64,000 bases of DNA, taken from the NCBI GenBank assembly GCA_965217775.1, contig CBDCJH010000002.1, forward strand, positions 1,472,001 through 1,536,000, given 5' to 3'. The notes under the pieces were generated by a model. That model had not been told where the DNA came from. It searched no databases and saw only the letters and a list, made by a program, of their open reading frames with translations. Positions 1-64,000 of the stretch are shown here, piece after piece. The translations under genes were made by a program, and so were the position numbers. How positions within the stretch are numbered: the stretch's first letter is position 1; each line of letters opens with the position of its first letter. Source of the DNA: Acidobacteriota bacterium (GTDB lineage Bacteria > Acidobacteriota > UBA6911 > RPQK01 > JAJDTT01).

Positions 1-3000
1 GATGCCGATCCTCCGGACGAAGGCCGGCTTCGCGCCGCATCCGACCCGGAGCCAGGCAGGTTCTCCAATTGGTCCCGGTACAGGGCCGTGAGGTCCTGGA
101 GCTCCTCCTGCGAGGGCCGGCGGCCCAGGCAGAGACGGAATCCGTGAGAGATCCGGTCGGCGATTGCCGGGCCCGTCTCCGATACCATGCGGTCGGCCAG
201 TCCTCGCGCGGCTTCCAGGAAGGTGCGGTCGTTCATCAAGTTCAGGGCCTGCAACGGCGTATTGGAGCGGCTGCGGACGACACAGGTGGTCTCGCGGCTC
301 GGGGCATCGAAATTGGCATAGAAGGGATAGGGACGAATCCGCTTCAAAAAGGTGTAGAGACCCCGCCGGTAGCGGTCGTCTCCCCGTCCCGTGATCCAGG
401 TGTCGGCCACGTAAAGGTTGTCCCAGAGTCCCGCGGGCTGGGGCGGGAAGACGCTGGGACCGTGCGGTCTCAGACTGAGGAGGCCCGCGGCGCTCAACGC
501 GCTGTCCCGGATCATTTCAGCATCCATCCGAAAGCGGGGCCCTCGGGCGTAGAGCTGGTTGGAGGGGTCGTTTTCCCGCAAGGTCTCTTCCATCCGGGGG
601 TCCTGCCGGTAGGTTGCCGAAGTGACCATCAAGCGGTGCATGGCTTTCATGGACCATTTCTGCTCCACGAACTCGGTGGCGAGCCAATCCAGAAGCTCCG
701 GATGGGTCGGACGTTCGCCCTGGATCCCCAGGTTTTCGGGCGTCTTCACCAAGGCCCTCCCGAAATGATCGGACCAGAGCCGATTCATGGTGACCCTTCC
801 CACCAGCGGGTTCTCGGGAGAGACCAGCCAGCGGGCCAGGGTGAGGCGGTTGGGCGGCGTCTCGCTCTCGGGCAGGGGATGGAGCACCGAGGGGACGCCC
901 GGCTGGACCTCCTGGCCCGGGTTCAGAAAGCTTCCCTTGACGAAGACATGGCTGGTCCGGGGCTTGTCCAGCTCCTTCATGACCAGGCTGTTGGGTGAGG
1001 TCAACTGTTTCCAGAAGGCCAGAAGCTCAGAGAGCCGCTGCTTCTTCGGCGTCAACATCGGGGCGGTCCCGCGATAGTAATCGTCCAGGACCTTCCGTTG
1101 GTTCTCGGTCCGCCGGCTGGCGGGAACGGCCAGGACACGTTCCACCCGGGTCGGGAGCTTGACGTTTCGGGCCGCATCCTGTTCCCGGGTGACGGAAAAA
1201 CGAAAACGTCCGATGGTCTTGCCCGGCGTCTCTCCCTCATGCCTCAACCGGATGGTGAACCGGGTTCCACGCGGAAAGCCCAAGGGAGACTCCGGCGTGA
1301 AAATGGCTTGGCGTTCGACCCGGTTCTGGTGACTGGTTCCGCTGTTGGACCAACCGGTGGTGGGGTCGCCGTCCAGGGCGCGGCGAATGCCGAAGGTAAC
1401 CGGATCGATCTCGGCCGCGGCACCGCTGAACGCCACGGGCGAGGAGGACCCCGGCGCCGTCATCGGCTCAGCCCGGACTTCGAATCCGGTCAGCAGGAAA
1501 TCCCCCTCGGAATTCCGGCTCGAACCGCCGTGAGGCAGGCTGGGATCGGTCAAGGTTTCCAGACGGATGGCCGTGATCCCCTCGACCTGGGTCTCGGTCA
1601 CGACCACGTACGTTTCGCGGCCCGGTTTCGGTCCCGAAGCCAGCAGGGAACCATCCTCCTGGCGGGTCAGTTCCGCTCCCCCCAGGGAAAAGTAGGTGAC
1701 CGGGTCCAGGAAGCTCCAGGAGACCATGTCCCCGGCGGTCTTCGTTTCCCATTCCTTCTGCACCGCCTCCAACTCCGGCGTGGAACGTTTCAGCGCAGCT
1801 TTCAGATCCACGATCTCCCGCTCGATATCGGAGCGGTATGTGGACAGATAGTCGGCTGGAGGCAGGGTGATGCTGGCGCTATGCGGCCGTATCTTGGTCT
1901 TCGGATTGTTCTCCTCCATCGTGTTGTTGAAGAAGGCGAAGATCCGGAAGTACTCCTCCTGAGAGATGGGATCGTACTTGTGATCGTGGCACTGGGCGCA
2001 GGCGATCGTGCTCCCGAGCCAGACGGTTCCGGTGGTCTCGACCCGGTCCAGGATAGCCGCCACCCGGTACTCCTCCGCGTCGGTCCCACCCTCGGTGTTG
2101 ATCATGGTGTTGCGGTGGAATCCGGTGGCGATCTTCTGCTCGGGAGTGGCGTCGGGAAGCAGGTCTCCTGCTACCTGCTCGATGGTGAATTGATCGAAGG
2201 GCAGGTCCGAGTTGATGGCCTTGATCACCCAGTCGCGATAGAGCCACATGTTGCGCCGCCGGTCGTGGATGTAGCCGTTGGTGTCGGCATAGCGGGCCAG
2301 GTCCAGCCAGGGCCGGGCCCAGCGCTCTCCATAGCGGGGCGACGAAAGGAGGCGGTCGACCAGACGCTCGTAGGCCAGCGGTCGCCGGTCCTCGACGAAG
2401 GCGTCCACTTCCTCGGGGGTCGGCGGAAGACCTATGAGATCCAGGGTGACACGGCGGACCAGGGTTTCCCGAGAGGCTTCCGCGGACGGTTCCAGACCTT
2501 CCTGTTCCAACCGCTCCAGGACGAAGCGGTCGATGGTATTACGGACCCAGGCCGCATCCCTGACCTGGGGCAAAGGGGGACGGACCGGCTTGACGTAGGC
2601 CCAATGTTTCTCGCTGGAGGCACCCGTCCCATCGATGGACTCGGTCCAGGGGGCCCCCTGATCCAGCCAGACTCGGATCATCTCGACCTGGTCCGGCGGC
2701 AGCTTGCCCGTGAGAGGCATGGGAGACCCCGGAGCATCACCGACGATCTTCCGGTAGAGCAGACTCGAGGAACCGTCACCGGGCAGGATGGCCGGTCCCG
2801 ACTGCCCGCCCTTCAGGGCCGCCTCCCGGCTGTCCAGACGTAGACCGTTCATGCTCTGGTCGACGCCGTGGCACTGGTTGCAACTGGCTTCCAGGATGGG
2901 CCGGATGTCCCGGGCGAAGTCGAGGTCCCGGTCTGCGGACGAGGGAGACCCCGATCCGCTCATAAGAACAACGGTGTTCAAGCCGCTTAGAAAGACGAGG

Positions 3001-3041
3001 AATATCCAGTTTTGGAATCGCAAGACTCGCGCCCACCGCAT
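1..3041 (-). CDS. PSD1/planctomycete cytochrome c domain protein (PSCyt1 + DUF1549 + DUF1553); runs off the window start
   Basis: Manual minus-strand translation from ATG 3041: MRWARVLRF...DFARDIRPILEASCNQCHG (CxxCH) ... RRGLYTF...FDAPSRE...SNTPLQALNLMND. No stop seen in the stretches translated; absent from the ORF track because it is truncated. Confidence 0.88.
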   Translation of the reverse strand, partial: MRWARVLRFQNWIFLVFLSGLNTVVLMSGSGSPSSADRDLDFARDIRPILEASCNQCHGVDQSMNGLRLDSREAALKGGQSGPAILPGDGSSSLLYRKIVGDAPGSPMPLTGKLPPDQVEMIRVWLDQGAPWTESIDGTGASSEKHWAYVKPVRPPLPQVRDAAWVRNTIDRFVLERLEQEGLEPSAEASRETLVRRVTLDLIGLPPTPEEVDAFVEDRRPLAYERLVDRLLSSPRYGERWARPWLDLARYADTNGYIHDRRRNMWLYRDWVIKAINSDLPFDQFTIEQVAGDLLPDATPEQKIATGFHRNTMINTEGGTDAEEYRVAAILDRVETTGTVWLGSTIACAQCHDHKYDPISQEEYFRIFAFFNNTMEENNPKTKIRPHSASITLPPADYLSTYRSDIEREIVDLKAALKRSTPELEAVQKEWETKTAGDMVSWSFLDPVTYFSLGGAELTRQEDGSLLASGPKPGRETYVVVTETQVEGITAIRLETLTDPSLPHGGSSRNSEGDFLLTGFEVRAEPMTAPGSSSPVAFSGAAAEIDPVTFGIRRALDGDPTTGWSNSGTSHQNRVERQAIFTPESPLGFPRGTRFTIRLRHEGETPGKTIGRFRFSVTREQDAARNVKLPTRVERVLAVPASRRTENQRKVLDDYYRGTAPMLTPKKQRLSELLAFWKQLTSPNSLVMKELDKPRTSHVFVKGSFLNPGQEVQPGVPSVLHPLPESETPPNRLTLARWLVSPENPLVGRVTMNRLWSDHFGRALVKTPENLGIQGERPTHPELLDWLATEFVEQKWSMKAMHRLMVTSATYRQDPRMEETLRENDPSNQLYARGPRFRMDAEMIRDSALSAAGLLSLRPHGPSVFPPQPAGLWDNLYVADTWITGRGDDRYRRGLYTFLKRIRPYPFYANFDAPSRETTCVVRSRSNTPLQALNLMNDRTFLEAARGLADRMVSETGPAIADRISHGFRLCLGRRPSQEELQDLTALYRDQLENLPGSGSDAARSRPSSGGSA

Positions 3042-3120
3042 GCCGTCAACCTCGATTCGGGGTGTCGCGCCAGTATATCAGTCCAGGGCGAAAATCGTCG
3101 CGTTGGACGCATCCCCAGGA

Positions 3121-3213
3121 GGGGGGACATCCTTGTCCCCCATTCCCCGATCGCTCGTTCCGTTATCAACTCTACCTACGCCGGAAGAGAGGGGGTTAAA
3201 AACCCCCACTCCC
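3121..3213. repeat. REP-like palindrome pair (family B)
   Basis: ggggggacatccttgtccccc and gggggttaaaaaccccc hairpins in intergenic DNA; related to copies at 41003, 45161, 46629 and the 39.2-39.45 kb array. Confidence 0.6.
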
Positions 3214-3292
3214 ATTAGGCGACCAGGAGTCGCCGCTCCTCTCGGCGCCCTGTACACTGGGAGCCTAAGACAACCGCAAGAGGGAATCGATC

Positions 3293-4567
3293 ATGGCCGT
3301 CGGATTGAGACGTATCGGCCCCGCCTTCATCGTAGGGGCCTGCATCATCGGACCGGGCAGCGTCACCCTGATGTCGCGCACCGGCGCCGTCTACGGCTAT
3401 TCCATGCTCTGGCTGGCCATTCTCGCCGGCGCCCTTATGGCCGGGTTTCTCGCCCTCTTCCTTCGCTTCGGACTCTACTCCCAAGAGACTTTCCTGGGCG
3501 TGACCTCCCGCAAGCTGGGACCCTGGTTCGCCGTGGTCTGCGGCCTCTCCCTGGCATCGGTGAACGCCACCTTCCAGTTCGGAAACAATCTGGGCGTCAC
3601 CGCCGCCATGACCACGCTCTGGGGTGACGTCCCCAAGCTGGTCTGGCCCGTGGGCTTCACCCTGCTTTCCATCGTCTTCCTCTTGGGCTTCCGGAACATC
3701 TACCTTCTGCTGGAACGGTTGATGACCTTCTTCCTGGTCTTCATGGTCCTGGCTTTCGTGGTCAATCTGCTGTGGGCCGGACCGGACTGGCCAGCCGCTC
3801 TGAAGGGGGCGTTCATCCCGCGGGTTCCGGAAGGCGCCGACTGGCTCACGTTGGGCGGCCTGGTAGCGACCACCTTCGTGATGGTGGCGGCCTTCTTTCA
3901 AGCCTATCTGGTCCGGGCCAAGGGCTGGAAGGAGGAGGACCTTTCCAGTGGGGTCACCGACACGGTACTGGCATCCGTCCTCTACACGGCCATCGGTTGC
4001 GTGATCATGATGACGGCCGCCGCCGTGTTGTACCCGGGCGGTTCGGTCGACAGCGCCGCCGGCATGGCGATGCAGTTGGAGGGCGTTTTCGGATCCCATG
4101 CCCGAATCATCTTCTGCGTGGGCTTTGGTACGGCCGCCTTCTCAAGCTTCGTGACCAACGCCCTGATCGGCGGGGTCCTGGTCAGCGACGGACTGGGGCT
4201 GGGAGGAAAGGTGAACTCTCCTTCGACCAAGCTCATCGCCGCGATCATCCTGCTTATCGGCATGGCCACCGCCGTCGCCATCCTCCAATCCGAGGCGCCG
4301 ACGGGTGCAGCGGCAGCGGGTTCCGCCGCCAAGAGCCAGTTGGAGATCCGGGCTCTCGCCCTGGCCCAGGCCCTGACTCTGCTGGCGGTGCCTTTGGGCG
4401 TGCTGGCGACCTTGCTGGCCTTCTTCGACCGGGACGCCATGGCAAAACGTCCGTTGTCGCTGCCGGAACGGGCCTTCGTCGTTGTGGGCGTGGCGGTGCT
4501 GCTGGGAATCGCCGGCATGACGGCCCTCAGGGTCGTTCCGCTGGTATCGGATCTGATGCGGGGATAG
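3293..4567 (+). CDS. NRAMP-family (MntH-like) transporter
   Basis: IGPAFIVGACIIGPGSVT...GYSMLW N-terminal motif, QFGNNLG, about 11 hydrophobic segments. Confidence 0.85.
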   Translation: MAVGLRRIGPAFIVGACIIGPGSVTLMSRTGAVYGYSMLWLAILAGALMAGFLALFLRFGLYSQETFLGVTSRKLGPWFAVVCGLSLASVNATFQFGNNLGVTAAMTTLWGDVPKLVWPVGFTLLSIVFLLGFRNIYLLLERLMTFFLVFMVLAFVVNLLWAGPDWPAALKGAFIPRVPEGADWLTLGGLVATTFVMVAAFFQAYLVRAKGWKEEDLSSGVTDTVLASVLYTAIGCVIMMTAAAVLYPGGSVDSAAGMAMQLEGVFGSHARIIFCVGFGTAAFSSFVTNALIGGVLVSDGLGLGGKVNSPSTKLIAAIILLIGMATAVAILQSEAPTGAAAAGSAAKSQLEIRALALAQALTLLAVPLGVLATLLAFFDRDAMAKRPLSLPERAFVVVGVAVLLGIAGMTALRVVPLVSDLMRG

Positions 4568-4585
4568 CGGCGGGAACGGCGGCGT

Positions 4586-4661
4586 GGAGCGGCGGCTTTC
4601 AGCCGCCGACCTCCCAAGGTGACATCGGGGCAAGAATGTGAGGTCGACTACAAACCGCTCC
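4586..4661. repeat. REP-like palindromic element (family B)
   Basis: ggagcggcggctttcagccgccga...accgctcc; nearly the same start as the 6737 copy. Confidence 0.55.
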
Positions 4662-4726
4662 TAACAAAAAGAGTTCCAACAGTTTCCTTCGCTCCATCCA
4701 ATCCCCAATAAACCAGCTTTTTCGGA

Positions 4727-4795
4727 TCAGAACTTAGGAAGTGATTCGACAACTCGCCGAATTTCATGCAGATATTTCTTGACCTCAAGTCTCAT
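4727..4795 (-). pseudogene. Truncated HEPN/DUF86 toxin remnant (22 aa)
   Basis: MRLEVKKYLHEIRRVVESLPKF* overlaps the end of the upstream MNT gene and resembles DUF86 N-termini; stops after 22 codons. Confidence 0.55.
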
Positions 4796-5093
4796 AGATC
4801 GGTGTCTTGGTCTCCTCGACGGATTGCCGGAAGTATGGGTTTCGGATGGCTGAGCCGACCACGAGGTCCACGGGTCGTCCGAAGAGACCGTTCAGGGCTT
4901 CCAGCAGGCTGAAATAGGTGTCGGCATAGGCGCCGGCAGGCAGCGGCTGGAATTCAACCAGGAAATCGAGGTCGCTATTCTCCGTTTGATCGCGGAACGT
5001 CGCGGCCGAACCAAACAACTCAAGCCTCCGTACACGGTAACGAAGGCAAAGCTCCTCCAGTTCGCCAGTGTGCTTTTCGATGATCCGAATCAT
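4785..5093 (-). CDS. Minimal nucleotidyltransferase (MNT) antitoxin
   Basis: LELFGSAA...SDLDFLVEF...LFGRPVDLV...IRNPYF; likely start MIRIIEKH at 5093. Confidence 0.88.
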   Translation of the reverse strand: MIRIIEKHTGELEELCLRYRVRRLELFGSAATFRDQTENSDLDFLVEFQPLPAGAYADTYFSLLEALNGLFGRPVDLVVGSAIRNPYFRQSVEETKTPIYET

Positions 5094-5321
5094 TGCCTGT
5101 TCTCCCTCCCGACATGATAACCGCAATCGAGCTAAATTCGCCCTCATCACCAACCTCAAAGAGAATTCCAACCATCTTTCTCGCATACTCACTCGAACGC
5201 TTCACTATTCCGGAGCCACAATAGGTCGAAGCAAATTGCGACGCTCTGTAGACTAAGTGCGGTACTGACGGGGTCAGTGATCCTGCAAGCACAGTCGCGC
5301 AAGAGGGTTAGGGAATCAGGT

Positions 5322-6701
5322 ATGGAGACGGATATTCGGATCCTGGAGATTCAGCAGTATTTCACCCGGGAGCAATCCCGGACGCCCCTGAAGTTTGGTG
5401 GGGTGGTCATGGACTCGGCTTGGCTCTGTCATGTTCGGGTCCTGGTGGAGAACCGGCGGGGACAGAAAGGAGAAGGCTGGGGAGCCATCTTTCTGTCCGA
5501 CGTCTGGGGCTGGCCCTCGAGCCGCGTGGACCATCCACAGCGGGAGAATCTGATGGTCCAACTGGTGACGTCCTGGTGCCGGCGTCTCGGCGAAGTCCGG
5601 GAATTCGCCCACCCCATTGACCTCTTCTGGGAACTGGAGCCGGAGTTGGAGTCCCTGACACACGACATTTGTCGGGACGCGGGCGCCGCCGAGGAGATGC
5701 CCCGGCTCAACGCCCTCATCTGCGCCTCTGCCGCCGATGCCGCCGTCCACGACGCCTTTGGAAACGCGGCAGGCATCGACACCTACCTGGGCTACGGCCC
5801 CGAGCACATGGATCACGACCTCTCCCGCTGGTTGGGGCCTTCCTACGCGGAACGCTACGTGGCGGATTTTCTCCATCCTTTGCCGGAACAGGTGGATGCC
5901 TTCCACCTGGTGGGGGGCATGGACAAGCTCTCGGAAACCGAAGTCACGGCAGAAGATCCCGACGACGGCCTGCCCGTTTCCCTGGACCAATGGATCCGTT
6001 ACGAGGCGCTCCGCTGCCTGAAGGTCAAGCTTGTCGGTACCGACCTGGAGTGGGATCTCAACAGGCTGCTGGAAGTCTACCGCTTGGCCCGGACCGAGCA
6101 ACGACACCTGGATATCGATGAACTGTGGCTCACGGCGGACACGAACGAGATGTGCGACACGCCCCAGTACATGGTGGAGCTTCTGGTCCGGTTTAGGGAG
6201 GAAAATCGGTCCGCGTTCGACTCTCTGCTCTACGTCGAACAACCGTGCGAGCGGGACCTGCGAAAACGAATGCTGGACATGACGAAACTGCGGCAGATCA
6301 AGCCGGTCATCGTGGACGAGGCCCTGAGCTCGCTGGAGGACCTGGAGCTGGCGCTGGAACTCGGCTACAGCGGTCTGGCCCTGAAGACCTGCAAGTGCCA
6401 GTCGGCCGAGCTGGTACTGGCGTCCCGAGCCGCCGCGGCCGGCGTTCCATTCGCGGTGCAGGATTTGACGAACCCGGGCATCGCACTGCTCCAGTCGGCT
6501 GGCTTGGCGGGCCGGCTGCAGACCATTCGCGGTGTCGAGTCCAACAGCCGGCAGTTCTTTCCCGCCAGCAGCGAGCCGGAGCGGGCAGTCCACCCCGGTT
6601 TCTTCAAACTGGAGCAGGGAAGGATCCGAACATCGACGCTCCGGGGGACGGGGCTCGGCTACCAGTGGCACCGGATCGACCGCCGATTTCAAACAACCTG
6701 A
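5322..6701 (+). CDS. Enolase superfamily (mandelate racemase/MLE-like) enzyme
   Basis: LKVKL motif, ADTNE, YVEQP, VDE, ALKTCK metal and catalytic pattern. Confidence 0.8.
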   Translation: METDIRILEIQQYFTREQSRTPLKFGGVVMDSAWLCHVRVLVENRRGQKGEGWGAIFLSDVWGWPSSRVDHPQRENLMVQLVTSWCRRLGEVREFAHPIDLFWELEPELESLTHDICRDAGAAEEMPRLNALICASAADAAVHDAFGNAAGIDTYLGYGPEHMDHDLSRWLGPSYAERYVADFLHPLPEQVDAFHLVGGMDKLSETEVTAEDPDDGLPVSLDQWIRYEALRCLKVKLVGTDLEWDLNRLLEVYRLARTEQRHLDIDELWLTADTNEMCDTPQYMVELLVRFREENRSAFDSLLYVEQPCERDLRKRMLDMTKLRQIKPVIVDEALSSLEDLELALELGYSGLALKTCKCQSAELVLASRAAAAGVPFAVQDLTNPGIALLQSAGLAGRLQTIRGVESNSRQFFPASSEPERAVHPGFFKLEQGRIRTSTLRGTGLGYQWHRIDRRFQTT

Positions 6702-6736
6702 CGTCGTGGTAACCTGATTCTAAAGGAGCGGCGACT

Positions 6737-6833
6737 GGGAGCGGCGGCTTTCTTGTCGCCGAACTCCCAAATTATCAAGGTGGCACGAGGGAACGGGCGG
6801 GCGAGTGAAAGGGCGACAGGAAGGTCCCCCTCA
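6737..6833. repeat. REP-like palindrome doublet (family B)
   Basis: gggagcggcggctttcttgtcgccga ... gggcgacaggaaggtccccc, in inverted arrangement. Confidence 0.6.
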
Positions 6834-6891
6834 TAGACGCCCAAAAGGAATACCCGAAAATATTTCTTCAACAGATCAAGGAGGATCAGCC

Positions 6892-7674
6892 ATGGCGACG
6901 ATACAGACGTCCGTAGTCTCCGAGATTCCTCGGGAAATAGATGCTGTCGAACGGGACCTCCGAGTCCAGCTCGCGGCGTGCTACCGGATCGTGGACTACT
7001 TCGGCTGGTGCGAGCTGATCTACGGGCATCTCTCGCTACGCGTGCCCGGTCCCGATCACCACTTTCTGATCAACCCCTACGGCCTGCGTTACGACGAGAT
7101 CACGGCTTCCAGCCTGGTGAAGATCGACCTGGACGGGAATCTCGTCGAGCCCTCCGACTATCCCTTCAACCCGGCCGGGTTCGTCATCCACAGCGCGATC
7201 CACGAACACCGGGAGGATGCCCACTGCGTGATCCATACCCATACGCGGGCCGGAATGGCCGTGGCGGCGCTGGAATGCGGACTCCTGAACATCAGCATGA
7301 ACGCCACCAGCTTCTACAACAACGTCGGCTACCACGACTATGAGGGCTCTCAGCTCTTTCTGGAGGAGCGCAAGAAGCTCGCCCAGGACCTGGGAACGGC
7401 GAACGGCATGATCCTGCGCAACCATGGTCTGCTGAGCGTGGGAAGGACCGTCGCCGAGGCGTTCCTGCACATCTACCGTTTGGAGCGGGCCTGCCAGGTC
7501 CAACTCGACGCCATGGCCTGCCGGCAGAACCTGTTGATCCCGTCCGAGTCGGTCGTCAAGCGGTCGGCGGATCAGATGGATGATTTCGCCCAGTGCGCCG
7601 CTGACCTGGGCAAACTGGAGTTTGACGCCCTGATTCGGCTCATGGACCAGAGGGACCCCTCGTTCCGCAACTGA
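6892..7674 (+). CDS. Class II aldolase/adducin family protein
   Basis: LAACYR...HLSLRVPG...INPYGL...GFVIHSAIH...CVIHTHT...LRNHGLL; GGAGG RBS before ATG 6892. Confidence 0.92.
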   Translation: MATIQTSVVSEIPREIDAVERDLRVQLAACYRIVDYFGWCELIYGHLSLRVPGPDHHFLINPYGLRYDEITASSLVKIDLDGNLVEPSDYPFNPAGFVIHSAIHEHREDAHCVIHTHTRAGMAVAALECGLLNISMNATSFYNNVGYHDYEGSQLFLEERKKLAQDLGTANGMILRNHGLLSVGRTVAEAFLHIYRLERACQVQLDAMACRQNLLIPSESVVKRSADQMDDFAQCAADLGKLEFDALIRLMDQRDPSFRN

Positions 7675-7737
7675 GCCCGGCTTCTCTGAATCGATTCGAG
7701 CGTACCGGTCCGAAGGCTCCCGTAAGGCAACCAAGCG

Positions 7738-8091
7738 ATGAGATTCCTGCGGCTCATCGGTGCCGTAGCCCTGTCAGTCCTCCTGTACGGAAGATTGGCG
7801 TCCCTGGATCAGTACGTGGGTCCCCCACTGTACCGGCCACTGCACTTCCTGGGCTTTCTGGTCACCGGAGTGGTCATCTACCTCGTCCTTCTCCCCAAGA
7901 AAAAGCGGGTCTGGACCCGGCGGGACTCGACCTTTGTCACAGCCAGCGCGTTCACCGCGGCTGCCGTTTGGGTCTACGAGTTCCTGTTCTCCTACCAAGT
8001 GAGCCATCTGGGGGGAATCATGATCTACATGATCCCGTTGGCAGTCTTCATCCTTGGCCGGTGGATAACGATGTCGAAAGGTGACGCGTGA
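7738..8091 (+). CDS. Hypothetical membrane protein (about 4 TM)
   Basis: 117-aa ORF with four hydrophobic stretches. Confidence 0.6.
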   Translation: MRFLRLIGAVALSVLLYGRLASLDQYVGPPLYRPLHFLGFLVTGVVIYLVLLPKKKRVWTRRDSTFVTASAFTAAAVWVYEFLFSYQVSHLGGIMIYMIPLAVFILGRWITMSKGDA

Positions 8092-8326
8092 CGCGTTCGT
8101 CACGGACCGGCGTTCGCCGGGTGCTGATCCAGCCGCCCGGAGACGTCCGTGAGGCGGAAGTCACGACCGCTATCGTCAAATCGAAAATCGACTGGCACTA
8201 TCCGAGCGGACCATCGAGATTCGCACTCGGCACACAGTGGGTTCTGAAAACCAGGGCACAGCATCCTCCCTACCGATCCGGAACACACGTAGGCCATCTT
8301 GTAGCAACAACAAATTGTCTGACGCC

Positions 8327-10402
8327 TTAACCTCTGGGCTTCACGACGCGGATCCGGTTGTTGTTCTGGTCGCTGACCAGCAGGCAGCCCCCCTCGACAA
8401 TTGCCAGTCCGCTGGGCTGGTTGAACTGACACTCTGGGGCGGGGCCCCCGTCACCGTCGTCTCCCGGTTCGCCGTTTCCCGCCACCACTTCCAGAGTCCC
8501 GTCCGGACGCACGGCCACAATACGATGGTTTCCGGTGTCCGAGATGTAGACGGTCCCCGCCTCATCAACCGCAACTCCCTGGGGGCCGCGTAGCGGGGCC
8601 TGACCGTCCTTGACTCCGGAATTGGCCCGGCCGGGACGGCCGGTGCCGGCCAGAGTAGTGATCCTTCCGGTGGGTTCCACCCGGCGCACGCAGTGATTGG
8701 CACTGTCGGTGAAGTAGAGATTGCCTTTATCGTCGAAGGTGAGTGACGAAGGCTCCGTGATCCTGGCCTGAGTGGCTGAAAACCCATCTCCTGTATATCC
8801 CCACAAACCAATTCCAACTACGGTAGTTACGGTCCCGGTAGCATGCCGGACCCGGCGTATCCTTCCGATCCCGTCCCCGACGAAAAGATCCCCGTCGGGA
8901 GAGATTGCCAATGAGACCGGCGACGTGATGGGGCAGGATGCGGCGCTCCCCCCGTCCCCACCGTCCCAGGGAAAGCCGTTGCCCAGGTACGAGCGGATTA
9001 CCCCCAGGCGATCCACGCGGCGGACGTGAGCTCTCCTCTGATCGGCGATGTAGATGTTCCCGCTCTCGTCGACCGCCACGTCGTTGGGATTCGCCAGGTG
9101 CGCGTCGATGGCCCGACCTCCATCTCCCCCGTAGTAACGGGCGCCCGTTCCCGCCACCGTCCGGATGGTCCACGTCTCGGGGTCGATGGCCCGAATTCTG
9201 TGGTGCCAGAGGTCACTCACGTAAATCGTCCCATCCTTGGCCACAGCCAGGCCACGGGGAGCGGTCAGGGCGGCTTCCGTGGCCGGACCACCATCTCCCA
9301 CATGGGTTCCTCCCAGCACGGTCTTAACGATTCGGGTTCGGCCGTCCACTCGCCGGATCCGACCACTGCAGTCTGCCCACAATACCGATCCGTCGTCGTC
9401 CACCCAGAGCCCCGACTCGCAAGAGTTGATCCGGGTCTCCTCCCCGACCCGTCCATCCTCTCCGTAGGCCGGTAGTCCTGTCCCCACCACGGTTGACACC
9501 AGTCCCGTCCGGCCATCAACGCGTCGCACCCGAAAACCGTACTTTTCTCCCACGTAGATGTGATCGTGACGATCGATGAAGAGAGAATCGGGCATCAGGA
9601 CCGAGGCCTCTGCGGCGGGGAGGCCATCGCCAGCCGAGGACCGGGACAACTGGCCGTCCACCTGGACCAGACGGGGGTTTCCGAAGACCGTGGAAATGAT
9701 CCCGTCCCGGTCGACCCTTCGGATTCGGTCGTTGCTGTTATCGCAAATATAGAGGTTGTCTCGCGAGTCGAAGGCCAGATGCTCCGGATGGTGCAAGGCC
9801 GCCTCACTGGCCGGAATCCCATCTCCGTTGTAGCCAGGAATCCGAATTCCGGCAAAGCGCGTGATGATTCCCCGAGTGTCCACGCGCCGGACAGTATTGT
9901 CGTACTCGTCGGCCGTATAGAGGTTTCCGGCCAAATCGGTGGCCACCCCGGAGGCAACGTTCAACTGGGCCTCGACGGCTGGTCCACCGTCCCCTTCACT
10001 TCCCTGGATGCCACAGCCGGCTACGGTGGTAATGATTCCTGAGGAGCCGTCGATGCGGCGGATCCGGTAGTTGCTCAAGTCGCTGAAATAGAGATTTCCG
10101 TGAGGGTCCTGCCACAGGTCATGAGGACCGTTCAGGAGGGCTCTCGAGGCGGGACCGCCGTCACCCCCGAATCCGGCGACTCCGGTGCCCGCGAAGGTGT
10201 GCAGGATTCCATCTCGATCGATTCTCCAGATGCGGTGGCCCTGGTAGTCTGCTACCAGTAACTCCCCGGAGCCGGTTCGGACGACCCCCATGGGCCAACC
10301 GGCCGGTGAAGCAGCAGCATTGCCTCCCGTCTTCCATCCAACCCCCGCCACCGTGGCCACGGTTCCCGGTTCGAGGCGACGCAGAAAAGTGCTGAGAGTC
10401 AT
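8327..10402 (-). CDS. NHL-repeat (teneurin-like beta-propeller) protein
   Basis: Repeated AGTG..G..GDGGPA..A.L..P..LA.D..GNLY..D..N.RIRRVD units over 691 aa. Confidence 0.92.
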   Translation of the reverse strand: MTLSTFLRRLEPGTVATVAGVGWKTGGNAAASPAGWPMGVVRTGSGELLVADYQGHRIWRIDRDGILHTFAGTGVAGFGGDGGPASRALLNGPHDLWQDPHGNLYFSDLSNYRIRRIDGSSGIITTVAGCGIQGSEGDGGPAVEAQLNVASGVATDLAGNLYTADEYDNTVRRVDTRGIITRFAGIRIPGYNGDGIPASEAALHHPEHLAFDSRDNLYICDNSNDRIRRVDRDGIISTVFGNPRLVQVDGQLSRSSAGDGLPAAEASVLMPDSLFIDRHDHIYVGEKYGFRVRRVDGRTGLVSTVVGTGLPAYGEDGRVGEETRINSCESGLWVDDDGSVLWADCSGRIRRVDGRTRIVKTVLGGTHVGDGGPATEAALTAPRGLAVAKDGTIYVSDLWHHRIRAIDPETWTIRTVAGTGARYYGGDGGRAIDAHLANPNDVAVDESGNIYIADQRRAHVRRVDRLGVIRSYLGNGFPWDGGDGGSAASCPITSPVSLAISPDGDLFVGDGIGRIRRVRHATGTVTTVVGIGLWGYTGDGFSATQARITEPSSLTFDDKGNLYFTDSANHCVRRVEPTGRITTLAGTGRPGRANSGVKDGQAPLRGPQGVAVDEAGTVYISDTGNHRIVAVRPDGTLEVVAGNGEPGDDGDGGPAPECQFNQPSGLAIVEGGCLLVSDQNNNRIRVVKPRG

Positions 10403-10581
10403 TGGTCCGCCCTCTCGCTAAAACCTGACTGTCCCTGCGAAAACCTGCATCCCCTACGATCAGGGAACCTGCGGTCAGGTGCAATAAATCTCGCCGCTCC
10501 ATCGACCGCCTCGCCTCAACGACCTGTCCGCGGCTGATCAGTCATTTTTTTGACAAAGGGATGATTCTCTATGGAATTTCC

Positions 10582-10620
10582 TTGACAGAATCTCATGAGT
10601 CATTGTGTAATCACATGTAA
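10582..10620 (+). promoter_or_regulatory. Putative sigma70 promoter/operator for the GntR gene
   Basis: TTGACA (10582), 18-bp spacer, TGTAAT; overlapping TGTAATCACATGTAAT could be an operator. Confidence 0.4.
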
Positions 10621-10625
10621 TTTCC

Positions 10626-11351
10626 TTGCAATCACACGCCAAAGTTCGAGTCGAGAAGAAGTCGAGGCTCCGGGATCGAGTGTATGCGGAGCTGAAACGC
10701 AAGATCGTGAGCCGGGAACTTCCCACCGGCTCGCGCCTCGTGTTGCGTCGGCTGGCGAAGCGGCTCGGAGTGAGCGTGACGCCCGTTGTGGGGGCCATTC
10801 AGCGTCTGGAGCGGGACGGGCTGATCGTGATGGTGCCCGAGCTGGGTGCCTTCGTCAAGCAGTGGACTCGGGGGGAGATCCTGGAAGCGTACTACATTCG
10901 AAGGGCTCTCGAGAAGGAAGCGGCCCGCTTGTTTGTGGAGAGGGCGAGTCCGGAGGACAAGCGCAAGCTCATCGAACTCAACGATCTCTTCGATGGTTGC
11001 GCCTCCAAGGACCCGCTCAAGTGTGATGAGGCGGATATCAACCTGCACCTGCACATCGTTCGTTCCACGGGTCTACCAAGACTGTACGAACTGACCGCGA
11101 ATTCAAAGATCGGAACCACACTTCTCCATGGACTGACCATGTCCCGCTCGGAGTCACCCGAGGAAGTGGCTCTCAGTTTTCAGAGTAATCTGGGCTGTCA
11201 CAAGCCCCTGATTGAAGTTCTCCTGGGTGACGATCCCGAAGCGGCAGAGCGGGAGATGGCGAGACATATCGATAACATTCTCGAGGTGATTCTTGGTATC
11301 AAAGAAGAACCGAATAGTCCCAGTATTCAAGTTGTTTTAGAGGTCCCTTAG
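10626..11351 (+). CDS. GntR-family (FCD) transcriptional regulator
   Basis: LRDRVYAELKRKIVSRELPTGSRL...LGVSVTPV HTH; C-terminal FCD with D...H and AEREMARHI. Confidence 0.9.
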   Translation: MQSHAKVRVEKKSRLRDRVYAELKRKIVSRELPTGSRLVLRRLAKRLGVSVTPVVGAIQRLERDGLIVMVPELGAFVKQWTRGEILEAYYIRRALEKEAARLFVERASPEDKRKLIELNDLFDGCASKDPLKCDEADINLHLHIVRSTGLPRLYELTANSKIGTTLLHGLTMSRSESPEEVALSFQSNLGCHKPLIEVLLGDDPEAAEREMARHIDNILEVILGIKEEPNSPSIQVVLEVP

Positions 11352-11380
11352 GTCCCTGAGCCATATAAGGAGGGGAAGCA

Positions 11381-14300
11381 ATGACCCGACTCGCAAGATT
11401 GACGATTATCATATTGGCGGCAACTTTCTATCCTGCGTCAACCTACGGCCAGTCCACCACCTACGCCCGAATTCTGGGAACGGTGTCGGACCCGTCGATG
11501 GCCGTGGTCCCCGGAGTCGATGTTCAGGTCCTCAATCAGGCCACCAACGTGTCGCGCACCACCTTCACCAACGATTCAGGCGACTACCTGGTGGACAAGC
11601 TCATTCCCGGTACTTATGACGTGTCTGCCGTGCTGCCTGGATTCAAGAGGCAGGTCCTGACCGGCATTGTGCTCACCGCTGAGCAGAAGGCGCGAATCGA
11701 TATCGTCATCACCCCCGGCGAGATTGACGAAAGCGTCACGGTTCAGGCGGAAGCGCCTGTCATCGACACGGACACGGCGGAGTTGAGTGCCCTGGTGGGC
11801 CAGCAGACGATCCTGAATTTCCCGCTGGCCGGACGCAAGCTCAACAAACTCACCTACCTGACGACGGGAGCGGTCCAGCAGGGTCTGTCGACGGACAGCG
11901 ACCTCTACGGCGGGGGGATGCCGGCGTTCAACGGGATGACCTCGACGGCCAACAATCTCATGATGGACGGTGCCAACAACACGAGCATTTGCCTGGCGAC
12001 TCCAGTGGTATCCCCAACTCCGGAGACGATCCGGGAATTCAAGGTCATCACCAACAACTACTCGGCGGAATACGGCCGGGTGGGTGGAGCGGTCATCAGC
12101 ATGGTCAGCAATAGCGGCTCCAACGAATTCCACGGCCATGTCTGGGAGTACCTGCGGGACGAGAAATTCGATGCCAACCAGTTCTTCAACAATCGAATCG
12201 GAGGAGAACGGCCGCCGCTGAAACTCCACACGTTCGGAGGAGCAGTTGGAGGCCCCATCTTCAAAGACAAGACTTTTTTCTATGGCAGCTACGAACGGTT
12301 CATAGACGACGCCTCATCTCCCGGCTTCCTGACCGTCCCGACCTCGGCCGAACGGCAAGGAGACTTCAGCAATGGGGATGGACCTTTCGGCTTTGCGCCC
12401 ATCTACGACCCGTTTGACGTCGTCGACGGACAGCGCTCCGCGTTCCCCGACAACCGGATCCCTCAGAGCCGGTGGAACCCCGTCTCTCGAAAGGTCCTGG
12501 AACTGATCCCCTACCCGGAGCCGAATCAGGCAACCTTTCCCAACTATGCCTATCAGCACACCAGAAGTCTCAGAAGGAACAAGTATTCCTTCCGGGTCGA
12601 TCATCACTTCGCCGGAGAGGACACTATCTTCGTACGGTACAACTTTCAGGACTCTCCCGAGACCTCCCACACGCCGGCCGTGGGTGTCCCCGGAATGCTT
12701 CACGGAGTCTACCAGGGCACGAACGACCTGGAGCACGGCTGGGCGACCGCGGCAGGCTGGGTCAAGCCGATCGGCTCCAGGCTGATCAATGAGCTCAATT
12801 TCAGCTTCTGGTCCTTGAAGCGCTTCCGGGCGAGCATCGACCAGACAAACTGGGTCGAGGACGTGGGCTACGACATCGCCGACAAGGTGCTGCTGGAGGC
12901 TCCGGATGGAGGGCGTGGGCCGGGGGGGCTTCCCTCCATCCGCGTTTCCGGTTATGCCTCCTACTCGGGCTACGGGGCCGAGGAGCTCGGAGACTGGGGC
13001 CTCAACTTCAAGGACACAATCTCCTGGAACCGCGGAAACCACTACCTGAAGCTAGGTTTCGAGCACATGCGCAGCCTGGACATCCGGAATCGATGGGTCC
13101 CGCAGGGGAGCGCCAGCACCAGTTTCGACGGCTTCTCCAGCGGTGAGATCACCCCGACGGGGGTCAATTTCGGGCAGCCCTTCGCTGACTTCCTGCTGGG
13201 AACGGCAGCATCCGTGAGCGCCAATGTGCTCGGTGGAGGCGGCTTCGGAATCGGGGGGATCGGTCAGCTGAACATCGCCCAGTACAGCGCCTTCATCAAC
13301 GATGACTGGAAGGTCTCCCCCGACCTGACTCTGAACCTGGGCCTTCGGTGGGAACTTCCCTTGCCGCCCGTGTACCTCTTCAACCGATACAACTGCTGGG
13401 TTGAGCTGCAACCGGACCGCTTCAATCCCGTCCAGGTGGTACCCAAGGGATTTCCCTTCCAGTCGGACCTGGTCACCGGAGGAGACCTCTCGAGCCTCGC
13501 GATTCCCTTCCAGGAGAGGGATACGGAGCGCTGCCAGCCGGTGCGCTACAAATACTTTGCGCCTAGATTCGGCTTGGCTTGGAGGCTTTTTGGAAGCAAC
13601 CGGACCGTGCTGCGAGTAGGAGCCGGTCTCTCCTACGACCAGGATGTGGGAAATCTGAAGGCGGCGCCCGGCTATATCGGTCCTTTCTCGGGCAGGGTCG
13701 GCGAAACCCAGGAGCGAGGGGAGGCGCCCCGTATCTTACACGGGATCTTCCGGACCTTGCCCTTGGCGGCGGCCAGCGCCGAACACATCACCGACTACTT
13801 CTACGACCCGGATTGGCAGGAAGGGCAGATCTACAGCTACAACCTTTCCCTGCAGCACGAAATCTTCGGGGGCACGAAGCTGGAGGTGGCCTACGTGGGT
13901 CACCAGACTCGCCACCTGCGTAACGGGCGCCCTTGGAACGTCTCCATGCCCGAGGGCTTTACCGTAACCGTGCCCTATACGGAGCAACGGGTCGTGGTCT
14001 CAGGAGATCAGAGGGCACGCCGGCCCATCCCCAACGTGAGGCCCAATATCATGACCCACAGCGACGGGGCGACCGATTACAACTCGCTTCAAGCCAAGTT
14101 GGAGCGGCGATTTCGGGACGGGATCTCCCTGTCTACGGGTTACACCTGGTCCCGAACGATGGCTCACAACTTCCACGGGACTTGGTTCGAAGGTGCAACC
14201 TGGAACGAGTTCGACCGTAGGAACATGAAGACCAGAACCCATTGGGACCGGAACCACACTTACTACGGCGCATTTCTGTGGGCGCTGCCCATCTTCAAGA

Positions 14301-14773
14301 ACGCTACCGGGCTGACCCGGAGCCTGCTGGGTGGTTGGGAGGTGACCGGCCTCGTGTCGCTAGCCTCGGGCGAGCCTGTCGGTGTCGCCATATCGAGAGA
14401 CCTCTGGAACCAGGGACCGCGCCGCCGCGTGCTCCCGGACCGGGTGGGTCACGGCCAGCTCGCGGAAAGTCAGAGGACCCTGGATCGGTACTTCGACACC
14501 GGCGCCTTTGTGGAACCGACCAACTTCAGTCTCGGTAACTCGGCCTACCTGGCGCTGGAGTCGGATGGACTGGTCCTGGTGGACATGAGCTTCCACAAGA
14601 GGTTCTCCCTGGGAGAGACCAGGCACTTCGATTTCCGTGTCGATATGTTCAACGCCTCGAACCACACTAATTTTTCCAAACCCAACGGGACGGTCGACTC
14701 CGCAAGCTTCGGCACCGTTCGGGGAGCGGGTACCGCTCGCCAGATCCAGTTGGGCTTCCGTTTCTACTTCTGA
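11381..14773 (+). CDS. TonB-dependent receptor, Acidobacteria type (carboxypeptidase regulatory-like N-domain)
   Basis: Signal peptide, ILGTVSDPS.AVVPG, NYSAEYGR.GG, SGSNEFHG, LTLNLGLRWE, C-terminal RQIQLGFRFYF; GGAGG RBS. Confidence 0.95.
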   Translation: MTRLARLTIIILAATFYPASTYGQSTTYARILGTVSDPSMAVVPGVDVQVLNQATNVSRTTFTNDSGDYLVDKLIPGTYDVSAVLPGFKRQVLTGIVLTAEQKARIDIVITPGEIDESVTVQAEAPVIDTDTAELSALVGQQTILNFPLAGRKLNKLTYLTTGAVQQGLSTDSDLYGGGMPAFNGMTSTANNLMMDGANNTSICLATPVVSPTPETIREFKVITNNYSAEYGRVGGAVISMVSNSGSNEFHGHVWEYLRDEKFDANQFFNNRIGGERPPLKLHTFGGAVGGPIFKDKTFFYGSYERFIDDASSPGFLTVPTSAERQGDFSNGDGPFGFAPIYDPFDVVDGQRSAFPDNRIPQSRWNPVSRKVLELIPYPEPNQATFPNYAYQHTRSLRRNKYSFRVDHHFAGEDTIFVRYNFQDSPETSHTPAVGVPGMLHGVYQGTNDLEHGWATAAGWVKPIGSRLINELNFSFWSLKRFRASIDQTNWVEDVGYDIADKVLLEAPDGGRGPGGLPSIRVSGYASYSGYGAEELGDWGLNFKDTISWNRGNHYLKLGFEHMRSLDIRNRWVPQGSASTSFDGFSSGEITPTGVNFGQPFADFLLGTAASVSANVLGGGGFGIGGIGQLNIAQYSAFINDDWKVSPDLTLNLGLRWELPLPPVYLFNRYNCWVELQPDRFNPVQVVPKGFPFQSDLVTGGDLSSLAIPFQERDTERCQPVRYKYFAPRFGLAWRLFGSNRTVLRVGAGLSYDQDVGNLKAAPGYIGPFSGRVGETQERGEAPRILHGIFRTLPLAAASAEHITDYFYDPDWQEGQIYSYNLSLQHEIFGGTKLEVAYVGHQTRHLRNGRPWNVSMPEGFTVTVPYTEQRVVVSGDQRARRPIPNVRPNIMTHSDGATDYNSLQAKLERRFRDGISLSTGYTWSRTMAHNFHGTWFEGATWNEFDRRNMKTRTHWDRNHTYYGAFLWALPIFKNATGLTRSLLGGWEVTGLVSLASGEPVGVAISRDLWNQGPRRRVLPDRVGHGQLAESQRTLDRYFDTGAFVEPTNFSLGNSAYLALESDGLVLVDMSFHKRFSLGETRHFDFRVDMFNASNHTNFSKPNGTVDSASFGTVRGAGTARQIQLGFRFYF

Positions 14774-14783
14774 TCCGGGCCCA

Positions 14784-14818
14784 CGACGGGAGTTCGGTCA
14801 GCGACCGGGCTCCCGTCG
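14784..14818 (+). terminator. Strong stem-loop after the TBDR (terminator or mRNA stabiliser)
   Basis: cgacgggagttcggtc-agc-gaccgggctcccgtcg, 16-bp stem with G-U pairs; no U tract. Confidence 0.5.
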
Positions 14819-15046
14819 GGTTTCCGAACCCGGAGCATCCGTCCGAATCAACCCAAGCAGCGGCCGATGCCATTTCCCGTCGCGCAAACCGTAGCCGTTG
14901 CCCCCCTTGGAGTTCCGGAGGATCCCTTCCCTTGAGCGGGTTCCCTATCGGCGGCCGGGCCGCTTCGTCGAGTTTTCGGCGGAGCCATTCGACGCTCTGG
15001 CCAGGTTCCGCTTGAAGTACGTCTGGCCTGGACGATGGGAGGTGAG

Positions 15047-16699
15047 ATGAAACGGAGACGCTTCTTGAGCCTGTTCGGAGCGGGAGCCGCCGGCTCAGCA
15101 CAGGTTCCCAGCCGGGCTGCCACCCAGGGAGCCTGGCAGCCGAAGCCTGGTTCTCCCGAGCCCGGTACCGCAGAGGAGACGCTGTCCCGGCTCCGGCCGC
15201 TGGGAGGAGAGAGTCCCTTCGAAGTGGCCGATCGGGCCCAGTTGTTCGTGGACAGGCTGCTGGTCTGGGAAAGCCGGGACGTCTCCTTTACCCTCCATCC
15301 GGCCCAGAAACACCCGAGCAACCCGATCCTGAAGGCGGATCGTCCGTGGGAGGGGTGGAGGCTGGTGCTCTTTGGCAACGCCTTCTTCGACCAGGACGAG
15401 GGGCTCTTCAAGATGTGGTACGGCGGCGAGAGTGGACGGAAGTCCCGGCTCCCCTACTTCCCCCAGACCGAGTACAACCAGAGCCTCTACGCAGTCAGCC
15501 GGGACGGCATCGTCTGGGAGAAGCCTCTCGTGGGAACCGTGGCCGCAGCCCGGGGGGAGCCGTACCACCACAACTGCATCGCTCCGGTGGAGATTCCGAA
15601 TGTCTTCAAGGATCGCCAGGATCCGGATCCGCAGAGGCGCTACAAGATGGTCACCTTCATCGGAGATCCCCGAGAAGGCAGGGGCTACTACTCCATGGTC
15701 TCGCGCGACGGTCTCGAGTGGAACCAGTACAGTGCATCTCAGATCGCCCCGTCCCGGGACTGGATCACCGGATTCTACGATGAGCGCCGAAAGCTGTATG
15801 TCGCCTATCCCAAGATAGGCACGCTCCTGGATGGCCATGTCCGGCGTGTCTACTATGTCATGACCAGCACCGACTTCCGGCGCTGGAGCACCCCTGTCCT
15901 GGCCTTCGCGCCCGATCACCGGGATGACGCCGGTTCCCATCGCCGCATCCAGGAGATCCGCCGCCTGCTGGATCTGGATGTACCTGACGACCCGGCGCTG
16001 ATGAGGACCGAGTTCTATGGACTCGGTTTCTACCTGGCCGAAGACTGCACCCTGGGGTTTCCTTGGATGTTGACCATCAACAACGATGATCGCTACGGCA
16101 ACCAGGAAGGGATCTCCGAGATCCAGCTCGCCGTCTCGAGGGACCTGGTCCACTGGGAACGGCCCTTTCGGGTCCCGTGCATTCCCCGGGGAGAATCGGG
16201 AGAGTGGGATACGGGATTCTTCACCACCCAGTCCCAGGCGTTCAGGGTGGGTGACGAGATCTGGCTCTACTACGCCGGTTCCAACTACTCCCACGGCTGT
16301 CCCTGCTTTTACGAGACGGAAGGGGCAGGGCAGGGAACCCGGTACACGGGCAGCATCGGCCTGGCTCGGTGGAAGCTGGATCGGTTCGTATCCGCCGATG
16401 GTCCCCCGGGAGGAGGGACCCTGACCACCATTCCCGTCGTCTTCACGGGACAGCGTCTGGAGATCAATGGACGGACCCGGGCCCGTGGAGAGATTCGAGT
16501 CAGGATCCTGGACGAAGTGGGTAAGCCGCTGGAGGGAGTCAACCCCTCCCAGCCCTTTCGGGGCGATGAACTGCGACACACATTGCGCTGGCAGGGGGAA
16601 GACCCCGTCCCTGGGCTGCAGGGTCGACCGGTGACGCTGACCTTCGACCTCCGGGATGCCGAACTGTACTCCTTCGCATTCCGCAAGATCCCAGCATGA
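15047..16699 (+). CDS. Tat-exported five-bladed beta-propeller glycoside hydrolase-like protein
   Basis: MKRRRFL Tat motif; NPILKADRPWE, S.DG..W Asp-box-like repeats, IWLYYAG; C-terminal GTLTT..V.F.G..L.IN domain. Confidence 0.75.
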   Translation: MKRRRFLSLFGAGAAGSAQVPSRAATQGAWQPKPGSPEPGTAEETLSRLRPLGGESPFEVADRAQLFVDRLLVWESRDVSFTLHPAQKHPSNPILKADRPWEGWRLVLFGNAFFDQDEGLFKMWYGGESGRKSRLPYFPQTEYNQSLYAVSRDGIVWEKPLVGTVAAARGEPYHHNCIAPVEIPNVFKDRQDPDPQRRYKMVTFIGDPREGRGYYSMVSRDGLEWNQYSASQIAPSRDWITGFYDERRKLYVAYPKIGTLLDGHVRRVYYVMTSTDFRRWSTPVLAFAPDHRDDAGSHRRIQEIRRLLDLDVPDDPALMRTEFYGLGFYLAEDCTLGFPWMLTINNDDRYGNQEGISEIQLAVSRDLVHWERPFRVPCIPRGESGEWDTGFFTTQSQAFRVGDEIWLYYAGSNYSHGCPCFYETEGAGQGTRYTGSIGLARWKLDRFVSADGPPGGGTLTTIPVVFTGQRLEINGRTRARGEIRVRILDEVGKPLEGVNPSQPFRGDELRHTLRWQGEDPVPGLQGRPVTLTFDLRDAELYSFAFRKIPA

Positions 16700-16771
16700 G
16701 GAGTCGCCGTCACTTTGACGGCAAGACCCGTGGTCCGCGTGGTTGCATGGAGTTTGGGAATTTTGAAAGAA

Positions 16772-18592
16772 ATGAATAAGAAGGACCGAACCAGAAATGG
16801 TCTCCTGGGGATTCTCAGCCTGTCCCTTATCCTCGGCTGGGGATGTGGAACCGCGGAAGGACCCCAGATCCAGGATGAGCACTCCCCAACCGTTGCCACC
16901 GGCAAGGCATCGTCCTTGGGAACCCGGGCTTTCTCTCCCAATGGGACCATTCACCCGAGAGGGCAACCAACCACCTACTTCTTCGAATACGGGACCGGCA
17001 AGGAGTACGGCCGTCGCACTGAAGAGCGTCCCCTTCCTCCGCGGTTGGCCGCCTACTACAGGGAGACCTGGGATGAAGGTCTGGGTGGATGGTGGAGCTG
17101 GCTCGAGGCCAAACACGTCCCTTCAGGGGGAATAGCTGAAGGGTACGTCAGCTACTCCGAGCCCAGCCAACATGATCACAATCACGACGATGGAATCGGG
17201 ACCCTGCACCTGATCCAGTCCCTTGTGTGCGGCAAACACTGGACGGTGGGCGACTGCGATCCATCCCAGGGGCCTTGCCTGGCTGCCGGAGATCCGGACC
17301 TGCGGGATGCCCACGTAACCATATCGGTTCGGGGACATGACTGGGAACCCAACGGCTCGGAAGTTCTCTGGTGGAGCGTGTCCTATGTCAACATCGAGAT
17401 GATAGACGATCCCGGGTGGAGGGGTGCCAACTGGGCCTACACGGGATTCCTCCTTACCGACTACCTGATGGATGGACTGTGGCACACGGTGAAGTATCGC
17501 CTTTGGAATGACACGTCTTACTGGTCTTTCGGAGGGAACAATCCTACCCAACAGGGGGGTGTGGCCCGACGCTATGACTACACCTCCGTCGACTCGACCC
17601 AGGGGCACGTGAATTGGGACTTCTTCCACCTGGCGGCGTTCATCGACATCGAGAATCCTCCCTCCGGGACCGTCGAATTCGACGAGTTCCAGTTGGTCTA
17701 TCGCAATGAGTCGCTGCTCTTTCCGAGCAATGGTGGCCGGCTGGTGAAGTCGCCCCCGGACTCGTCTTCCGATGCAGCCACTCTGACCGACGGCTGGCGC
17801 CACGGTGAAGGACACCAGTGGAGGAGCGCGGAGAACCCCTCTGAGCCTCAGGAGTTTGTCTACTCCTTCCAGCGGCCCGTTACCATCGACGCCGTCCAAC
17901 TTCACCAGAATCCCTCCTGGCCGGTGCGTCAGGTTGAGGTGCTGGTTTCACCGGACGGCGATGAGTACACCCCGCTGTTCAGGCGGGAACTACCGCAAAA
18001 GGGAGAAGCAGGCCCCAACTCGGCCTACACGTTGGATAGAGGGCTGGGCGCCCGGGCGGGATTCCTGAAGCTGCGCCTCATCTCCGGATATCAGGATCGG
18101 TATTGGGGATTGGGAGAGATCGAGATCTTCGGCACCGGCGCCGTGATGCTTCCCGACGACGATCTCTACCATGTGAACACCGACATCACCGGCTTGACCC
18201 CGGGGACGACCTACCACTACCGGTTGGTGGCGAGGAGCGCATCCGGCATCACCTGGGGAGAGGACCGGCAGTTTACTGTGCCCGCCACGAATCAGCCGCT
18301 CGCCACGACGGGTAAGGCCACCCGCATCAGCTCGAACTCCGCCAAGGTGGAGGGTCGCCTGAATCCCATGGGAGTCCGCACCAACTTTCACTTCGAGTAC
18401 GGAACGGAGTCGTCCTATGGTCTTCAAACCGATCCCAGCTACGGCGGGTTCCAGATCACGCCCCGGACGGGTTTTGCCGAACTGAAGAATTTACAACCGT
18501 CCGCCAGCTATCACTACCGGATTGTCGCCGTCAGTGAGAAGGGAACCGCCTACGGTGAAGATGCCACCTTCAAGACGCAAGACGCACCATGA
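16772..18592 (+). CDS. Secreted (lipo)protein with FN3-like and discoidin/CBM32-like domains
   Basis: LILGWGC lipobox-like; FEYGT...YG and LTPGTTYHYRLVA FN3-type repeats; LTDG...W...IDAVQL...EIEIFG F5/8C-like segment. Confidence 0.7.
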   Translation: MNKKDRTRNGLLGILSLSLILGWGCGTAEGPQIQDEHSPTVATGKASSLGTRAFSPNGTIHPRGQPTTYFFEYGTGKEYGRRTEERPLPPRLAAYYRETWDEGLGGWWSWLEAKHVPSGGIAEGYVSYSEPSQHDHNHDDGIGTLHLIQSLVCGKHWTVGDCDPSQGPCLAAGDPDLRDAHVTISVRGHDWEPNGSEVLWWSVSYVNIEMIDDPGWRGANWAYTGFLLTDYLMDGLWHTVKYRLWNDTSYWSFGGNNPTQQGGVARRYDYTSVDSTQGHVNWDFFHLAAFIDIENPPSGTVEFDEFQLVYRNESLLFPSNGGRLVKSPPDSSSDAATLTDGWRHGEGHQWRSAENPSEPQEFVYSFQRPVTIDAVQLHQNPSWPVRQVEVLVSPDGDEYTPLFRRELPQKGEAGPNSAYTLDRGLGARAGFLKLRLISGYQDRYWGLGEIEIFGTGAVMLPDDDLYHVNTDITGLTPGTTYHYRLVARSASGITWGEDRQFTVPATNQPLATTGKATRISSNSAKVEGRLNPMGVRTNFHFEYGTESSYGLQTDPSYGGFQITPRTGFAELKNLQPSASYHYRIVAVSEKGTAYGEDATFKTQDAP

Positions 18593-18778
18593 GAGGATGC
18601 CCGCGGTCGGAGTTGTCCATGCTCGAGTGGCCCGGCTCCGTGACCAACCGCCGGTTTCGATTCCAGTTCGGCGCCGGGGAATCCGTCGAAATAGCCACTG
18701 TGTAACTCTGGGGAAACGCTGCCTATCGAAAAAGCCGCCTGGAAGCGCGGCCGGATGACCGTATCAAAGGAGGAATTC

Positions 18779-19921
18779 ATGATTCAGGAGAGAATTACCA
18801 GACGCCGGATCCTGGGAGGGCTGGCTACCCTCGCCGTTACTTCCCGGAAGGTAAGACCTGTCTGGTCTCTACCGGCGGAGGGATCCCTCAGCGCCGGCGT
18901 TCTCAGCGAAGCTGGCAGCCACGCCGAACACTACCTGAAGGGCTTCGCGCAGGCCCGGGGAGTGGGTCGAGTGGCCCTTTCCGACCCCACGGGGAAGACC
19001 TTCGAGCAGGCGAAAAAACTGCTGGGTGGGCGTCTGGAAGGAACCTACCGGAGCCATCGGGAGATGCTGGAGAAAGTTCACCCCAAGCTGGTGGTCGTAA
19101 CTCTGGAAGGACATCATGCGCCTCCCGCCATCCGATTGGCCTTGGAGGCGAACTGCCATGTGATGACGGAGAAGCCGGGCTGTGCTCGCCTGGAAGACTT
19201 CGAGCCCCTGGTCGAGCTGGCGGAGTCGCGCGGCCTGGACCTGATGTTGGCCATGGCGACCCGAGTGAGTCTGGCCGTCAAGAAGGCACGAGACCTGATC
19301 CAGTCCGGCTATCTGGGGAAGCCCTACTCGGCCACCATGGACTGGATCAGCGATCAGACGCGCCTGACCCGCCCCGAATATCAACGCTCCTGGCTCTCCT
19401 TCAAAGACAAGGCTGGAGGCGGAAAGCTCATCTTCCATGGAATCCACTATTTGGACCTGATCCAGTTCCTCACGGGAGATCGAATTGACCGGATCACATC
19501 CCTCTGCGAGAACGTGGGAGGACAGCCCATCGAGGTAGAGGATGCGGCAGTCGTCTCCTTTCGCCTCAGCAAGGGCTTGGTGGGAACCCTCAACACCGGA
19601 TACTACCTGGATGAGGACTACCAGAACCAGGTCCGGGTCTGGGGTTCGAAGGGTTGGTTTCATCTGGACCTGCCCTATGGGGAGACCGTGAAATGGTATT
19701 CCACCCATCCCGAGGCACCCCGGGGTGTCCAGTTCTTCCAATATCAGGACGATCCCAACCCACCCTACCTGTACGGTCCGCTGGTGCAGGAGGCAGTTGA
19801 CGCCGCCTTGGGGCTCTCCCAGCCTCCCATGACAGCACAGGAGTGTCTCCACCTCATGAGGGTGATTTTCGCTGCCTACCGGGCGGCGGAAACGGGTAGA
19901 ACGCAGGAGGTGACGTCGTAA
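18779..19921 (+). CDS. Gfo/Idh/MocA oxidoreductase with Tat signal
   Basis: ITRRRILG; HVMTEKPG; GGGKLIFHGIHYLD; VEDAA. Confidence 0.9.
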   Translation: MIQERITRRRILGGLATLAVTSRKVRPVWSLPAEGSLSAGVLSEAGSHAEHYLKGFAQARGVGRVALSDPTGKTFEQAKKLLGGRLEGTYRSHREMLEKVHPKLVVVTLEGHHAPPAIRLALEANCHVMTEKPGCARLEDFEPLVELAESRGLDLMLAMATRVSLAVKKARDLIQSGYLGKPYSATMDWISDQTRLTRPEYQRSWLSFKDKAGGGKLIFHGIHYLDLIQFLTGDRIDRITSLCENVGGQPIEVEDAAVVSFRLSKGLVGTLNTGYYLDEDYQNQVRVWGSKGWFHLDLPYGETVKWYSTHPEAPRGVQFFQYQDDPNPPYLYGPLVQEAVDAALGLSQPPMTAQECLHLMRVIFAAYRAAETGRTQEVTS

Positions 19922-20202
19922 AGGAGCGAATCCGGACCGTCGAATAGCACATCCGAAGCAAGAGCCTCCATGATCCGGAGACCATTATGAGGACCGTTGG
20001 CCAATCTCCAAATTTGATCTCGGGAGCCTTGGTAAGATCAATGTATTGGCGGCGGCGAGCAAAAGGTCGTGCCCCTCCCATGAAGGCGGGGCCGGTGGCA
20101 AATCCCAGGTTGCGCATGGCGATTTGGGAAGTGACGAGTGCGGCGAATTGGCTCACCAGGAAGAAGCGTGTTGACGATCCTCTAAGTTTATAGACGATTC
20201 CA

Positions 20203-21909
20203 GTGCAGCAAACTTCCGGCAGGCGCGAAGCAAGAGTCCGACCAGCGGGAGCATTGCTGGTTGGAGTCTGCCTCATCGCTGTCCTTTCGCTGAATGGTCA
20301 GGTTTTCTCCTCGATCGACCACGCTGTTGCTCCCGTGTTCATAGAGGTGAGCCAAGAGGCGAAGCTGTTGTTTTTCCATGTGAATGGAGCCTCTCCTCAA
20401 AAATATATTGTCGAGACGGTAGGCTCGGGCGCGGGGTTTTTCGACTATGACAATGACGGCTGGATGGACGTGTACTTTGTGAACGGGGGCCCTACGCCGG
20501 CAACCGTCCCCGCCGTCGCGACCGCGAATCAGCTATTTCGCAACAACCGGGATGGAACCTTCACCGAGGTGACGGAAAAAGCCGGGGTCGGAGACACTTC
20601 CTACGGCGTCGGATGCGCTTTCGCCGACTACGACAATGACGGTCACGTGGACATTTATGTGACCAACCTGGGTCCCAATCTCCTATATCACAACAACGGC
20701 GACGGGACCTTTACCGAGATCGCGTCCAAGGCCGGCGTTGCAGATCGACTCTGGGGCACCAGCGCGGCCTTTGCAGACTACGATCAGGACGGCAATCTCG
20801 ATCTTTATGTGTGCAACTATCTGCAATTTTCCTTCGCCGGTCATCGGCGCTGCTATGTCGGGGAGGTGCCGATCTACTGCTACCCGCACAGTTATGAAGG
20901 CGCTCCCAATGCGCTCTATCGCAACAACGGAGACGGTACCTTCGCGGAAGTCACGGCAATAGCGGGAGTGAGGGAAGACCCTCAGTACAGCAAAAGCCTG
21001 GGGGTCATCTGGCTCGACATGGACGGCGATGGCGACGTGGACCTCTATGTAGCCAACGACACCACCGCCAATTACCTGTTTGAAAACAAAGGCAACGCGA
21101 CCTTCGAGGACCTCTCTCTGGTTTCGGGAACTGCCTTCAGCGGTGCGGGGGTTCCCCAGGCAGGCATGGGGATCGATGCGGCGGATCTGGACGGAAACGG
21201 CAGCTTCGACATCTTCGTCACCAATTTTTCGCTGCAGCACAATGCCCTCTATTGGAACGACGGTTCCGGTATCTTCAGCGATCGCATCCTGGAGTCCAAC
21301 CTGGCCGGTCCCGGTTTCCTGCCTCTGGCTTTCGGGACCAATTTCCTGGATTACGACAACGACGGGCTCGTCGATCTCTTTGTGGCGAATGGACATGTCT
21401 TTGACAACGCCGAATTGATCAATCCCAGTCTCCAGCATGCCCAGGCGAACCAGTTGTTTCGCCACCTGGGACAGGGACGCTTTCTGGAGATCTCGTCACA
21501 GGCGGGAGCCTATTTCTCCCGCAAGAATGTTTCCCGTGGTTCGGCCGCCGGAGACTTCAATAACGACGGCAAGCTGGATCTGCTGGTGACGAACAAAAAC
21601 GACCGGGCCGACCTGCTGGAGAACCGGACCGCCAGCCCCCACCAGTGGCTCAAATTCAAGTTGGAAGGAGCCGACTGCAACCGGGACGCGGTCGGTGCAA
21701 AAATAACCTTGACGGCCGGAGCGTATCGCCTGACTCAAGAAGTCCGGGCAGGCAGCAGCTATTTGAGCCAGAGCGACCAGCGACTCCACTTTGGACTGGG
21801 GGATCGAACCCGTGTCGATACCATTCAAGTCTCATGGCCCTGCGGAAAAACGCAGAATATTGTGCCCCCCCAAGAGTTCAATCGGATCATCCATCTGCAA
21901 GAAGAATAG
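20203..21909 (+). CDS. CRTAC1-family (FG-GAP + ASPIC/UnbV) protein
   Basis: Repeated DYDNDG..D.YV.N; SSYLSQSD.RLHFGLG ASPIC/UnbV motif. Confidence 0.92.
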   Translation: MQQTSGRREARVRPAGALLVGVCLIAVLSLNGQVFSSIDHAVAPVFIEVSQEAKLLFFHVNGASPQKYIVETVGSGAGFFDYDNDGWMDVYFVNGGPTPATVPAVATANQLFRNNRDGTFTEVTEKAGVGDTSYGVGCAFADYDNDGHVDIYVTNLGPNLLYHNNGDGTFTEIASKAGVADRLWGTSAAFADYDQDGNLDLYVCNYLQFSFAGHRRCYVGEVPIYCYPHSYEGAPNALYRNNGDGTFAEVTAIAGVREDPQYSKSLGVIWLDMDGDGDVDLYVANDTTANYLFENKGNATFEDLSLVSGTAFSGAGVPQAGMGIDAADLDGNGSFDIFVTNFSLQHNALYWNDGSGIFSDRILESNLAGPGFLPLAFGTNFLDYDNDGLVDLFVANGHVFDNAELINPSLQHAQANQLFRHLGQGRFLEISSQAGAYFSRKNVSRGSAAGDFNNDGKLDLLVTNKNDRADLLENRTASPHQWLKFKLEGADCNRDAVGAKITLTAGAYRLTQEVRAGSSYLSQSDQRLHFGLGDRTRVDTIQVSWPCGKTQNIVPPQEFNRIIHLQEE

Positions 21910-21917
21910 ACTTGGTG

Positions 21918-23159
21918 ATGAAGACCGGATTCCTGATCGTTGCTCTCTGTTTTGTTGGACTGGCGCCGGGAGAATCTGATCTGCTCCTTGATCAGGCCAT
22001 GGTCAAATTGGAGAAAAAGGACTACGTAGGTGCCTTGGCCGACCTGCGGAGAATTCTGAAAGAGCCAGAGCCAAACCCGATTGTCCACTACCAAATCGGT
22101 GTCTGCCAGACGCTGCTGGGCAAGTATCCCGAAGCCCTGGACAGTTTTCACAGGGCTCGGGCCGCGGGTATCGACGGTTGGGAACTGTGGTCAGGTCTGG
22201 GAATGGCCTATTTCAATCTGGGAGAAAATTCGCGATCTCGTGAATATTTCGATCGGGTCTTGAAGTCAAACCCTGACCATGGGACGGCGCATTTCTATAT
22301 TGGCCGGATCGAACTCAAGGAAGGATTCTACGCCCAAGCGGAACAAAGGTTTCGCAAAGTTCTGACCGTAGATCCGAGCCATGACGGCGCGTTCTTCAGC
22401 CTGGGCAGAAGTCTGGTGCTGCAAGGCCGGATAGCCGAAGGAAAGCGGGTGTCGGAACAACACCGCAACAGGCAGCATCTGCGTGACCGTCTGCAGACCC
22501 TGCAGGAGATGGCCTCCTCACCTCGAGCCCCAGCCGAGACTTTCGTTGAGTTGGGCAATGTCTATGTGGAGTTGGGTGACCGCAAGAATGCCATCCTGGC
22601 ACTCGAGAGAGCAGAAAGGTTGAAGCCGGGCACGCTCCTCACCAGCCTGGCCCGGGGGAAGATCAACTACTTCGAGGGGAAGTTTGCCGCCGCCGAGAAG
22701 TATTTGAGCCAATACTTGAAGTTGCGAGGAGAGGCCTGCGATGCCCACATGTTCCTGGGCCTGTCCCAAAAGGCGCAACGAAAAGTGGATCCGGCACGAG
22801 AAAGCCTCCGCAAGGCGCTGGAATTCTGTCCCCGCCGTACATTGCTGCTTTCCAATCTCGCTGAACTTGAGATCCAGGGGAAAAATCTCAAGGAGGCCCG
22901 GGCTCTGGCCGACGAAATCTTGCTCCTGGATCCGGCTTCACCAACGGGTCCCTTTCTGGTGGCGGTATGCAGAGTGTACAGGAAGGATCCGGTAGGAGCC
23001 GAAAAATGGGCACTTCAAGCCTTACAGCTCAACCCGAACGATCCGGAGCATCATCGTCTTTTGCGGCACATCTACTCGGCAAAGGGAGAACCGGAGAGAG
23101 CCAAGGAACACGCGAAGCAAATGCAACGGCTATTGCAAAAAAGGACGTCAAATCCCTAA
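21918..23159 (+). CDS. Tetratricopeptide repeat protein
   Basis: Signal peptide MKTGFLIV...; multiple TPR helices (LG.AY..LG, AHFYIG, AFFSLG). Confidence 0.85.
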   Translation: MKTGFLIVALCFVGLAPGESDLLLDQAMVKLEKKDYVGALADLRRILKEPEPNPIVHYQIGVCQTLLGKYPEALDSFHRARAAGIDGWELWSGLGMAYFNLGENSRSREYFDRVLKSNPDHGTAHFYIGRIELKEGFYAQAEQRFRKVLTVDPSHDGAFFSLGRSLVLQGRIAEGKRVSEQHRNRQHLRDRLQTLQEMASSPRAPAETFVELGNVYVELGDRKNAILALERAERLKPGTLLTSLARGKINYFEGKFAAAEKYLSQYLKLRGEACDAHMFLGLSQKAQRKVDPARESLRKALEFCPRRTLLLSNLAELEIQGKNLKEARALADEILLLDPASPTGPFLVAVCRVYRKDPVGAEKWALQALQLNPNDPEHHRLLRHIYSAKGEPERAKEHAKQMQRLLQKRTSNP

Positions 23160-23216
23160 CTGGCCTGGTTCAATTCCAGCGGAACCGGCCATTCAGGCAA
23201 CTGCACGAGGATAGCT

Positions 23217-24899
23217 GTGTATTCCTCAGCCAAATGCAAGGCGCAACGTAGCTGTTCAGGGCCCCTGAGGGTCAGCTTGCTGTGTCTTTTCTGCCTGGTC
23301 TCCTCCTGGCCGCACACCTTGGCGCTTTCCGATTCGGCTGTCCCTCCCTCGTTTGTCAATGTGAGCAGGGAGGCACAGTTGTCCTACAGGCACGTCAGCG
23401 GAACCCTGCCGATTCGGCATATTGCCGAGACGATGGGGTCGGGCGGAGGATTTCTGGACTATGACAATGACGGCTGGCAAGACATCTACCTGGTCAACGG
23501 AGGAGCCCGGCCGGGCATCAGGGTGGCGATTTCCGCCAAGAACCGGCTATTTCGCAACCACCGGGACGGGACCTTCACCGACGTCACAACCGCCGTCGGG
23601 GTGGGCGATCCTTCGTACGGCATGGGATGCGCTTTCGCCGACTACGACAATGATGGGTTCGTGGATATTTACGTGACCAACCTGGGTCCCAACGTCATGT
23701 ACCACAATAACGGCGACGGCACGTTCACGGATGTTACACAAGAAGCGGCTGTGGGAGATCCGCTCTGGAGCACCAGCGCGGCTTTCGGCGACTATGACGG
23801 GGACGGATATCTGGATCTTTATGTGTGCAACTATCTGAAGGTTCCCTTTGCGGCTTCCAGCGCCATCACTTGTCCGTACAATTATAACGGCGTTCCCAAT
23901 ACCCTTTATCGCAACCGGGGCGATGGCACTTTTGAGGAGGCTACCGCACAAGCCCGAGTCAGAGAAGATTCTTCGTACAGCAAGAGCCTGGGGGTCATCT
24001 GGCTCGACGCGGACAACGATGGGGATTTGGACCTCTACGTAGCCAACGATACCACCGCCAATTTCCTGTTTGAGAATCGCGGCGATGGAACGTTCGAGGA
24101 CATTTCACTGGTCTCGGGAACCGCTTTTGGTGAATCGGGAGCTCCCCAGGCTGGAATGGGAGTGGATGCGGCGGACCTCAACGGAAACGGTCTCTTCAAC
24201 ATCTTTGTCACCAATTATTCCTTGCAGCACAATGCTCTTTATTGGAACGAAGGTTCCGGTATCTTCAGCGACCGCGTCGTGGATTCGCGCCTGGCCGGAC
24301 CCAGTTTCTTGCCATTGGGCTTCGGGGCCAATTTCTTCGACTATGACAACGATGGGTTCGTCGATCTCTTTGTGGGCAACGGGCATGTCCTGGAAAACAC
24401 CAAAGAGGTCAGCCCCAGCACGGAATACCGCCAACTGAACCAGTTGTTTCGCCATCTGGGCCAGGGACGCTTTGTGGAAGTTTCCTCCCAAGCGGGCGCT
24501 TATTTCTCACGCAAGAACGTCAGACGCGGCTCGGCGACGGGAGATTTCAACAACGATGGGAAGGTGGATCTTCTGGTCACCAACAACAATGACGGCGCCG
24601 ACCTGCTGGAGAACCGGACCGCTGGCCCCAACCATTGGCTGAAACTCAAGTTGGAGGGAACCCACTGCAACCGAGACGCGGTTGGGGCAAAGGTCACATT
24701 GACGGCCGGAGATTATCGGCGGACTCAGGAAGTACGGGCCGGCAACAGCTACTTGAGCCAGAGCGACCTGCGGCTCCACTTCGGGGTAGGGAATCGAACC
24801 TACATTGATTCTCTACAGGTCTCCTGGCCCTGCGGAAAAAAGCAGCGTCTTGCTTTGATCGAGAAATTGGATCAGATCATCCACATTCAGGAAAAGTAG
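23217..24899 (+). CDS. CRTAC1-family (FG-GAP + ASPIC/UnbV) protein, paralogue 2
   Basis: Same motifs as 20203-21909 with long near-identical stretches; start codon uncertain. Confidence 0.92.
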   Translation: MYSSAKCKAQRSCSGPLRVSLLCLFCLVSSWPHTLALSDSAVPPSFVNVSREAQLSYRHVSGTLPIRHIAETMGSGGGFLDYDNDGWQDIYLVNGGARPGIRVAISAKNRLFRNHRDGTFTDVTTAVGVGDPSYGMGCAFADYDNDGFVDIYVTNLGPNVMYHNNGDGTFTDVTQEAAVGDPLWSTSAAFGDYDGDGYLDLYVCNYLKVPFAASSAITCPYNYNGVPNTLYRNRGDGTFEEATAQARVREDSSYSKSLGVIWLDADNDGDLDLYVANDTTANFLFENRGDGTFEDISLVSGTAFGESGAPQAGMGVDAADLNGNGLFNIFVTNYSLQHNALYWNEGSGIFSDRVVDSRLAGPSFLPLGFGANFFDYDNDGFVDLFVGNGHVLENTKEVSPSTEYRQLNQLFRHLGQGRFVEVSSQAGAYFSRKNVRRGSATGDFNNDGKVDLLVTNNNDGADLLENRTAGPNHWLKLKLEGTHCNRDAVGAKVTLTAGDYRRTQEVRAGNSYLSQSDLRLHFGVGNRTYIDSLQVSWPCGKKQRLALIEKLDQIIHIQEK

Positions 24900-25027
24900 G
24901 AAGTTGTGTACGACTGAACAGGCAAAGGAGCGTCTGGAGGAAGAGGGTTGGGAACTGTTGCCGAGGCGCCGGTATTTGATTCCACCCTCCAGCGCGTGCC
25001 ACTTGGAGTGGTTGGTGACCCGTACGG

Positions 25028-26638
25028 CTAAAGCGAGTTGAGAAACGCCAGCAGTGCATCCAGCTCAAGCTTGGACAGATTCTCCACGTACAGGCGTGAC
25101 TGTTCGGCTTCTCCGCCGTGCCACATGATCGCTTCGAGCAGGTCTCTGGCACGGCCGTCGTGCAGGAACGAGGTGTGACCATTCACGACTTTGGTCAGGC
25201 CGATGCCCCACAAGGGAGGCGTTCTCCATTCGCTGCCCGTCGCCAGGAAATCCGGCCGGGAATCGGCCAGGCCCGGCCCCATGTCATGCAACAACATGTC
25301 CGTGTAAGGGCGGATCACCTGGTCGGCCAGCTCGGCGACGGGAAAGTCGCCGGTTTTCAGTACCGGAACGTGGCAACCGTGACAATTGGCCCGGGCAAAG
25401 ACCATCTGTCCCCGTTGGACTTCCGGGGACGCGACATTGCGCCTCGCTGGAACGCCCAACGTCTGGATGTAGAAGGTCGCGTCCTGAAGAGTTTCCTCGT
25501 CGATTTCCGGATCGTCCTCCAACAGGTCGTCCTGGACCTGGCCGGTGGAGCTCTCTTCGACGAACACCGGGGAGGTGACGCCGATATCGTTATGGTACGC
25601 TGCAGCAGCTTGCAATCTCAGACTTGGGCTGTTCGCCTTCAGTCCGAAACGCCCGGGCACGGTCTGCTCGTGCTCCAGGTCCCAAACATAGTTGACGCGT
25701 CCTGAAATCCCGTCGCCGTCCGCATCCTCCTCGTCGGCCATCGCGAGGATCGTATGTGCCGGTACCGCCTCGAGCAGACCCCGGCCGAAAACAGGTGGTC
25801 CGACCCGCGGGGAAAACAACGTATCCCCCGGCAAATCGCTGACAGGTTCTACGCTATGGGAGGGTGTCCGCAAATTCACCTCCACACCGCTGCCACCCAA
25901 TGAGATCGTCTCTTCCTCGTAAGTGACGGTCACCGTCGCTTCCGGCTCCGTTCCAAAAATGGCCTTCGTGAACAGTTGCGTCCCGAATCCCGGAACTGGG
26001 ACCGGCCCGCCCGTTCGAGGATCGGTCCCGGGCAGGCTCAGACGGAGAAACATGGTGTCCATTTCCTCGCCGTGTCCCGGCGCGGCGTCTCGCCCATCCT
26101 TGGGGTGACAGGACTCACAGGAATTGTGATTGAAGACGGGACCCAACCCGGAATTGACCGGCGCCGGGGCTGTCACGAAGACGGCCCCGAAATCCTTGTC
26201 ACCCTCCCGGTGACGCGTCGCTCCCTCAGGCGACAGGTTCGGAGCCGGCGTAGAGAAAGCATTACTGGTAGCTGTGAAGACGGTCGTATTGCCGCCCGAG
26301 AGGGCAGGGTCCAATTCCGCCACAACGAAATTCGAGACTTTACCGGTTGCGTCCGCCCGATAAGGAACAACGGCGATCGCATAGCTGTCCAGCTCTCCCA
26401 AGCGAATCGAGAAGTTGCGCCCCGGACCCAGACCGAGAACTCTCGTGGGCTGAAGTTCCGGATACGGTGAGTAGAGGAGGAGGTAACCATCGGCCCCGTC
26501 GACGGCCGTCCATTCCGCCATGATGACAGACCCGTCCTGGGAAACGGTGAGGACAGGCGCGTCGGTCATGGTGAACCCGACAGCGGAGCTCACCATGACG
26601 CCAATCGAGACGATCGCTATGCAGACACTGAATCTCAT
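25028..26638 (-). CDS. Di-heme oxidoreductase (DHOR) family protein with N-terminal FN3-like domain
   Basis: GLGPVFN..SCESCH, GRGLLEAVP, CHGCH, YTDMLLHDMG, WRTPPLWGIG, LHDGRAR. Confidence 0.92.
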   Translation of the reverse strand: MRFSVCIAIVSIGVMVSSAVGFTMTDAPVLTVSQDGSVIMAEWTAVDGADGYLLLYSPYPELQPTRVLGLGPGRNFSIRLGELDSYAIAVVPYRADATGKVSNFVVAELDPALSGGNTTVFTATSNAFSTPAPNLSPEGATRHREGDKDFGAVFVTAPAPVNSGLGPVFNHNSCESCHPKDGRDAAPGHGEEMDTMFLRLSLPGTDPRTGGPVPVPGFGTQLFTKAIFGTEPEATVTVTYEEETISLGGSGVEVNLRTPSHSVEPVSDLPGDTLFSPRVGPPVFGRGLLEAVPAHTILAMADEEDADGDGISGRVNYVWDLEHEQTVPGRFGLKANSPSLRLQAAAAYHNDIGVTSPVFVEESSTGQVQDDLLEDDPEIDEETLQDATFYIQTLGVPARRNVASPEVQRGQMVFARANCHGCHVPVLKTGDFPVAELADQVIRPYTDMLLHDMGPGLADSRPDFLATGSEWRTPPLWGIGLTKVVNGHTSFLHDGRARDLLEAIMWHGGEAEQSRLYVENLSKLELDALLAFLNSL

Positions 26639-26673
26639 CGTCGGTCATCGAAACGCGCCTGTTCCCGGCGGAC

Positions 26674-27996
26674 CTACTCACCCAGCACGTGGCCGAGCAG
26701 CTCGCCTTCGATCAGGAGTTGCAAGTCGATCACGGCTTCCTGAGCGATTTCGATCTGGGCGCGTCCCTCGTCTGTCGATATCGCGCTCCTGAAGGGGTAC
26801 GGAATCTTCTCAATCTCGCTGATGGCCGTCGATATCTTATCGCGCATGTTCTGATCCAACTCGGTGTTGGTCCGTCTCACGAGATCGTTCAGTCCAGGAC
26901 CGTCATTATGCAGGTAACGGCCGATGTAGACGTTTTCGATGCCCCGAATATTGTCGGAAAAGTCCATTATCGAGTTGTAGCTGAACTGGGACTCCACGAG
27001 TTCGGTGTTCCTCTCGTCAAAGGGATCCGCAATCTTGCCGTTGCCGACTTCATCGGCAATGATGCCCATCCCTTCAACCAGTTCCTGAAGAGCCGAGGTT
27101 GTGCTGGTGTAGATCGTGCTGGTGGTTCCGGCATTGACGAACTCGGCAAGATAGCTTTCTTCTCCGGGACGCCAGCCATCGGCCAGAGTCCTGGTGGCCG
27201 TCGCCAGGTTGAGGCATACCGCCACCAGGTATTCTTTCTGCCTCGCGGTCGGCTCCGACGGGGCCTTGGCACTGCCGACACCGAACAGCAGGTATTCGAT
27301 GGTGTGGAATCCCTTCAGCGTGTCTTCCAGATTCGCCACGAAATCCTCGGTGAGAACGTTGTCGCTTCTCAACACTGCATCCAAATCGATACGGTTCACC
27401 GGCCAACTGTCGATGGCCGGATCGAGCCCCGCAGTGTCGACCGGGCCGAACAGGTACGCCTCGGTCTGCTCCCAGGCCCGCCGCGCGTTGCGCCAAGCCT
27501 GTTGAGCCGCCAATAGATTCTCGTCGGAGGTGTCGAAGCTGACGGCGTACACCGCATTGAGCAGAACCGCGGCACGTCTTTCCAATTGGGCGTAGTCGGC
27601 TGCGATGACCATGTGGGCCACGTTGGCGATGATTTCAGCTTCGGTGGCGTTTGCATCAGCGGGATCCACCGACGTCGCGTGGAAAATTTCGATGTTCGAC
27701 CAGCCGCTTTCCTCCTCGCCGCTTTTCGCCGAGACGGCGGTATAGTAATGGGCGCCCTCTTCCTGGTTGGTCGGAACACTGGTGACATCCGCACCGAAGT
27801 CCACGTAACCGACCGGGTTGGCATCCGGATACGGAGCGTAGTACACGCGGTATCCGTCTGCCCCGACGACGTCGTCCCAGTACAGCGTCACGCTCGTGCC
27901 CTCCACGGTCAGCGACAGAACCGGAGGCCGGAGCTGAGCCTGGGACCATGAACTGAAGAACATGACCAAGCTGGCTACCACAATTGATTGTCTCAT
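26674..27996 (-). CDS. Imelysin-family (IrpA-like) iron-regulated protein with N-terminal FN3-like domain
   Basis: WEQTEAYLFGP, IDSWP, KGFHTIEYLLF (HxxE), ESQFSYNS; start MRQSIVV with AG-rich RBS. Confidence 0.9.
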   Translation of the reverse strand: MRQSIVVASLVMFFSSWSQAQLRPPVLSLTVEGTSVTLYWDDVVGADGYRVYYAPYPDANPVGYVDFGADVTSVPTNQEEGAHYYTAVSAKSGEEESGWSNIEIFHATSVDPADANATEAEIIANVAHMVIAADYAQLERRAAVLLNAVYAVSFDTSDENLLAAQQAWRNARRAWEQTEAYLFGPVDTAGLDPAIDSWPVNRIDLDAVLRSDNVLTEDFVANLEDTLKGFHTIEYLLFGVGSAKAPSEPTARQKEYLVAVCLNLATATRTLADGWRPGEESYLAEFVNAGTTSTIYTSTTSALQELVEGMGIIADEVGNGKIADPFDERNTELVESQFSYNSIMDFSDNIRGIENVYIGRYLHNDGPGLNDLVRRTNTELDQNMRDKISTAISEIEKIPYPFRSAISTDEGRAQIEIAQEAVIDLQLLIEGELLGHVLGE

Positions 27997-28025
27997 TTCT
28001 CTTTTCTCCTTCTCGATTCGATCGA

Positions 28026-29576
28026 TTAGTACTCGTAGGCAACGCCCGCTGAGAGCGTGTTTTCCCGGTTCTGCGTCGCGGCGCCCAACGTCCTCCAACT
28101 GTGTCCAAATTTCCCGACGAATCCAGGCAAGAACCGGTAGTTGAAGCCAAGCGTCCAGCTTTCCCGGTCCCACCGGGGGTTCTTGAATACCAGCGGCTCC
28201 ACCTCGTCCATGCTGTCGACCTGGTCGTAGCGAACGAACAGGTCGAGCGGGCCCGGATTGACGCGAAAACCGCGCTTGAGCCAGTCGGATATGTCGTAGC
28301 CGAACTCGACATAGACCGACTCGGCAGCCCGGGCCACGGGCGAGCGGACGACTCCCAGGTTGTTGGACAGTCGTCTGTTGGACCGCGTCAGCAGGTCGGA
28401 ATTTTCCAGCGTTCCACGGATAAATTCCCCCCTTAGAGTGATCGCGCCGACTTCCCAGGTTCCAAACACCGAGCCGATGTTCACGTGCACGTCGTAGTCC
28501 ACGTCATCCTTCGGACGATTGTCGGCCGTGTTGCCGCGATAGAACGAGACGCCAACCATGCTGCTGGCGGTCGGGTGGTAATTCAGATTGAAGACGTAGG
28601 CCGGATTCTCGGCCACTTTGTATTCGAATTTCTCTTGAAAACCGCCCCGGACCCAGTTCGCCGAACTGAATCCCGTCGAATCCAAGCCATTGACGATCTG
28701 AGCCTCGTACTCGAGATAGCTGTCGCCGAAGAGCCCCAGTTCGCCAAAAACGCCGGCGCCGTTTTCGTGCCAGGTGACGGGTATTAGGGGGCTGGCCGTC
28801 GCATCGCGAGCGGCGGTGAAGAATTGGGACGGTTTGTGGCGTTGGTTCAGCAACCCCACAGGTAGGATCACGTGCCCGAATTTCAGGCTCAGAGGACGGG
28901 AAAACAGGATCTCGGCATGTGCCTTCTCGAGTTCGATCTCGCCACCTTTTTCGATTTCTTGTTCGAATTCTCCGAACTCTTCGAATACGTCAAACTCCGT
29001 GGCGGCGCCGACACCCCCATGCTCCAAGGCCACTTCCACCTCCACCTTGAATTTGTCGATGGGCTGGTACTCGGCTTCGAATATGATCCTTTCGACATCG
29101 GTTCTTGCCCGGCGGTCGGCGTGAGTCTCCCAGTCGTAGTTTTCGAAAAAAATCGTCCCGTAGCCTGAGAACTCCCAGTTGGAATCGTCGTCCGGCTTGG
29201 CGGCGGGATCAGGCACTTTCGCGGCCAATGGACTCTCGGGCGTAGGCGGAACGGGTATTTCCGGTCTCGGACGATCGACCAGTCCCTCCACCTGCTTCCG
29301 GAGTTCATCCAGCGACTGTTGCAGAACTCGGATCTGCTCTTGTTGCGCTTCGATGATCCGGAGCAATTCTTCAGGATCGGTGATCTGACGCCTGACCGCC
29401 CCTTCTTTTGAGACCGGTGTGCCTTTGTTCTCCTCCGTTGGGGCGGCAGCATGAAGCGTTACCAGGAGCAGCAGAAAACTAGCCGTAGCTATTACACTCT
29501 TCCTCGCCAGTAACGACCTGTTCCCACCCATGCCTCTATCTCTTTGGACCATTGCCGACCCTGTGCGTCCATTCAT
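28026..29576 (-). CDS. Outer-membrane porin associated with imelysin/DHOR iron uptake
   Basis: Signal peptide plus coiled coil, EVEVALEHGG, LIPVTWHENG, C-terminal aromatic YEY; start uncertain. Confidence 0.75.
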   Translation of the reverse strand: MNGRTGSAMVQRDRGMGGNRSLLARKSVIATASFLLLLVTLHAAAPTEENKGTPVSKEGAVRRQITDPEELLRIIEAQQEQIRVLQQSLDELRKQVEGLVDRPRPEIPVPPTPESPLAAKVPDPAAKPDDDSNWEFSGYGTIFFENYDWETHADRRARTDVERIIFEAEYQPIDKFKVEVEVALEHGGVGAATEFDVFEEFGEFEQEIEKGGEIELEKAHAEILFSRPLSLKFGHVILPVGLLNQRHKPSQFFTAARDATASPLIPVTWHENGAGVFGELGLFGDSYLEYEAQIVNGLDSTGFSSANWVRGGFQEKFEYKVAENPAYVFNLNYHPTASSMVGVSFYRGNTADNRPKDDVDYDVHVNIGSVFGTWEVGAITLRGEFIRGTLENSDLLTRSNRRLSNNLGVVRSPVARAAESVYVEFGYDISDWLKRGFRVNPGPLDLFVRYDQVDSMDEVEPLVFKNPRWDRESWTLGFNYRFLPGFVGKFGHSWRTLGAATQNRENTLSAGVAYEY

Positions 29577-29850
29577 ATTCGACCGACCAACTCGTGGCGG
29601 CCCCAGCAGGGCTGTATTTATCGGCGTTCAACCATCGACGCTGCGGGCCGGTCCCATGCCGTTCGTCCTGCTCCGGGCCAGCCACGCCAATTCCTGCAAA
29701 CTCCCGCTGCATTGGTAAAAACATCCTGTTGGACAAGCGACGCCATGCGCAGAAGATCGGCTAGGGCAGTGCGCTCCGGACCCCTCCCATTCATCCTCCG
29801 ATTATCAAAAGGGTTCCCATGGAAGAGGTCTATTCGGCTCCACTCTTATT

Positions 29851-29869
29851 GAAAATGAACATCATTATC
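29851..29869. promoter_or_regulatory. Fur box
   Basis: GAAAATGAACATCATTATC, 16/19 match to GATAATGATAATCATTATC, upstream of the iron-uptake operon. Confidence 0.8.
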
Positions 29870-29910
29870 GGCAAGGAGGCTCTATCGTAGGGGTGTTTTT
29901 AAGTGAGATC

Positions 29911-29943
29911 AAGTGAAAATGAAAATCAATTTCATTTTCACTT
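29911..29943. promoter_or_regulatory. Extended Fur box / 14-bp perfect inverted repeat
   Basis: AAGTGAAAATGAAA-atcaa-TTTCATTTTCACTT, containing GAAAATGAAAATCAATTTC (15/19 Fur consensus). Confidence 0.8.
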
Positions 29944-30117
29944 GTGGGCTATCGAAACAACCGGTGGCGTTAACGGCGGGACTTTTCAAGCCTGGCACGA
30001 ACGACTCAGACTTTCGGCAGGGAGATTTTCTGTTGAAGGGCTCCAGTCGGCACGAACCGCTAGTCCACCGGGCGCTGATCCAACCGCCCGACCCTCAAAA
30101 CTCGCCGATGCCTGTCG

Positions 30118-31545
30118 TTACGCCAGGATCTCTTTCACCACCCGCCCGTAGACGTCCGTGAGGCGGAAGTCGCGGCCGCTGTAGCGATAGGTCAACCTCT
30201 CATGGTCGAGGCCCAATAGATGGAGGATGGTGGCGTGCAAGTCATGGATATGCACCTTCTCGTCGACGGCCCGCAATCCGTACTCGTCGGTGACTCCGTG
30301 GACCATGCCTCCCCGCACACCCGCTCCGGCCATCCAGGTGCAGAACCCCTCGGGGTTGTGGCCCCGGCCGTATTGGGATTTGTCTCCAAAGGAAAAATCC
30401 TCGAAGTGGGGCGTTCGCCCGAACTCACCCGACCAGACCAGGAGCGTGTCGTCGAACAGTCCCCTGGCTTTGAGGTCCGTAATCAGGCCGGCTGTGGGCT
30501 TGTCTATGTTGGCGCACTTCTTGGGAAGACCCCTGCCAATGGCTTCGTGATGGTCCCAGCCACTTGAGGTGACCTGAATGAAGCGCACGCCGGCTTCGGC
30601 AAAGCGGCGGGCCAGCAGGCACTGGCGTCCGAACTCGTCGGTCTCTTTCTCGCCGATGCCATAGAGATCGAGCGTGGCCTTTGACTCGGAAGACAGGTCG
30701 ATGAGATCCGGAGCCTCCGACTGCATTCGAAACGCCAGCTCAAAGGATTGGATGAGGCCCTCCATCTGGCGGTCGGCCCGAACCTGATGCAGATGCGCCC
30801 GGTTCATCTGCTGAATGAAATCCACCTGATCGCGTTGCAACTCGGCCGGCAGGCTCGGATCCTCGAGATAGTGAAACACTGCCTTTTTGGCGCCCGTGGA
30901 ACGGCTGCCCAGGGCCGTTCCCTGGTAGATGGCGGGGAGGAACGAATTCCCGAAAAACTGGACGCTGCCGGTGTCGTGAAAAATGAGCGGACAGATGGTG
31001 ACGAAGCTGGGCAGGTTCCGGTTCTCGGTTCCCAGTCCGTACCCGATCCACGATCCCATTGACGGACGAACCAGGCGGGGATCACCGGTGTGGAGTTGCC
31101 TTGCCGCGGGAGCATGGGCTTCGCTGTCCGCCTGCATGGCACGGAGCAGACACAGCTCATCGGCGTGCTTCGCCATGTGGGGCAGCCAATCGGTCATCAT
31201 CAGCCCGGACTGTCCCTGAGGCCGCATCGGGGAGATCGGTCCCAACAGGCGGCTCAAATCCATCCCAACCCCATCAGGAATCTCGTAGGGAATGGCCTCT
31301 CCACTCTCTTTCGCCAGCCGCGGCTTGTAGTCGAACATGTCGAGCTGGGATGGGCCGCCCGCCATCCACATGAAAATCACGCGCTTAACGCGGGCAGGGA
31401 AGTGGGGAACCTTCGGCGACAGGGGTCCGGAGGCGGCCGCAGCCTGCTCGGTGCACATGGCCGCCAGCGCTACGGAGCCGAAGCCGCAAGCGGAGGATCG
31501 AAGAAAACGGCGGCGCGTCAAGTCTTGGTGAGGTGGGAGGGTCAT
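30118..31545 (-). CDS. DUF1501 domain protein (Tat)
   Basis: LTRRRFL; KRVIFMWMAGGPSQLDMFDYKP; GEFGRTP; HDLHATILHLLGLDHERLTY. Confidence 0.93.
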   Translation of the reverse strand: MTLPPHQDLTRRRFLRSSACGFGSVALAAMCTEQAAAASGPLSPKVPHFPARVKRVIFMWMAGGPSQLDMFDYKPRLAKESGEAIPYEIPDGVGMDLSRLLGPISPMRPQGQSGLMMTDWLPHMAKHADELCLLRAMQADSEAHAPAARQLHTGDPRLVRPSMGSWIGYGLGTENRNLPSFVTICPLIFHDTGSVQFFGNSFLPAIYQGTALGSRSTGAKKAVFHYLEDPSLPAELQRDQVDFIQQMNRAHLHQVRADRQMEGLIQSFELAFRMQSEAPDLIDLSSESKATLDLYGIGEKETDEFGRQCLLARRFAEAGVRFIQVTSSGWDHHEAIGRGLPKKCANIDKPTAGLITDLKARGLFDDTLLVWSGEFGRTPHFEDFSFGDKSQYGRGHNPEGFCTWMAGAGVRGGMVHGVTDEYGLRAVDEKVHIHDLHATILHLLGLDHERLTYRYSGRDFRLTDVYGRVVKEILA

Positions 31546-31551
31546 GGGGAA

Positions 31552-34122
31552 TTATCCTCGGAAAAGGAATTCGTTTGACGCAAACACGGAATGACAATAG
31601 CGAGCCCAGGCTTTCAGGCGCAGATTATCAGATGCCTCGGGCAGACGGCCCAGCTTCTCTTCGAAACTCGCGATGAAATCCAGCGCCCGGTTCACTTCCT
31701 GCTTCGTGGCGGGCCGGTTCAAGGCTTGCAGGAAAAAACCGGAGACACGCTTTTCGTCGTCCGGTCCCCCTTCCTCCAGAAGAGTGCGGGCCGTGAGAAG
31801 CGCCTGCTCGCGCAGGAAAGGAGAATTCATGAGATAGAGGCTCTGGGTGGGGACCGTGGTGACCGACCGGGATCCGATAGTCTGGTCGGGATCGGGGAAA
31901 TCGAAGAGATTCAGCATATCGAGCTGCGGGAGCTGATTCTTTCGCAGGGAGGGCAGGTAAATCGTTCGTCGATACAGGAACTGTTCGTTCACTTTGGCGT
32001 CCTGCCTCAGAGCCGTGGGAAAACCCAACTCGATGCTCTCGGGGATGTCCAGGGGCAGGGTAGGGCCTCCCCGGGTACGGTCCAGGGCTCCACTGATGGC
32101 CAGCACGGAATCGCGAAAGGATTCCGCCTCCAGCCGGCGGCGATTGGTCCGCCACAGCAGGCGGTTGTCCGGGTCGACCTCGTGCCCTTTCAGCTTGTGA
32201 CGGCTGGCCTGGCGGTAGGTTCGCGTGAGAACGATTTCCCGGATCATGCGCTTGACGGACCATTCCTGCTCGACAAAACGGGAGGCGAGGTGGTCGAGCA
32301 ATTCCGGATGGCTGGGAGGCTCTCCTCCCGCGCCGAAATTGTCGACCGTTCGGACCAGGCCGGTGCCGAAGAGATGGTGCCAAATCCGGTTGACCATGAC
32401 TCTGGACAGCAGGCGGTGCTGCGGGTCGATGAGCCACTCGGCCAGCTCCAGGCGGCCACTCGATTTCTGGAATCCCTCATACAACCCTTTCAGATTTCGA
32501 TGGCTGTCGATTCGACCGGCCGGCGAGGGCGAAGCCACTGATAGAAATCCGCGCGGAACTTCTTCGCCAAGGTTGTGCGGGTCCCCACCGACGTTGACGT
32601 GACAGTCTTCGGGGACCTCCCGATCCTGGACGGCGATCGCCATTGCCGGACCCGGTCTGCGGAACTCCAGCAGTCTGATCCGGTCCTTCGCTTCCTTGAG
32701 CTTCTTCTCGATTTCCTTGATTTCTTTCTCGAGCTCCTCGTTGGTTTCGGTTCCTGCCTCTTCGAGCGCCTTCTGTTGGTCGGTCAAGCGCTTCTTTTCG
32801 GATTCGACGGCTTCGTACTCACTCAGGTACTTGTCCAGGGCCTCCTGATATTCCTCCGTGGCCAGGGCGCGTTTCCTCAGCTCGGACGGGGTCTCCGGCA
32901 GCAACACCCGGTTGACGTCGCTGAAACCGCCGCTCATGCGGCCGTTGAGCGTTCGAGTACTTCGGAATATTCCCGCCAGTGCATAGTATTCGCGGGTGGA
33001 GATGGGATCGAATTTGTGGTCGTGGCAGCGCGCGCAACCGAGGGTCAATCCCTGAAGGGCCCGGCCCAGGGTATCGAGTTGGTGGTCCACGACATCCATG
33101 CGGAGTTTCTCTTTGTCGGCGTCCACGACCGCCCAGGGCCCGATGGCCAGGAAGCCCGTGGCCACGATCTGCTCACGGCGCTGGTCGTCGGTTTTCCAGG
33201 GCAGGACATCTCCCGAGATCTGCTCTTGAACGAAGCGATCGTAGGGCTTGTCGGAATTGAACGCATTGATGACGTAGTCGCGATATCTCCAAGCCTCCCT
33301 TGCCGGGATGCGGCGACCCTGGCCCAGGCTGTCAGCATAGCTCGTCAAATCTAGCCAGTGCCGTCCCCAGCGTTCGCCGAATCCAGGAGATCGAAGAAGC
33401 CGATCGACGACCTTCTCGAAGGCAAGGTCGGAATCGTCGTTGACGAATGACTCAATGTCTTCGGGCTCCGGAGGGAGGCCGATGAGATCAAAGTGAACCC
33501 GTCGTAACAAGGTGTAACGGTCAGCGTCGGCGGACGGGTTCAGACCCTCGGCCTCCAGCTTCTGCAGAATGAAGTTGTCAATGGGATCGGCAGGCCAGGA
33601 TTTGTCCCGGACCGCGGGCGGGGAGGCCTTCTGCGCCGGCTTCCAGGCCCAATAACTCTGACTCGCGGCTAGTTTCTTGTGCTCGTTGGCGGTCTTGACG
33701 CCGCTGGCAACGTCAGATTCCGGCCAGGGCGCACCCATCTCGATCCATTTGACCAGCACCTCGATCTGATCCTCCGATAACCTTCCGGCCGGAGGCATTT
33801 CAAGGTTCTTGTATCGGACTGCTTGAATAAGAGGGCTTGAGTTCGGGTCGCCGGGGACGATTGACGGCCCCCGAATGCCTCCATTCAGCAAGGCGTCCCG
33901 ACCGTCCACGCGCAAGTTCGAGTACAGGATCTTGGCCTGCTCGCTGTGGCACTCGTAGCAGTTTCTTGCGAGTAGCGGCCTGACCTTGGACTCGAAGAAC
34001 TCGGCCTGTTCGGTTGTGGGCCGGACACCCAGAAGAGCACTAGCAGTGAGCAATATGATTCCTAGTATCGCCGCGAGACGTCGCAAGAACGGGTGGGCAA
34101 CGTCTCGTCGGCAGGGGCTCAC
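31552..34122 (-). CDS. PSD1/planctomycete cytochrome c domain protein (PSCyt1 + DUF1549 + DUF1553)
   Basis: NCYECH, GERWGRHWLD, CARCHDHKFDP, PSHPELLDHLA, RRLEAE. Confidence 0.93.
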   Translation of the reverse strand: MSPCRRDVAHPFLRRLAAILGIILLTASALLGVRPTTEQAEFFESKVRPLLARNCYECHSEQAKILYSNLRVDGRDALLNGGIRGPSIVPGDPNSSPLIQAVRYKNLEMPPAGRLSEDQIEVLVKWIEMGAPWPESDVASGVKTANEHKKLAASQSYWAWKPAQKASPPAVRDKSWPADPIDNFILQKLEAEGLNPSADADRYTLLRRVHFDLIGLPPEPEDIESFVNDDSDLAFEKVVDRLLRSPGFGERWGRHWLDLTSYADSLGQGRRIPAREAWRYRDYVINAFNSDKPYDRFVQEQISGDVLPWKTDDQRREQIVATGFLAIGPWAVVDADKEKLRMDVVDHQLDTLGRALQGLTLGCARCHDHKFDPISTREYYALAGIFRSTRTLNGRMSGGFSDVNRVLLPETPSELRKRALATEEYQEALDKYLSEYEAVESEKKRLTDQQKALEEAGTETNEELEKEIKEIEKKLKEAKDRIRLLEFRRPGPAMAIAVQDREVPEDCHVNVGGDPHNLGEEVPRGFLSVASPSPAGRIDSHRNLKGLYEGFQKSSGRLELAEWLIDPQHRLLSRVMVNRIWHHLFGTGLVRTVDNFGAGGEPPSHPELLDHLASRFVEQEWSVKRMIREIVLTRTYRQASRHKLKGHEVDPDNRLLWRTNRRRLEAESFRDSVLAISGALDRTRGGPTLPLDIPESIELGFPTALRQDAKVNEQFLYRRTIYLPSLRKNQLPQLDMLNLFDFPDPDQTIGSRSVTTVPTQSLYLMNSPFLREQALLTARTLLEEGGPDDEKRVSGFFLQALNRPATKQEVNRALDFIASFEEKLGRLPEASDNLRLKAWARYCHSVFASNEFLFRG

Positions 34123-34348
34123 CTGAAATCATCCCCCGGAATCTGTCCGATATGGCTGGCGTGAACAGAAAATATTCTGCAACAGCAATAAACTATCAGA
34201 ATGCTACCTTCAATGCCTGGCTCCGGCAACTGGCCGGTTGTGGGTTAAAGACATCTGTCCATCCACATGTCGACGTTGGACGATATGAGACTTGCTCAAA
34301 CCGATATTGAAACCTGCCGACCGGAGTCTGGTAACCAGTATAATCAGG

Positions 34349-34375
34349 CGGGAATAGGGGACAATCACCGTGTCT
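34349..34375. repeat. Degenerate copy of the 23-bp palindrome (family A)
   Basis: cgggaataggggacaatcaccgtgtct versus cgggagaaggggacagtcaccttctct (22/27). Confidence 0.45.
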
Positions 34376-34608
34376 ACCGCTGTGCTCGCTCCGGCGGCGC
34401 TCTTCTTCCCTAAAGCGGCATACAAGCCATATGGGTGGGTCCCACAAGTTGTCATGGTACAACCGACAGGCGTGTCGGCCCCATTGCGGCCCTGGCTTCG
34501 GTGATATCGCTTCCATCATTCGAAGCGTGGCTACGAAATCGGGTCGAGCCCTATCCTTTTCCCTACTAACAATCGGTTCGGCACTCCATCTAAGTATTCC
34601 TAACTTCT

Positions 34609-36387
34609 TCAGGGTACAGGTTCCCTCCTGAAATCATCTAGACCCGAAAGAAGGGAAAGCATGCTCTCCGGGATCTCGTCTTTCCTCATCACCCTCACAA
34701 TGGTCAGAGCTGTTAAGGTCACGGAATAGCGTTCTTGCAGCTCTTGATTGAGCGCTGCAAGGAGTTGCTTGCCTGGCACTATGCGAAGACGCCCTTCGAG
34801 ATTCTGCCAGACTGTATCGAGTTCCTCCAGAGTCTTCTCAGCGATTGTCGCCGAATCTAGCTTCGAATTGGTTTTCCTCAAGAACTTATCTCTCTTGGTT
34901 ACGTACTGAACCTCAATTTTTCTCTTCATGCTGCCAGAAAGCATTCGAAGCATCTTCTCAACATCGCCACAACTCTGTTCCTCCATACTGCTTCTTTTTG
35001 CCCGTTCTTGGACTTTCCTTGTAAGGGCACGTTGCATCGCGCTGGGTACAAGTAGGTAGTTCTCGATCTCTTTGCACTCATGGATGTGTGCAAGCGAAGC
35101 GAACGTACGGAACTCCCGTAATTGTTGTTTTACTTCCTCGTCTGATCGGAAATCCCTGTCAAGAATGACGGCCTTCAACACCTTCACTCCCAGCGTGGCT
35201 TCAATCCCTGACGACAAATCCTTTATACGTTTGGGATTGAATCCACCGACAGGTATGATGGCGAAATCCGACTGATTTGCGACAGACTGGATGCCCACCC
35301 TTCTTGAGAATGCCGCCAGCAACTTGAAATCTTTCCCTTCGACGAAGACGACCCTTCTTGACTTGGCAAGTTGAGTTAAGGTCGGATTTAGATTCGATCC
35401 AAGCACCTCGAAGATCGGCGGCAGTTGCAGTTGACTCTTTATTCTCCTGGCGCTGCGTTTCCTTTTGTCAACCACTAACAGGTCGCCAGGATTGGCCTCT
35501 GAGATGATCTCTGTGGAGTGCGTAGCAAGCAGTACATCGGGAGTGGAATTCCTTAGGACCTCTACGAGTTGGCGCTGCAGGTCTGAATGGAGATATATGT
35601 CCGGTTCATCGATTACCAAGAGGGACGCTTCACGAGCCCGAACAATATAAGTAAGCATCTGACACCATACCTGAAAGCCGAATCCGGACCAGAAAATCTC
35701 TCTCGGGTATCTATTTTCAGGACAAAACATATACAGAAGTCGTTTCTTGTATGAGTAATCCACTTGTATCTGGGGCCGCTCGACATCCATGCCAGGCCAA
35801 GTCTCATTCACTAGGGCGCGGAATTCCTCAAACTCGTTCGGGTAGTGGTACCAGATATTCCTGAAATTCCTAGATGCCCGGTGTGTAAGTAAAGCTAGAC
35901 GTGCTGCCTCTTTTTTGTACAGCCTTTCGTTGTGTTCGACTGGGCCTAGCACAGGGACGAATCTGATCGTGGCATCGTAGACTTTCCTGAACTTACTAGG
36001 TGTCCAAACACGCTTTCCTTGGGGAATGGAAACCAAATAGCATAAGTTGTTCTCAGGGAAGATTAACCGCAGCTTGTCCTTTGACGCCAGAGTGAACTCT
36101 ATTGTAGCTGGTTTGGAGTCGTCGTAGTCAGTAAAAATCGCTTCCGAGGCCAACGGCAAGTCGCTAAGCGGAACTTGGTAGCCCCATGATCGGATGGACT
36201 CGTGAGACTTCGGCTTTCTGGAGTTCGCGATCCTCATGCCTTCTGACAGGATTCGAAACGCGCCGATGATGGTTGATTTGCCTGAGTTGTTCGGTCCGAC
36301 TAGGACGTTAAAATCCTTTAGGGTAACCGAAAATTGCCGAAAGGCCTTGTACCTTGAAAAGACGACTCGGGTAAATTGATTCATCAC
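34609..36387 (-). CDS. OLD-family-like ABC ATPase-Toprim nuclease
   Basis: Walker A GPNNSGKS, Walker B/D-loop LVIDEPDIYLH, ATHS H-loop; Toprim VFVEG..D, LDRD, KEIENYL; AT-richer than its flanks. Confidence 0.82.
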   Translation of the reverse strand: MMNQFTRVVFSRYKAFRQFSVTLKDFNVLVGPNNSGKSTIIGAFRILSEGMRIANSRKPKSHESIRSWGYQVPLSDLPLASEAIFTDYDDSKPATIEFTLASKDKLRLIFPENNLCYLVSIPQGKRVWTPSKFRKVYDATIRFVPVLGPVEHNERLYKKEAARLALLTHRASRNFRNIWYHYPNEFEEFRALVNETWPGMDVERPQIQVDYSYKKRLLYMFCPENRYPREIFWSGFGFQVWCQMLTYIVRAREASLLVIDEPDIYLHSDLQRQLVEVLRNSTPDVLLATHSTEIISEANPGDLLVVDKRKRSARRIKSQLQLPPIFEVLGSNLNPTLTQLAKSRRVVFVEGKDFKLLAAFSRRVGIQSVANQSDFAIIPVGGFNPKRIKDLSSGIEATLGVKVLKAVILDRDFRSDEEVKQQLREFRTFASLAHIHECKEIENYLLVPSAMQRALTRKVQERAKRSSMEEQSCGDVEKMLRMLSGSMKRKIEVQYVTKRDKFLRKTNSKLDSATIAEKTLEELDTVWQNLEGRLRIVPGKQLLAALNQELQERYSVTLTALTIVRVMRKDEIPESMLSLLSGLDDFRREPVP

Positions 36388-36529
36388 TTTGTCGACTCTG
36401 TGTCGGACTTAAGTTTTGGGGATGGAGGGATGGTTACCTTCGATGCTACCGGCGTTATGAAAAGTCGGCGGCGGCAGAGCCGATGATTGCGTTAGCTTAA
36501 ACATCGCGCCTTCGGATGCGACATACAAT

Positions 36530-39037
36530 TCACCGGATCTGAAATCCGTAGAGATCAGAATTCTGAATGAAAAACCGAAGACGAACCGGTTGGCCCCGTA
36601 TCGCTGCCAGATCCGAGTTTCCGCGCCACGCGACCTTTTGCTGAGTGCTGTCGAAAGCCTCCAATTGACACTCCGTCCGGCCGTAACCCGGCAGAGGCCT
36701 GCCTCCTTCGTCCAAGACCTCCACCACAACTCGACCCTCGCTGGCTGCGGCATTCACCGTCAATCGGCTCCCCTGGAAGATCAACGGGTGGGTCGTCAGC
36801 ACACCTTCCTGTTCCCCGGCCCGCCTCGATGCGAACCCATTGGTGCGAAACTCCACCCGGAACGGCACGATTTCGTACTCCCGGCTCTTCTCCACGTGGT
36901 TACTCCGATTCTGCCCCGTGTTCGCCTCCAACTCGGCCCAGAAGGCCTCCCGTATTTCCTCCATCGTCTGGCTGCACCGAGGTCGTCGCCAGCTCCAGAA
37001 GCAGTCGTACATGGCCCATCCCGGCCCCACCGGCGCCGGCGGCGACAGGTAGGGTCGCCCGTTGTAGGTCTTCTCGTCGAAGATCTTGGAGGCCGGCACC
37101 GGAGGATCATCCAGCCCACCCCGCAACCGGCTCAGGATCCAGGCGTTGAAGTGCAGGGTGTTCGTCCCGTGGTAGAAAGCCTCGGACCGGTCCCCCTCCA
37201 CCGGACCGTCGATGAGGCTGTAGACGATCCCATGATCGAAGCTGCCGTCGGGTCCATTGGGGATCCAGGCTTGGTCCCCTCCCACATCCTCCCAGTGGAT
37301 CCCGTTCCGGCTTACCCAGATATGGACATCCATCTGCTGCGTCTCGCAATCGTAGAGGGGAAAGAACGCCACGTAGAGGTCGCCGATCTGCTTCACCCGC
37401 TGCATTCCGTAACTCTGGTGCTTCGGATGTTCCCGCGGCGGTGCCCAGATGTAGCTGCGGTGCCAGTTCACGCCGTCTCGCGTGGTCATGCGCCCCAAGT
37501 TCCGCGAGACCGCCCATTTGTTGTCGTATCGCACCAGCCCCCGCCCCTTGGCCGGAGGATGCGGGGCGAAGTACAACACCAGCTCACCCGTCCGCTCGTC
37601 GTAGAACATGGGTCCGAGGTTGTCGTTGGGGTTGTCCAACGACTCCAACTGCGAGTGATGCCGCATGAAGGGCCGTTCCGTGGTGAGATACCGGACCCCA
37701 TCCGAGTCCCGGACCATCAGGTACGTTCCCCGGAGGAAGAACATGTCTTCGGTCTTGGGGGTGAAGACCATGCTGGCGGTTCGAAGATCAGGCACCCCGC
37801 GAGTCCGGTAATCCCACAGTCCCCCGAAGTTTCCGCTCGCTTCCACGTTGCTCCCGCGGGGAATGATCTCCAGAATGTTGTTGGCCCGGGATCCCTCGAA
37901 CTCCACCAGACCCAGATCCGGTTTGGTCCAACGCACGCCGTCGCTGGAGACGGCCAGCAACCGATAGCGGCTCAGGCTGATGTATTCCAGTTCGTATCGG
38001 TTCTCCTTCTCGTTGAATTCGTATCTCGACCCTACGGGCACCATGACCGCGTGCCCCTCCCAGGGGCGGTCCGCACGGACAAGCGGTTGAGCGTCCAGCT
38101 TGCGAGCCGGATGGAAGACCCGCTGGAGATTCTGCTGTTCGTCGATCAGGAAGTCGTCCAGGAACAACTGGGGCGCCACCGGGATCTCGATTGGCGGCTC
38201 CGGTTTGGGCGGCGGACCGTTCCGGAACACGTAGAGAGCCCGGCGGACACCGTCGTCCCAGAGACGGCCGTCGATCCGGGGCCGGACCCGAACGTGATAG
38301 GTCGCTGACTCCAGGTCGGTCAGGTCGAAGGCCACCCGGATCTTGTCCCGGGTCAGGCGGACCGGAGTGGAGGAGGATCGCCGGCTGCCGGTCCGGGCTT
38401 CAACGAGATCCACTTCGACCGGCAGCTCCGTGACGGGTGCGCCTTTCTCCAGCCAGAGCTCCGCCTCGGCCGCGTTGTCGTCGATGTAGGCCAAGCGGTC
38501 CAGGTCCGATCCCACCCAGTTCTGGACCGGGAGCCGCAGGTCGGTCGTGAACAGGGTCTCGCCATCCCGCACCCGTCTTGCCATGACGGTCACGAGATAT
38601 TTGCCCGGGTCCTGGGTATCGACCCACCAGCCGGTGCGCAAGGGACGCCAGCTCCTGGCCTGAGGCCCCTTTCGGGTGTAGGCGGGGATCGGACGATAGG
38701 GTCCGTGGGCGAGCAGGGGCCCCAGATCGAACACGACTTGAGCATCTTCCGGACCTGGTTCCAGAAGTCGACGGAGGGTTCGAGCTCCCCCCGCCGGATA
38801 CCCCACCGATACCTGCAGCTCGACGGCGTCCTGGGCTCCGTATTGGAATTGGAGCCGGTGGCTGGCCTTGCCGGCGTAGGTCAGTTGGAATCCGGATGGA
38901 CCCGGATCCTCTGCTTTCGGCTGCACGAGGTAGGGGGTCAGGTCGACGGGAGTGGGCGAGTCCTGGGAACGCACATCCTGTGCCAGGCACAGGCAGACCA
39001 GGATCGGGGCCACGAGCCAACGGGTGTTCGTCATCAT
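36530..39037 (-). CDS. Secreted beta-propeller glycoside hydrolase-like protein
   Basis: Signal peptide; QLFLDD, ADRPWEG, S.DG..W repeats; C-terminal domain like that of 15047-16699. Confidence 0.7.
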   Translation of the reverse strand: MMTNTRWLVAPILVCLCLAQDVRSQDSPTPVDLTPYLVQPKAEDPGPSGFQLTYAGKASHRLQFQYGAQDAVELQVSVGYPAGGARTLRRLLEPGPEDAQVVFDLGPLLAHGPYRPIPAYTRKGPQARSWRPLRTGWWVDTQDPGKYLVTVMARRVRDGETLFTTDLRLPVQNWVGSDLDRLAYIDDNAAEAELWLEKGAPVTELPVEVDLVEARTGSRRSSSTPVRLTRDKIRVAFDLTDLESATYHVRVRPRIDGRLWDDGVRRALYVFRNGPPPKPEPPIEIPVAPQLFLDDFLIDEQQNLQRVFHPARKLDAQPLVRADRPWEGHAVMVPVGSRYEFNEKENRYELEYISLSRYRLLAVSSDGVRWTKPDLGLVEFEGSRANNILEIIPRGSNVEASGNFGGLWDYRTRGVPDLRTASMVFTPKTEDMFFLRGTYLMVRDSDGVRYLTTERPFMRHHSQLESLDNPNDNLGPMFYDERTGELVLYFAPHPPAKGRGLVRYDNKWAVSRNLGRMTTRDGVNWHRSYIWAPPREHPKHQSYGMQRVKQIGDLYVAFFPLYDCETQQMDVHIWVSRNGIHWEDVGGDQAWIPNGPDGSFDHGIVYSLIDGPVEGDRSEAFYHGTNTLHFNAWILSRLRGGLDDPPVPASKIFDEKTYNGRPYLSPPAPVGPGWAMYDCFWSWRRPRCSQTMEEIREAFWAELEANTGQNRSNHVEKSREYEIVPFRVEFRTNGFASRRAGEQEGVLTTHPLIFQGSRLTVNAAASEGRVVVEVLDEGGRPLPGYGRTECQLEAFDSTQQKVAWRGNSDLAAIRGQPVRLRFFIQNSDLYGFQIR

Positions 39038-39210
39038 TACGGATCCTCCGCAGATCGTTGAGCCTTCGGATTCGGCGATCCCGGCTCGGACTCCTTCGGT
39101 GGTGAACGTCCCACGGTACGGGGACCGCGGTGTGGGTTTCCGGACCAAGTGAGGCACGGGAGCATTCTAGCCCGTATGGGGTCGAGCGGCTATGACGTCC
39201 GCCAGGATAG

Positions 39211-39448
39211 GGATAGCGGCAGCTTTCTTGCCGCCGATTAGGGGGTAGGGGGGATGGAGGTCCCCCCGGTCAGTCCGGAGCAGGCGACAAGAAAGTCGCC
39301 TGTCCCAGTGGGCGGCAAGAAAGCCGCCCCTCCTAGCGGGCGACAAGAAAGTCGCTCCCCCCCAGCGGGTGACAGGAAAATCACCTCTTCCAGAGGGCTG
39401 AAAGAAAATCGCCTCCCAATGGGGGACAAGAATGTCGTCCCTCCAATC
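39211..39448. repeat. Tandem array of about 28-bp REP-like hairpins (family B)
   Basis: Six head-to-tail units from 39281 (GGCGACAAGAAAGTCGCC core) plus an inverted copy near 39216. Confidence 0.8.
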
Positions 39449-39460
39449 GGGTAGTCTTTA

Positions 39461-40927
39461 GTGATGCCGTTGGGAAAGACGATCCTTTCTTTGTTGTTTT
39501 TCACCTGCGCCGCAAGCGCGTCGGACTGGACGCGGTTCCGGGGGCCGAACGGAACCGGCGTCGCTGAAGAGGGGCCGCTGCCCGTGGTCTTCGGACCCGG
39601 CTCCAACGTGATTTGGGAGACGTCGTTGCCTCCGGGCAAGTCCTCGCCGATCCTGACGGACAGCAGAATCTTCCTGACCGGGCATGACAACGGAAAGCTC
39701 CTCACGATCGCGCTCGACCGCTCGACCGGCAGGGAGATTTGGCGCAGGGCCGCACCTACCAATCGGGTCGAGCGGATGCACCGTCTGAACGACGAGGCCG
39801 CGCCGACTCCGGTCACCGATGGGAGGAACGTCTACGCGTTCTTCGGCGGGTACGGTCTGGTCGCCTACGGTGCGGACGGAACCGAGCTCTGGACGCTGCC
39901 TTTGGGACCGTTCACCAATTTCCACGGCATGGGGGCTTCCCCGATCCTGATCGATGGCAAGCTCGTCCAGGTCTGTGACCAGGATCTCGACGCCTTCGTC
40001 ATCGCGGTGGATCCGTCCGACGGCAAGGTTCTCTGGAAACAGGCGCGGCCCGACTTCGTGCACAGTTTCTCCACGCCCGTTGTCCACGACCGGGGGCAGG
40101 GAAGCCCCGAGATCATCGTGCCGGGTTCGTACCGCATGACCAGCTACGCGGTGGACGGCCGCGAACTCTGGCGGCTCGACGGACTGACCTACCAGGTCAA
40201 ATCCGTTCCCATCGTGGACGGGGACCGGCTCTACTTCAACGGGTGGGCTCCCGGGGGAGAGCCGGCGGTTCGCCTTGAGTTGCCGCCGTTCGAGGAGATG
40301 CGCGCCCAGTTCGACACGAACGGCGATTCGGAACTGACCAAGCAGGAGATCCCCGCCGACTGGCTGCCCCGTGGCTGGGAGATGCACGACCGGAACAAGA
40401 ACGGCACCATGAACGCACGGGACTGGGAACACTACCGGGCCCGCCGGGTCTCCGAGAACGGCTGCATGGCCATTCGCCTCGGTGGCCGGGGGAACGTGAC
40501 CAGGTCTCACCTGCTCTGGCGCCATCAGAAATCCCTACCCGACGTTGCTTCTCCGATCCTCTATCGCGGGCTTCTCTACCTCGTTCGCAACGGCGGCATC
40601 GTGACGGCCTTGGATCCGGCCAGCGGAAAAGTTCTCAAGCAGGGCCGGCTGCGGGAAGCGATCGACGGTTACTACGCCTCGCCCGTGGCCGGGGACGGCA
40701 AGATCTACATGGTGAGCGACGCCGGAAAGGCCGTCGTGCTCGAGCCCGGGCCGGACTGGAAGGTGCTGCAGACGAACGACTTGAACGAAGACGTGTATTC
40801 GACCCCGGCGATTGCCGGCGGACGTCTGTTCATTCGAACGCAGAGCCGGCTCTATTGCTTTGGCGCGTCTGACGGGATTGCGTCGATCGAGGGGAGCTCT
40901 GCCGACGCCGCAGCCGTACGCCGCTGA
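39461..40927 (+). CDS. PQQ-binding-like beta-propeller protein with EF-hand-like insert
   Basis: DWTRFRGPNGTG, SSPI, ASPV, STPAI repeats; DTNGDSELT and DRNKNGTM loops. Confidence 0.9.
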   Translation: MMPLGKTILSLLFFTCAASASDWTRFRGPNGTGVAEEGPLPVVFGPGSNVIWETSLPPGKSSPILTDSRIFLTGHDNGKLLTIALDRSTGREIWRRAAPTNRVERMHRLNDEAAPTPVTDGRNVYAFFGGYGLVAYGADGTELWTLPLGPFTNFHGMGASPILIDGKLVQVCDQDLDAFVIAVDPSDGKVLWKQARPDFVHSFSTPVVHDRGQGSPEIIVPGSYRMTSYAVDGRELWRLDGLTYQVKSVPIVDGDRLYFNGWAPGGEPAVRLELPPFEEMRAQFDTNGDSELTKQEIPADWLPRGWEMHDRNKNGTMNARDWEHYRARRVSENGCMAIRLGGRGNVTRSHLLWRHQKSLPDVASPILYRGLLYLVRNGGIVTALDPASGKVLKQGRLREAIDGYYASPVAGDGKIYMVSDAGKAVVLEPGPDWKVLQTNDLNEDVYSTPAIAGGRLFIRTQSRLYCFGASDGIASIEGSSADAAAVRR

Positions 40928-41002
40928 CCGCCGCGAGCTCAAGGCGTGCGCCGACTCTTGTTCGAGAAGCGAACGGGGCGCGTACTACCGGACAGGATGA
41001 CT

Positions 41003-41031
41003 TGGAGGGGACATTCTTGTCCCCATTCCCC
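41003..41031. repeat. REP-like palindrome (family B)
   Basis: ggaggggacattcttgtccccattcccc. Confidence 0.6.
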
Positions 41032-41122
41032 TTGTCCTGGTCTCCGATGACTTTCGGTAGTTCGGCGACTCGCGTAAACATGGGCACCGCCGCCGCTACG
41101 TCTGAAGAATCAAGCGCTTGCA

Positions 41123-41884
41123 CTAGAATCGATATCCGACCCCCACTTCGAGAGTTTGGGAGGCACGCGCATCGGCGTAAGCAAACATGACCGAATGACC
41201 CGCTCGCAAGACTACGCGCGGAGCAAGGCTCATGAGCACGCCGGCACGGAGATTGAGTGGCGGGATCGATGATACATTTTTGGATTCCACGAATTCTTCG
41301 GCGCGAACAAGGACGCGGTTTCCATCAGCATTTTCCTGTTCATAAGCTGGTTGATACCGGATCAGTTGACGCTGTTGCTCGAACCCCAGACCGAGGCCGA
41401 TGTAGATCGAAAATCTATCCTTTCGCCACAACCTGACGACGGATGGCAGAATGGAAATCAGTCTCTGCGTCGTAACGTCGTTGTTCTGAATTCCCGGATT
41501 CTGTCTGTAGAACTCGGTGAATGGATGATAGGTATATTGATTGTGCGGCCCCTCATTGACCTCCAGATGGCTCGTGACCCCATCGATCATCAACGCCCAC
41601 TTCGCGCCCAGAGGAAATAGAATGCCGGCTCCGAACTGTGGTTTCCATTCCCCACCCTTCAACAGGTCCCTCCGATTGCCAAAATAGTAGGTCCCTGTCA
41701 GTCCGTAGATCTCGACTGCGGGATCACGCTGCTGCGGAAAGAGCGGCTCCCAACTGAATAATTGCAACGTTGCCACGAGGACGAACACGTACGGACGCCA
41801 AGGAGTCGCCCGCGGCGAGGGTGCCAGTCCCTTAGTCAAGATATTCGTGGATCGCTTTCCGGGGGCTTCGGGAATATTTTTCAT
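41123..41884 (-). CDS. Hypothetical outer-membrane beta-barrel protein
   Basis: Signal-like hydrophobic segment, alternating beta strands, C-terminal VGVGYRF. Confidence 0.65.
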   Translation of the reverse strand: MKNIPEAPGKRSTNILTKGLAPSPRATPWRPYVFVLVATLQLFSWEPLFPQQRDPAVEIYGLTGTYYFGNRRDLLKGGEWKPQFGAGILFPLGAKWALMIDGVTSHLEVNEGPHNQYTYHPFTEFYRQNPGIQNNDVTTQRLISILPSVVRLWRKDRFSIYIGLGLGFEQQRQLIRYQPAYEQENADGNRVLVRAEEFVESKNVSSIPPLNLRAGVLMSLAPRVVLRAGHSVMFAYADARASQTLEVGVGYRF

Positions 41885-41991
41885 GGTTTCTCCAAGCTGG
41901 CCATAGACAGATGTGATTTTTTCGCCGGAAGGGGCTCACCCGGCAGAAAAAAGAGGCCCAGCGGTGTGTCCGGCGCGGCAAGACGGGAGTT

Positions 41992-42013
41992 GAGAAGGTA
42001 ACTGTCCCTTCCC
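41992..42013. repeat. 23-bp palindrome (family A), variant
   Basis: gagaaggtaactgtcccttccc. Confidence 0.6.
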
Positions 42014-42788
42014 CTTTGGTTCCCCTCGTGTGAAAGAGAGCAGAACAATGCAATCGAGGCTTGCGCCAGCAACAAGGGGATCATGCCCGCTGTGGTCTTC
42101 CTCAGCCATCTGCTTTTATGGCTGGTGAGGCTTTCCATGATTCCGATCTCCTTGAGGTGACTCAGCCAGGCGTGGAAGACGCTTGCAGTCGCCGTCGAAT
42201 CGCCGGTCTCCTGCCCCCCGTGGAACATCCCCACAGAGGGCAGGAGGTACGTATCAATGAATGTGAATTTCTCGCCGGAATCGGCTCACCGGGTTAACAG
42301 CCGGACAAGGGGCCACGTCTGGTGCGGGAAACCGGATGTCCATGGTCCGCTTTCGAGTCCGAAAATGTACTTTGTTCGTACTCGAGGGGACCGGGAGAAG
42401 GGGATTGTTACATTCTCGTACTCGTAGAGTCTTCAACCGACCTCGGGTCGGGCACGGGAACTCTGCTCATGGCTGCCGCTCAGGCCCTGACGCAGCGAAG
42501 CGAAAGAGATTCCAGGCCACGCAGCACGATGCTATTGCGAAAGCGTGGCCGCTCGTTGAGAAGATTGATCTGCGGGAAGCGTTCGAGCAGTGTCTCCAGG
42601 ACGATCCGGCCTTCGAGACGCGCCAGAGGGGCGCCCAGGCAATGATGGATACCGCGTCCGAATGCCAGGTGGTTTCCTTCTCCGCGCTCGAAATCGAGCC
42701 TGTCAGGGTTCTCAAAAACATCCGGATCCCGGTTGGCCGCGCCGAGCAGGACGACGATGTTCTCGCGCTCACGCAAAGGGAAACCGTT

Positions 42789-44032
42789 GGGGATTATATA
42801 CGTAAGTGCCGAGAATTCAGGCTGATGGGTTACAATTCCGACCATGAAAGGCCACGCAACTATCCAGTGCAGAGCCAAGCTGTCCAAGGGTGGAATCCGG
42901 CGGTTGGACCGGGTGAGGTCCATCCTGAATCGGCTGTACAACGCTGCACTGGAGGAACGCAGAACGGCCTGGGAATCCGAGCAACGCGGCGTGACCCTGT
43001 ACGATCAGATGAAGGGGTTGACCTCCCAGAGGAAGGACGATCCGGAGGGGCTCGGGTCGGTGGCGGTCAAAGCGGAGCGTGGGATGTTGATGCGGTTGGA
43101 CCGGGCCTTCAAGGCGTTCTTCCGTCGCTGCAAGGCGGGGGAGAAGCCGGGGTATCCTCGATTCCGGCCCATTGCGAGGATGGAGACCATCGACGTCGTC
43201 GACCCGAAGGCGACCCTGGTGAAGAAGCGCGCTCGGGGCTACGCCATCCGGCCCAAGGGCTTCCCGACGATCCGGATCTTTCCGTCCCGGCCGTTGCCGG
43301 ACGGATGCCCGTTGAAAGCGTTGCGGATTGTCCGCAAGCCGAACCGGGTGTATGTGGACCTGACCTACGAGGTGGAGAAGCCGCCGCTACCGAAATGCGA
43401 GTCTTCGGTAGGGATCGACCTGGGCGTCCGCAAGCGAGCGGTGCTGTCCACGGGTGAGAGGATCGAACGGAATAGACGGGACTGGGCGGGGATCCGAAAG
43501 CAGCAGAGAAAGGTCTCCAGGTGCAAGAAGATTTCCAAGACCAGACGGAAGCGGATCGTACAGCTATCTCGGCTCCGTCACCGGGAATCGGTCCGAAACC
43601 GTAATGCCTGCCATCGTCTCTCCAGCAGGATCATTCGTGAGCACGGTCTGATCGCTGTGGAGAAGCTGAACATCCAAGGGATGGTAACGAAGGGCTCGAA
43701 GAAGAAGGGGCTGAATCGAGAAATACTGACGCAATCATGGGGGCTTCTGCGGAATCAACTCCAGTACAAGGCAGAATGGGCCGGTCGGAAGTTCGTAGAA
43801 GTGAATCCCGCATTTACCTCGCAGGACTGCCACCGGTGCGGCGCCCGCCACGATCCAGGACGGAGCGAAACCTTCCGGTGCAGGGCCTGCGGACTTGGAA
43901 TGGACAGGGACCACAATGCCGCCCTGAACATTCTCAGGGCTGGGGTTCTTGCCCTGGGCACCGGAACGTATCTCGTTGGGGAAAGCGTGGTGCCAGAACT
44001 GTATGCCAAGGGCACTTAGGTATATAAGCCCC
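42789..44032 (+). mobile_element. Non-autonomous TIR element (IS1595/ISNwi-like ends) carrying only tnpB; 8-bp TSD AAACCGTT
   Basis: Left TIR GGGGATTATATACGTAAGTGCC (42789-42810); right TIR reverse complement GGGGCTTATATACCTAAGTGCC (44011-44032); AAACCGTT at 42781-42788 and 44033-44040. Confidence 0.9.
42844..44019 (+). CDS. tnpB: RNA-guided endonuclease TnpB (IS200/IS605 OrfB-like)
   Basis: LYNAALEER HTH, GEKPGYPRF, RuvC-I GIDLG, RuvC-II IAVEKL, zinc finger CHRC..CRAC, RuvC-III DRDHNAALNI. Confidence 0.95.
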   Translation: MKGHATIQCRAKLSKGGIRRLDRVRSILNRLYNAALEERRTAWESEQRGVTLYDQMKGLTSQRKDDPEGLGSVAVKAERGMLMRLDRAFKAFFRRCKAGEKPGYPRFRPIARMETIDVVDPKATLVKKRARGYAIRPKGFPTIRIFPSRPLPDGCPLKALRIVRKPNRVYVDLTYEVEKPPLPKCESSVGIDLGVRKRAVLSTGERIERNRRDWAGIRKQQRKVSRCKKISKTRRKRIVQLSRLRHRESVRNRNACHRLSSRIIREHGLIAVEKLNIQGMVTKGSKKKGLNREILTQSWGLLRNQLQYKAEWAGRKFVEVNPAFTSQDCHRCGARHDPGRSETFRCRACGLGMDRDHNAALNILRAGVLALGTGTYLVGESVVPELYAKGT

Positions 44033-45160
44033 AAACCGTTTACTTCGCAGTCCTCGAGCACGCGACGCATACTCATTTGTACCGGTGAGTCGAAGCGTAG
44101 CAGCTCCTCGACCGCCGCCGGAACCAAACTCGGATTCTCTCTAAGTTGTTGAAGCTGATCCGGATGACGCAAAAGGGCCAGCATGCTGTTGCCAATCATG
44201 TTGGTCGTGGTCTCATTGCCGGCAATCAGGAGCAGGCGCAGCATATTCAACGTTTCGCGCTCAGTCAGTTGGTTGCCCTCTTCCTCCGCTCGAACCAACG
44301 CGCTCACGATGTTGTCCTGGGGCGCCACGCGGCATTCCTTGATGATCGGCCGGAAATAGCCATCGAAGGCCTCGGAGGTGGCCTCGGCGACCGCGCGATC
44401 ACGGTCGTCTATCGTCGGCTCCAGAAGGCGCGCACGCTGATCCGACCAGATCTTGAATTGGGCGCGGTCCTTTGGCGGCACGCCCAGCATCTCGGCGATG
44501 ACGGTCACCGGCAGCGGTTGGGCCACTGCCTCCATGAGATCGAAGCCGGTGGGATCGTCGATGTCATCCAATAACTCCCCGAGAAGACTTCCGATGCGCG
44601 GCTCCAGGGCGTTCACGGCGCGTGAGATCGCCTTTGCGCGGATCGTTGCTGAAGCGCCTGTGGTCTCGCAGGATGGCATCCACGTCCGCGTGGCGCGTGA
44701 ACACCCAGGCATGCATCAGGCGGCTCCGGTGCACTGGGTCCCGTTCGCGTAGCGCCGCGTAGAGAGGATAGGGATTCTGAACGGTGCCGCTCGACAACGG
44801 ATTGTATGCGACACCGCTCTCCCAACGTTCACGCATGAGCATCGTGCGTGCGGCGACTGTCCGTATCGCGGTGCGAATTGCGTGTGTCATCGACCCCTCA
44901 GTGCGAGTATCCGAGTAAATCTTGCAAGGCGTTCCTGGCAGCCGCCAGGAATTTGTCTAATACAGGCATGCCGAAAGAAGCTTACACTTTTTGCCAAGTA
45001 TCGAGATCTTGCCAATATCACCCTCGATGTTGGCGATTTCTCGTCTGGCGGCCTTCCGGTTTTCGGGTCCCGGAAGTACGCCCGGGGGACCAGACTTCAG
45101 TGACTCCCACAGACTCATTGTTTCGGGCGATCGGTCGAATTTCCTGTCTTCAGAGGAGAC

Positions 45161-45245
45161 GGGGGGATAGTCTTGTCCCCCGATTCCCATCTTCCCGTTC
45201 CGCGATGACGGTCGGCAGTTCGGCATCTGGAAAGCCGCCGTTCCT
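45161..45245. repeat. REP-like palindrome doublet (family B)
   Basis: ggggggatagtcttgtcccccgattcccatcttcccgttcc ... ggaaagccgccg; shares its flank with the 46629 copy. Confidence 0.55.
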
Positions 45246-45392
45246 GGGCGGTGGGGGAGCTTCGATCGTTCCTCCACCGCGCCTTTGATTTGCTGTCGAT
45301 AGCAAATTACTCCCCCGGTTTTGCTATTGATAGCGAATACTTGCGGACGTCAGTCTACGGATCTCGTTCTCTGGTTGGACGATCCGCCTCTT

Positions 45393-46013
45393 CTATCGCG
45401 TCCAGTCGTCCGGGTCCGGGATTCCGCGGCTGGTCAACACCTCCATGCCCGGTTCTTGAGACAACGCGGAGACCGCATCATCGCGGACCCGGACGGCGTC
45501 CGAACGATCTCGCAGGATCCCGCGAATCTGCCCAGTGCGAGGATTGCGCAGGATGGTGACCGGCCGGTCGGTGTCCTGATCCAGCGTGACCGAACCACCG
45601 GGGCCGGAAAGCGTGATGCCGGCCAGAGCTTCAGGCCAATCGGGCTGCACGGGCAGGACGAAGGCGAAGGAGGATCTGCCGTCTCCGTCGGCCACTTTCG
45701 GCATCTCGAAGCTCAAGTCAGAATCGAACAGATCCCGGACGGACTTTCCGTCCGGGTCGTAGACCTAGACCCGAACCTCGGCCGCAGCCTCCGGGTCGAC
45801 GTTGCTGATCACCAACTGCACCGACCATCCCCCTCCATCCACGTAGTCCGGGAAGTACAGGGTTGTCTCGGTGGGTTCTTGGGTCTGACGGGGAATCGAA
45901 TCGTCGCCCGCAGGGCGAGCGGTCTCCATCCGCTCGGCGGGTCGCTGCACCGAATACAAAGCGGGCAACAGAAGGCCAACCAGAAACAGAGCCCAGATTT
46001 TCTTCACGGCCAT
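45393..46013 (-). pseudogene. Remnant of a large secreted protein (in-frame TAG plus probable internal deletion)
   Basis: Signal peptide + LYFPDYVDGGGWSVQLV...EVRV*VYDPDG...LSFEMPKVADGDGRSSFAFVLP...; both track ORFs are in one frame, separated by TAG at 45765. Confidence 0.7.
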
Positions 46014-46325
46014 GCTCGCCTTCTGCTACTCACCCCAGTGAAGCAACCCTCTCCCAGTGGGAATGGCTTCACGGGCCGGAGCATCGACCTTGGTGATCTT
46101 TACCCACGAAGACCGTGATCCTTATTTCATGGATCACGCGGCCGCACGGACCCTACCGGGAAACCGGCGTCAAGCGGCCTATCTTGGCATCTTATGACTT
46201 AGTGACGTTTGGGAAACGAAAACCGGACAGGTCCGCCACGTGAAAAAGAGTTTGGTATCGGAAAAAGTCTGTTCCCGACCGCGCTATAAGGGGTTCGGCC
46301 GACGGGGCTCCATCCTGCGAGAAGG

Positions 46326-46652
46326 TCACCTGCTTGTACTGCAACTCGACGACACTGCAATCGCGGCTCCGTTGCCCAGACCGTCCTTCGGATAGGCTCG
46401 AATCGTCTGCATGGCCACTTTCGAAATTTTCGCCTTCGCGGCGTGCACCCCGAGTTTCATTTGGGTCGTGGACAGGCCTTCAAATTGCCCTACGACCCGA
46501 TCCCCATTCTTCAATTCCACGGTGATGGGCGTCCCAAACCCCAGATTCGAGACTTTCTCCCAGTGGCTGGGGATCACCTCCGCGCGCGTGGGCTGTGAAG
46601 TCAATCCCACGAGGATCAAAATACGGTTGGAGGGGACATTCGTTTCCCCCAT
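46326..46652 (-). pseudogene. Hypothetical protein fragment
   Basis: HWEKV..L..GT.ITVELKNGDRVVG.F...DGL.NGAAI segment; the 5' end abuts a REP copy and the 3' end looks truncated. Confidence 0.4.
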
Positions 46653-46768
46653 TTCCCATCTTCCCGTTCCACACGGGAGGCGGCGACTGGGATCAACTCA
46701 AGCCTGCGTCGCGGCGTTGCAACGAAGCGACTTGGACCGCGTTGTCGAAGTGGGGACAAACGAAGCAC

Positions 46769-46975
46769 TTAACGAATCGATCTGACCAGATGCCAGGAGA
46801 CAACGTGCCGACCCGCCATGCAGCAGGGGAGTGCCTCCCCTTGGCGGATCAGCTTCCTCTCCCGGTGGCGGCAGTCCGATTCGTACACGCCGGGGATTTC
46901 ACAACGCTCACCGGTCTTGGCGATCTGTAGATCCGGCGACTCTCTAATGACAGAAAATCCCTGCGCTTTCGTCAT
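46769..46975 (-). CDS. Small YjzC-like protein
   Basis: KTGERCEIPGVYESDC...GEALPCC....VSW pattern; likely start MTKAQ. Confidence 0.55.
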   Translation of the reverse strand: MTKAQGFSVIRESPDLQIAKTGERCEIPGVYESDCRHRERKLIRQGEALPCCMAGRHVVSWHLVRSIR

Positions 46976-47212
46976 TTTCCTTGGACCCCTGCTCCCTGGT
47001 TCCCCCCAGGGTGACTTGTGATCCCTATGCAATGGTGATGGGTTCTCCGCAGAAGATAGCGGTACCAAACGCCACCCACAGCACTGAATGGAAGGCCACC
47101 TCCAAAAATATACAGTGAATAAGTGAATTTTATATGACAATAGGGGCGTATCTACTGACAATACTATGAATTATTATCCGAAGACCCTATCATTGGATCC
47201 CACAGGAGTCCG

Positions 47213-49654
47213 ATGCGTCTCAAACCCGGCTCCTCCATCGAGTCGATGGACCGGAACGCTGAACCGAGGCTCGATCCGGGGTCCGGCAAGGAAAGGCGAA
47301 TGCAGCGTCCCGAGGAACTGAGGCGAGAGATCGAAGCACTACGGGAGCGCATCTCCAAGCTGAGCGCGGCCAGTCTGCGCATCAGCTCGAGCCTGGACCT
47401 CAATACCGTCCTGCGCGAGGTTGTGGAAAGCGCCCGCGAGCTCACCGGCGCTCGCTACGGAGCCATCACGATCCTCGACGACTCTAGACAGCCCCAGGAC
47501 TTCGTCACTTCCGGCCTGACTCCCGACGACCACCGCCGGTTGCTGGACTGGTCCGACAGTTGGCGTTTCTTCGAGCACCTACGTGATCTTCCGGGACCGC
47601 TGAGACTGGGGGACCTGCACGGCTACGTCCGATCGCTCGGCTATTCCCCGGACGTGTTGCCGCCGTCCACCTTCCAGGGTACGCCAATGCATCATCAGGG
47701 CGTGCAAGTCGGCAATTTCTTTCTCGGTGGGAAGGAAGACGGACGGGGGTTCACGAGCGAGGATGAAGAGGTCCTGGTGTTGTTCGCGGCGCAGGCGGCG
47801 ACGGCGATTGCGAACGCCCACGCCTTCCGAAACGAACAGCGGGCCCGGGCCGACCTGGAGGCCTTGGTCGACATCTCACCCGTCGGCGTCGCGGTCTTCG
47901 ATGCCAAGTCCGGCAAGGCAGTGTCGTTCAATCGGGAGGTGAATCGGATTCTCGGAGGCCTGCTCTCGCCGGGCCACGGTGTGGAAGAACTGCTGGAGGT
48001 AGTGACGGTGCGCCGCCCTGACGGATGGGAGATCTCGCTGGAAGAATTTCCCCCAGCTCAGGCGATGAGCAACGCTCCGACGATCCGCGCCGAGGAGATC
48101 GTCCTCCAGGTGCCCGACGGCCGGAGTGTCACGACGCTGATGAACACTGCGCCGATCCGGTCCGAGGCCGGCACGATCGAGTCCGTGGTCGTCACGATGC
48201 AGGATTTGGCTCCTCTGGAGGAGTTGGAGCGGTTGCGGGCCGAGTTCCTGGGCATGGTGAGCCACGAACTGCGGGTCCCTCTGGCTTCCATCAGGGGCTT
48301 GGCCATCACCGTGCTGGGTTCGTCGTCGGTTCCCGACCCGGCCGAGATGCTCCAGTTCTTCCGCATCATCGACGAGCAGGCGGAGCACATGCACGGCCTG
48401 ATCAGCGATCTGCTGGATGCGGGCCGCATCGAGGCGGGGACATTGTCGGTCTCCCCGGAGGCGGCGGACGTGGCCGACTTGGTGGACCAGGCCAGAAACA
48501 CGTTCCTGAGTGGCGGCGGCCGGCACACTATCCGCATCGACCTTCCTCCGGACCTGCCCCGGGTGATGGCCGACAAGCGGCGGATCATCCAAGTCTTGAA
48601 CAATCTCTTGTCCAACGCTGCCAGGCACTCTCCCGAGTCGTCCCCCATCCGGGTCGCCGCGGCGCGGGATGGCGTCCACGTGGCGATCTCGGTCGCCGAC
48701 GAAGGCCTGGGAGTGCCTCCGGAACAGTTGCCGCACCTGTTCCGAAAACACGCGCGGGTCGGCGACAATCGCGGGATCGGGGGGTCCGGCCTGGGGCTGG
48801 CCATCTGCAAGGGTCTGGTGGAGGCTCACGGCGGGCGCATCCGGGCCGAGAGTGGCGGGGTGGGCCTGGGAACGCGGTTCACCTTCACGATTCCAGTGGT
48901 CCAAGAGGCCAGCCCCGCAGCCGGGTCCGGCTTCGCCCGGAGTTCGTCCAACGCGTCTCGGGGCGGCCAGGAACGAACTCGCGTCCTGGTGGTGGACGAC
49001 GACCCGCAGACGCTCCGTTACGTTCGTGACACTTTGCTGGGAGCAGGCTACGTGCCGTTCGTGACAGGCGACCCGCGGGAGGTATCCCACCTCATCAAGA
49101 CGAAGCAGCCCCGGCTGGTCCTGTTGGACCTGTTATTTCCCGGGATCGATGGAATCCAATTGATGCAGCATGTCCCCGAAATGGCTGACTTGCCGGTCAT
49201 CTTCATCTCCGGCTACGGCAGGGACGAGACCATCGCCAGGGCCTTGGACGTCGGAGCCGTCGATTACATCGTCAAGCCTTTCTCGCCGACCGAGTTGACG
49301 GCAAGAGTCCGGGCGGCCCTGCGCCGGCGGGACGAGCCGCCGGAACCCTTTCGGTTGCGGGATCTGGCCATCCACTATGAGGCCCGCCGCGTGACCGTGG
49401 CCGGCCGGCCGGTGCGACTTACGGCGACCGAATACGAGCTGCTCCGAACACTCTCGGTCAACGCGGGCCGGATCCTGACGTACGATTCGCTGCTACGCCA
49501 AGTCTGGGACCGGCGGGAATCCACCGACCATCGGGTGGTGCACGCCTACGTGAAGAGGCTCCGCCGCAAGCTGGGCGATGACGCGGCCAGTCCTGTCTAC
49601 ATCTTCACCGAGCGCCAAGTCGGCTACCGCATGCCCAGACCAGGCGACCTGTGA
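47213..49654 (+). CDS. Hybrid sensor: GAF-PAS-HisKA-HATPase-REC-OmpR winged helix
   Basis: VSHELRVPL, NLLSNA, GSGLGLAIC, VLVVDDD, DYIVKPF, LTATEYELL...VKRLRRKLGD; the true start may be 47300. Confidence 0.93.
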   Translation: MRLKPGSSIESMDRNAEPRLDPGSGKERRMQRPEELRREIEALRERISKLSAASLRISSSLDLNTVLREVVESARELTGARYGAITILDDSRQPQDFVTSGLTPDDHRRLLDWSDSWRFFEHLRDLPGPLRLGDLHGYVRSLGYSPDVLPPSTFQGTPMHHQGVQVGNFFLGGKEDGRGFTSEDEEVLVLFAAQAATAIANAHAFRNEQRARADLEALVDISPVGVAVFDAKSGKAVSFNREVNRILGGLLSPGHGVEELLEVVTVRRPDGWEISLEEFPPAQAMSNAPTIRAEEIVLQVPDGRSVTTLMNTAPIRSEAGTIESVVVTMQDLAPLEELERLRAEFLGMVSHELRVPLASIRGLAITVLGSSSVPDPAEMLQFFRIIDEQAEHMHGLISDLLDAGRIEAGTLSVSPEAADVADLVDQARNTFLSGGGRHTIRIDLPPDLPRVMADKRRIIQVLNNLLSNAARHSPESSPIRVAAARDGVHVAISVADEGLGVPPEQLPHLFRKHARVGDNRGIGGSGLGLAICKGLVEAHGGRIRAESGGVGLGTRFTFTIPVVQEASPAAGSGFARSSSNASRGGQERTRVLVVDDDPQTLRYVRDTLLGAGYVPFVTGDPREVSHLIKTKQPRLVLLDLLFPGIDGIQLMQHVPEMADLPVIFISGYGRDETIARALDVGAVDYIVKPFSPTELTARVRAALRRRDEPPEPFRLRDLAIHYEARRVTVAGRPVRLTATEYELLRTLSVNAGRILTYDSLLRQVWDRRESTDHRVVHAYVKRLRRKLGDDAASPVYIFTERQVGYRMPRPGDL

Positions 49655-50129
49655 GGACCCTCCGTTTGCGATGGAGTCCCACAGGAGGCGATACAGACAT
49701 GGGCTCTCCGGGTTGGGAAAGAGAATGACGGCACAAAGTCACGTCCGGAGCCGGGAAGCGGGGGTCAGGGGTAGGGGATAGCGCTGGTCCTCTCCGTCCG
49801 GACCGCGTTTCCGGCGGCTCAGGGCTAATCCGAGCCCGCCGAAAGAAAGAGGGCGGGAGTAAAGAAAGTAACTGTCCCATTTACCTGCGTTTTCCCATCC
49901 GATTCAACCGGTTAGCTCAAATTCGACGCGTCAAATCCCGGGAACTTCGGTCAAGAACCGTCGAGAGATCGGCCGCCGGTTGATCCGCAGCCACGCCCCA
50001 GTTACCATTATTTTCCGCGCTGAAGAGCAGCTGCGAATGCAAGCCCGTGCGAAGGGGAAGCGCGGTAGCGCGAAACCTTCAGCAATAGGACGCAGCCAGT
50101 AGAACAATTGAGGTACCAGGGGGCGGTTC

Positions 50130-51788
50130 GTGAAGCATATGAAGTGGTGGGGATGGGGAGAAGAGGGCGTCTCTTTCCGCCACGATGACAAGCCGGCATT
50201 CGCACAGTTCATTAAGGATGTGATCGACATCGACGTTACGCTGCCGCCCGTTTCCGTAACGAATCTCGACAGTTTTCCGCTGCCATCCCCATGTGCGCCG
50301 CCTGGATTACAGGCTTCCCTCGAAGCAATAGTTGGAACCGGCAACCTGAAGTGTGATCCGCTGGATCGAGTCGTTCACGCCTACGGAAAGAGCCTGCGGG
50401 ATCTTGTAAGGATTCGACGAGGCGACTTTGGTCGTACTCCCGATCTGGTCACTTACCCCGGATCAGAGGATGAAGTTGTTCGAATCGTGCGGACAGCGCT
50501 CTCTGCGGACGCGGTGGTGATTCCTTTCGGTGGAGGGACGAATATCGCTGGTTGCCTGGAAGCGCCGCGCGGCGAAATCCGTACCGTAATCTCTGTCGAT
50601 ATGTGCCGCATGAACCGTGTGCTGGAGATCGATGAGGTTTCGAGGCTCGCCCGCATTCAACCCGGAGCGCTGGGGCCGGACCTCGAGCGCCAGTTGAATG
50701 CGAGAGGATGGACTCTGGGACATTTCCCGGACAGCTTCAATCACGCCTCTCTGGGCGGCTGGATCGCGACCCGATCTGTCGGAATGCAATCCGACAAATA
50801 CGGCGATTTCGCGGACCTGACAAAGGCCTTCCGCGTGGTGACGCCCGCAGGTGTGCTGGTCACGAGGCCAGTTCCCAGTGCCGCCACGGGCCCCAGCGTC
50901 AAGGAGATGATCCTCGGCAGCGAAGGCCGTCTCGGCATTATCACCGAGGCTACCGTGCATGTGCATCGCGTTCCGCAAAAGCGCCAGATCTATGGATATC
51001 TGTTTCCGGACTGGACTGGCGGATTGGAGGCTATGGCGGCCATTGCGGCAAGCGATGCATTTCCATCCGTCACACGTATATCGGACGTCAACGAGACCCG
51101 TTTCTATTTCGCGACCAAAAAGCATGAAGCGTTGGTTGGACGTATGAAGTCGGCTCTTTCCAGGCTTTACCTTGAACGCGTGAAGCGCTTTGATGTTCGG
51201 CAGATGTGCCTCTCGTTCATTGGCTATGAAGGCTCCGAGAAACACGTGAAATCTCAAAAACGCCTGGTCGATTCAATCGTTGCCGGATATGGAGGTATAT
51301 GCATTGGAACCGGGCCGGGTGAACTCTTTGACCGAAAAAAATTCGACGTTCCCTACATCCGGGATTTCCTGCTCGACCGCGGTGCTCTCGGCGATGTTTC
51401 AGAGACGGCGGCTCCATGGTCTCAACTCGGGTCTCTGTACGACGGTGTGATGAGCAGAGCGGAGAATGCATTCAAGGACATCGGCGTGAAGGGCTATATC
51501 ATGTGCCATCTCTCCCACTCGTATCACTGCGGCGCGTGCCTGTACTTCACGTTTGCTTTCCGGCCATTAAATGAAGCTCGCTCCCTGGAAGAGTACGATG
51601 CGGTCAAGGGAGCCATCCAGCAAGGCTTCATCGACTTCGGCGGTACATTGTCCCACCATCACGCCGTCGGCGTGGAGCACGCGCCATGGTTGGAACAGGA
51701 TATTTCGCCCGCCGGCGTAGCAATGATCCGCTCGCTGCTCGACGGCGTCGATCCACGACATAACTTCAACCCCGGAAAGATAGTCTAA
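50130..51788 (+). CDS. FAD-linked oxidase, alkyl-dihydroxyacetonephosphate synthase (AGPS)-like
   Basis: MKWWGWG, PFGGGTN, GHFPDS, GSEGRLGIITE, CHLSHSY, SHHHAVG. Confidence 0.88.
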   Translation: MKHMKWWGWGEEGVSFRHDDKPAFAQFIKDVIDIDVTLPPVSVTNLDSFPLPSPCAPPGLQASLEAIVGTGNLKCDPLDRVVHAYGKSLRDLVRIRRGDFGRTPDLVTYPGSEDEVVRIVRTALSADAVVIPFGGGTNIAGCLEAPRGEIRTVISVDMCRMNRVLEIDEVSRLARIQPGALGPDLERQLNARGWTLGHFPDSFNHASLGGWIATRSVGMQSDKYGDFADLTKAFRVVTPAGVLVTRPVPSAATGPSVKEMILGSEGRLGIITEATVHVHRVPQKRQIYGYLFPDWTGGLEAMAAIAASDAFPSVTRISDVNETRFYFATKKHEALVGRMKSALSRLYLERVKRFDVRQMCLSFIGYEGSEKHVKSQKRLVDSIVAGYGGICIGTGPGELFDRKKFDVPYIRDFLLDRGALGDVSETAAPWSQLGSLYDGVMSRAENAFKDIGVKGYIMCHLSHSYHCGACLYFTFAFRPLNEARSLEEYDAVKGAIQQGFIDFGGTLSHHHAVGVEHAPWLEQDISPAGVAMIRSLLDGVDPRHNFNPGKIV

Positions 51789-52043
51789 AGACAAGTCGGA
51801 GGGAATCAGGACGGCATCAACGGCTTAGAAGGGACACGCCGGGCGCCGGGCGGGAGAAGGGGACAGTCACTTTCTCTCTTCCTCGGTGCGATGACTGTCG
51901 AATGTTCGGCGGTTGGAAATCCGTATTTCCTGGACGGATGGGACGGCGACGTTTCAACCGGCCGCTCATCCAGGTTTTCGAGCCCTATTGTGACCTTGGG
52001 AGTTCGGGGATTAACAACCCCCGCTCCCAGGAGGTCCCGAACG

Positions 52044-53162
52044 TTACGAGCGGGACCTGGAATCGAACCGGTGGATCGTCGCCGCTTCCATGGCGTCCCA
52101 GTCGATTTCCACGCCCAGGCCGGGCCCGGAAGGCGCGACGACGAGTCCGTCCGGTCCGGTCCGGATCACGTCGTGCATGCCGTACTCGTAGGGTTCCCAG
52201 GGGACGGCCTGCTCGAAGTACGTGCTCAGCCCGGTTCCCAGCATCAGGTGGAGGTTGGCAGATGAGATCAGCGTGGTGCCCCAGGACATGATCTCGCAGC
52301 GCATGCCCGCGGCTTCCACCGCGGACAGATACTTCCGGCCCCCAGTGAAGCCGCCGGCGACCGTGACATCGGTCCGCGCCGCCGTCCAACATCGGGTCGC
52401 CAATGCGTGCCGGAACGCCGTCAGGTCCTGAAGCCAATTCCCCGAGGGAAGGATCGGCACCTCAAGGCTCTGGGTCAGCTCGCGATAACCCGGCAGGTCG
52501 TAGTCAAACAGCGGAGCTTCGAACCAAGTGAATCCCAGGTCGTGCAGCTCGGCGCCGACCCGGTGGGCACTCTGCAGGTCATAGTTGTTCTCAACGTCCA
52601 ACATGAAGGCCACGTCGTCGCCGAATTCCTTGCTGGCGGCGCGGGCCAGCTCGAGGTCCTTTTCCGGCAGACACCAACAGTGGAACTTCACGGCGCGAAA
52701 GCCGCGCTCGATCATTTCTTCGACAAAACGGAGATACGCCGGCACGTCGTCCAGCATCGGCGTGCTGGCATACGACGGGATTCGATCCATTGCCCCTCCC
52801 AAGAGCTGATAGATGGGCTGTCCGGCGGCCTTGCCCCTCAGATCCCACAATGCGATGTCGATGACGGACAGGGCTTGCGGCGGAAGGGGAAAGACCCGCG
52901 GCCACAGACTCTGCCAGATCTCTTCCACCTCCGTCGCATCCTGGCCGATCACCGCAGGGATCAAGTGCCGCAACGTCTCGCAGGTGTAGCGATCGAAATC
53001 GAAGGACGTGCAATTCCACACGCCGCCGACGCCCACGTGGCCGTCCTTCGTCGTGATCCGGACGATGGTATTGGTCATGAACTGTTCGCCCAGGTCGTGC
53101 GACCACGTAAAGCGCTGCACATTGGGCGCCACGACCATGACTTCAACACGCTCTATTTGCAT
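52044..53162 (-). CDS. Mandelate racemase/muconate lactonizing enzyme family protein
   Basis: IDIALWDLRGK, GFRAVKFH, MLD, WFEAPL, PGLGVEID. Confidence 0.9.
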   Translation of the reverse strand: MQIERVEVMVVAPNVQRFTWSHDLGEQFMTNTIVRITTKDGHVGVGGVWNCTSFDFDRYTCETLRHLIPAVIGQDATEVEEIWQSLWPRVFPLPPQALSVIDIALWDLRGKAAGQPIYQLLGGAMDRIPSYASTPMLDDVPAYLRFVEEMIERGFRAVKFHCWCLPEKDLELARAASKEFGDDVAFMLDVENNYDLQSAHRVGAELHDLGFTWFEAPLFDYDLPGYRELTQSLEVPILPSGNWLQDLTAFRHALATRCWTAARTDVTVAGGFTGGRKYLSAVEAAGMRCEIMSWGTTLISSANLHLMLGTGLSTYFEQAVPWEPYEYGMHDVIRTGPDGLVVAPSGPGLGVEIDWDAMEAATIHRFDSRSRS

Positions 53163-53382
53163 GAGGACCGTCCTCGGGAAGCGACCAGGTTCTGTTGTCG
53201 GTGGCCCTTATTCTGGCGGAAGGAGTCGGGGACCGCGAGTCGGGCTTTCCTCGCGGGGAGAAGGTAACTGTCCCCTTCTCTCCTGGTTGGCAGCAGTCTC
53301 CAGAATTGTGGCTGGATCCAGCGCGCCCAGCAGACCCAAGCTCAAAGTTACGGTCAGCAGCGAGGTCGTGGGTCCCCACAGG

Positions 53383-53625
53383 CTAAGATACGAGGTCTTC
53401 GGGGAGTGAACGGGCATCCGGAACGGTTCTTTCGCGGAACTCCTTGGACACGGCCAGCGCATCCTCGATCCGGCTGACACAATCCTGCAGATGACCGATC
53501 TGTGTCTCCAGGCTGGTGATGCGGACATCCAAGCGCAACTCCATCTGTTTTACGAACCGAATCTGGCCCCGGAGGGCGGTGGCCAAGTAAAGAAAGCCTC
53601 CGACGAGAATCAGATTCCAGAGCAT
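53383..53625 (-). CDS. Small hypothetical protein (TM + coiled coil), copy 1
   Basis: 80 aa; reading frame conserved in the diverged copy at 54896-55138. Confidence 0.65.
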   Translation of the reverse strand: MLWNLILVGGFLYLATALRGQIRFVKQMELRLDVRITSLETQIGHLQDCVSRIEDALAVSKEFRERTVPDARSLPEDLVS

Positions 53626-53897
53626 TTTTCTATTCTCGAAGTCTCTCCGGTCCTGGCAAACGGGGAGGAGATTCCATCTTGGTCCGTAAACTCCTTACGT
53701 ATTCAGTGATGCGGGGGAACTCCTTTTGGCCGAAGGATCCGCGGGAGAAGGGGACAGTCACCTTCTCTCTTCCTTTGTTTTTTTGCTGAGAGAATCAGGG
53801 ATACCTGGAATCCCAAGAAGGCACCGAGACGGGTGACATCGGTCGATTGCAGCGCCAGTTGAGATTGCCTTCCGCTTCGGCTTCGCGCATAGCGGTG

Positions 53898-54302
53898 TCA
53901 CGCGGACTTCCGCCCCTCCGTCTCGCAATCGTTGCGCACGCCAACGACCTCGGCCAGGCTCACTACTATGAGAACCGCCACAATGCCCCAGAGAACGGCG
54001 GCACCTTTGATGGAAAGAGAAAGGTCCCCGAATAGTAGCCACGCTGATAGAACCAGGGCGCCACAGAGGTTGATCACAACAGCTCCACCGAGCCCAAGAC
54101 CGCGTGAGCGGTCTGCTCCTCGCTGCATCCAAAGCGCGATGCCAATGCCGAAGAGTACAGCGCCAAGAATGTTGGGATAAAACGCAGAGCCGGGCTCTGG
54201 AATCCCGAGGAAGGAAATGAGATCTCGTGGGAACACGAGCAGGAGCACACCCAGCAGTAGGTTGATAAGGCTGTCAATGGTGACCAATAGCGAGCGGTTC
54301 AT
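53898..54302 (-). CDS. Hypothetical membrane protein (4 TM)
   Basis: LLVTIDSLINLLLGVLLL...FYPNILGAVLFGIGIAL...INLCG. Confidence 0.75.
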   Translation of the reverse strand: MNRSLLVTIDSLINLLLGVLLLVFPRDLISFLGIPEPGSAFYPNILGAVLFGIGIALWMQRGADRSRGLGLGGAVVINLCGALVLSAWLLFGDLSLSIKGAAVLWGIVAVLIVVSLAEVVGVRNDCETEGRKSA

Positions 54303-54423
54303 GAATCTGCCCATGCTTGTACAAGTACGGTAATCACCTGACACCCGGCCTCACCGAGGTCAGGTCCCGGGAGAAGGGGACAGTCACTTTCTCTCTTCCT
54401 TCGAAGCCGGTGCCGCACCTGCC

Positions 54424-54798
54424 CGCGCGCTTGGTGCGGAGCCCGGACGAGCTCAGCGACTGGCTGTCCGCAGAAGAAGTTCGTAGAGAAGATATAGAAC
54501 CCGCGGGATTGCCCCGAACTCCGAGCCCAACCGCAGCGCTGGTATGAGAGCCGGATTGCGGCGGGCCGAACCTCCTCGCGGATGCGGGCGCCTAAACCGT
54601 CGAGTCCAGGCCCCGGGCGAGCGCCACCTCGCGGGCGCTGGGGTTCACGGAGGGGCGGAAGGGAACCTCGCACACCCGTGCGCGGTCCGGTCGGCCCGGC
54701 TCGCTCGCGTATTCGTCGGGCAACCACACCGTGAGCTCCGTGCCGACGGCCGACTTCCCGGCGGGCACGTGCCCGAGCGCTATGTTGCAGCCCAGCTC
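54424..54798 (-). pseudogene. Duplicated 3' end and downstream region of the GcvT-family gene
   Basis: Near-identical to about 59184-59557; encodes ELGCNIALGHVP...LARGLDSTV* without a start. Confidence 0.88.
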
Positions 54799-54895
54799 GC
54801 GAACGGGAGAAGGGGACAGTCACCTTCTCTCTTCTGCGCCCGGCAGACCCCAGCACAAGGTTACGGTCAGCAGCGAGGCCGTGGATCCCTACCGG

Positions 54896-55138
54896 CTAAG
54901 ATACGAGGTCTTCGGGGAGTGTACGGGCATCCGGAACGGTTCCTCCGCGGCACTCCTTGGACACGGCCAGCGTGTCTTCGATCCGGCTGACGTAATCCCG
55001 CAGATCGCCGATCTGCGTCTCCAGGCTGGTGATTCGGACATCCAAACGCAACTCCATCTGCTTCAGGAACCGAATCTGCGTCCGGAGGGCGACGGCCAAG
55101 TAAAGAACGCCTCCAATGAGAATCAGGTTCCAGATCAT
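54896..55138 (-). CDS. Small hypothetical protein (TM + coiled coil), copy 2
   Basis: MIWNLILIGG...KQMELRLDVRITSLETQIG; paralogue of 53383-53625. Confidence 0.65.
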   Translation of the reverse strand: MIWNLILIGGVLYLAVALRTQIRFLKQMELRLDVRITSLETQIGDLRDYVSRIEDTLAVSKECRGGTVPDARTLPEDLVS

Positions 55139-55422
55139 GTGCCTATTCTCGAAGTCTCTCCGGGCCTGGCAAACGGGGAGGAGATTCCATCTTGGTCCGT
55201 AACTCCTCAGTATTCAGTGATGCGGGGGAGTTCCTTCTGGCCGAAATGAAGAACGGGCCACCGACTCGGCGGATCGGGTCTTGGCCTCGTTTTCGGCCCC
55301 GGTGGGATCACGGGACCGAAAAGCGGGAGAAGGGGACAGTCACCTTCTCCCCTGGTTCCGGTTTCGCCACTGGATTCCCCCGGGGGGGCTTGGATCGCCG
55401 CGGCCCTGTTTTGGTTTCGTCC

Positions 55423-55710
55423 GAAGAGGCTCCGCCGCAAGCTGGGCGATGACGCGACCAGTCCTGCCTACATCTTCACCGAGCGCCAAGTCGGCTACCG
55501 CAGGCCCAGCCCCGGAGACCTGTGAGGACCCTCCATCTGCAATGGAGCTCCACAGGAGGTGACACAGACATGGACTCGTCGGGTTGGGAAAGAGAGTGAC
55601 GGCACAAAGTCACGTCCGGAGAGGGAAAGCGGGGGTCAGGGATGGGGCATAGGGCTGGTCCTCTGCTTCTGGACCGCATTTCCGGGGGCTCAGGGCTGAT
55701 CCGAGTCCCC
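55423..55710 (+). pseudogene. Duplicated 3' end and downstream region of the hybrid kinase gene
   Basis: Aligns with about 49552-49840 (KRLRRKLGDDA...YIFTERQVGYR...DL* and 3' UTR) with scattered substitutions. Confidence 0.85.
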
Positions 55711-55822
55711 CGTAGGAAGGGAATCCAGGATTAGAGTCCTGCCTGTTGTTGTGAAGATGCCGCCCAGTTCACATCCTCGGTTTCAAGGGAGCGGTTCGGA
55801 CCTTATGTCCAATCCCGAGCGG

Positions 55823-58800
55823 TTACTGGGCCAAAGGCACCACGGGCAGCGTTGTGAAAATCCGCTTACCGGCATCCATCTCCAAGACCACTCCGCTGAA
55901 CGTTCCTCCATCAGGGGCCGCACAGTGCACGGAGCCTGTGAAATCGGACGTGTCGGTCTGCTTGAAGATCTGGTCGATGAAACCGGCGATCTGGCCGTTG
56001 GGCTCCATATCGATGTCCTCCTGGGCCAACATCCTGCCTTTCTGCAGCAGACTGCAGGTGACCGTCATCGCCTCCGCTTCCAGGTTGTGGATTGCCACAC
56101 CGGTATTGATCCCGTCCTTTTGGCGACGGGCCGGGAAGACGGCGGCCGTGACTGGTGCACTGGCCCCGACACCGGCTACTCCCACGTCCGGGATGTCGAA
56201 GCGCAGGACTCCGCCGATGGGTGCATCCGCTACCACTCTCACCGATCCGGTCTTCAACTCGCCCTCCCCGGTCGTTGTAATCGTCAGCTCGCCCAGCGGT
56301 TGGATCTCCTTCTCGAGGGCAACGGCTCCGCCGTCTGCGACTTCCAGATCATCCGCCCCATCCACCACCGATCCGGCGTCAACGGGATTGCCGTCCGGAT
56401 CGAAAAAGTAGATGGCGGTGCGGACCGCATTGGTCCCCACATTCACCAACACTAAGTCGGAGGCGTTGGAAGCCCCATTGGCAAAGTGGGCAAAGTCCAG
56501 AGTCAGTTCCGGACCTCCGACCGCCGCCGCGTTCAAGGGCACCACGGGCAAGGTAGTGAAGATCCGGGCAGCGGCATCCATCTCCAGAGCCACACCAGTG
56601 AACATTCCGTTCTCAGGAGCGGTGCAGTGCACCGAGCCCGTGAAGTTGGTGGTGTCGGTTTCTTCAAACAGCTCGTGGATGAAAACAGCCTCCTGTCCGT
56701 CTCCTTCCAACGTGATCCGCGCCGTGTCTCGCACGGCGCCGCCCTGCCTCAAGTGGCACGTCACCACGATCGGCTTCTCTCCCCAGTTGCGGATGGCGGC
56801 GCCAGTGTTGATCCCTGACAACCGGCGCCGAGCCGGAAAAATGGCGTCTCGGACGGGTTGGCTGGCTCCCACCCCGGCTACCCCAATGTCCGGGTGGTCA
56901 AAGCGCAGAACCCCGCCGATGGGACCGTTGGAGATCACTCTCACGGACCCGGTCGCCAGCTCCCCTCGGCCGTGGGTCGAAATCGTGAGTTCTCCCAGGA
57001 ATTCCAGCTGCGACCGGATGCCCAGACTTCCATCCTCCCCGAACACCAGACCATCCGTATTCTCGACCACCGATCTCGCCGCAATCGGATCTCCCTGTTT
57101 ATCGTAAAAGTGGAGGGTAGGCTGGATCGGATAGTCAGCCACATTCACCAACACCAAGTCAGAGGTGATGGAAGCCCCATTGGCAAAATGCGCAAAGTCC
57201 AGAGCCCATCGAAGTTCCTCGTAATGCACGTTAACCCCTCGACTATGGAGGAAAGGGATGTGCGTATTGATGGAGCGGGCGCTAAGAGGATTTTCCCAGA
57301 CCACAAGTTCGCCCAAATGGGTCAATTGTGCCAGGGGAAAGAGATCCGACACCGAATTCTCCCCAAGAGCCAAATATTGCAAGTCGGTCAAACCCGCCAG
57401 AGGGGAGAGATCCGAAATGCTGTTGTCGTAAAGCTCCAGGTGTTCTAGGACGGTCAGGCCCACCAGGGGGGAGAGATCCGACACCGAATTCCCCCCAAGA
57501 GCCAAAGAACTCAGGTTGGTCATTCCCGCCACGGGGGAAAGATCCGAAATGCTGTTGTCGTAAAGCTCCAACAGTTCCAGGATCGTCGATCCCGCCAGAG
57601 GTGTGATGTCGCGAATCTGATTCAGGCCCAGGGACAAACTCTTTAGATTAACGGCATGCTCGAGCCCGGTAAGGTCCGCAATCTGGCGAGCTGAGGCTCC
57701 CAGGTACCCCAATTTCAACATATCCAGTTGCGTTACGGCCTCCCCTGTTGCCAACCCGAGGGTTTCCCGCACCGCTGCGGCCAAATTCGCGTCCGGTATC
57801 GACACAATCTCGGGGGTAAGCAGAGCCGTGAGTTCGATTGGATATCGTTGCTCCGTGACATTTCCGTACCCATCGACAACGCGGAGCGTCACCGCATTTC
57901 CGGGGGCATCTGTCACTTCAGATGTGACAAATTCAACGGGGGCGCTTTCGCCATTTGTCGTTTGACAATCAATTGCTTCGCCGGTGCTGTTTTGCAGCTG
58001 CGCTTGATGGAGGCCGTCGGAATCGGTTACCTCGAAGCGGAGGCGGATCGAGTGCGGTGGAACTGGGAGCGGCGAGAGCATCCGAATCGTGGTTGGTTCG
58101 TCTGCATCGGGATAGGTGCGGCCAATATTGAAGTAACGATGGCCATCCAACCATTCGGCGGCACACAATGATGTGACCATCCAGTCGGTATGGTACGAAG
58201 ATGGGGTGCGCGTGGCATTTCTGAGGTGATCATGCGCCAATCCAAAGGCGTGGCCGAGCTCATGGGCAGTAACTGCAACATTGAAACAGCTCCAGCCACG
58301 TTCCCGTTGGAGGACACGGTTGGGAGCGGGCACAAGTACCGCTCCGCCTTCGGGTCCAAGGGATGCGCCTTGCCCGCAATAACCGTCGACGGTTGCGGTA
58401 CTTACATCGAGCAGGACGAGGTAGACATTCCTCGACCGGTCAAACTGTTCAGCCACTTCCGTCCAGATGACTTTGCCGAAAGCGTCCGTGTGATAGTACG
58501 CATCGTCGAACTTCCCCTTCACATGATGAACCACAGCCTTACCGATGGCATCAGTTTCATACCTGAAGGTTCTTCTGCCGAACCCATGGTTTTCCAGTTG
58601 CTCCGCGTATGATTGCTGTACGTCTTTTATCAGTGCATCCAGAATTCGGTCTATGAATGGCTCTGGTTGGCGATCACGTGGGAGAAAGTAGATCAACCGA
58701 ACTGTGCGGGGTTCGCCGACGTCCAAATTTGCCTGCCGCGTGAGGGCACTAGGAGGGCGATCATGCTCCCACTTAAGGAGGTCGACTGGCGAGCAGATAG

Positions 58801-58903
58801 GGACCTTATCGGCCGGCGAGGGCGAAGCATGGACAAACGACAGCGGAAAAAGCAATAGACTGATCAAGGTGGATGGAACCACAATTAAAATGGAGGTGTT
58901 CAT
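55823..58903 (-). CDS. Secreted zinc metallopeptidase + internalin-like LRR + two repeated C-terminal domains
   Basis: TAHELGHAFGLAH (HExxHxxGxxH); 22-aa LRRs (L.L.DNSISDLSPL.GLT); duplicated LDFAHFANGAS...IFTTLPVVPL domain. Confidence 0.88.
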   Translation of the reverse strand: MNTSILIVVPSTLISLLLFPLSFVHASPSPADKVPICSPVDLLKWEHDRPPSALTRQANLDVGEPRTVRLIYFLPRDRQPEPFIDRILDALIKDVQQSYAEQLENHGFGRRTFRYETDAIGKAVVHHVKGKFDDAYYHTDAFGKVIWTEVAEQFDRSRNVYLVLLDVSTATVDGYCGQGASLGPEGGAVLVPAPNRVLQRERGWSCFNVAVTAHELGHAFGLAHDHLRNATRTPSSYHTDWMVTSLCAAEWLDGHRYFNIGRTYPDADEPTTIRMLSPLPVPPHSIRLRFEVTDSDGLHQAQLQNSTGEAIDCQTTNGESAPVEFVTSEVTDAPGNAVTLRVVDGYGNVTEQRYPIELTALLTPEIVSIPDANLAAAVRETLGLATGEAVTQLDMLKLGYLGASARQIADLTGLEHAVNLKSLSLGLNQIRDITPLAGSTILELLELYDNSISDLSPVAGMTNLSSLALGGNSVSDLSPLVGLTVLEHLELYDNSISDLSPLAGLTDLQYLALGENSVSDLFPLAQLTHLGELVVWENPLSARSINTHIPFLHSRGVNVHYEELRWALDFAHFANGASITSDLVLVNVADYPIQPTLHFYDKQGDPIAARSVVENTDGLVFGEDGSLGIRSQLEFLGELTISTHGRGELATGSVRVISNGPIGGVLRFDHPDIGVAGVGASQPVRDAIFPARRRLSGINTGAAIRNWGEKPIVVTCHLRQGGAVRDTARITLEGDGQEAVFIHELFEETDTTNFTGSVHCTAPENGMFTGVALEMDAAARIFTTLPVVPLNAAAVGGPELTLDFAHFANGASNASDLVLVNVGTNAVRTAIYFFDPDGNPVDAGSVVDGADDLEVADGGAVALEKEIQPLGELTITTTGEGELKTGSVRVVADAPIGGVLRFDIPDVGVAGVGASAPVTAAVFPARRQKDGINTGVAIHNLEAEAMTVTCSLLQKGRMLAQEDIDMEPNGQIAGFIDQIFKQTDTSDFTGSVHCAAPDGGTFSGVVLEMDAGKRIFTTLPVVPLAQ

Positions 58904-59350
58904 GTTTTCACCTGTTGATCGCAACTGCCAGAGTCGTCGCGACGGAATCTAATCCCGTCCCGTTGGGCCGCGCGCTTCCTGCTCGCGTACTGACCCGCAG
59001 AGCCTCGCCGCCCAAGATTCAAATCGGCTCCCGATTCGTCTGCCGCCCGTCGGAAAACACAGGGAAACCAGAAGATCTCTTGAACTGTGGCTCTATACTA
59101 CTCGCAAAGCGCTCCCAAAGCGGGTCAATTTCCCATTGGCGTTGTTAGAACGGGAGAAGGGAACAGTCACCTCCTCTCTTCTGCGCGTGCTCGGTGCGGA
59201 GCCCGGACGAACTCAGCGACTGGCTGTCCGCAGAAGAAGTTCGTAGAGAAGAATAGCACCCGCGGGATTGCCCCGAACTCCGAGCCCAACCGCAGCGCTG
59301 GTATGAGAGCCGGATTGCGGCGGGCCGAACCTCCTCGCGGATGCGGGCGC

Positions 59351-60652
59351 CTAAACCGTCGAGTCCAGGCCCCGGGCGAGCGCCACTTCGCGGGCGCTGG
59401 GGTTCACGGAGGGGCGGAAGGGAACCTCGCACACCCGTGCGCGGTCCGGTCGGCCCGGCTCGCTCGCGTATTCGTCGGGCAACCACACCGTGAGCTCCGT
59501 GCCGACGGCCGACTTCCCGGCGGGCACGTGCCCGAGCGCTATGTTGCAGCCCAGCTCGGGGGAGTGCCACGGCGACGTGAGGTAGCCGATCGGGTCGCCG
59601 CCGTCCGCGTCCGACACGAGCCAGAAGTCCGGAGCATAGTCGTCAATGGGGTTTCCGCCCAGCGTCATCCCGATCATGACCATCGCGAACGGACAACGCC
59701 CGGCGTCGAGCTCGGCGCGCTGGCGCTCCAGCACGGCCCGCCCGATGTAGTCTCCCGCCTTCTCGCGCGGCACCTGGTAGGCCAAGTTGCACTGGAACGG
59801 ACTCGTCTCGTGGTCGATGTCCTGTCCCCACGACAGGATCCCGGCCTGGATCCTGCGCTGGTGGCCCGGCGCGATGACCATCAACTGGTGCCTGTCCCCC
59901 GCGTCAAGCACCGCGCGCCACAGCTTCTCGGCGTGCAGGGTGGCGTCCCGAAGATAGATCTCGTACCCCTTCTCGCCCGAGAACCCGGACTGGGAGACCA
60001 CCACGGAACAGCCCGCGATCTGAGCCTCCATGAGCCCGTAGTAGGGGATGTCCCGGACGCCCGCGCCCACCAGGTCGGTCATGAGGTCGAGCGACTTCGG
60101 CCCCTGGATCTGCAACGGACAGACGTCGATCTCGTCGATCTCCACCTCCATCCGAAGCCCGATGTTCACGCCCTGGAGCCAGAACAGGACGTCGGAGTCG
60201 GCAAGCGAGAACCAGAACTCGTCCCTGGAGAGCCGCAGCAGCACCGGGTCGTTGAGGATGCCGCCCTTCTCGTTGCAGAGGATGACGTACTTCGCGTGCA
60301 TCGGCTCGATGCGCGTAGCGTCCCGGGTGATCACGTAGTCGGTGAACCGTTCCGCATCCGGTCCCCTGACCCGGATCTGCCGCTCCACCGCGACGTTCCA
60401 CAGCGTGACGTCCCGGGTCAGCGCTTCGTGCTCTGCCGCCGCGCCGCCGTCCTCGGGCCGCACGTAGCCGCGGGGGTGGTAGATGCGGTTGTACACGGTG
60501 GCCCGCCAGCAGCCCGCTTCATGCGACAGATGCCAATACGGAGACTTCCGGACCCGGGTGGAAATGAGCAGCTCGGTCGGTGTACGGCCGCTCTGGCGAA
60601 GGTTGATCGGGACGATCCTGTCGGACTGGTCCACGCTGATCGGTTGATGCAT
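59351..60652 (-). CDS. GcvT-family aminomethyltransferase / DmdA-like demethylase
   Basis: RVRKSPYW...TVYN, LWNVAVERQI, GGILNDPVLLRL, QIQGPKS, SGFSGEKGYEIY, RRIQAGILSWG. Confidence 0.88.
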   Translation of the reverse strand: MHQPISVDQSDRIVPINLRQSGRTPTELLISTRVRKSPYWHLSHEAGCWRATVYNRIYHPRGYVRPEDGGAAAEHEALTRDVTLWNVAVERQIRVRGPDAERFTDYVITRDATRIEPMHAKYVILCNEKGGILNDPVLLRLSRDEFWFSLADSDVLFWLQGVNIGLRMEVEIDEIDVCPLQIQGPKSLDLMTDLVGAGVRDIPYYGLMEAQIAGCSVVVSQSGFSGEKGYEIYLRDATLHAEKLWRAVLDAGDRHQLMVIAPGHQRRIQAGILSWGQDIDHETSPFQCNLAYQVPREKAGDYIGRAVLERQRAELDAGRCPFAMVMIGMTLGGNPIDDYAPDFWLVSDADGGDPIGYLTSPWHSPELGCNIALGHVPAGKSAVGTELTVWLPDEYASEPGRPDRARVCEVPFRPSVNPSAREVALARGLDSTV

Positions 60653-60883
60653 GGTCGATCCCCTCAATCCATTGTGACCGGCCCGGAGCATGCGCTACCG
60701 CAACGGCTCCGGGCATCCGTGCGTTGAGCCCCCAGAGGACGTGAACTTTTCCGAGCATTAGGTGCGCTTTTCCTCCGTGTGTCAAGCACCGGGCCCGGGC
60801 CGGCGCCCTTGACAAAGCCCTGCGCTTTCAAGCACGCTGCAACGCAAGAAACCCTGTTCGGGAGAGTGACAAGCATGCGCAAT

Positions 60884-61471
60884 ATGGCAACGTCGAGCGG
60901 TACTACGGTGAGCTTCACCAGTATGGCGGACGGCACCCGCGAGGACTACGAGCTGCTCGGGCGCCATGAGGAGGAGTTCGCCGCCGGCACCGCCGACCGA
61001 GTGTTGGCGTATCTTCGCGAGTTGTCCGGTTCGCTCGCCGGCTACCAGGTCGACCGGCTGGAGCATTCTCTGCAGACCGCGACCCGCGCCTATCGCGACG
61101 ACGCGGAAGAGGAGCTGGTGGTGGCGGCGCTCCTGCACGACATCGACGACATGCTGGCCCCGCACAGCCACGGCGAGCTGTCCGCGCTGCTGCTGCGCCC
61201 GTACGTGACCGAGCGAACGTACTGGATCGTCCAGCACCACGGCCTGTTCCAGTACTACTACTACGCCCACCACGTGGGCGGCGACCGCAATGCGCGCGAC
61301 AAGTATCGCGACCATCCCTGGTATCGGGACGCCGTGGACTTCTGTCACCGCTGGGACCAGTGCGCGTTCGATCCCGACTACGATTCGCTGCCGCTGGAGT
61401 TCTTCGAGCCGATTGTGCGCCGTGTGTTCGCGCGCGAACCGTTCAGTCTGGCGCCGAGGGAGCATTCCTGA
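60884..61471 (+). CDS. HD-domain protein (PhnZ/TmpB-like phosphohydrolase or oxygenase)
   Basis: RLEHSLQTATRA, AALLHDI, HGE, HHGLFQ, WDQCAFDP. Confidence 0.85.
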   Translation: MATSSGTTVSFTSMADGTREDYELLGRHEEEFAAGTADRVLAYLRELSGSLAGYQVDRLEHSLQTATRAYRDDAEEELVVAALLHDIDDMLAPHSHGELSALLLRPYVTERTYWIVQHHGLFQYYYYAHHVGGDRNARDKYRDHPWYRDAVDFCHRWDQCAFDPDYDSLPLEFFEPIVRRVFAREPFSLAPREHS

Positions 61472-61511
61472 CCGTGGAGCACGAGGATTCCGGTGATGGG
61501 CTTCTGGCCCA

Positions 61512-62303
61512 TCAGTGCCCGGCAATGACGTCCTGAAGCTGCTTGCCCTTTTCCTTCCAGAACGAGTAGAGGATCCCCAGGTCGCCGCCGAGAATGAAAT
61601 GGCGCACGCCCATGTCCAGGTAGGGACGGGCGTCCTCGGGTGAATGGATTCCCACCTTCGGATGAACCCCCATCTTCAGGGAGGTTCGGATCACCCGGTT
61701 CCGGGCCGCGGTGATCTCGGGGTCGTCCCACTGGCCCGGCTTGCCGATGTTCAAGGAGAAATCGGCAGCGCCGAACTGGACCATGTCGATTCCCCCCACG
61801 TCCAGGATCGCCTCCAGGTTGTCCACGGCGGACTTCTTCTCGATCATGAGGGCCACGACCGAGTTCTCCAGAATGTTCACGTAGGTGTCCGGACCGTCCA
61901 GGAAGTACCGGGCCACGCGCCGGTCTCCATAGCCCTGATGCCCCACCGATCCCGGGGTCTCGGGTTTCATGGCGGCGACGCATTGCCGGGCTTCCTCGGG
62001 AGTGCGGACGTCGGCGAAGAGGACGTTCTGGATGCCGGCCCCGATCGCCCGGGCGGCCATGAAGGTCCTGGGCTCCTGGTCGATCTTGATCATGGCGGAC
62101 AGATGGGGGAACAGCTCCGTGACGCGGGCGAAGTGGTCCATCCAATGCAGGTCGTAGGGGACGTACTCGGCCTCGAATTCGACGTAGTCGAAGGTTCCGG
62201 CGTGTCCCAGCATCTCCACCACGTCGGGTGAAGAGGTGTAGATGTTGGTGGACACCGTGGTCTCACCGGCGTCGAGCTTCTGGCGCAGTCGGTTGGGTTT
62301 CAT
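61512..62303 (-). CDS. HpcH/HpaI aldolase/citrate lyase family protein
   Basis: FDYVEFEAEY, ALMIE, IDMVQFGAADFS; AGGAG RBS before MKPNRL. Confidence 0.88.
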   Translation of the reverse strand: MKPNRLRQKLDAGETTVSTNIYTSSPDVVEMLGHAGTFDYVEFEAEYVPYDLHWMDHFARVTELFPHLSAMIKIDQEPRTFMAARAIGAGIQNVLFADVRTPEEARQCVAAMKPETPGSVGHQGYGDRRVARYFLDGPDTYVNILENSVVALMIEKKSAVDNLEAILDVGGIDMVQFGAADFSLNIGKPGQWDDPEITAARNRVIRTSLKMGVHPKVGIHSPEDARPYLDMGVRHFILGGDLGILYSFWKEKGKQLQDVIAGH

Positions 62304-62388
62304 TCTGTCTCCTTTTCTGGCGGCAAGGATGACAGAACAATCTGTCATTATGGTTCCCGCTCTCCGACAGACTGGACAGGAACAGACC

Positions 62389-63441
62389 ATGCCTTCCGCA
62401 CCTCTCCGTGGCCGCGGCGCCGCCGAGAATCCGGCCAATCGTTTCGAGTCGATCCACTACGTTCCCGACCCGGAAGGCGAAGAGACTCACCCGGATACCC
62501 GTCTCTACAGGGACACCAGCCGGACCATCCTGGCCCGGAACCAGAGCCCGGACGTCGGTTTCGAATTCAGCATCAACCCCTACCGGGGCTGCGAGCATGG
62601 CTGCAGCTACTGTTACGCCCGCCCCTACCACGAATATCTGGGGCTCTCGGCGGGACTGGATTTCGAGACCCGGATCCTGGTCAAGGAGGACGCCCCCCAG
62701 TTGCTGCGGCAGGAACTCCTGTCCCCCAAATGGGAACCGCAGACTATCGCCATCAGCGGCGTCACCGACGCCTATCAGCCCGCGGAACGCCGGTTGGGCA
62801 TCACCCGGGCCTGTCTGGAGGTCCTGGTGGAGTTCGCCAATCCTGCGGCCGTCGTCACCAAGAACTACCTGGTGACCCGGGATGCCGACCTGCTCTCGGA
62901 ACTGGCGGAAAAGGACGCGGCTTCGGTGAATCTCTCCATCACCACGCTGGATCCCAAGCTTCAGAGATCGATGGAGCCTCGGGCCTCCACCCCGTCGGCA
63001 CGGTTGGCGGCCGTTCGAGAACTCTCCGAGCAGGGAATTCCGGTCCGGGTGATGGTGGGTCCCGTCATCCCCGGTCTCACCGACCATGAGATTCCCTCGA
63101 TTCTGAAGGCGGCCTCCGAGGCGGGGGCCATCGCGGCCGCCTACATCCTGCTGCGGCTCCCATACGGCGTGAAGGAAATCTTCGAGGCCTGGCTGGAACG
63201 CTGCTACCCGGAAAGGAAGCAGCGGGTCCTGAACCGGGTCCGGGAAACACGGGGCGGAAGTCTCTACTCCTCCGAGTTTCACGAGCGCATGAAGGGCACC
63301 GGCGTCTACGCCCGCCAGATCGGCGAGCTGTTTCAGGTCAGTTGCCGCCGCCTGGGGCTGAACCGTCAGTCCATGGCCCTTTCGGCCGCCGCCTTTCGCC
63401 GCCCTGGAGAGAAGCGGCAGTTGGACCTGTTTGCCGGTTAG
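62389..63441 (+). CDS. PA0069-family radical SAM protein (SPL-like)
   Basis: RGRGA..NP.NRF, SINPYRGCEHGCSYCYARP, TDAYQP, C-terminal QLDLF. Confidence 0.93.
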   Translation: MPSAPLRGRGAAENPANRFESIHYVPDPEGEETHPDTRLYRDTSRTILARNQSPDVGFEFSINPYRGCEHGCSYCYARPYHEYLGLSAGLDFETRILVKEDAPQLLRQELLSPKWEPQTIAISGVTDAYQPAERRLGITRACLEVLVEFANPAAVVTKNYLVTRDADLLSELAEKDAASVNLSITTLDPKLQRSMEPRASTPSARLAAVRELSEQGIPVRVMVGPVIPGLTDHEIPSILKAASEAGAIAAAYILLRLPYGVKEIFEAWLERCYPERKQRVLNRVRETRGGSLYSSEFHERMKGTGVYARQIGELFQVSCRRLGLNRQSMALSAAAFRRPGEKRQLDLFAG

Positions 63442-63599
63442 AAAAAGTCGGACAGTGTGACAAAATAGTCGGTCAGAGAATGGGGCGAGCAGATTTCCTG
63501 GTGTTACTCGCGGGTAAATCGACGCAAACCACCGAATGAGGCTTGGTCAGTCCCGCGCTGATCCGCCACTGCCGTGACCAGAAACGAACGTCACGAGCA

Positions 63600-63869
63600 T
63601 CAATCGGGGTCCTTCGCCACTTTGCGGCGACTGCGTGTTTCTCTCTTCGCACGGATAAACTCCGCGACATCCATGGTTGTTCGAGCGGCGCCATGATGGA
63701 CCAGGAGGCCTTTCTTGCGTATCAGCGACGGCGCGCCGCCGACCTTACGTAACGTCAGGCCCTCCGCAGTCGCTTCAATCTCCAACTCTGTCCCAGCCAC
63801 CAGATCCAAGTGATCGCGGAGCGGTTTCGGCACCACCACTCTCCCGTTCCGGTCAATAGTAGTAATCAC
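63600..63869 (-). CDS. AbrB/MazE/SpoVT-family DNA-binding protein (VapB-like antitoxin)
   Basis: TTIDRNGRVVVPKPLRDHLDL..GTELEI. Confidence 0.85.
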   Translation of the reverse strand: MITTIDRNGRVVVPKPLRDHLDLVAGTELEIEATAEGLTLRKVGGAPSLIRKKGLLVHHGAARTTMDVAEFIRAKRETRSRRKVAKDPD

Positions 63870-64000
63870 GGCATCATGGTGTGAATAATGGCGCTCCTCG
63901 TCAAGGTGTCCCGGAAAGGAAGCGGCCGGCTCCGTCGGGGAAACGCCGGTGACCCCCGGGAATGACGAGTTCTCCCAAAGGTCGGCTCAATCCAGGGAGA

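Follow-up and report, generated by a model that had tools for sequence, protein, structure and literature searches.

A tnpB element with IS1595-type terminal inverted repeats in an Acidobacteriota P450 gene, probably mobilised in trans

How does a tnpB gene come to travel between terminal inverted repeats (TIRs) and duplicated target sites, and what might the nuclease do for an element of that kind? Both questions were raised by one locus in a 64,000-nucleotide stretch of an Acidobacteriota genome (hereafter the window; assembly GCA_965217775.1, contig CBDCJH010000002.1). A sequence-only reading had described a 1244-bp insertion bounded by 22-bp TIRs and a perfect 8-bp direct repeat, and direct reading of the letters confirmed this description: the element spans 42789–44032 within a cytochrome P450 gene, and its left and right repeats are identical at 20 of 22 positions. 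Judged by eye, its tips fit the ISNwi1-type end consensus of ISfinder, and the element may belong to that group, for which a DDEK-type motif is also listed. The features of the locus are as follows.

42480–42788, minus strand: 3' part of the P450 gene, including the stop codon; matches the intact orthologues L186 and L187
42781–42788, no strand: left copy of the 8-bp target-site duplication; position 42780 is G and the first base of the duplication is A; a single copy stands at the empty site in two related genomes, G011 and G010
42789–42810, plus strand: left terminal inverted repeat, 22 bp; tip of the GGGGMTTATA type; 21/22 against the ends of a 1762-bp IS1595 element
42811–42843, plus strand: 33-nt leader from the left repeat to the tnpB ATG; no promoter recognised
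42844–44019, plus strand: tnpB, 391 aa, intact; has D192/E273/D356 of RuvC, and a zinc finger of the form CxxC...CxxC
43778–44032, plus strand: candidate omega-RNA scaffold, a conserved structured RNA region from the last ~80 tnpB codons to the element boundary
44011–44032, minus strand: right terminal inverted repeat, 22 bp; 19/22 against the ends of the 1762-bp IS1595 element
44033–44040, no strand: right copy of the 8-bp target-site duplication; would supply the first bases of the guide in the model (or, with its first base, part of the scaffold)
44033–44890, minus strand: 5' part of the P450 gene; carries a second lesion, a 110-bp deletion at ~44617–44624
44041–44052, plus strand: flank that would complete a putative guide of ~16–20 nt, by analogy with IS200/IS605 TnpB

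The only long ORF in the element, and the sole ORF with a family match, is tnpB, whose TAG stop codon lies inside the right inverted repeat and which ends 13 nt from the end of the element. A scan for sigma-70-like promoters and terminators, with a model that is uninformative for this phylum, returned no plus-strand site in the element. When the element ends (terminal 62 nt and 46 nt) were folded as DNA on both strands, hairpins were no better than those of shuffled sequences (z 0.29–0.45; 117–132 of 200 shuffles folded at least as well).

The encoded protein matched the Pfam models OrfB_IS605 (PF01385; E 9.7e-18, 65 bits against a cut-off of 30.5) and Cas12f1-like_TNB (PF07282; E 1.8e-25, 89.3 bits against a cut-off of 26.3), as well as the NCBIfam model guided_TnpB (NF040570; 215.9 bits against a cut-off of 100); the score with the NCBIfam model IS200_TnpB (165) was under its cut-off of 425. 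Residues D192, E273, D356, C329, C332 and C349 were invariant across eight aligned sequences, and C346, read directly in the window's TnpB, was replaced in one relative (L031). In an alignment to an ISDra2-like chain, the acidic residues fall in its GxDxG, xVExL and DRDxNAA motifs, and their equivalents are the catalytic residues of ISDra2 TnpB; a C4 zinc finger is present between RuvC-II and RuvC-III. The ORFs, profiles and alignment together bear out the earlier claim that the sole cargo is a full-length TnpB with its RuvC acidic residues and zinc finger. The best match among natural solved structures was ISDra2 TnpB (E 1.4e-32, residues 26–375), and the closest annotated TnpBs are of the IS200/IS605 type, from Deinococcus and Thermus, at 33–40% identity. 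In a tree built with a quick IQ-TREE search, the check that the sequence-only reading had suggested, the TIR-flanked TnpBs formed one clade, which reaches relatives at 43–45% identity. The 391-aa ORF and the D-E-D residues are kept in 10 of 11 full-length copies and dN/dS between tnpB subfamilies is 0.12–0.23; TnpB is under purifying selection, and these values argue against its being an inert passenger.

Further copies that share these ends but each have an 8-bp duplication of their own, which the earlier reading had proposed to look for, were identified both in the same genome and in four related genomes. The same genome holds 12 copies at 94–100% identity (11 full-length and one interrupted), all of them bounded exactly by the inverted repeats. 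The 8-bp duplication is perfect in 10 copies, matches at seven of eight positions in one and is absent from one, and the duplication sequence of every copy differs from all others. Given 12 copies with mutually different duplications in 11, the TIR and duplication pattern is far beyond chance. The same layout is common to every diverged subfamily, with protein identity between subfamilies of only 71–86%.

The uninterrupted P450 allele was found in the related genomes G011 (L186) and G010 (L187), where the site is empty, the flanking sequences from the two sides overlap in just one 8-bp copy and the P450 ORFs are full length (~420 aa). The claim that excision restores the P450 gene therefore stood in part: the junction equals the uninterrupted site of these two genomes, but the gene in the window would still be broken after removal of the element because 110 bp are missing from it between a pair of 8-bp direct repeats at ~44617–44624. 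A DNA contig in X2 that joins 42748 to 44090, with only 26 letters on its shorter side and an unknown stretch between, was not counted as an empty allele.

An IS1595-family DDE transposase with matching ends, also sought at the suggestion of the sequence-only reading, is encoded in the same genome by a 1760–1762 bp insertion sequence that is present in five copies with 22/22 inverted repeats and 8-bp duplications, and its 334-aa protein is intact in four of the five. This protein matched the Pfam model DDE_Tnp_IS1595 (PF12762; E 1.8e-38, 132.4 bits against a cut-off of 27) and the NCBIfam model NF033547 (177 bits against a cut-off of 75); its N-terminal zinc ribbon (PF12760) scored E 2.6e-5 and 24.5 bits, 0.9 below the cut-off of 25.4, and two CxxC pairs were read directly in the sequence. 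About 715 bp of unassigned DNA lie 3' of the transposase gene; a 127-aa ORF downstream of this gene gave no match in Pfam, and an Rfam search of the partner element (L072) at E values up to 1 found nothing. In a tblastn search against plasmids, no plasmid-borne transposase of the IS1595 family exceeded 44% identity to the partner enzyme, and these matches are annotated only as 'IS1595 family transposase', with no subgroup names.

The ends of the tnpB element match those of the 1762-bp element at 21/22 and 19/22 positions, compared with 17–19/22 for the other IS1595 relatives found. Similarity between the two elements is limited to the terminal 24 bp, with none internally, which fits the expectation if the ends alone are needed for recognition. 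Among the 27 tnpB elements examined, none contains a transposase gene; the two genomes analysed for transposase-bearing IS1595 elements yielded 15 of these, with repeats of at least 18/22 and duplications of at least 7/8. The shared ends, the multiple copies and the duplications support the earlier proposal of a non-autonomous IS1595-type element carrying TnpB, and they point to mobilisation in trans, most likely by the 334-aa transposase. Co-occurrence is suggestive only: the genomes richest in tnpB matches, G000 (16) and G010 (9), are both among the three searched genomes with several copies of the transposase at 98–100% identity, and in genome G006 the transposase was matched 12 times but no tnpB element was detected.

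A conserved RNA structure is predicted to cover the end of the tnpB gene. Synonymous-site differences drop from ~0.45 to 0.23 over residues 301–330 and to 0.13–0.19 over residues 361–389, and amino-acid differences are high in these same regions. Compensatory changes were seen in 17 of 50 pairs of the predicted structure, compared with 5.8 ± 1.9 in shuffles (0 of 500 shuffles reached the observed value), the structure having been predicted from the same 14 related sequences that were used for counting the pairs; controls with slid partners gave 1–5 pairs with compensatory changes. Paired cells made up 95.9% in the predicted structure and 89.7% in shuffles. One row of the RNA alignment (own_L014) aligns poorly over the first ~170 columns. 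The two best-supported hairpins lie at 43935–43956 and 43957–43994, and a long-range pairing is predicted between GGG at 43778–43780 and the terminal CCC at 44029–44031. This conserved, covarying structure is a probable omega-RNA scaffold. Rfam, searched at E values up to 1, gave no family match in 42700–44120. Contigs from two RNA libraries labelled sponge metagenome (X10 and X11) cover 42830–44036 and 42872–44036, with zero depth over 42400–42801, and two contigs run beyond the right end into other flanks; assembled contigs of this kind are no proof of transcription and reveal neither the ends nor the strand of an RNA, and a repeat with 12 copies might have entered these libraries as carried-over DNA.

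In IS200/IS605 elements, the guide of TnpB is taken from the DNA just outside the right end (PMC10711439). By analogy, the guide of the present element may consist of the duplicated 8 bp and the adjoining right flank, and because the candidate scaffold runs to the outer edge of the right inverted repeat, a transcript leaving the right end would carry this sequence.

The insertion sites of the tnpB elements share an oriented motif. A G immediately outside the duplication (−1) followed by an A at its first position was present on the left-end side in 23 of 24 tnpB insertions and, mirrored, on the right-end side in six of 24; these 24 insertions come from five related genomes and are treated as independent on the basis of their differing flanks, with kin possibly sharing history. 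In the 15 transposase-bearing elements the same motif was present on the left in five and on the right in four (Fisher p 4.4e-5 and 5.7e-7). The bias persists in tnpB subfamilies whose two ends read alike. Its orientation suggests a TAM-like filter linked to TnpB. Typical TAMs measure 4–5 nt, more than the one to two bases of the present signal.

We consider the best explanation, with a probability of roughly 0.88, to be a non-autonomous element of IS1595 lineage that carries TnpB as cargo and is mobilised in trans, with an omega RNA and a TAM and homing role for the nuclease; within this ensemble, we infer that the 334-aa enzyme is the one that acts in trans, that the structured RNA is an omega RNA, how far the guide reaches, and what TnpB does through a TAM and homing. 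In such a scheme, the 334-aa DDE transposase would recognise the shared 22-bp inverted ends of the tnpB element and make staggered cuts that give rise to the 8-bp duplications, and the element would then land in the P450 gene. The structured RNA would span the tail of tnpB together with the right inverted repeat, and the transcript exiting to the right would be guided by the duplication and flank. TnpB could then cleave the corresponding unoccupied site, whether excision has emptied it or it lies on a chromosome copy that lacks the element, and homologous repair of the cut site would restore the element. This defence would work only with a short TAM-like signal beside the target, namely the G outside and the A as first duplicated base, a requirement that would account for the near-constant presence of the signal on the left-end side of surviving copies.

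A more specific version, which we put forward tentatively and with some doubt, is that the right repeat forms the 3' end of the scaffold, the invariant A completes it, the rest of the duplication seeds the guide, and a TAM of one or two bases decides which insertions TnpB defends by homing. The invariant A is read as a scaffold base on the precedent of Yoon et al., who report that the RNA scaffold incorporates the duplication or the right-flank base. If this version were true, the nuclease would shape which insertion sites of an IS1595 element are seen, and would do so with a dependence on orientation that the transposase by itself does not generate, and the locus would offer direct natural evidence of the use of TnpB to a DDE transposon.

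The same insertions could also have arisen from IS1595-type mobilisation in which neither the retention of copies nor the choice of site involves TnpB, with the motif stemming from the transposase or from features of the left end, and with TnpB kept for host benefit, for regulation or by hitch-hiking with recent bursts. The transposase does appear to have some preference of its own: in the transposase-bearing elements nine of 30 ends read G-then-A, above the ~0.06 per end expected from composition (G 0.31 × A 0.19), and in both kinds of element the duplications are rich in A/T and have W as their second and seventh bases. In those elements, however, the motif falls about equally on the two sides, unlike its near-constant placement on the left in tnpB elements, which extends to subfamilies with ends that read alike; the low dN/dS and the 10 of 11 intact ORFs also speak for a retained function, and we regard a TnpB without such a part as unlikely.

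Less probable still, and in our judgement quite improbable, is that another enzyme moves the element, either one of the IS1595 relatives present, which are 52–67% identical, or a transposase since lost or located on an unsampled replicon. The partner transposase is not always present with tnpB elements: in G009 (the same genome as G003) five tnpB copies share 97–98% identity, and the sole IS1595 transposase detected is broken. G000 and G010 contain several diverged IS1595 elements whose tips are similar, and the inner repeats of diverged tnpB subfamilies match no transposase-bearing element examined. Against a different mover stand the closer fit of the window family's ends to the 1762-bp element than to any other relative, and the presence of this element, intact, in multiple copies and with 8-bp duplications, in both genomes that are rich in this tnpB family. 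A partner was also sought for the second repeat type, which starts GAGACGATTTCA; the ends in G035 (SAR202) do not match. That genome has two elements that are complete, and in it an IS1595-family transposase with a frameshift lies next to an ORF resembling a methyltransferase.

Finally, the scenario that the sequence-only reading had itself named as its refutation, a single insertion of an IS1341/IS605-type tnpB element (hairpin ends, Y1 TnpA) into an IS1595-type MITE with incidental TIRs, is hardly credible, for although the IS200/IS605-type affinities of the closest annotated TnpBs, ISDra2 among them, make an ancient capture of such a gene likely and the genome has three weak Y1_Tnp matches (39.2, 30.6 and 22 bits), the nearest of these is ~17 kb from a copy and none is inside or beside an element, a left interval of 33 nt and a stop codon within the right repeat leave no space for IS605 ends, the ends fold no better than shuffles, the limits of all 12 copies coincide with the repeats, with 8-bp duplications as tallied above, the layout is common to subfamilies at 71–86% protein identity, and the TIR-flanked TnpBs form one clade.

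The implied novelty of the arrangement was overstated in the sequence-only reading, since TnpBs associated with DDE transposases and flanked by inverted repeats, together with solo copies moved in trans, were described by Altae-Tran et al. (2023, PNAS, PMC10691335); the locus is a clean new example of arrangements reported since 2023, not a new class. These authors defined the DDE-transposase-associated TnpB branches DDE-1 to DDE-6 and reported solo TnpBs with ends that hardly differ from those of an element encoding a transposase, a pattern that implies trans mobilisation. The present element likewise has its TnpB within inverted repeats, the 3' end of the gene near the end of the element (13 nt here, 'within 250 bp' in that paper) and the ends of a transposase-bearing element on solo copies, and one passage of that paper may be likened to the G-then-A motif seen here. 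In that study a transposase was counted if it lay within 1 kb of tnpB and, in the parts of the paper available to us, the partner named is IS630 and IS1595 occurs only within the SI list of transposase profiles; here, in contrast, the partner is an IS1595 element and none of 27 elements carries a transposase. The window's TnpB may belong to one of the six branches. A review (PMC13565253) names ISL2, IS630 and IS1031 as partner families of TnpB in its available sections, and our literature search, which covered journals outside subscription, found no paper linking TnpB to IS1595.

With the IS1595 family as described (PMC8101967), the locus shares the 8-bp duplications, the repeats starting GG and a partner with DDE_Tnp_IS1595 and an N-terminal zinc ribbon, which in the sections of that source at hand is absent only from the IS1016 group; the element itself differs in having tnpB in place of a transposase. 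The same source did not recover ISNwi as monophyletic and places IS1595 as the prokaryotic relative of the eukaryotic Merlin superfamily. IS200/IS605 elements are characterised by hairpin ends, insertion 3' of a fixed 4–5-nt motif, and the lack of inverted repeats and duplications (PMC13565253). The window element resembles the IS1341-type/ISDra2 module in its nuclease family, similar size, structured RNA from the 3' end of the gene to the right boundary and lack of a transposase, but unlike IS200/IS605 it has 22-bp repeats, 8-bp duplications (11 of 12 copies), no hairpin ends and no fixed 4–5-nt insertion motif. Like MITEs, it is multicopy and has only the terminal repeats and duplication length in common with an autonomous element in the genome; unlike them, it is not a deletion derivative of its partner, with which it shares no internal similarity, and it carries a conserved, selected protein gene.

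Fanzor proteins, the eukaryotic homologues of TnpB, were reportedly noted in TIR/TSD cut-and-paste transposons by Bao and Jurka in 2013. Fanzor in such transposons was also treated by Yoon et al. (2023, NAR, PMC10711439). The parallel lies in a nuclease captured by a DDE-type transposon with repeats and duplications, and in a guide RNA that would end at or over the repeat. The present case differs in its bacterial host, in its compact 391-aa ISDra2-like TnpB without Fanzor insertions, and in its variable 8-bp duplication, of which at most the first base could be fixed in the scaffold. A compact nuclease with a possibly very short TAM may interest genome editing. According to a 2026 review (PMC13565253), associations of TnpB with transposons excised through double-strand breaks are rare in prokaryotes, and its authors ask whether such transposons gain anything from the nuclease. 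To that question this locus brings a natural system of unusual completeness: a strictly non-autonomous tnpB element that looks active, the likely source of its transposase within the same genome, sister genomes in which the site is empty, a candidate guide-RNA scaffold that shows covariation and extends into the inverted repeat, and an oriented motif that its transposase-bearing relatives lack.

The insertion in the P450 gene is a 1244-bp block with a 22-bp inverted repeat at either end, the two agreeing at 20 of 22 positions. A perfect 8-bp direct repeat flanks the block, which carries tnpB as its sole substantial open reading frame (ORF). Re-reading of the sequence bore out the sequence-only reading, which had described the element in these terms. 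The features of the window discussed here are as follows.

42781–42788: left copy of the 8-bp direct repeat (target-site duplication)
42789–44032: tnpB element, with an inverted repeat at each end
42844–44019, plus strand: ORF of 391 aa, tnpB
43778–43780: GGG, predicted partner of the CCC at the end of the right repeat
43935–43956: first of the two best hairpins of the candidate RNA
43957–43994: second of these hairpins
44033–44040: right copy of the 8-bp direct repeat
44617–44624: second lesion in the P450 gene (P450 on the minus strand)

The 391-aa product is a TnpB, as it matches the Pfam models OrfB_IS605 and Cas12f1-like_TNB and scores 215.9 bits against NCBIfam guided_TnpB (cut-off 100); its best natural relative of solved structure is ISDra2 TnpB (E 1.4e-32, residues 26–375). 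The ATG follows the left repeat after only 33 nt, and the right repeat contains the stop codon. The protein is under selection: dN/dS is 0.12–0.23 between tnpB subfamilies that are 71–86% identical in protein, and eight sequences, extending down to 46% identity, show no variation at the catalytic residues or at three of the four zinc-finger cysteines.

The window corresponds to G000:C2:1472001-1536000, and a search of its whole genome (G000) identified 11 full-length copies of the element with 94–100% identity, one further copy interrupted by ~160 bp, and four other relatives that are diverged or truncated. The 391-aa ORF and residues D192, E273, and D356 are intact in 10 of the full-length copies; the body of the eleventh is 21 bp longer and its frame is broken. 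Among the 12 close copies, the duplication is a perfect 8 bp in ten, 7/8 in one, and absent in one, and all of the duplications differ. In the split copy (G000:C2:4647309-4648714) the ~160-bp insertion lies at element position 1025. The copy lacking a duplication (G000:C2:1186780-1188023; 3/8 bases match) is full length and intact, and the loss likely reflects recombination between two copies or an element-adjacent deletion. A target duplication is also absent at L016 (G000:C2:4150407-4150849) and at L025 in the related genome G010, two loci with identical flanks; the element is full length at L025 and internally deleted at L016, where the left repeat is joined directly to the final ~440 nt of the element, the candidate RNA region described below. 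In G000, inverted ends of the GGGGMTTATA type also occur in two diverged relatives, L013 (86% nucleotide identity) and L014, each with an 8-bp duplication of its own; the tie of this TnpB lineage to such ends thus predates the window's family.

Searching G000 with the end sequences resulted in five elements of 1760–1762 bp with 22/22 inverted repeats, each with its own 8-bp duplication. Relative to the tnpB element, their repeats show 1 difference over 22 positions at the left end and 3 over 22 at the right; beyond 24 bp, the two kinds of element are no longer similar. Their 334-aa protein, intact in four elements and frameshifted in the fifth, matches DDE_Tnp_IS1595 (E 1.8e-38) and NF033547 (177 bits), with a zinc ribbon match of E 2.6e-5 that is 0.9 bits below the cut-off. 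Going by the ISfinder end consensus, these elements may belong to the ISNwi1 subgroup. Three more IS1595-type elements with related tips are present in the genome. The family features listed in PMC8101967, namely 8-bp duplications, repeats starting with GG, a zinc finger, and a DDE_Tnp_IS1595 domain, are all found here. The sequence-only reading had interpreted the insertion as a non-autonomous IS1595-type element mobilized in trans and had proposed looking for tnpB copies with the same ends and different duplications, as well as for an IS1595 DDE transposase with matching ends. Both are present in G000 (12 close copies, 11 of them with their own duplication, and the five transposase-bearing elements), and we judge the interpretation to be right, with the 334-aa transposase as the enzyme that would move the tnpB element in trans.

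One of the five partner elements, L072 (G000:C2:836929-838690), contains ~715 bp past the transposase gene (~1244–1962) without a Pfam or Rfam match, and a 127-aa ORF within it has, on visual inspection, a beginning similar to that of a DNA methyltransferase. In a 4449-bp element (G000:C2:321834-326282), an intact 293-aa methyltransferase-like gene with a DPPF motif adjoins a truncated IS1595 transposase, and a methyltransferase-like ORF also adjoins an IS1595 transposase at L199 in a SAR202 genome. The extra DNA of L072 may be a decayed passenger methyltransferase.

The uninterrupted P450 allele was found in two congeneric genomes, G011 (96–97% identity) and G010 (89–93%), in which the flanks abut with one copy of the 8 bp and the P450 ORF runs uninterrupted for ~420 aa. 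As G010 carries the same tnpB family elsewhere (97% identity), the insertion is polymorphic among close relatives. According to the sequence-only reading, excision of the element with one repeat restores the P450 frame; the predicted junction does have the single 8 bp seen in G011 and G010, but the gene stays broken by the second lesion, a deletion of 110 bp between identical 8-bp direct repeats. In the G011 orthologue (L186), these repeats are spaced 110 bp apart. The deletion shifts the frame, leaving the P450 a pseudogene with or without the tnpB element.

When one genome per species was scanned, close relatives (69–97% identity) were found only in four other Acidobacteriota genomes; all 18 such loci had the right-end motif, and 13 had the left-end motif close to the start. 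Among 31 relatives searched at E 1e-60 or better, the window's TnpB was detected in six, all of the window's genus, and in none of the 22 outside it; the IS1595 transposase was detected in 20. Judging by identical coordinates, four genomes carry two handles each (G010=G001, G009=G003, G008=G002, G011=G004). The most tnpB matches occur in G000 (16) and G010 (9), both of which have several copies of a 98–100% identical transposase, and G006 gave 12 matches to the transposase and none to tnpB. In G009, which has five tnpB copies, the only IS1595 transposase recovered is broken (57% identity, internal stop); the G009 elements may be orphaned, or their partner lost or unsampled. Four of these copies (L027, L029, L030, L032) are mutually 97–98% identical, and the fifth (L022) is 71% identical to them.

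The best 80 metagenome loci were 29–55% identical to the window's TnpB over the best segment, and 60 of them, together with L036, were inspected for inverted repeats. Long clean repeats were seen in five: L105 and L106 (25/25; IS1595-like tip, duplication absent), along with L108, L109, and L036 (16–17/17; different tip, 6–7-bp repeats). L105 and L106 are one locus appearing in two samples, with a TnpB 43% identical to the window's. Eight other loci had 13–15 matches of 15–17, no duplication of at least 3 bp, and hairpin palindromes in four; these were taken as putative IS200/IS605-type ends. Neither kind of repeat was seen in the remaining 48 inspected loci. Whether the repeat-flanked TnpBs form a clade, also raised by the sequence-only reading, was answered by a quick IQ-TREE search of 42 rows, in which all 13 inverted-repeat rows fell into one clade (SH-aLRT 99) nested among 29 hand-picked repeat-free rows; five rows with internal stops (L110, L152, L173, L043, L070) were left out. 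Local alignment gave no inverted repeat for the nearest repeat-free loci (L142, L175, L124) or for L110, with scores of 17–19 versus 50 for L105.

The target motif is orientation-specific. Motifs were counted from coordinates in the 24 of 27 tnpB elements with a duplication matching at least 7/8 (L024, L025, and C2:1186780 were dropped); these insertions come from five related genomes and were taken as independent since their flanks differ. A G precedes the left duplication copy in 23 of the 24, and A is the first duplicated base in all 24. G-then-A is found at the left-end side in 23/24 and its mirror image at the right-end side in 6/24 (Fisher p 5.7e-7), compared with 5/15 left (p 4.4e-5 against the tnpB left side) and 4/15 right for transposase-bearing IS1595 elements of G000 and G010, whose orientation was set by the transposase gene. 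Subfamilies in which both ends are alike over the first 10–13 nt keep the bias, so asymmetry of the repeats is an unlikely cause. A/T-rich duplications with W at positions 2 and 7 are common to tnpB and transposase-bearing elements, which fits a single transposase. G-then-A could represent a TAM, the short motif beside a TnpB target, together with a scaffold requirement, and would let TnpB re-cut empty sites so that copies are retained. Position +15, 7 nt past the right duplication copy, is G in 15 of the 24 insertions versus a genome G of 0.31, which may be chance among 24 positions.

A candidate guide-RNA scaffold overlaps the end of the gene. Between the end of the ORF and the right end lie 5–28 nt in each of the 15 elements examined (five genomes). 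Synonymous-site differences average ~0.45 over the gene and fall to 0.23 at residues 301–330 and 0.13–0.19 at residues 361–389, where amino-acid differences peak at 0.36–0.48. When the final 270 nt of 14 elements were aligned (the own_L014 row poorly over the first ~170 columns), the resulting consensus structure had 50 pairs, with compensatory changes in 17. The structure was derived from the same 14 related sequences used for counting. None of 500 shuffles reached the observed fraction of paired cells (95.9% vs 89.7 ± 0.5) or number of pairs changed on both sides (17 vs 5.8 ± 1.9), and slid-partner controls gave 1–5 such pairs. The covarying structure extends into the right repeat; the predicted GGG–CCC pairing there is invariant and hence uninformative. 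The candidate region had no Rfam match. Contigs of two RNA libraries cover the element and not the left P450 flank, and some exit the right end into other flanks, a weak hint of expression; contigs cannot establish transcription. The structured RNA would be the omega RNA, the guide RNA of TnpB, with a guide starting with the duplicated bases.

IS1595 was not found as a partner of TnpB in the literature searched, and the window's TnpB lineage may already fall within a branch of Altae-Tran et al. (PNAS). A 2026 review names ISL2, IS630, and IS1031 as DDE partners of TnpB and describes the association as rare (PMC13565253). For IS607 and eukaryotic transposons with terminal inverted repeats, Yoon et al. 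(2023, PMC10711439) show that the scaffold of the guide RNA incorporates the right-flank base or the duplication. The tnpB element belongs to the kind of association described in 2023, and its value lies in the completeness of the natural system.

Follow-up and report, generated by a model that had tools for sequence, protein, structure and literature searches.

How can TnpB serve a transposon that duplicates its target and has no fixed insertion motif? For IS200/IS605 elements, a homing model of TnpB has reportedly been put forward by Meers et al. in 2023. The rarity of prokaryotic DDE-OMEGA pairs has been attributed to the problem of duplication and lack of a fixed motif by a 2026 review, in the part cited here (PMC13565253). 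The family described below addresses this question. It came to our attention in a window of DNA, 64,000 nucleotides in length, in which a tnpB gene lies between inverted ends of IS1595 type. A preliminary description of the locus had placed a putative omegaRNA in the 3′ tail of tnpB, running into the right inverted end, and had left two options for its guide: the target duplication plus the flank, or the inverted end itself, a fixed guide with which sibling IS1595 elements could be targeted at their ends. The reading that we favour as a whole, and consider probable though far from certain, is that of a trans-mobilised tnpB element with IS1595-type ends, whose omegaRNA would include the inverted end in its scaffold and take its guide from duplication plus flank, with a TAM acting as a filter.

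Results

An IS1595-ended tnpB element and its partner transposase

The non-autonomous element that bears tnpB is 1244 bp long (window positions 42789-44032), has 22-nt IS1595-type inverted ends and is flanked on both sides by the 8-bp target duplication AAACCGTT (42781-42788 and 44033-44040; features are on the + strand unless otherwise stated). An inverted-repeat search placed the left end, GGGGATTATATACGTAAGTGCC, at 42789-42810 and the right end, GGCACTTAGGTATATAAGCCCC, at 44011-44032; the two pair with each other in reported arms of 24 nt, which are 92% complementary and take in 2 nt of the target duplication. Since TAG at 44017-44019 falls within 44011-44032, the tnpB stop codon lies inside the right inverted end, as had been stated at the outset. 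With up to 3 mismatches allowed, the end motif had 35 matches in the genome (17 forward, 18 reverse) and a reversed control pattern had 0; moreover, two related genomes (G004 and G001) keep the locus uninterrupted with a single AAACCGTT. Hence the tnpB element with its inverted ends and duplication is not a product of chance, and the first observation made at this locus is confirmed. The insertion split a cytochrome P450-like gene on the minus strand (42480-44712, from ORF translations), which is uninterrupted in both relatives; its haem-motif part is now left of 42789, and its N-terminal part right of 44032. The sequence FGRGIHHCLG in the split gene is presumably the haem-binding motif of cytochrome P450.

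Inverted ends and an 8-bp duplication set the element apart from IS200/IS605, solo tnpB elements of IS1341 type included. IS200/IS605 elements lack both, carry subterminal hairpins, insert 3′ of a fixed tetra- or pentanucleotide and use Y1 TnpA, according to the cited part of the review (PMC13565253). Mobilisation by a Y1 transposase was considered and rejected: the genome has three weak Y1_Tnp matches, none of them beside a tnpB copy.

The same genome holds an autonomous IS with near-identical ends, which bears out the assignment of the end to the IS1595 type. Four copies measure 1762 bp and have the ends GGGGATTATATACGAAAGTGCC; a fifth, of 1760 bp, has its transposase frame split in two. Compared with the ends of the 1762-bp IS, the left end of the tnpB element is identical at 21/22 bases and the right end at 19/22. 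Assignment to the ISNwi1 subgroup, with ends ggnnatTAT, is tentative. The IS encodes a 334-aa DDE transposase with a DDE_Tnp_IS1595 domain (PF12762, E 1.8e-38); a match to PF12760 (E 2.6e-5, 24.5 bits) is just under the curated cut-off. Perfect 8-bp target duplications were found at 17 autonomous IS copies, and 8-bp duplications with at most one mismatch at 22 tnpB elements. By its ORF list, the tnpB element contains tnpB alone and no transposase gene, so we class it as a non-autonomous relative of IS1595 and not as an IS in the strict sense; in the genomes examined, tnpB and a transposase were never found within one element. Most likely, the element is moved in trans by the 334-aa IS1595-family DDE transposase encoded elsewhere in the genome.

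Matches at E <= 1e-70 occurred in 3 of 301 Acidobacteriota genomes (the source genome included), all of one genus. The sequences compared below all come from a single genus, and their lineages are not fully independent. A metagenome scan gave no close relative among the 80 loci kept (the best, an element of SAR202 type, was 45% identical), so the sample of insertions could not be enlarged from metagenomes.

The tnpB gene is under purifying selection

The tnpB gene (42844-44019) encodes a protein of 391 aa, in which the RuvC-like and zinc-finger motifs appear to be intact. The protein matched OrfB_IS605 (PF01385, E 9.7e-18) and Cas12f1-like_TNB (PF07282, E 1.8e-25), both above curated cut-offs, and the ISDra2 TnpB chains 8bf8 and 8h1j at E 1.4e-32 over residues 26-375. 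GIDxG, IAVExL and DRDxNA are present in 10/10 family sequences (the alignment shown is that against an AI-designed nuclease); these motifs probably correspond to RuvC I, II and III. Among seven subfamily representatives, dN/dS was 0.12-0.26 in 21/21 pairs, and synonymous divergence in the last ~90 codons was below that of the body in 20/21. tnpB is under purifying selection.

These data bear on the possibility that tnpB is a passenger, inert or in decay, and that the structure described below serves transposase binding, mRNA stability or some other purpose. The genome has 12 copies of the element at 94-100% identity; two of them have a disrupted 391-aa frame, and several older copies are truncated, as such a possibility would have it. 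The frame is kept, however, in the other 10 of these 12 recent copies, and both the dN/dS range across subfamilies and the presumed catalytic motifs in 10/10 sequences speak against decay. The structure has no counterpart at the left end, and its sense-strand excess of G·U pairs and ISDra2-like pseudoknot geometry (both below) fit an omegaRNA. That tnpB is such a passenger is therefore very improbable.

Upstream of the gene, the -10-like box TACAAT (42831-42836) stands 7 nt before the ATG, with neither a -35 box nor a Shine-Dalgarno sequence; the arrangement from which leaderless expression had been suggested thus holds in the sequence. A consensus scan found no full sigma-70-like site on the + strand, and a scan for terminator-like sites found none on the + strand, and none between tnpB and the flank.

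A structured RNA is predicted at the 3′ end of tnpB

Homologous 3′ ends were compared in an alignment of 20 sequences (A1), from which two internally deleted copies were left out. The predicted partners were paired in 96.3% of 640 cells, as against 32.7-46.6% when partners were slid, and changes on both sides occurred at 12 pairs, as against 0-2. Among 500 shuffles, none reached the observed value on four of five measures, and 4/500 did so on the fifth. Non-canonical pairs in 620 cells comprised 55 G·U and 3 A·C; this excess of G·U over A·C places the structure on the sense strand.

The most upstream stem (helix 1, 43898-43933) joins GAAUG (43898-43902) to CAUUC (43929-43933), with 97% of cells paired and one pair compensated in five sequences. 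Hairpin A (helix 2, 43935-43956), formed by CAGGGC (43935-43940) and GCCCUG (43951-43956), was paired in 100% of cells and compensated at 3/6 pairs; its loop holds GGGGUU (43942-43947), the 5′ arm of the predicted pseudoknot. There follows a three-tier hairpin (43957-43994) of GGCACC/GGUGCC, ACGU/GCGU and UCUC/GGGA, in which helices 4 and 5 had 99% of cells paired and six pairs compensated. Its outer tier (GGCACC at 43957-43962, GGTGCC at 43989-43994) covaries among relatives; the nested pairing that the preliminary description saw in the tnpB tail is present in all three tiers and covaries.

The conserved linker AGAACUGUA (43995-44003; A1 columns 226-234) leads into the terminal hairpin (44000-44026), which is opened by 44000-44003 and whose 3′ arm consists of the inner and core parts of the right inverted end. 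Although the sequences of this hairpin differ between subfamilies, its location is constant in 7/7, and its 5′ arm changes with the inner end. The z value was <= -2 in five of the seven subfamilies; the window copy reaches only -1.2, a weak hairpin, and L055 does no better than shuffled sequences.

An Rfam scan of 42500-44400 (E <= 10) returned no family. The covariation in homologous 3′ ends supports a putative structured omegaRNA that would overlap the 3′ end of tnpB, run into the inverted end as first proposed, and have a pseudoknot adjoining the guide.

The right inverted end appears to be scaffold

The pseudoknot (helix 3) is predicted to join GGGGUU in the loop of hairpin A (43942-43947) to AGCCCC (44027-44032), the last six bases of the right inverted end. 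Its basis is two invariant G-C pairs, compensation essentially in one lineage (L064) and a change in L055. L064 alters both arms, so that GGGAAUU pairs with AAUUCCC, a compensatory change; L055 has C-G in place of the U-G of the others, a one-sided change. Five sequences have a U·U mismatch at one pair. A seventh pair (179-267) was dropped, as it fails in 12/20 sequences. Two other partners for the terminal CCCC were rejected: UGGG (alignment columns 8-11), the choice of RNAalifold, lies in a protein-conserved motif and has no compensatory change, and GGGGCUU at -293 is uncompensated in L064. In the outgroup, a 7-nt complement of the right-end tail occurs at -128, a weak hint that was equalled by 113/2000 shuffles.

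In the ISDra2 omegaRNA, positions -5 to -3 pair with -103 to -105 and -1A is a linker, according to the cited part of the structural paper (PMC10097598). The predicted pseudoknot of the present family matches that solved omegaRNA in its geometry. Because its terminal bases lie in this pseudoknot, with ISDra2-like geometry, the right inverted end appears to be scaffold rather than guide.

The option that the right inverted end is a fixed guide, by which TnpB would target sibling IS1595 ends, draws on the location of the end, which sits where the guide would be were the scaffold to stop at ~44010, and on the resemblance of sibling IS ends to it. Neither part of the end is free for this role in the predicted structure: the inner part supplies the 3′ arm of the terminal hairpin, in which the 5′ arm co-changes in 7/7 subfamilies, and the last bases are paired, with compensation, to the loop of hairpin A. 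In addition, the inner end varies between subfamilies, its pairing partner changing to match, whereas the scaffold is conserved, and the right end of the element itself would be a match for such a guide. The option has become scarcely credible.

With the terminal bases of the end paired within the putative scaffold, the other option, a guide made of duplication plus flank, is favoured. From the position of the pseudoknot and the architecture of ISDra2, we infer that the guide begins with the first or the second base of the target duplication. The proposed guide (44033-44052, its length being assumed) would comprise the right duplication copy (44033-44040) and flank; its first base, an invariant A (44033), may instead act as a linker or belong to the TAM.

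A start after the whole 8-bp duplication, at 44041, would make the duplication a spacer or part of the scaffold and the left copy the TAM in the resealed donor site. Fanzor guide RNAs, according to the cited part of Yoon et al. 2023 (PMC10711439), reach ~15 nt past the duplication, and their inverted ends and duplications are predicted scaffold; in the present family the first bases, at least, are constrained, as the invariant A at duplication position 1 and the A/T at position 2 indicate. However, positions 3-8 of the duplication differ between copies, so no conserved pairing is possible for it, and in ISDra2 only one linker base separates the pseudoknot from the guide. Moreover, the left duplication ends in bases that are A/T-rich but otherwise unconserved; conservation is seen instead at the base that precedes the duplication. 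The later start has, in our judgement, a small chance of being right, and we retain a guide that would begin at or next to 44033.

Contigs from sponge metatranscriptomes of two studies (X1, X2, X5) extend from tnpB through the right end and 47-64 nt into the flanks, and these read-through contigs come from three different element copies; as assembled contigs, they are blind to strand and ends and may derive from DNA. Their left limits are 42830, 42859 and 42872, with the left inverted end and left flank uncovered in all, and they speak neither for nor against a leaderless start. The contig from 42830, if RNA, would speak against such a start at 42844. An X5 contig from 43747 had a depth of 26 against 9.6 upstream, but this is the depth of a contig and defines no 5′ end of an RNA.

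Insertions carry an orientation-specific target motif

We counted 22 independent insertions, with duplications of at most one mismatch, and oriented them by tnpB. G stands at -1 of the left duplication in 21/22, A at duplication position 1 in 22/22 and A/T at position 2 in 22/22. In the window, the G at 42780, directly before the left duplication, is the candidate TAM position. On the right of these same insertions, the motif occurs in mirror image in 5/22. At autonomous IS insertions, oriented by the transposase gene, G|A was found in 5/17 by hand count (Fisher p = 1.7e-5 for 21/22 against 5/17; 1.1e-6 was also obtained).

This asymmetry is in keeping with a TAM that filters insertions by their orientation, and would supply the target bias that a guide of duplication plus flank had been thought to need. 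The contrast in G|A rests on n=22 versus 17. The candidate TAM is short, with one strongly fixed base before the duplication, as compared with the 4-5-nt TAMs known for TnpB.

The asymmetry might also stem from transposition itself (an asymmetric transpososome on unequal ends) or from sampling, with no link to a TAM and with a flank guide that uses a different or very relaxed TAM. The autonomous IS likewise prefers A/T-rich 8-mers flanked by G/C, with G|A at 9/34 half-sites (hand count), and the insertion samples are small and from a single genus. Yet it is the same transposase family that gives G|A in the given orientation at only 5/17 of its own insertions, and the right side of the tnpB elements is at background level. 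The asymmetry also persists where the outer 10 nt are the same at both ends of a subfamily's elements (L060-L065). An origin in transposition or sampling is in our view unlikely, and a filter exerted through the TAM is the reading that we carry forward.

Discussion

On the preferred reading, the omegaRNA would be made from the tnpB strand, with its scaffold within the final ~100-290 nt before the right end. Hairpin A would be followed by the three-tier hairpin, the conserved AGAAC linker and a terminal hairpin from the inner right end, and pairing of GGGGUU in the hairpin A loop with the final AGCCCC of the end would close the scaffold. Transcription would continue into the flank, so that the guide would be the right-hand duplication and the DNA beyond it (AAACCGTTTACTTCGC... 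in the window copy). TnpB-omegaRNA would recognise the unoccupied allele, in which the guide-matching sequence comes after (G)G and then A, read as TAM; the occupied site, with CCCC at the TAM position, would be spared. The IS1595 transposase itself would not select the G|A motif. Recombinational repair, triggered by the nuclease, would retain or amplify TAM-adjacent copies, and others would be lost on moving. DDE cut-and-paste excision leaves a double-strand break and, because of this, the benefit of TnpB is less obvious than for IS605, as is argued in the cited part of the 2026 review (PMC13565253).

A bolder proposal is that TnpB-omegaRNA helps to choose the insertion site: the nuclease or its TAM-reading domains would bias or position the IS1595 transpososome, which would then make its 8-bp staggered cut directly 3′ of the TAM and in one fixed orientation. 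If this were true, each new copy would be born with a usable guide, and an RNA-guided nuclease would be coupled to a DDE transposase in a primitive manner that does not depend on CRISPR; G|A in the youngest copies (97-100% identical) and its absence from the autonomous IS would be accounted for. We hold this to be decidedly doubtful, and prefer the retention of TAM-adjacent copies by a filter.

As a natural case, the family is compact and has been active recently; it has 12 copies, and both its partner transposase and its empty sites are known. Readable from its sequences are a transposase-constrained inverted end that appears to be built into the omegaRNA as hairpin and pseudoknot, first guide bases that would come from the target duplication, and an orientation-specific motif at surviving insertions that the transposase alone would not impose. 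A 391-aa nuclease with a short G-type TAM could be a practical yield.

Comparison with known systems

TnpBs linked to DDE transposases have been known since 2023, as have solo tnpB genes that are mobilised in trans, from the cited part of PMC10691335, and Fanzor scaffolds contain inverted ends and duplications, according to that of PMC10711439; to speak of a logic different from known TnpB homing, as the preliminary description did, was therefore an overstatement. Altae-Tran et al. 2023, PNAS (PMC10691335) describe, in the part used here, six DDE-linked branches of TnpB (DDE-1 to DDE-6), together with solo TnpBs that share their ends. As in those DDE-TnpBs, tnpB lies in our family within an element with inverted terminal repeats, its 3′ end <250 bp from the element end. 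As in the solo copies, the ends are nearly identical to those of a transposase-bearing element, from which mobilisation in trans was concluded there. Unlike those DDE-TnpBs, tnpB never shares an element with the transposase in the genomes examined here. The main text of that paper has 0 mentions of IS1595, and an IS1595-linked branch may stand in its supplements; omegaRNA structure, guide position relative to the duplication and target-motif analysis were not found in the part of it cited. The DDE partners named in the cited part of the 2026 review are only ISL2, IS630 and IS1031 (PMC13565253).

Fanzor1 and Fanzor2* offer a parallel for the inverted end. In the part of Yoon et al. 2023, NAR (PMC10711439) used here, inverted-end bases needed by the transposase are described as "recoded" into the guide-RNA scaffold, and these elements, like ours, are non-autonomous, with inverted ends, a duplication, the nuclease alone and an RNA that runs out into the flank. 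The proteins there are eukaryotic or viral and the duplications predicted scaffold, whereas the present host is bacterial and the 8-bp duplication is variable, fixed only at its first 1-2 bases. Pseudoknots are reported absent from Fanzor1 in that part of the paper; the pseudoknot predicted here for the terminal bases is backed by covariation. The same source describes for IS607 TnpB (ISXfa1) a right-flanking nucleotide assimilated into the scaffold. The fixed base just outside our element, A at 44033, could likewise belong to the scaffold, although ISXfa1 has a serine recombinase and neither inverted ends nor a target duplication.

A further system for comparison is ISDra2, whose TnpB-omegaRNA structure was reported by Nakagawa et al. 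2023 (PMC10097598, cited in part). The protein family is the same, the putative omegaRNA overlaps the 3′ end of tnpB, the guide would come from DNA just past the right end, and a predicted pseudoknot links the last scaffold bases with a segment ~90-105 nt upstream. In contrast to ISDra2, the element has no Y1 TnpA, carries inverted repeats in place of subterminal hairpins and makes an 8-bp duplication; its transposase would not fix the TAM, and its guide would start with duplicated target bases.

The tnpB element and its autonomous partner

The tnpB ORF (42844-44019, 391 aa) occupies most of a 1244-bp element at 42789-44032. Its product matched OrfB_IS605 and Cas12f1-like_TNB, both over the Pfam cut-offs, and the solved ISDra2 TnpB (E 1.4e-32). 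The element is bounded by the inverted ends GGGGATTATATACGTAAGTGCC (left, 42789-42810) and GGCACTTAGGTATATAAGCCCC (right, 44011-44032), the latter enclosing the tnpB stop codon (44017-44019), and is flanked on both sides by the target duplication AAACCGTT (42781-42788 and 44033-44040). The sequence bears out what the preliminary description states about it. The element has inserted into a minus-strand P450-like gene. Two related genomes carry this gene uninterrupted with a single AAACCGTT, in the contexts ...caaaggg-AAACCGTT-tacttcgc... (G004) and ...cacgggg-AAACCGTT-cacttcgc... (G001). These empty sites prove, rather than imply, both the insertion and the 8-bp target duplication.

A TACAAT box, from which the preliminary description suggested leaderless expression, lies at 42831-42836, 7 nt upstream of the tnpB ATG, and several subfamilies have, as read by eye, a TACAAT-like box 7-10 nt upstream. 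A consensus scan detected no full promoter. One RNA-library contig begins at 42830, to the left of the ATG. Upstream of the P450 fragment, two similar stretches of the form ...GTGA(T/A)TTT(T/C)TCGCCGGAA..GGCTCACC... were seen by eye at 41910-41950 and 42255-42295, ≈ 345 nt apart, possibly as copies of a regulatory or REP-like motif.

The window's own genome (G000; 6.43 Mb, 2 contigs) contains 12 copies of the element at 94-100% identity and four older relatives at 71-86%. The full 391-aa frame is kept in 10 of the 12. One disrupted copy has an insertion of ≈ 160 bp in tnpB (L012/L015, G000:C2:4647310-4648713); another is 21 bp longer, with a broken frame (L011, G000:C2:2358591-2359855). An intact copy is present on the small second contig (≈ 144 kb by subtraction) at C1:22575-23818. 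The full-length intact copy L003 (G000:C2:1186778-1188022) lacks a matching duplication (left AATGGATT, right AAACATAT), perhaps because two copies have recombined or because DNA next to it has been deleted.

The end motif had 35 matches in the genome at up to three mismatches, versus none for a reversed control pattern. Matches outside the tnpB copies led to a second element, an autonomous IS of 1762 bp present in four copies with identical ends; a fifth copy (1760 bp) has its transposase frame split in two, and there is a 1531-bp relative. This IS carries GGGGATTATATACGAAAGTGCC at both ends, sharing 21 of 22 bases with the left end of the tnpB element, and is flanked by perfect 8-bp duplications. 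It encodes a 334-aa protein that matched DDE_Tnp_IS1595 (E 1.8e-38) and, slightly under the Pfam curated cut-off, Zn_ribbon_IS1595 (E 2.6e-5, 24.5 bits). In the five genomes examined, no pair of ends enclosed both tnpB and a transposase gene. In G000, the three weak Y1_Tnp matches all lie far from any tnpB copy. The element is thus a non-autonomous transposon of the IS1595 type, whose sole gene is tnpB. We tentatively assign it to the ISNwi1 subgroup of ISfinder. Beside the transposase gene, the autonomous IS (L049 201-1962, G000:C2:445385-447146) has a 110-aa Mrr-like ORF on the minus strand (L049 414-746; NA-iREase1 E 1.4e-7, Mrr_cat E 2.3e-4), a predicted restriction-endonuclease-like passenger.

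Conservation of TnpB

TnpB relatives with 69-97% protein identity were found in four other Acidobacteriota assemblies. In a phylum sample of 301 genomes, three matched (the window's own included), all of one genus, and a metagenome scan gave no relative closer than 45%. Every diverged subfamily keeps a terminus of the ...TATAAGCCCC type; in most of them the left end matches too, and the duplication is 8 bp long. All 21 pairs of seven subfamily representatives gave dN/dS values of 0.12-0.26, and GIDxG, IAVExL and DRDxNA, which we take to be RuvC I, II and III, are present in 10 of 10 TnpB sequences. In the last ≈ 90 codons, synonymous divergence was below that of the body in 20 of the 21 pairs, a pattern that an RNA overlapping the coding tail would produce. 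The low dN/dS, the retained motifs and the constrained tail exclude that tnpB is a decaying passenger. The association of tnpB with IS1595-type ends is of long standing and under selection. The remaining pair, L001 (main subfamily) and L013 (G000:C2:3715342-3716512), showed the opposite (tail 0.83, body 0.31), which suggests recombination between subfamilies near the putative omegaRNA region.

The nearest outgroup (45% identity) is a SAR202-type element with a solo tnpB (L226 481-1862), unrelated inverted ends of ≈ 21 bp (GAGACGATTTCACAAAT...) and a 7-bp duplication, TGTGTAT; L069 and L161 are identical to it across the stretches shown. Over 7 nt, the right-end tail of the L226 element is complementary to a stretch 128 nt upstream. 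The TnpB clade including this outgroup may be DDE-linked more widely.

A covarying RNA structure that includes the right end

We built an alignment of 20 copies, each represented by its last 260 nt and the adjoining 16 nt of flank; the internally deleted L014 and L070 were left out. RNAalifold recovered the nested pairing in the tnpB tail pointed out in the preliminary description. Covariation was tested on a structure that we named ourselves rather than on the RNAalifold output. It consists of a stem (43898-43902 with 43929-43933), hairpin A (43935-43940 with 43951-43956), a three-tier hairpin (43957-43994; GGCACC/GGUGCC, ACGU/GCGU, UCUC/GGGA) and a pseudoknot that joins the hairpin A loop (GGGGUU, 43942-43947) to the element's terminal bases (AGCCCC, 44027-44032). 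Pairing was possible in 96.3% of 640 cells, versus 32.7-46.6% when the 3' partners were slid by 1-3 columns, and two-sided changes occurred at 12 pairs versus 0-2. None of 500 shuffles reached the observed values on four of five measures; on the fifth, 4 of 500 did. Among 620 cells, G.U (55) far outnumbered A.C (3), so the structure is that of a sense-strand RNA, not of duplex DNA or antisense RNA.

Between a conserved linker, AGAACUGUA (43995-44003), and the terminal AAGCCCC, all seven subfamilies have a hairpin. The right inverted end contributes its inner and core part as the 3' arm, and the 5' arm varies to match. The z-score of this hairpin was -2 or lower in five subfamilies, -1.2 in the window copy and -0.2 in L055.

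The pseudoknot is compensated in L064, where the terminus has become AAUUCCC and the loop GGGAAUU even though the latter alters two amino acids; L055 has C-G in place of the U-G of other sequences. Two pairs are invariant, and one pair is a U.U mismatch in five sequences. We rejected two other segments with which the terminal CCCC could pair, UGGG at 258 nt and GGGGCUU at 293 nt upstream, which show no such compensation. In the solved ISDra2 complex, positions -5 to -3 are described as pairing with -103 to -105, and one unpaired base, -1A, stands between the pseudoknot and the guide (PMC10097598); here, -6 to -1 would pair with -91 to -86. Since the terminal bases are paired, the predicted scaffold would include the inverted end and stop at the transposon end, a reading to which the covariation and the ISDra2 parallel lend limited support. 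Of the two guides envisaged previously, the inverted end as a fixed guide against sibling IS1595 ends is rejected, because this end pairs within the predicted scaffold. The same pseudoknot position and ISDra2 comparison give limited support to the other, a guide taken from the right-hand duplication and flank.

Sponge-metatranscriptome contigs of two studies contain the element. Three of these (X1 record 8, X2 record 9, X5 record 20) extend from within tnpB across the right end and reach 47-64 nt into flanking DNA, each at a different copy. A scan found no terminator-like site between tnpB and the flank. These contigs fit read-through into the guide region, although contigs show neither the strand nor the ends of an RNA and DNA may be present in RNA libraries.

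An orientation-specific target motif

We oriented 22 independent insertions by tnpB. All have both ends, and the two copies of the duplication differ at no more than one base; twelve further loci lacking a clean duplication pair were not counted. Position -1, before the left duplication, is G in 21 of 22 and position -2 is G in 15; the first duplication base is always A, and the second always A or T. The mirror image of this motif (T-C) occurred on the right side in 5 of 22 (left versus right, Fisher p = 1.1e-6). Among the 17 of 29 autonomous IS loci examined that have perfect duplications, hand counts gave G-A in 5 of 17 when oriented by the transposase gene and at 9 of 34 half-sites in both orientations (tnpB elements versus IS, Fisher p = 1.7e-5). 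The asymmetry is kept in subfamilies whose two ends are identical across the outer 10 nt (L060-L065).

Once the site is occupied, 9 nt separate the conserved G from the element. When the site is empty, this G immediately precedes the would-be guide-matching sequence on its 5' side, the position of a TAM, and is hence a candidate TAM. The occupied site has CCCC at the corresponding position, so that the junction of the element itself would be protected. As to the invariant A, it may open the guide or act as a linker, like the ISDra2 -1A or the right-flanking nucleotide described for IS607 TnpBs (PMC10711439); it could also be the last TAM base.

Proposed mechanism and comparison with known systems

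We propose that the IS1595 transposase moves the tnpB element in trans and that a read-through transcript is processed to an omegaRNA with the duplication and flank as guide. TnpB would then cut the empty allele beside (G)G-A, and recombinational repair would restore the element. Copies landing by a TAM in the right orientation would persist and multiply, the others being lost at the next move. A weakness of this mechanism, argued in a 2026 review (PMC13565253), is that DDE excision itself leaves a break, so that what TnpB would add is harder to see than in the case of IS605.

In the literature searched, we did not find IS1595 as a TnpB partner (the supplements of PMC10691335 may list an IS1595-linked branch), a covariation-backed pseudoknot on the transposon terminus of a prokaryotic DDE-linked TnpB, a variable 8-bp duplication as guide start, or an orientation-specific target motif lacking a counterpart in the cognate autonomous IS. 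The kind of system is already known from DDE-associated TnpBs and from Fanzors, whose guide-RNA scaffolds are reported to take in inverted ends and target duplications (Yoon et al. 2023, PMC10711439). Altae-Tran et al. (2023, PMC10691335) describe six branches of DDE-associated TnpB, each with inverted terminal repeats, in which the 3' end of tnpB lies at most 250 bp from the element end and solo tnpB genes between the same ends are probably mobilised in trans. The tnpB element resembles these branches, as described there, in its inverted ends, its solo tnpB and its probable trans mobilisation.

Follow-up and report, generated by a model that had tools for sequence, protein, structure and literature searches.

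A REP-like repeat family at the edges of gene-sized blocks, and its probable partner, an atypical REP/RAYT-type transposase, in an Acidobacteriota genome

A 64,000-nucleotide stretch of an Acidobacteriota genome (hereafter the window) carries a 23-base palindrome, GAGAAGGGGACAGTCACCTTCTC, whose neighbouring copies are separated by about one gene or gene fragment, raising the question of whether the motif is a recombination or capture site, of REP/RAYT or of tyrosine-recombinase type, as a sequence-only reading of the window had proposed. A pattern scan allowing up to 3 mismatches recovered seven good copies between 51854 and 59176, and its 14 strand-matches in the window compare with 0.00 in 100 dinucleotide-preserving shuffles, indicating that the palindromes are real. 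Six copies are on the plus strand, at 51854-51876 (1 mismatch), 53745-53767 (0), 54371-54393 (1), 54807-54829 (0), 55327-55349 (0) and 59154-59176 (2; adjoining the full-length gcvT gene), and the copy at 53258-53280 has the opposite orientation, matching best on the minus strand (1 mismatch). A further copy on the minus strand at 49862..49884, at the left edge of an FAD-oxidase insertion, had been called degenerate, and this is a fair description of a remnant with about 7 of 23 positions mismatched by eye that was not recovered by the scan at up to 3 mismatches. Two weak copies, at 42395-42417 (plus strand, 3 mismatches) and 41992 (minus strand, 4 mismatches, found when the whole genome was scanned with up to 4 mismatches allowed), are inverted relative to each other and span 41992..42417. 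CGG lies 5′ of 6/7 copies and TCTTC(C/T) 3′ of 5/7, much as the earlier "usually" had suggested for CGG and TCTT, and the copies at 54807 and 59154 have the flanks GAACGG...TCTCTTCTGCGC in common.

The locus begins on the left with a hybrid histidine kinase/response regulator gene (47213..49654, plus strand; Pfam GAF-PAS-HisKA-HATPase_c-Response_reg-Trans_reg_C), which ancestrally adjoined the racemase on its left, followed by an FAD-linked oxidase gene (50130..51788, plus strand; Pfam FAD_binding_4 and FAD-oxidase_C) and by the racemase itself, an MR/MLE-family (enolase superfamily) gene by Pfam and a conserved anchor of the locus (52044..53162, minus strand). Next come the first copy of an 80-aa ORF with a hydrophobic N-terminus (53383..53625, minus strand) and a hydrophobic 148-aa protein that probably sits in the membrane (53898..54344, minus strand), both lacking a Pfam match, then a duplicate of the gcvT 3′ end with its downstream spacer (54394..54793), the second copy of the 80-aa ORF (54896..55138, minus strand; protein 82.5% identical to the first) and a duplicate of the kinase 3′ end with its downstream spacer (55423..55718). 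An LRR-containing zinc metallopeptidase of 1033 aa (55823..58924, minus strand; Pfam) precedes the GCV_T-family aminomethyltransferase gene gcvT (59351..60691, minus strand), the conserved right anchor by Pfam and synteny. These Pfam and ORF assignments agree with the interval contents first described, each about one gene or gene end. The fragment at 55423-55718 derives from the 3′ end of the kinase gene (49552-49847, 89%), the gcvT duplicate pairs 54424-54793 with 59184-59552 (96-99%; 54494-54793 with 59253-59552 at 99%) with homology ending 14 nt short of motif 54807, and the 80-aa ORF duplication pairs 53323-53622 with 54836-55135 (88%). Duplications in the window end 6 to about 80 bp from the nearest motif, which bears out the earlier estimate of a few to about 80 bp. 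No recombinase of the relevant kinds is encoded in 47000-62000, again as had been reported from the sequence. A multi-copy insertion sequence at 42776-44040 is unrelated to the motif system.

Comparison with relatives placed the origin of this array at a single site. The racemase gene has 86-89% identity matches in five relatives (G001, G002, G004, G005 and G006). In G002 and G005, the locus reads racemase, a single motif and gcvT, the single motif occupying the position of window copy 59154, and in G001 the racemase-gcvT locus has no motif. The window locus is thus 5.9 kb longer and has five more motifs, one ancestral motif site having become six copies. The right flank of motif 54371 is the same as that beside gcvT in G002 and G005, and because it retains this gcvT-side flank, we take it to be the ancestral copy of the site. 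Homology left of motif 53258 stops at 53238-53239 in four relatives and at 53178 in G004. At the other insertion, the kinase and racemase genes of G002 are adjacent, 16 bp apart, with no FAD oxidase gene between them, and G002 homology ends at window position 49814. The LRR metallopeptidase has no match of at least 85% at the locus in five relatives, only paralogue matches of 64-71%.

Beyond the window, copies of a REP-like repeat family share the core GAGAAGGGGACAGTC, and the palindrome is a local variant of this family, particular to its array. With at most one mismatch allowed, the 12-base core has 236 matches in the genome, compared to 18-47 for six scrambled cores, and the family comprises about 200 copies, mostly intergenic (193 of the 236 core matches by our own ORF calls). 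The conserved part is GAGAAGGGGACAGTC(A), and conservation across genomes covers the left 15-17 bases. The right arm depends on the array and is non-complementary in G023, a genome of another family, and co-variation of the arms is absent (4.96 complementary positions of 7, and 4.96 after shuffling). The palindrome is therefore a real local form, but the conserved unit is its left part. The repeated unit is 23-34 bp long with no conserved second box in its flanks, copies within an array are identical over up to ~34 bases, flanks included, and small tandem duplications of half-motifs as well as direct doublets 26-58 bp apart are present. The hairpin is weak (best copy -7.5 kcal/mol, z -2.3), the transposase-proximal form is unfolded, and neither GTAG nor GTGG is found at the foot of the repeat. 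The motif often lies 50-200 bp past a stop codon; it was not picked up as terminator-like, has no T-run 3′ of it and has no match in Rfam. Rather than being uniformly scattered, the core copies are clustered (138 neighbour gaps below 5 kb vs 35 expected), and of the 220 core matches on contig C2, 109 fall in 14 arrays that together cover 179 kb. Neighbours up to 12 kb apart share their orientation in 85 pairs and oppose each other in 19, a count that excludes core copies adjoining transposase genes. Relative to genes, there is no preferred orientation (56 vs 55), and since orientation switches from one array to the neighbouring array, there is no simple lagging-strand bias.

The partner enzyme is a 311-aa Y1 HUH transposase encoded outside the window, with 11 full copies at 83-100% identity in the genome that holds the window (G000) and 3-11 matches in each of eight other genus genomes. 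The protein matches Pfam Y1_Tnp (PF01797) at 37.3 bits against a cut-off of 23, and NCBIfam REP_Tyr_transpos (NF047646) at E 1.7e-13 over model positions 3-144 of 146, with 50.7 bits against an equivalog cut-off of 80. The HuH motif is H63-F-H65 and the tyrosine is Y162 in YVELNAVRAGLV, all invariant in 14 homologues; the tyrosine motif, YVELNA, is of the Y---N kind, about 97 residues separate HuH from Y, and the protein has an extra C-terminal part. The predicted structure has a mean pLDDT of 72, mostly 80-94 over residues 11-140, and Foldseek matched it best to E. coli TnpA-REP (4ER8, E 3e-6) and next to 2F4F, 2VIC, 2A6M and 2XM3, which are IS200, IS608 and ISDra2 transposases. No PDB relatives were found by sequence profile alone. 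Homologues of the transposase bear the label RayT in one source, and no tnpB accompanies the transposase.

Linkage of this enzyme to the motif was seen within and beyond the genome. Inverted core copies lie on either side of the four G000 transposase copies whose flanks were examined, and the fifth and sixth copies have direct core copies at their termini, so that a RAYT flanked by the motif, sought as a sign of a REP/RAYT-type system, is indeed present. The elements with direct copies, at C2:1207622-1208982 and 1209941-1211308, are 94.5% identical and both start and end at direct core copies. The repeats flanking the other transposase copies vary in number, and their ends are consequently not sharp. 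One transposase element is missing from the other haplotype. Across 48 loci from nine further Acidobacteriota genomes, an upstream '+' copy was present at 47/48 and both flanks carried copies at 38/48, with core counts of 88 '+' and 4 '-' upstream and 13 '+' and 83 '-' downstream. The exact 15-mer occurs in 8/8 genus genomes and in G023, where it has 55 copies alongside a transposase of 79% identity, and in 0/6 genomes of the sister genus, whose transposase homologues reach no more than 43-54% identity. The GTCAC form lies immediately beside the transposase gene in G023. That this form and the enzyme belong together is suggested by the shared core and by their co-occurrence, a co-occurrence that within the genus is confounded by common descent.

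A 1.42-kb motif-gene-motif cassette at C2:2110328-2111749 recurs at 2116572-2117992 (90.8%), both motifs included, between unrelated flanks, and the end architecture of this passenger unit is identical to that of the transposase elements with direct core copies. One-sided flank homology abuts the motif on the right side in 7 pairs and on the left in 1-2. At locus L010, a hand tally of alignments against five relatives placed HSP ends within 15 nt of a motif at 3328, 3370, 4722, 4746, 7877, 8810, 9609/9616, 10987-10993 and 15579. Several breakpoints in the genome lie 10-80 bp off the motif rather than at it. The arrays occupy conserved hot spots, and their content varies among species and between two haplotypes. 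Arrays of the same kind occur in syntenic positions in several closed genomes from independent assemblies. The second haplotype, the 144-kb contig C1, is 92-97% identical to C2:5152009-5303614, the two failing to align over gaps that amount to ~12% of C1. Of the motifs, 12/16 on C1 and 14/18 in the matching C2 region lie inside such gaps or at their edges, whereas four of the roughly ten large differences between the haplotypes involve none. Synteny and haplotype breakpoints fall at or within motif clusters, an association for which the sequence-only reading had proposed a test. Insertions are bracketed by direct duplications of target DNA, of 87 bp and ~420 bp, which Y1 peel-and-paste transposition is not known to produce and which look more like homologous or replicative events. 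Array genes are shorter (median 253 vs 356 aa) and score lower in codon usage (0.153 vs 0.197 per codon, p 2e-9), and array contents include toxin-antitoxin genes and a DDE transposase.

In this soil-type bacterium, then, the motif sits at the borders of gene-sized blocks, and at fixed hot spots such blocks are gained, lost, duplicated and rearranged. The system is of REP/RAYT type, though atypical in being multi-copy, in lacking the GTAG foot and in forming co-oriented gene-cassette arrays. We think it rather probable that a REP-like repeat family is served by its cognate multi-copy Y1 transposase encoded elsewhere in the genome, and that motif-bounded segments act as non-autonomous elements or recombination modules. 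The transposase would bind the conserved core and nick one strand at the motif edge, and segments between co-oriented motifs would therefore behave as such elements or modules, to be excised, copied or exchanged. Preferential placement of segments beside existing motifs would explain the co-orientation, the array-specific variants and the growth of arrays, and the duplicated 3′ ends of flanking genes may be scars left where host replication or homologous recombination completed such events. Movement of the cassettes would then be the work of the transposase itself. A bolder form of this proposal, which we hold only tentatively, is an HUH-based counterpart of the integron, in which DNA between co-oriented motifs is an IS200/IS605-like non-autonomous element with a passenger gene, lifted as a single strand by the Y1 transposase and set beside an existing motif. 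If true, fixed hot spots would develop into arrays of exchangeable cassettes common to the genus and, via transfer of the transposase, to several Acidobacteriota families.

These proposals were weighed against two accounts in which the enzyme does not move the cassettes. It is unlikely, though not far-fetched, that the 23-34-bp near-identical units simply offer short homologies for RecA-dependent or template-switch recombination, yielding duplications, deletions and cassette exchange with no site-specific step. Up to ~34 identical bases are available within one array, any crossover inside the repeat gives boundaries at the motif, half-motif tandem duplications and close doublets suggest slippage, and REP sequences lie at duplication join-points in Salmonella. 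Homologies this short rarely recombine, yet the arrays are highly dynamic; the co-orientation of neighbours and the ends shared by autonomous elements and cassette point to the transposase, and the right/left asymmetry of flank homology is unexpected from a symmetric crossover. We judge it quite unlikely that the motif is a passive marker, REP-like repeats spread by the transposase piling up in dispensable DNA (islands, toxin-antitoxin modules, imported genes) while the mosaics arise by ordinary horizontal transfer and homologous recombination, independently of the motif. The short array genes with their low codon-usage scores, the toxin-antitoxin and DDE transposase genes, the motif-free haplotype differences and the long flanking duplications, consistent with homologous integration, all suit that account. 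It does not sit well with homology blocks that repeatedly end a few nucleotides from motif edges (inside G000, between the haplotypes and in alignments to five relatives), with a duplicated cassette that has motifs at both ends, or with an array expanded exactly at a pre-existing single motif.

If the palindrome were an attC-like site, an integron or another system run by a tyrosine recombinase would fit the co-oriented arrays, the spacing of about one gene between motifs, the toxin-antitoxin cassettes and a 65-residue integrase fragment within the array at 2.11 Mb. This candidate was ruled against, however, since none of 28 matches to the integron-integrase model TIGR02249 exceeded the cut-off (best 80.6 bits vs 265) and no intact integrase was found adjoining any array. 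In addition, the motif has only 23 bp and a 1-base centre, its right arm varies between genomes, and attC sites are far longer, about 57-141 bp with paired R/L boxes, making such a system very improbable; of the capture-site proposal, the REP/RAYT alternative is supported, with 11 full Y1 copies elsewhere in the genome and core copies beside or at the ends of the six described above, and the tyrosine-recombinase one is not. A regulatory role, as the operator of a dimeric regulator, a terminator or an mRNA-stabilising hairpin, is suggested by a palindromic, intergenic motif so often found shortly past stop codons, and is nevertheless highly unlikely given the balanced orientation relative to genes, the lack of terminator character, T-run and Rfam match, the arms without co-variation, and a motif that brackets transposase genes and ends homology blocks. 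An assembly artefact, with strains collapsed or mis-joined at the repeat, is exceedingly improbable. The second haplotype, an assembly contamination of 7.5% and related strains with other junctions in metagenomes speak for it; against it, the window lies within a 6.29-Mb contig, like arrays occur at syntenic sites in independent closed genomes, and the duplicated segments are not collapsed copies because they differ by 1-12%. Contigs from public runs covered 30/30 bins of 47000-62000 in four runs from two studies, with no piece spanning the mosaic, and at motif joints in the short Logan contigs the sides are below 30 letters. These contigs showed neither circles nor excised products, and no empty donor site.

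The favoured reading, an atypical REP/RAYT-type system, places this family among known ones as follows. It resembles REP/RAYT systems (REPtrons; E. coli TnpA-REP 4ER8; Pseudomonas REPINs) in a Y1 HUH gene bracketed by inverted short repeats, in a repeat also dispersed intergenically in the hundreds, and in its best fold match and RayT-labelled homologues. IS200/IS605 elements have two similar ends in direct orientation on one strand, and the present family resembles them (IS608, ISDra2) in its Y1 HUH fold, in its many copies at 83-100% identity and in some elements bounded by similar direct end sequences on one strand. Unlike them, most copies here are flanked by inverted repeats whose number varies, tnpB is lacking, end-like repeats stand alone in their hundreds, and the tyrosine motif reads Y---N where class 1 has Y----Q (PMC6006769). 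Y---N is the motif given for class 2 TnpA-Y1 in the same work, a likeness to the enzyme found here. RAYT/REPtron genes are described as single or low copy with divergent copies (PMC5581495; class 2 text of PMC6006769) and the REP hairpin as carrying a 5′ GT[AG]G foot (PMC6006769), whereas this genome carries the gene in 11 near-identical copies instead of one, and its repeat has no such foot and a weak hairpin or none. Also unlike REP/RAYT are the 311-aa length with ~97 residues from HuH to Y and an extra C-terminal part, the co-oriented arrays around genes in place of inverted doublets, and an NCBIfam score below the family cut-off (50.7 vs 80 bits). Class 3 TnpA-Y1, as described by Quentin et al. 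2018 (PMC6006769), occurs in Acidobacteria and Planctomycetes, has atypical high-copy flanking repeats and several gene copies, and is intermediate between IS and REPtron; by that description, its motif is Y----Q and its foot CnGA, and the system here shows neither. Subclass 2.3, again by its description there, has no flanking REP-like structures and is found mainly in Chromatiales and Alteromonadales, unlike the REP-like flanks and Acidobacteriota host in this case.

Integron cassette arrays and CALINs, clusters of attC sites without an integrase, likewise have repeats of one orientation spaced by about one gene, including toxin-antitoxin cassettes, along with repeat variants particular to each array and a fixed position with variable content; they are unlike in that no integron integrase is present here, the enzyme is of HUH type and not a tyrosine recombinase, and the 23-bp site is conserved only in its left 15-17 bases. 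Neisserial intergenic mosaic elements (dRS3 arrays), whose associated enzyme is a phage-encoded transposase/recombinase of another family, belong to a different phylum. Their spacers are described as 50-150-bp non-coding segments (PMC1797815), where here they are genes. In that account, 20-bp inverted-repeat units delimit variable segments and syntenic arrays differ between strains in number and length, as inverted-repeat units and variable syntenic arrays do here, and the units are proposed to be recombinase binding sites that promote the exchange of adjacent genes (PMC1797815).

A search of the window with GAGAAGGGGACNGTCACCTTCTC, allowing up to 3 mismatches, recovered seven copies of the palindrome, at 51854, 53258 (better on the minus strand), 53745, 54371, 54807, 55327 and 59154, together with a weak copy at 42395, compared to 0 matches in 100 dinucleotide-preserving shuffles of the window. 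The motif at 49862 is a degenerate remnant, with about 7 of its 23 positions mismatched as judged by eye. This confirmed the palindrome copies claimed in the sequence-only reading. The intervals contain, in order, an FAD-linked oxidase, an MR/MLE enzyme (the racemase), an 80-aa ORF, a 148-aa hydrophobic protein, a copied 3′ end of the GCV_T-family gene gcvT, a second 80-aa ORF, an LRR metallopeptidase preceded by a copied 3′ end of the histidine-kinase gene that lies upstream, and a complete GCV_T-family gene, in agreement with the contents listed earlier. Three duplications in the window, with identities of 99%, 88% and 89%, end 6 to about 80 bp away from a motif, as had been claimed for the duplication breakpoints. 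The 80-aa ORF was rejected as a regular cargo of the motif, since the genome contains only three copies of it and no motif lies near one of these. Within the LRR metallopeptidase gene, two C-terminal repeat units (55832-55998 and 56534-56700) lie 702 bp apart with 73% identity, and three 66-bp LRR units occupy 57331-57594; dozens of paralogues of its C-terminal module, at 64-71% identity, are present across every genome of the genus. The window also carries a 1.25-kb insertion sequence at 42776-44040 (ORF 42844-44019, 391 aa) with about 13 further copies in the genome at 95-98% identity, and one copy of this element is an insertion polymorphism between the haplotypes represented by the two contigs, C1 and C2.

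The same locus differs in each of the relatives compared. G002 contains the kinase, the racemase, an 81-bp fragment of a neighbouring gene, one motif and gcvT, and G005 contains the racemase, one motif and gcvT. In G001, the racemase is joined to gcvT with no motif, and the junction carries a short direct repeat that suggests a deletion. G004 has 1.4 kb of other DNA with an inverted fragment of a neighbouring gene inside it, and gcvT is absent from G006. Compared to these relatives, the genome under study (G000) has gained the oxidase segment, at about 49815-51975, and 5.9 kb between the racemase and gcvT (53240-59183) containing five further motifs. The motif at 54371 retains the ancestral right flank. 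The 4.36-kb segment 54794-59153 opens with a motif, and a direct duplication of about 420 bp, comprising the motif and the gcvT 3′ end, flanks it on both sides. Logan contigs from four runs of two studies represented the mosaic in pieces of at most about 1.6 kb, none spanning it, and their joints from 51791/51879 to 53743-53747 and from 59793 to 54805/55325 have sides of less than 30 letters or come from related strains.

Across the G000 assembly (6.43 Mb, two contigs, 62% G+C), in which the window occupies C2:1472001-1536000, the 23-mer occurs 123 times with up to 4 mismatches, and its conserved portion is the left arm plus the centre. This core, AAGGGGACAGTC, gave 236 matches with at most 1 mismatch, compared to 18-47 for six scrambled cores, and takes several forms 3′ of GTC, including GTCAC (n=88), GTCTA (n=39), GTCTG (n=23) and GTCTC (n=19). 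By the rough ORF calls of this analysis, 193 of the 236 copies are intergenic, and core orientation showed no preference relative to gene direction (56 vs 55 in co-directional contexts). Neighbour gaps of less than 5 kb between core copies numbered 138 compared to 35 expected, and neighbours within 12 kb had the same orientation in 85 cases and the opposite one in 19 when copies beside transposase genes were excluded. Fourteen arrays spanning 179 kb contain 109 of the 220 core matches of C2. Genes inside these arrays are shorter and have a lower codon-usage score, their content includes toxin-antitoxin pairs, paralogous genes and truncated copies, and the right arm and flanks of the motif form a variant specific to each array. 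A replication-strand bias was rejected, as orientation flips between neighbouring arrays without a replichore pattern. The best motif copy folded at -7.5 kcal/mol (z -2.3), the other copies and the transposase-proximal form folded no better than shuffles, and no co-variation of the two arms was detected. Given this weak folding and the lack of co-variation, a structure-driven hairpin model was dropped for recognition of the conserved core. No Rfam family matched at the motifs, and terminator and promoter scans gave no signal there. The G000 self-comparison is dominated by another high-copy repeat, about 165 bp long (for example, C2:5250013-5250100), with a median match length of 165 among 22,857 matches. 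This repeat is haplotype-polymorphic, producing many 140-200-bp indels between C1 and C2, and probably represents a miniature mobile element with no relation to the motif.

A scan of G000 with PF01797 produced three matches, one of which is located between core copies, and a protein search identified 11 full-length copies of this 311-aa transposase at 83-100% identity, one carrying a stop codon, plus one fragment. Flanks were read for four copies: their upstream repeats are of the GAGAAGGGGACAGTCTGTTTTTC type, in the direction of the gene, and their downstream repeats are of the CGGAAAGGGACAGTCTCGATTCCC type, inverted. The protein scores above the Pfam Y1_Tnp cut-off and covers nearly the full NCBIfam model for the REP-associated tyrosine transposase with a score under the cut-off, and its homologues are labelled 'REP element-mobilizing transposase RayT' by one source. 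Both the HuH at residues 63-65 and the tyrosine in YVELNAVRAGLV are invariant across 14 homologues. A structure model built from the alignment of these homologues (pLDDT mostly 80-94 at residues 11-140 and low past 225) had as its closest fold the E. coli TnpA-REP with its REP hairpin bound (4ER8, E 3e-6), followed by the IS200, IS608 and ISDra2 transposases; a PDB sequence search with the protein and the 14-sequence profile returned no relative, and the relationship was found by fold search only. This relative of the RAYT enzymes behaves here like an insertion sequence.

The association between enzyme and repeat extends to other genomes. A one-genome-per-species scan found 51 transposase loci, the full-length ones all in Acidobacteriota metagenome-assembled genomes, and flanks were tallied at the 48 loci where they were complete (G016, flagged unpublished, enters through the tallies only). 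At least one upstream core copy in the direction of the gene was present at 47 of the 48 loci, a downstream inverted copy at 39 and both at 38, with orientation counts (gene direction/inverted) of 88/4 upstream and 13/83 downstream. The motif belongs to a REP-like family whose cognate enzyme is a multi-copy Y1 HUH transposase, and this bracketing by core copies supports the REP/RAYT reading proposed from the sequence alone. The exact 15-mer was found in all 8 genomes of the genus and in 55 copies in G023, a genome of another family of the order with a 79% identical transposase, and in 0 of 6 sister-genus genomes searched, where transposase homologues are 43-54% identical. The G023 repeat, GAGAAGGGGACAGTCAYCATTTAG, keeps the core but not the palindrome, indicating that the palindrome is a local feature and the core the conserved signal; the GTCAC form lies directly 3′ of the G023 transposase gene. 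Dense non-coding repeat arrays also occur in G023, with 19 copies in 2.2 kb at one locus (L074:3648-5804) and 12 copies in 1.5 kb at another (L072:12210-13737). Spacings there are mostly about 35-220 bp, with many close to 130 or 200 bp, in contrast to the window's genus, where copies lie about a gene's length apart.

Contig C1 (144 kb) is colinear with and 92-97% identical to C2:5152009-5303614, and is a second haplotype of this chromosomal region, not a plasmid, which fits the 7.5% contamination figure. The two contigs were used as a built-in close-relative comparison. Non-aligned gaps account for about 12% of C1, and motifs fell in or at such gaps in 12 of 16 cases for C1 and 14 of 18 for C2. 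About six of the ten large differences involve motifs, with four lacking one. A transposase element with its repeats at C2:5250100-5251760 is absent from C1, and the inserted DNA begins at a motif and has an 87-bp direct duplication on either side. Within G000, homology restricted to one side and abutting the motif was seen for 7 pairs of motif copies on the right side and for 1-2 pairs on the left side. One motif-gene-motif unit has been duplicated: one array contains two copies of a 1.42-kb unit with a GFO_IDH_MocA-family gene between its motifs, and these copies share 90.8% identity and lie in unrelated flanking DNA. Direct core copies also mark both ends of a pair of transposase elements (94.5% identical), so this cassette shows the end architecture of an autonomous element.

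The arrays occupy conserved hot spots, and block boundaries fall at motif edges. The array at 2.11 Mb of C2 (the 2.11-Mb array) has the same flanking genes in G002, G003, G005 and G007 with content that differs among them, and G006 matches both flanks at separate places. By hand tally, the matched blocks in this array have nine distinct start or stop positions lying no more than 15 nt from a motif, and the G005 and G006 arrays contain duplicated fragments of the flanking genes, as does the window. Genome-wide, 5.0% of duplication ends lie within 30 bp of a motif compared to 0.87% of random intergenic points, a difference given little weight as the set includes matches between both haplotype contigs. 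The 2.11-Mb array (locus L010) also includes a 65-residue phage-type integrase fragment (C2:2115579-2115773) immediately adjoining a motif, one more truncated gene piece in such a position, and a 445-bp repeat (L010:15579-16023; C2:2122578-2123022) that starts 2 nt past a motif and has up to about 20 copies in relatives at 78-87% identity, most in G006. At C2:4400001-4420000 (L012), a PhyH / PSCyt-PSD1 / DUF1501 gene set is partially duplicated in tandem, with one PSD1-family gene copy truncated, a DUF1501 3′ fragment, and a motif after each PhyH copy.

We propose that the transposase may recognise the conserved core, perhaps via its extra C-terminal part, and nick at the edge of the motif. 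Units lying between co-oriented motifs would then be mobilised or exchanged, new units would land next to resident motifs, and host replication or homologous recombination would finish many events, leaving duplicated gene ends. Clean peel-and-paste transposition fits poorly with the long target duplications and with breakpoints tens of bases from the motif, and these same features leave some weight with two rival explanations, in which the motif is a passive marker or the rearrangements proceed through short homology. An integron or tyrosine-recombinase system, the other possibility raised from the sequence alone, is not supported, as G000 has no integron integrase and no intact integrase adjoins an array. 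The REP/RAYT reading is supported, with the motif as a putative site of active capture.

The usual description of a REP/RAYT system is of a single domesticated gene accompanied by non-coding repeat doublets, and the effects of such systems on the host genome are still debated. The motif described here delimits blocks of gene size that vary from one close genome to another at matching chromosomal positions, and on a minimal reading it is a practical marker of hypervariable loci in these genomes. If the transposase moves these blocks, cassette arrays could be assembled by single-strand transposases with no need for an integrase, which would extend the range of known gene-capture routes and offer a handle on genome plasticity in the Acidobacteriota, a large, mostly uncultured soil phylum.

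Papers listed by searches aimed at RAYT/REPIN, REP join-points and dRS3, rather than at cassette arrays, included none that deals with this motif or with gene-cassette arrays bounded by REPs. Single-copy RAYTs are stressed in the sections of Bertels et al. 2017 (PMC5581495) considered here. In the corresponding sections of Quentin et al. 2018 (PMC6006769), class 2 TnpA-REP proteins have a Y---NP motif and low copy number, subclass 2.3 proteins are long, multi-copy and without recognisable REPs, and the rare class 3 of Acidobacteria and Planctomycetes has atypical high-copy repeats, 'resembling both IS and REPtrons'. Judged against these sections, the present system has traits in common with class 2, subclass 2.3 and class 3 and a full fit with none. 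For arrays proposed to promote exchange of neighbouring genes, its nearest analogue is the Neisserial dRS3 arrays, as portrayed in part of PMC1797815.
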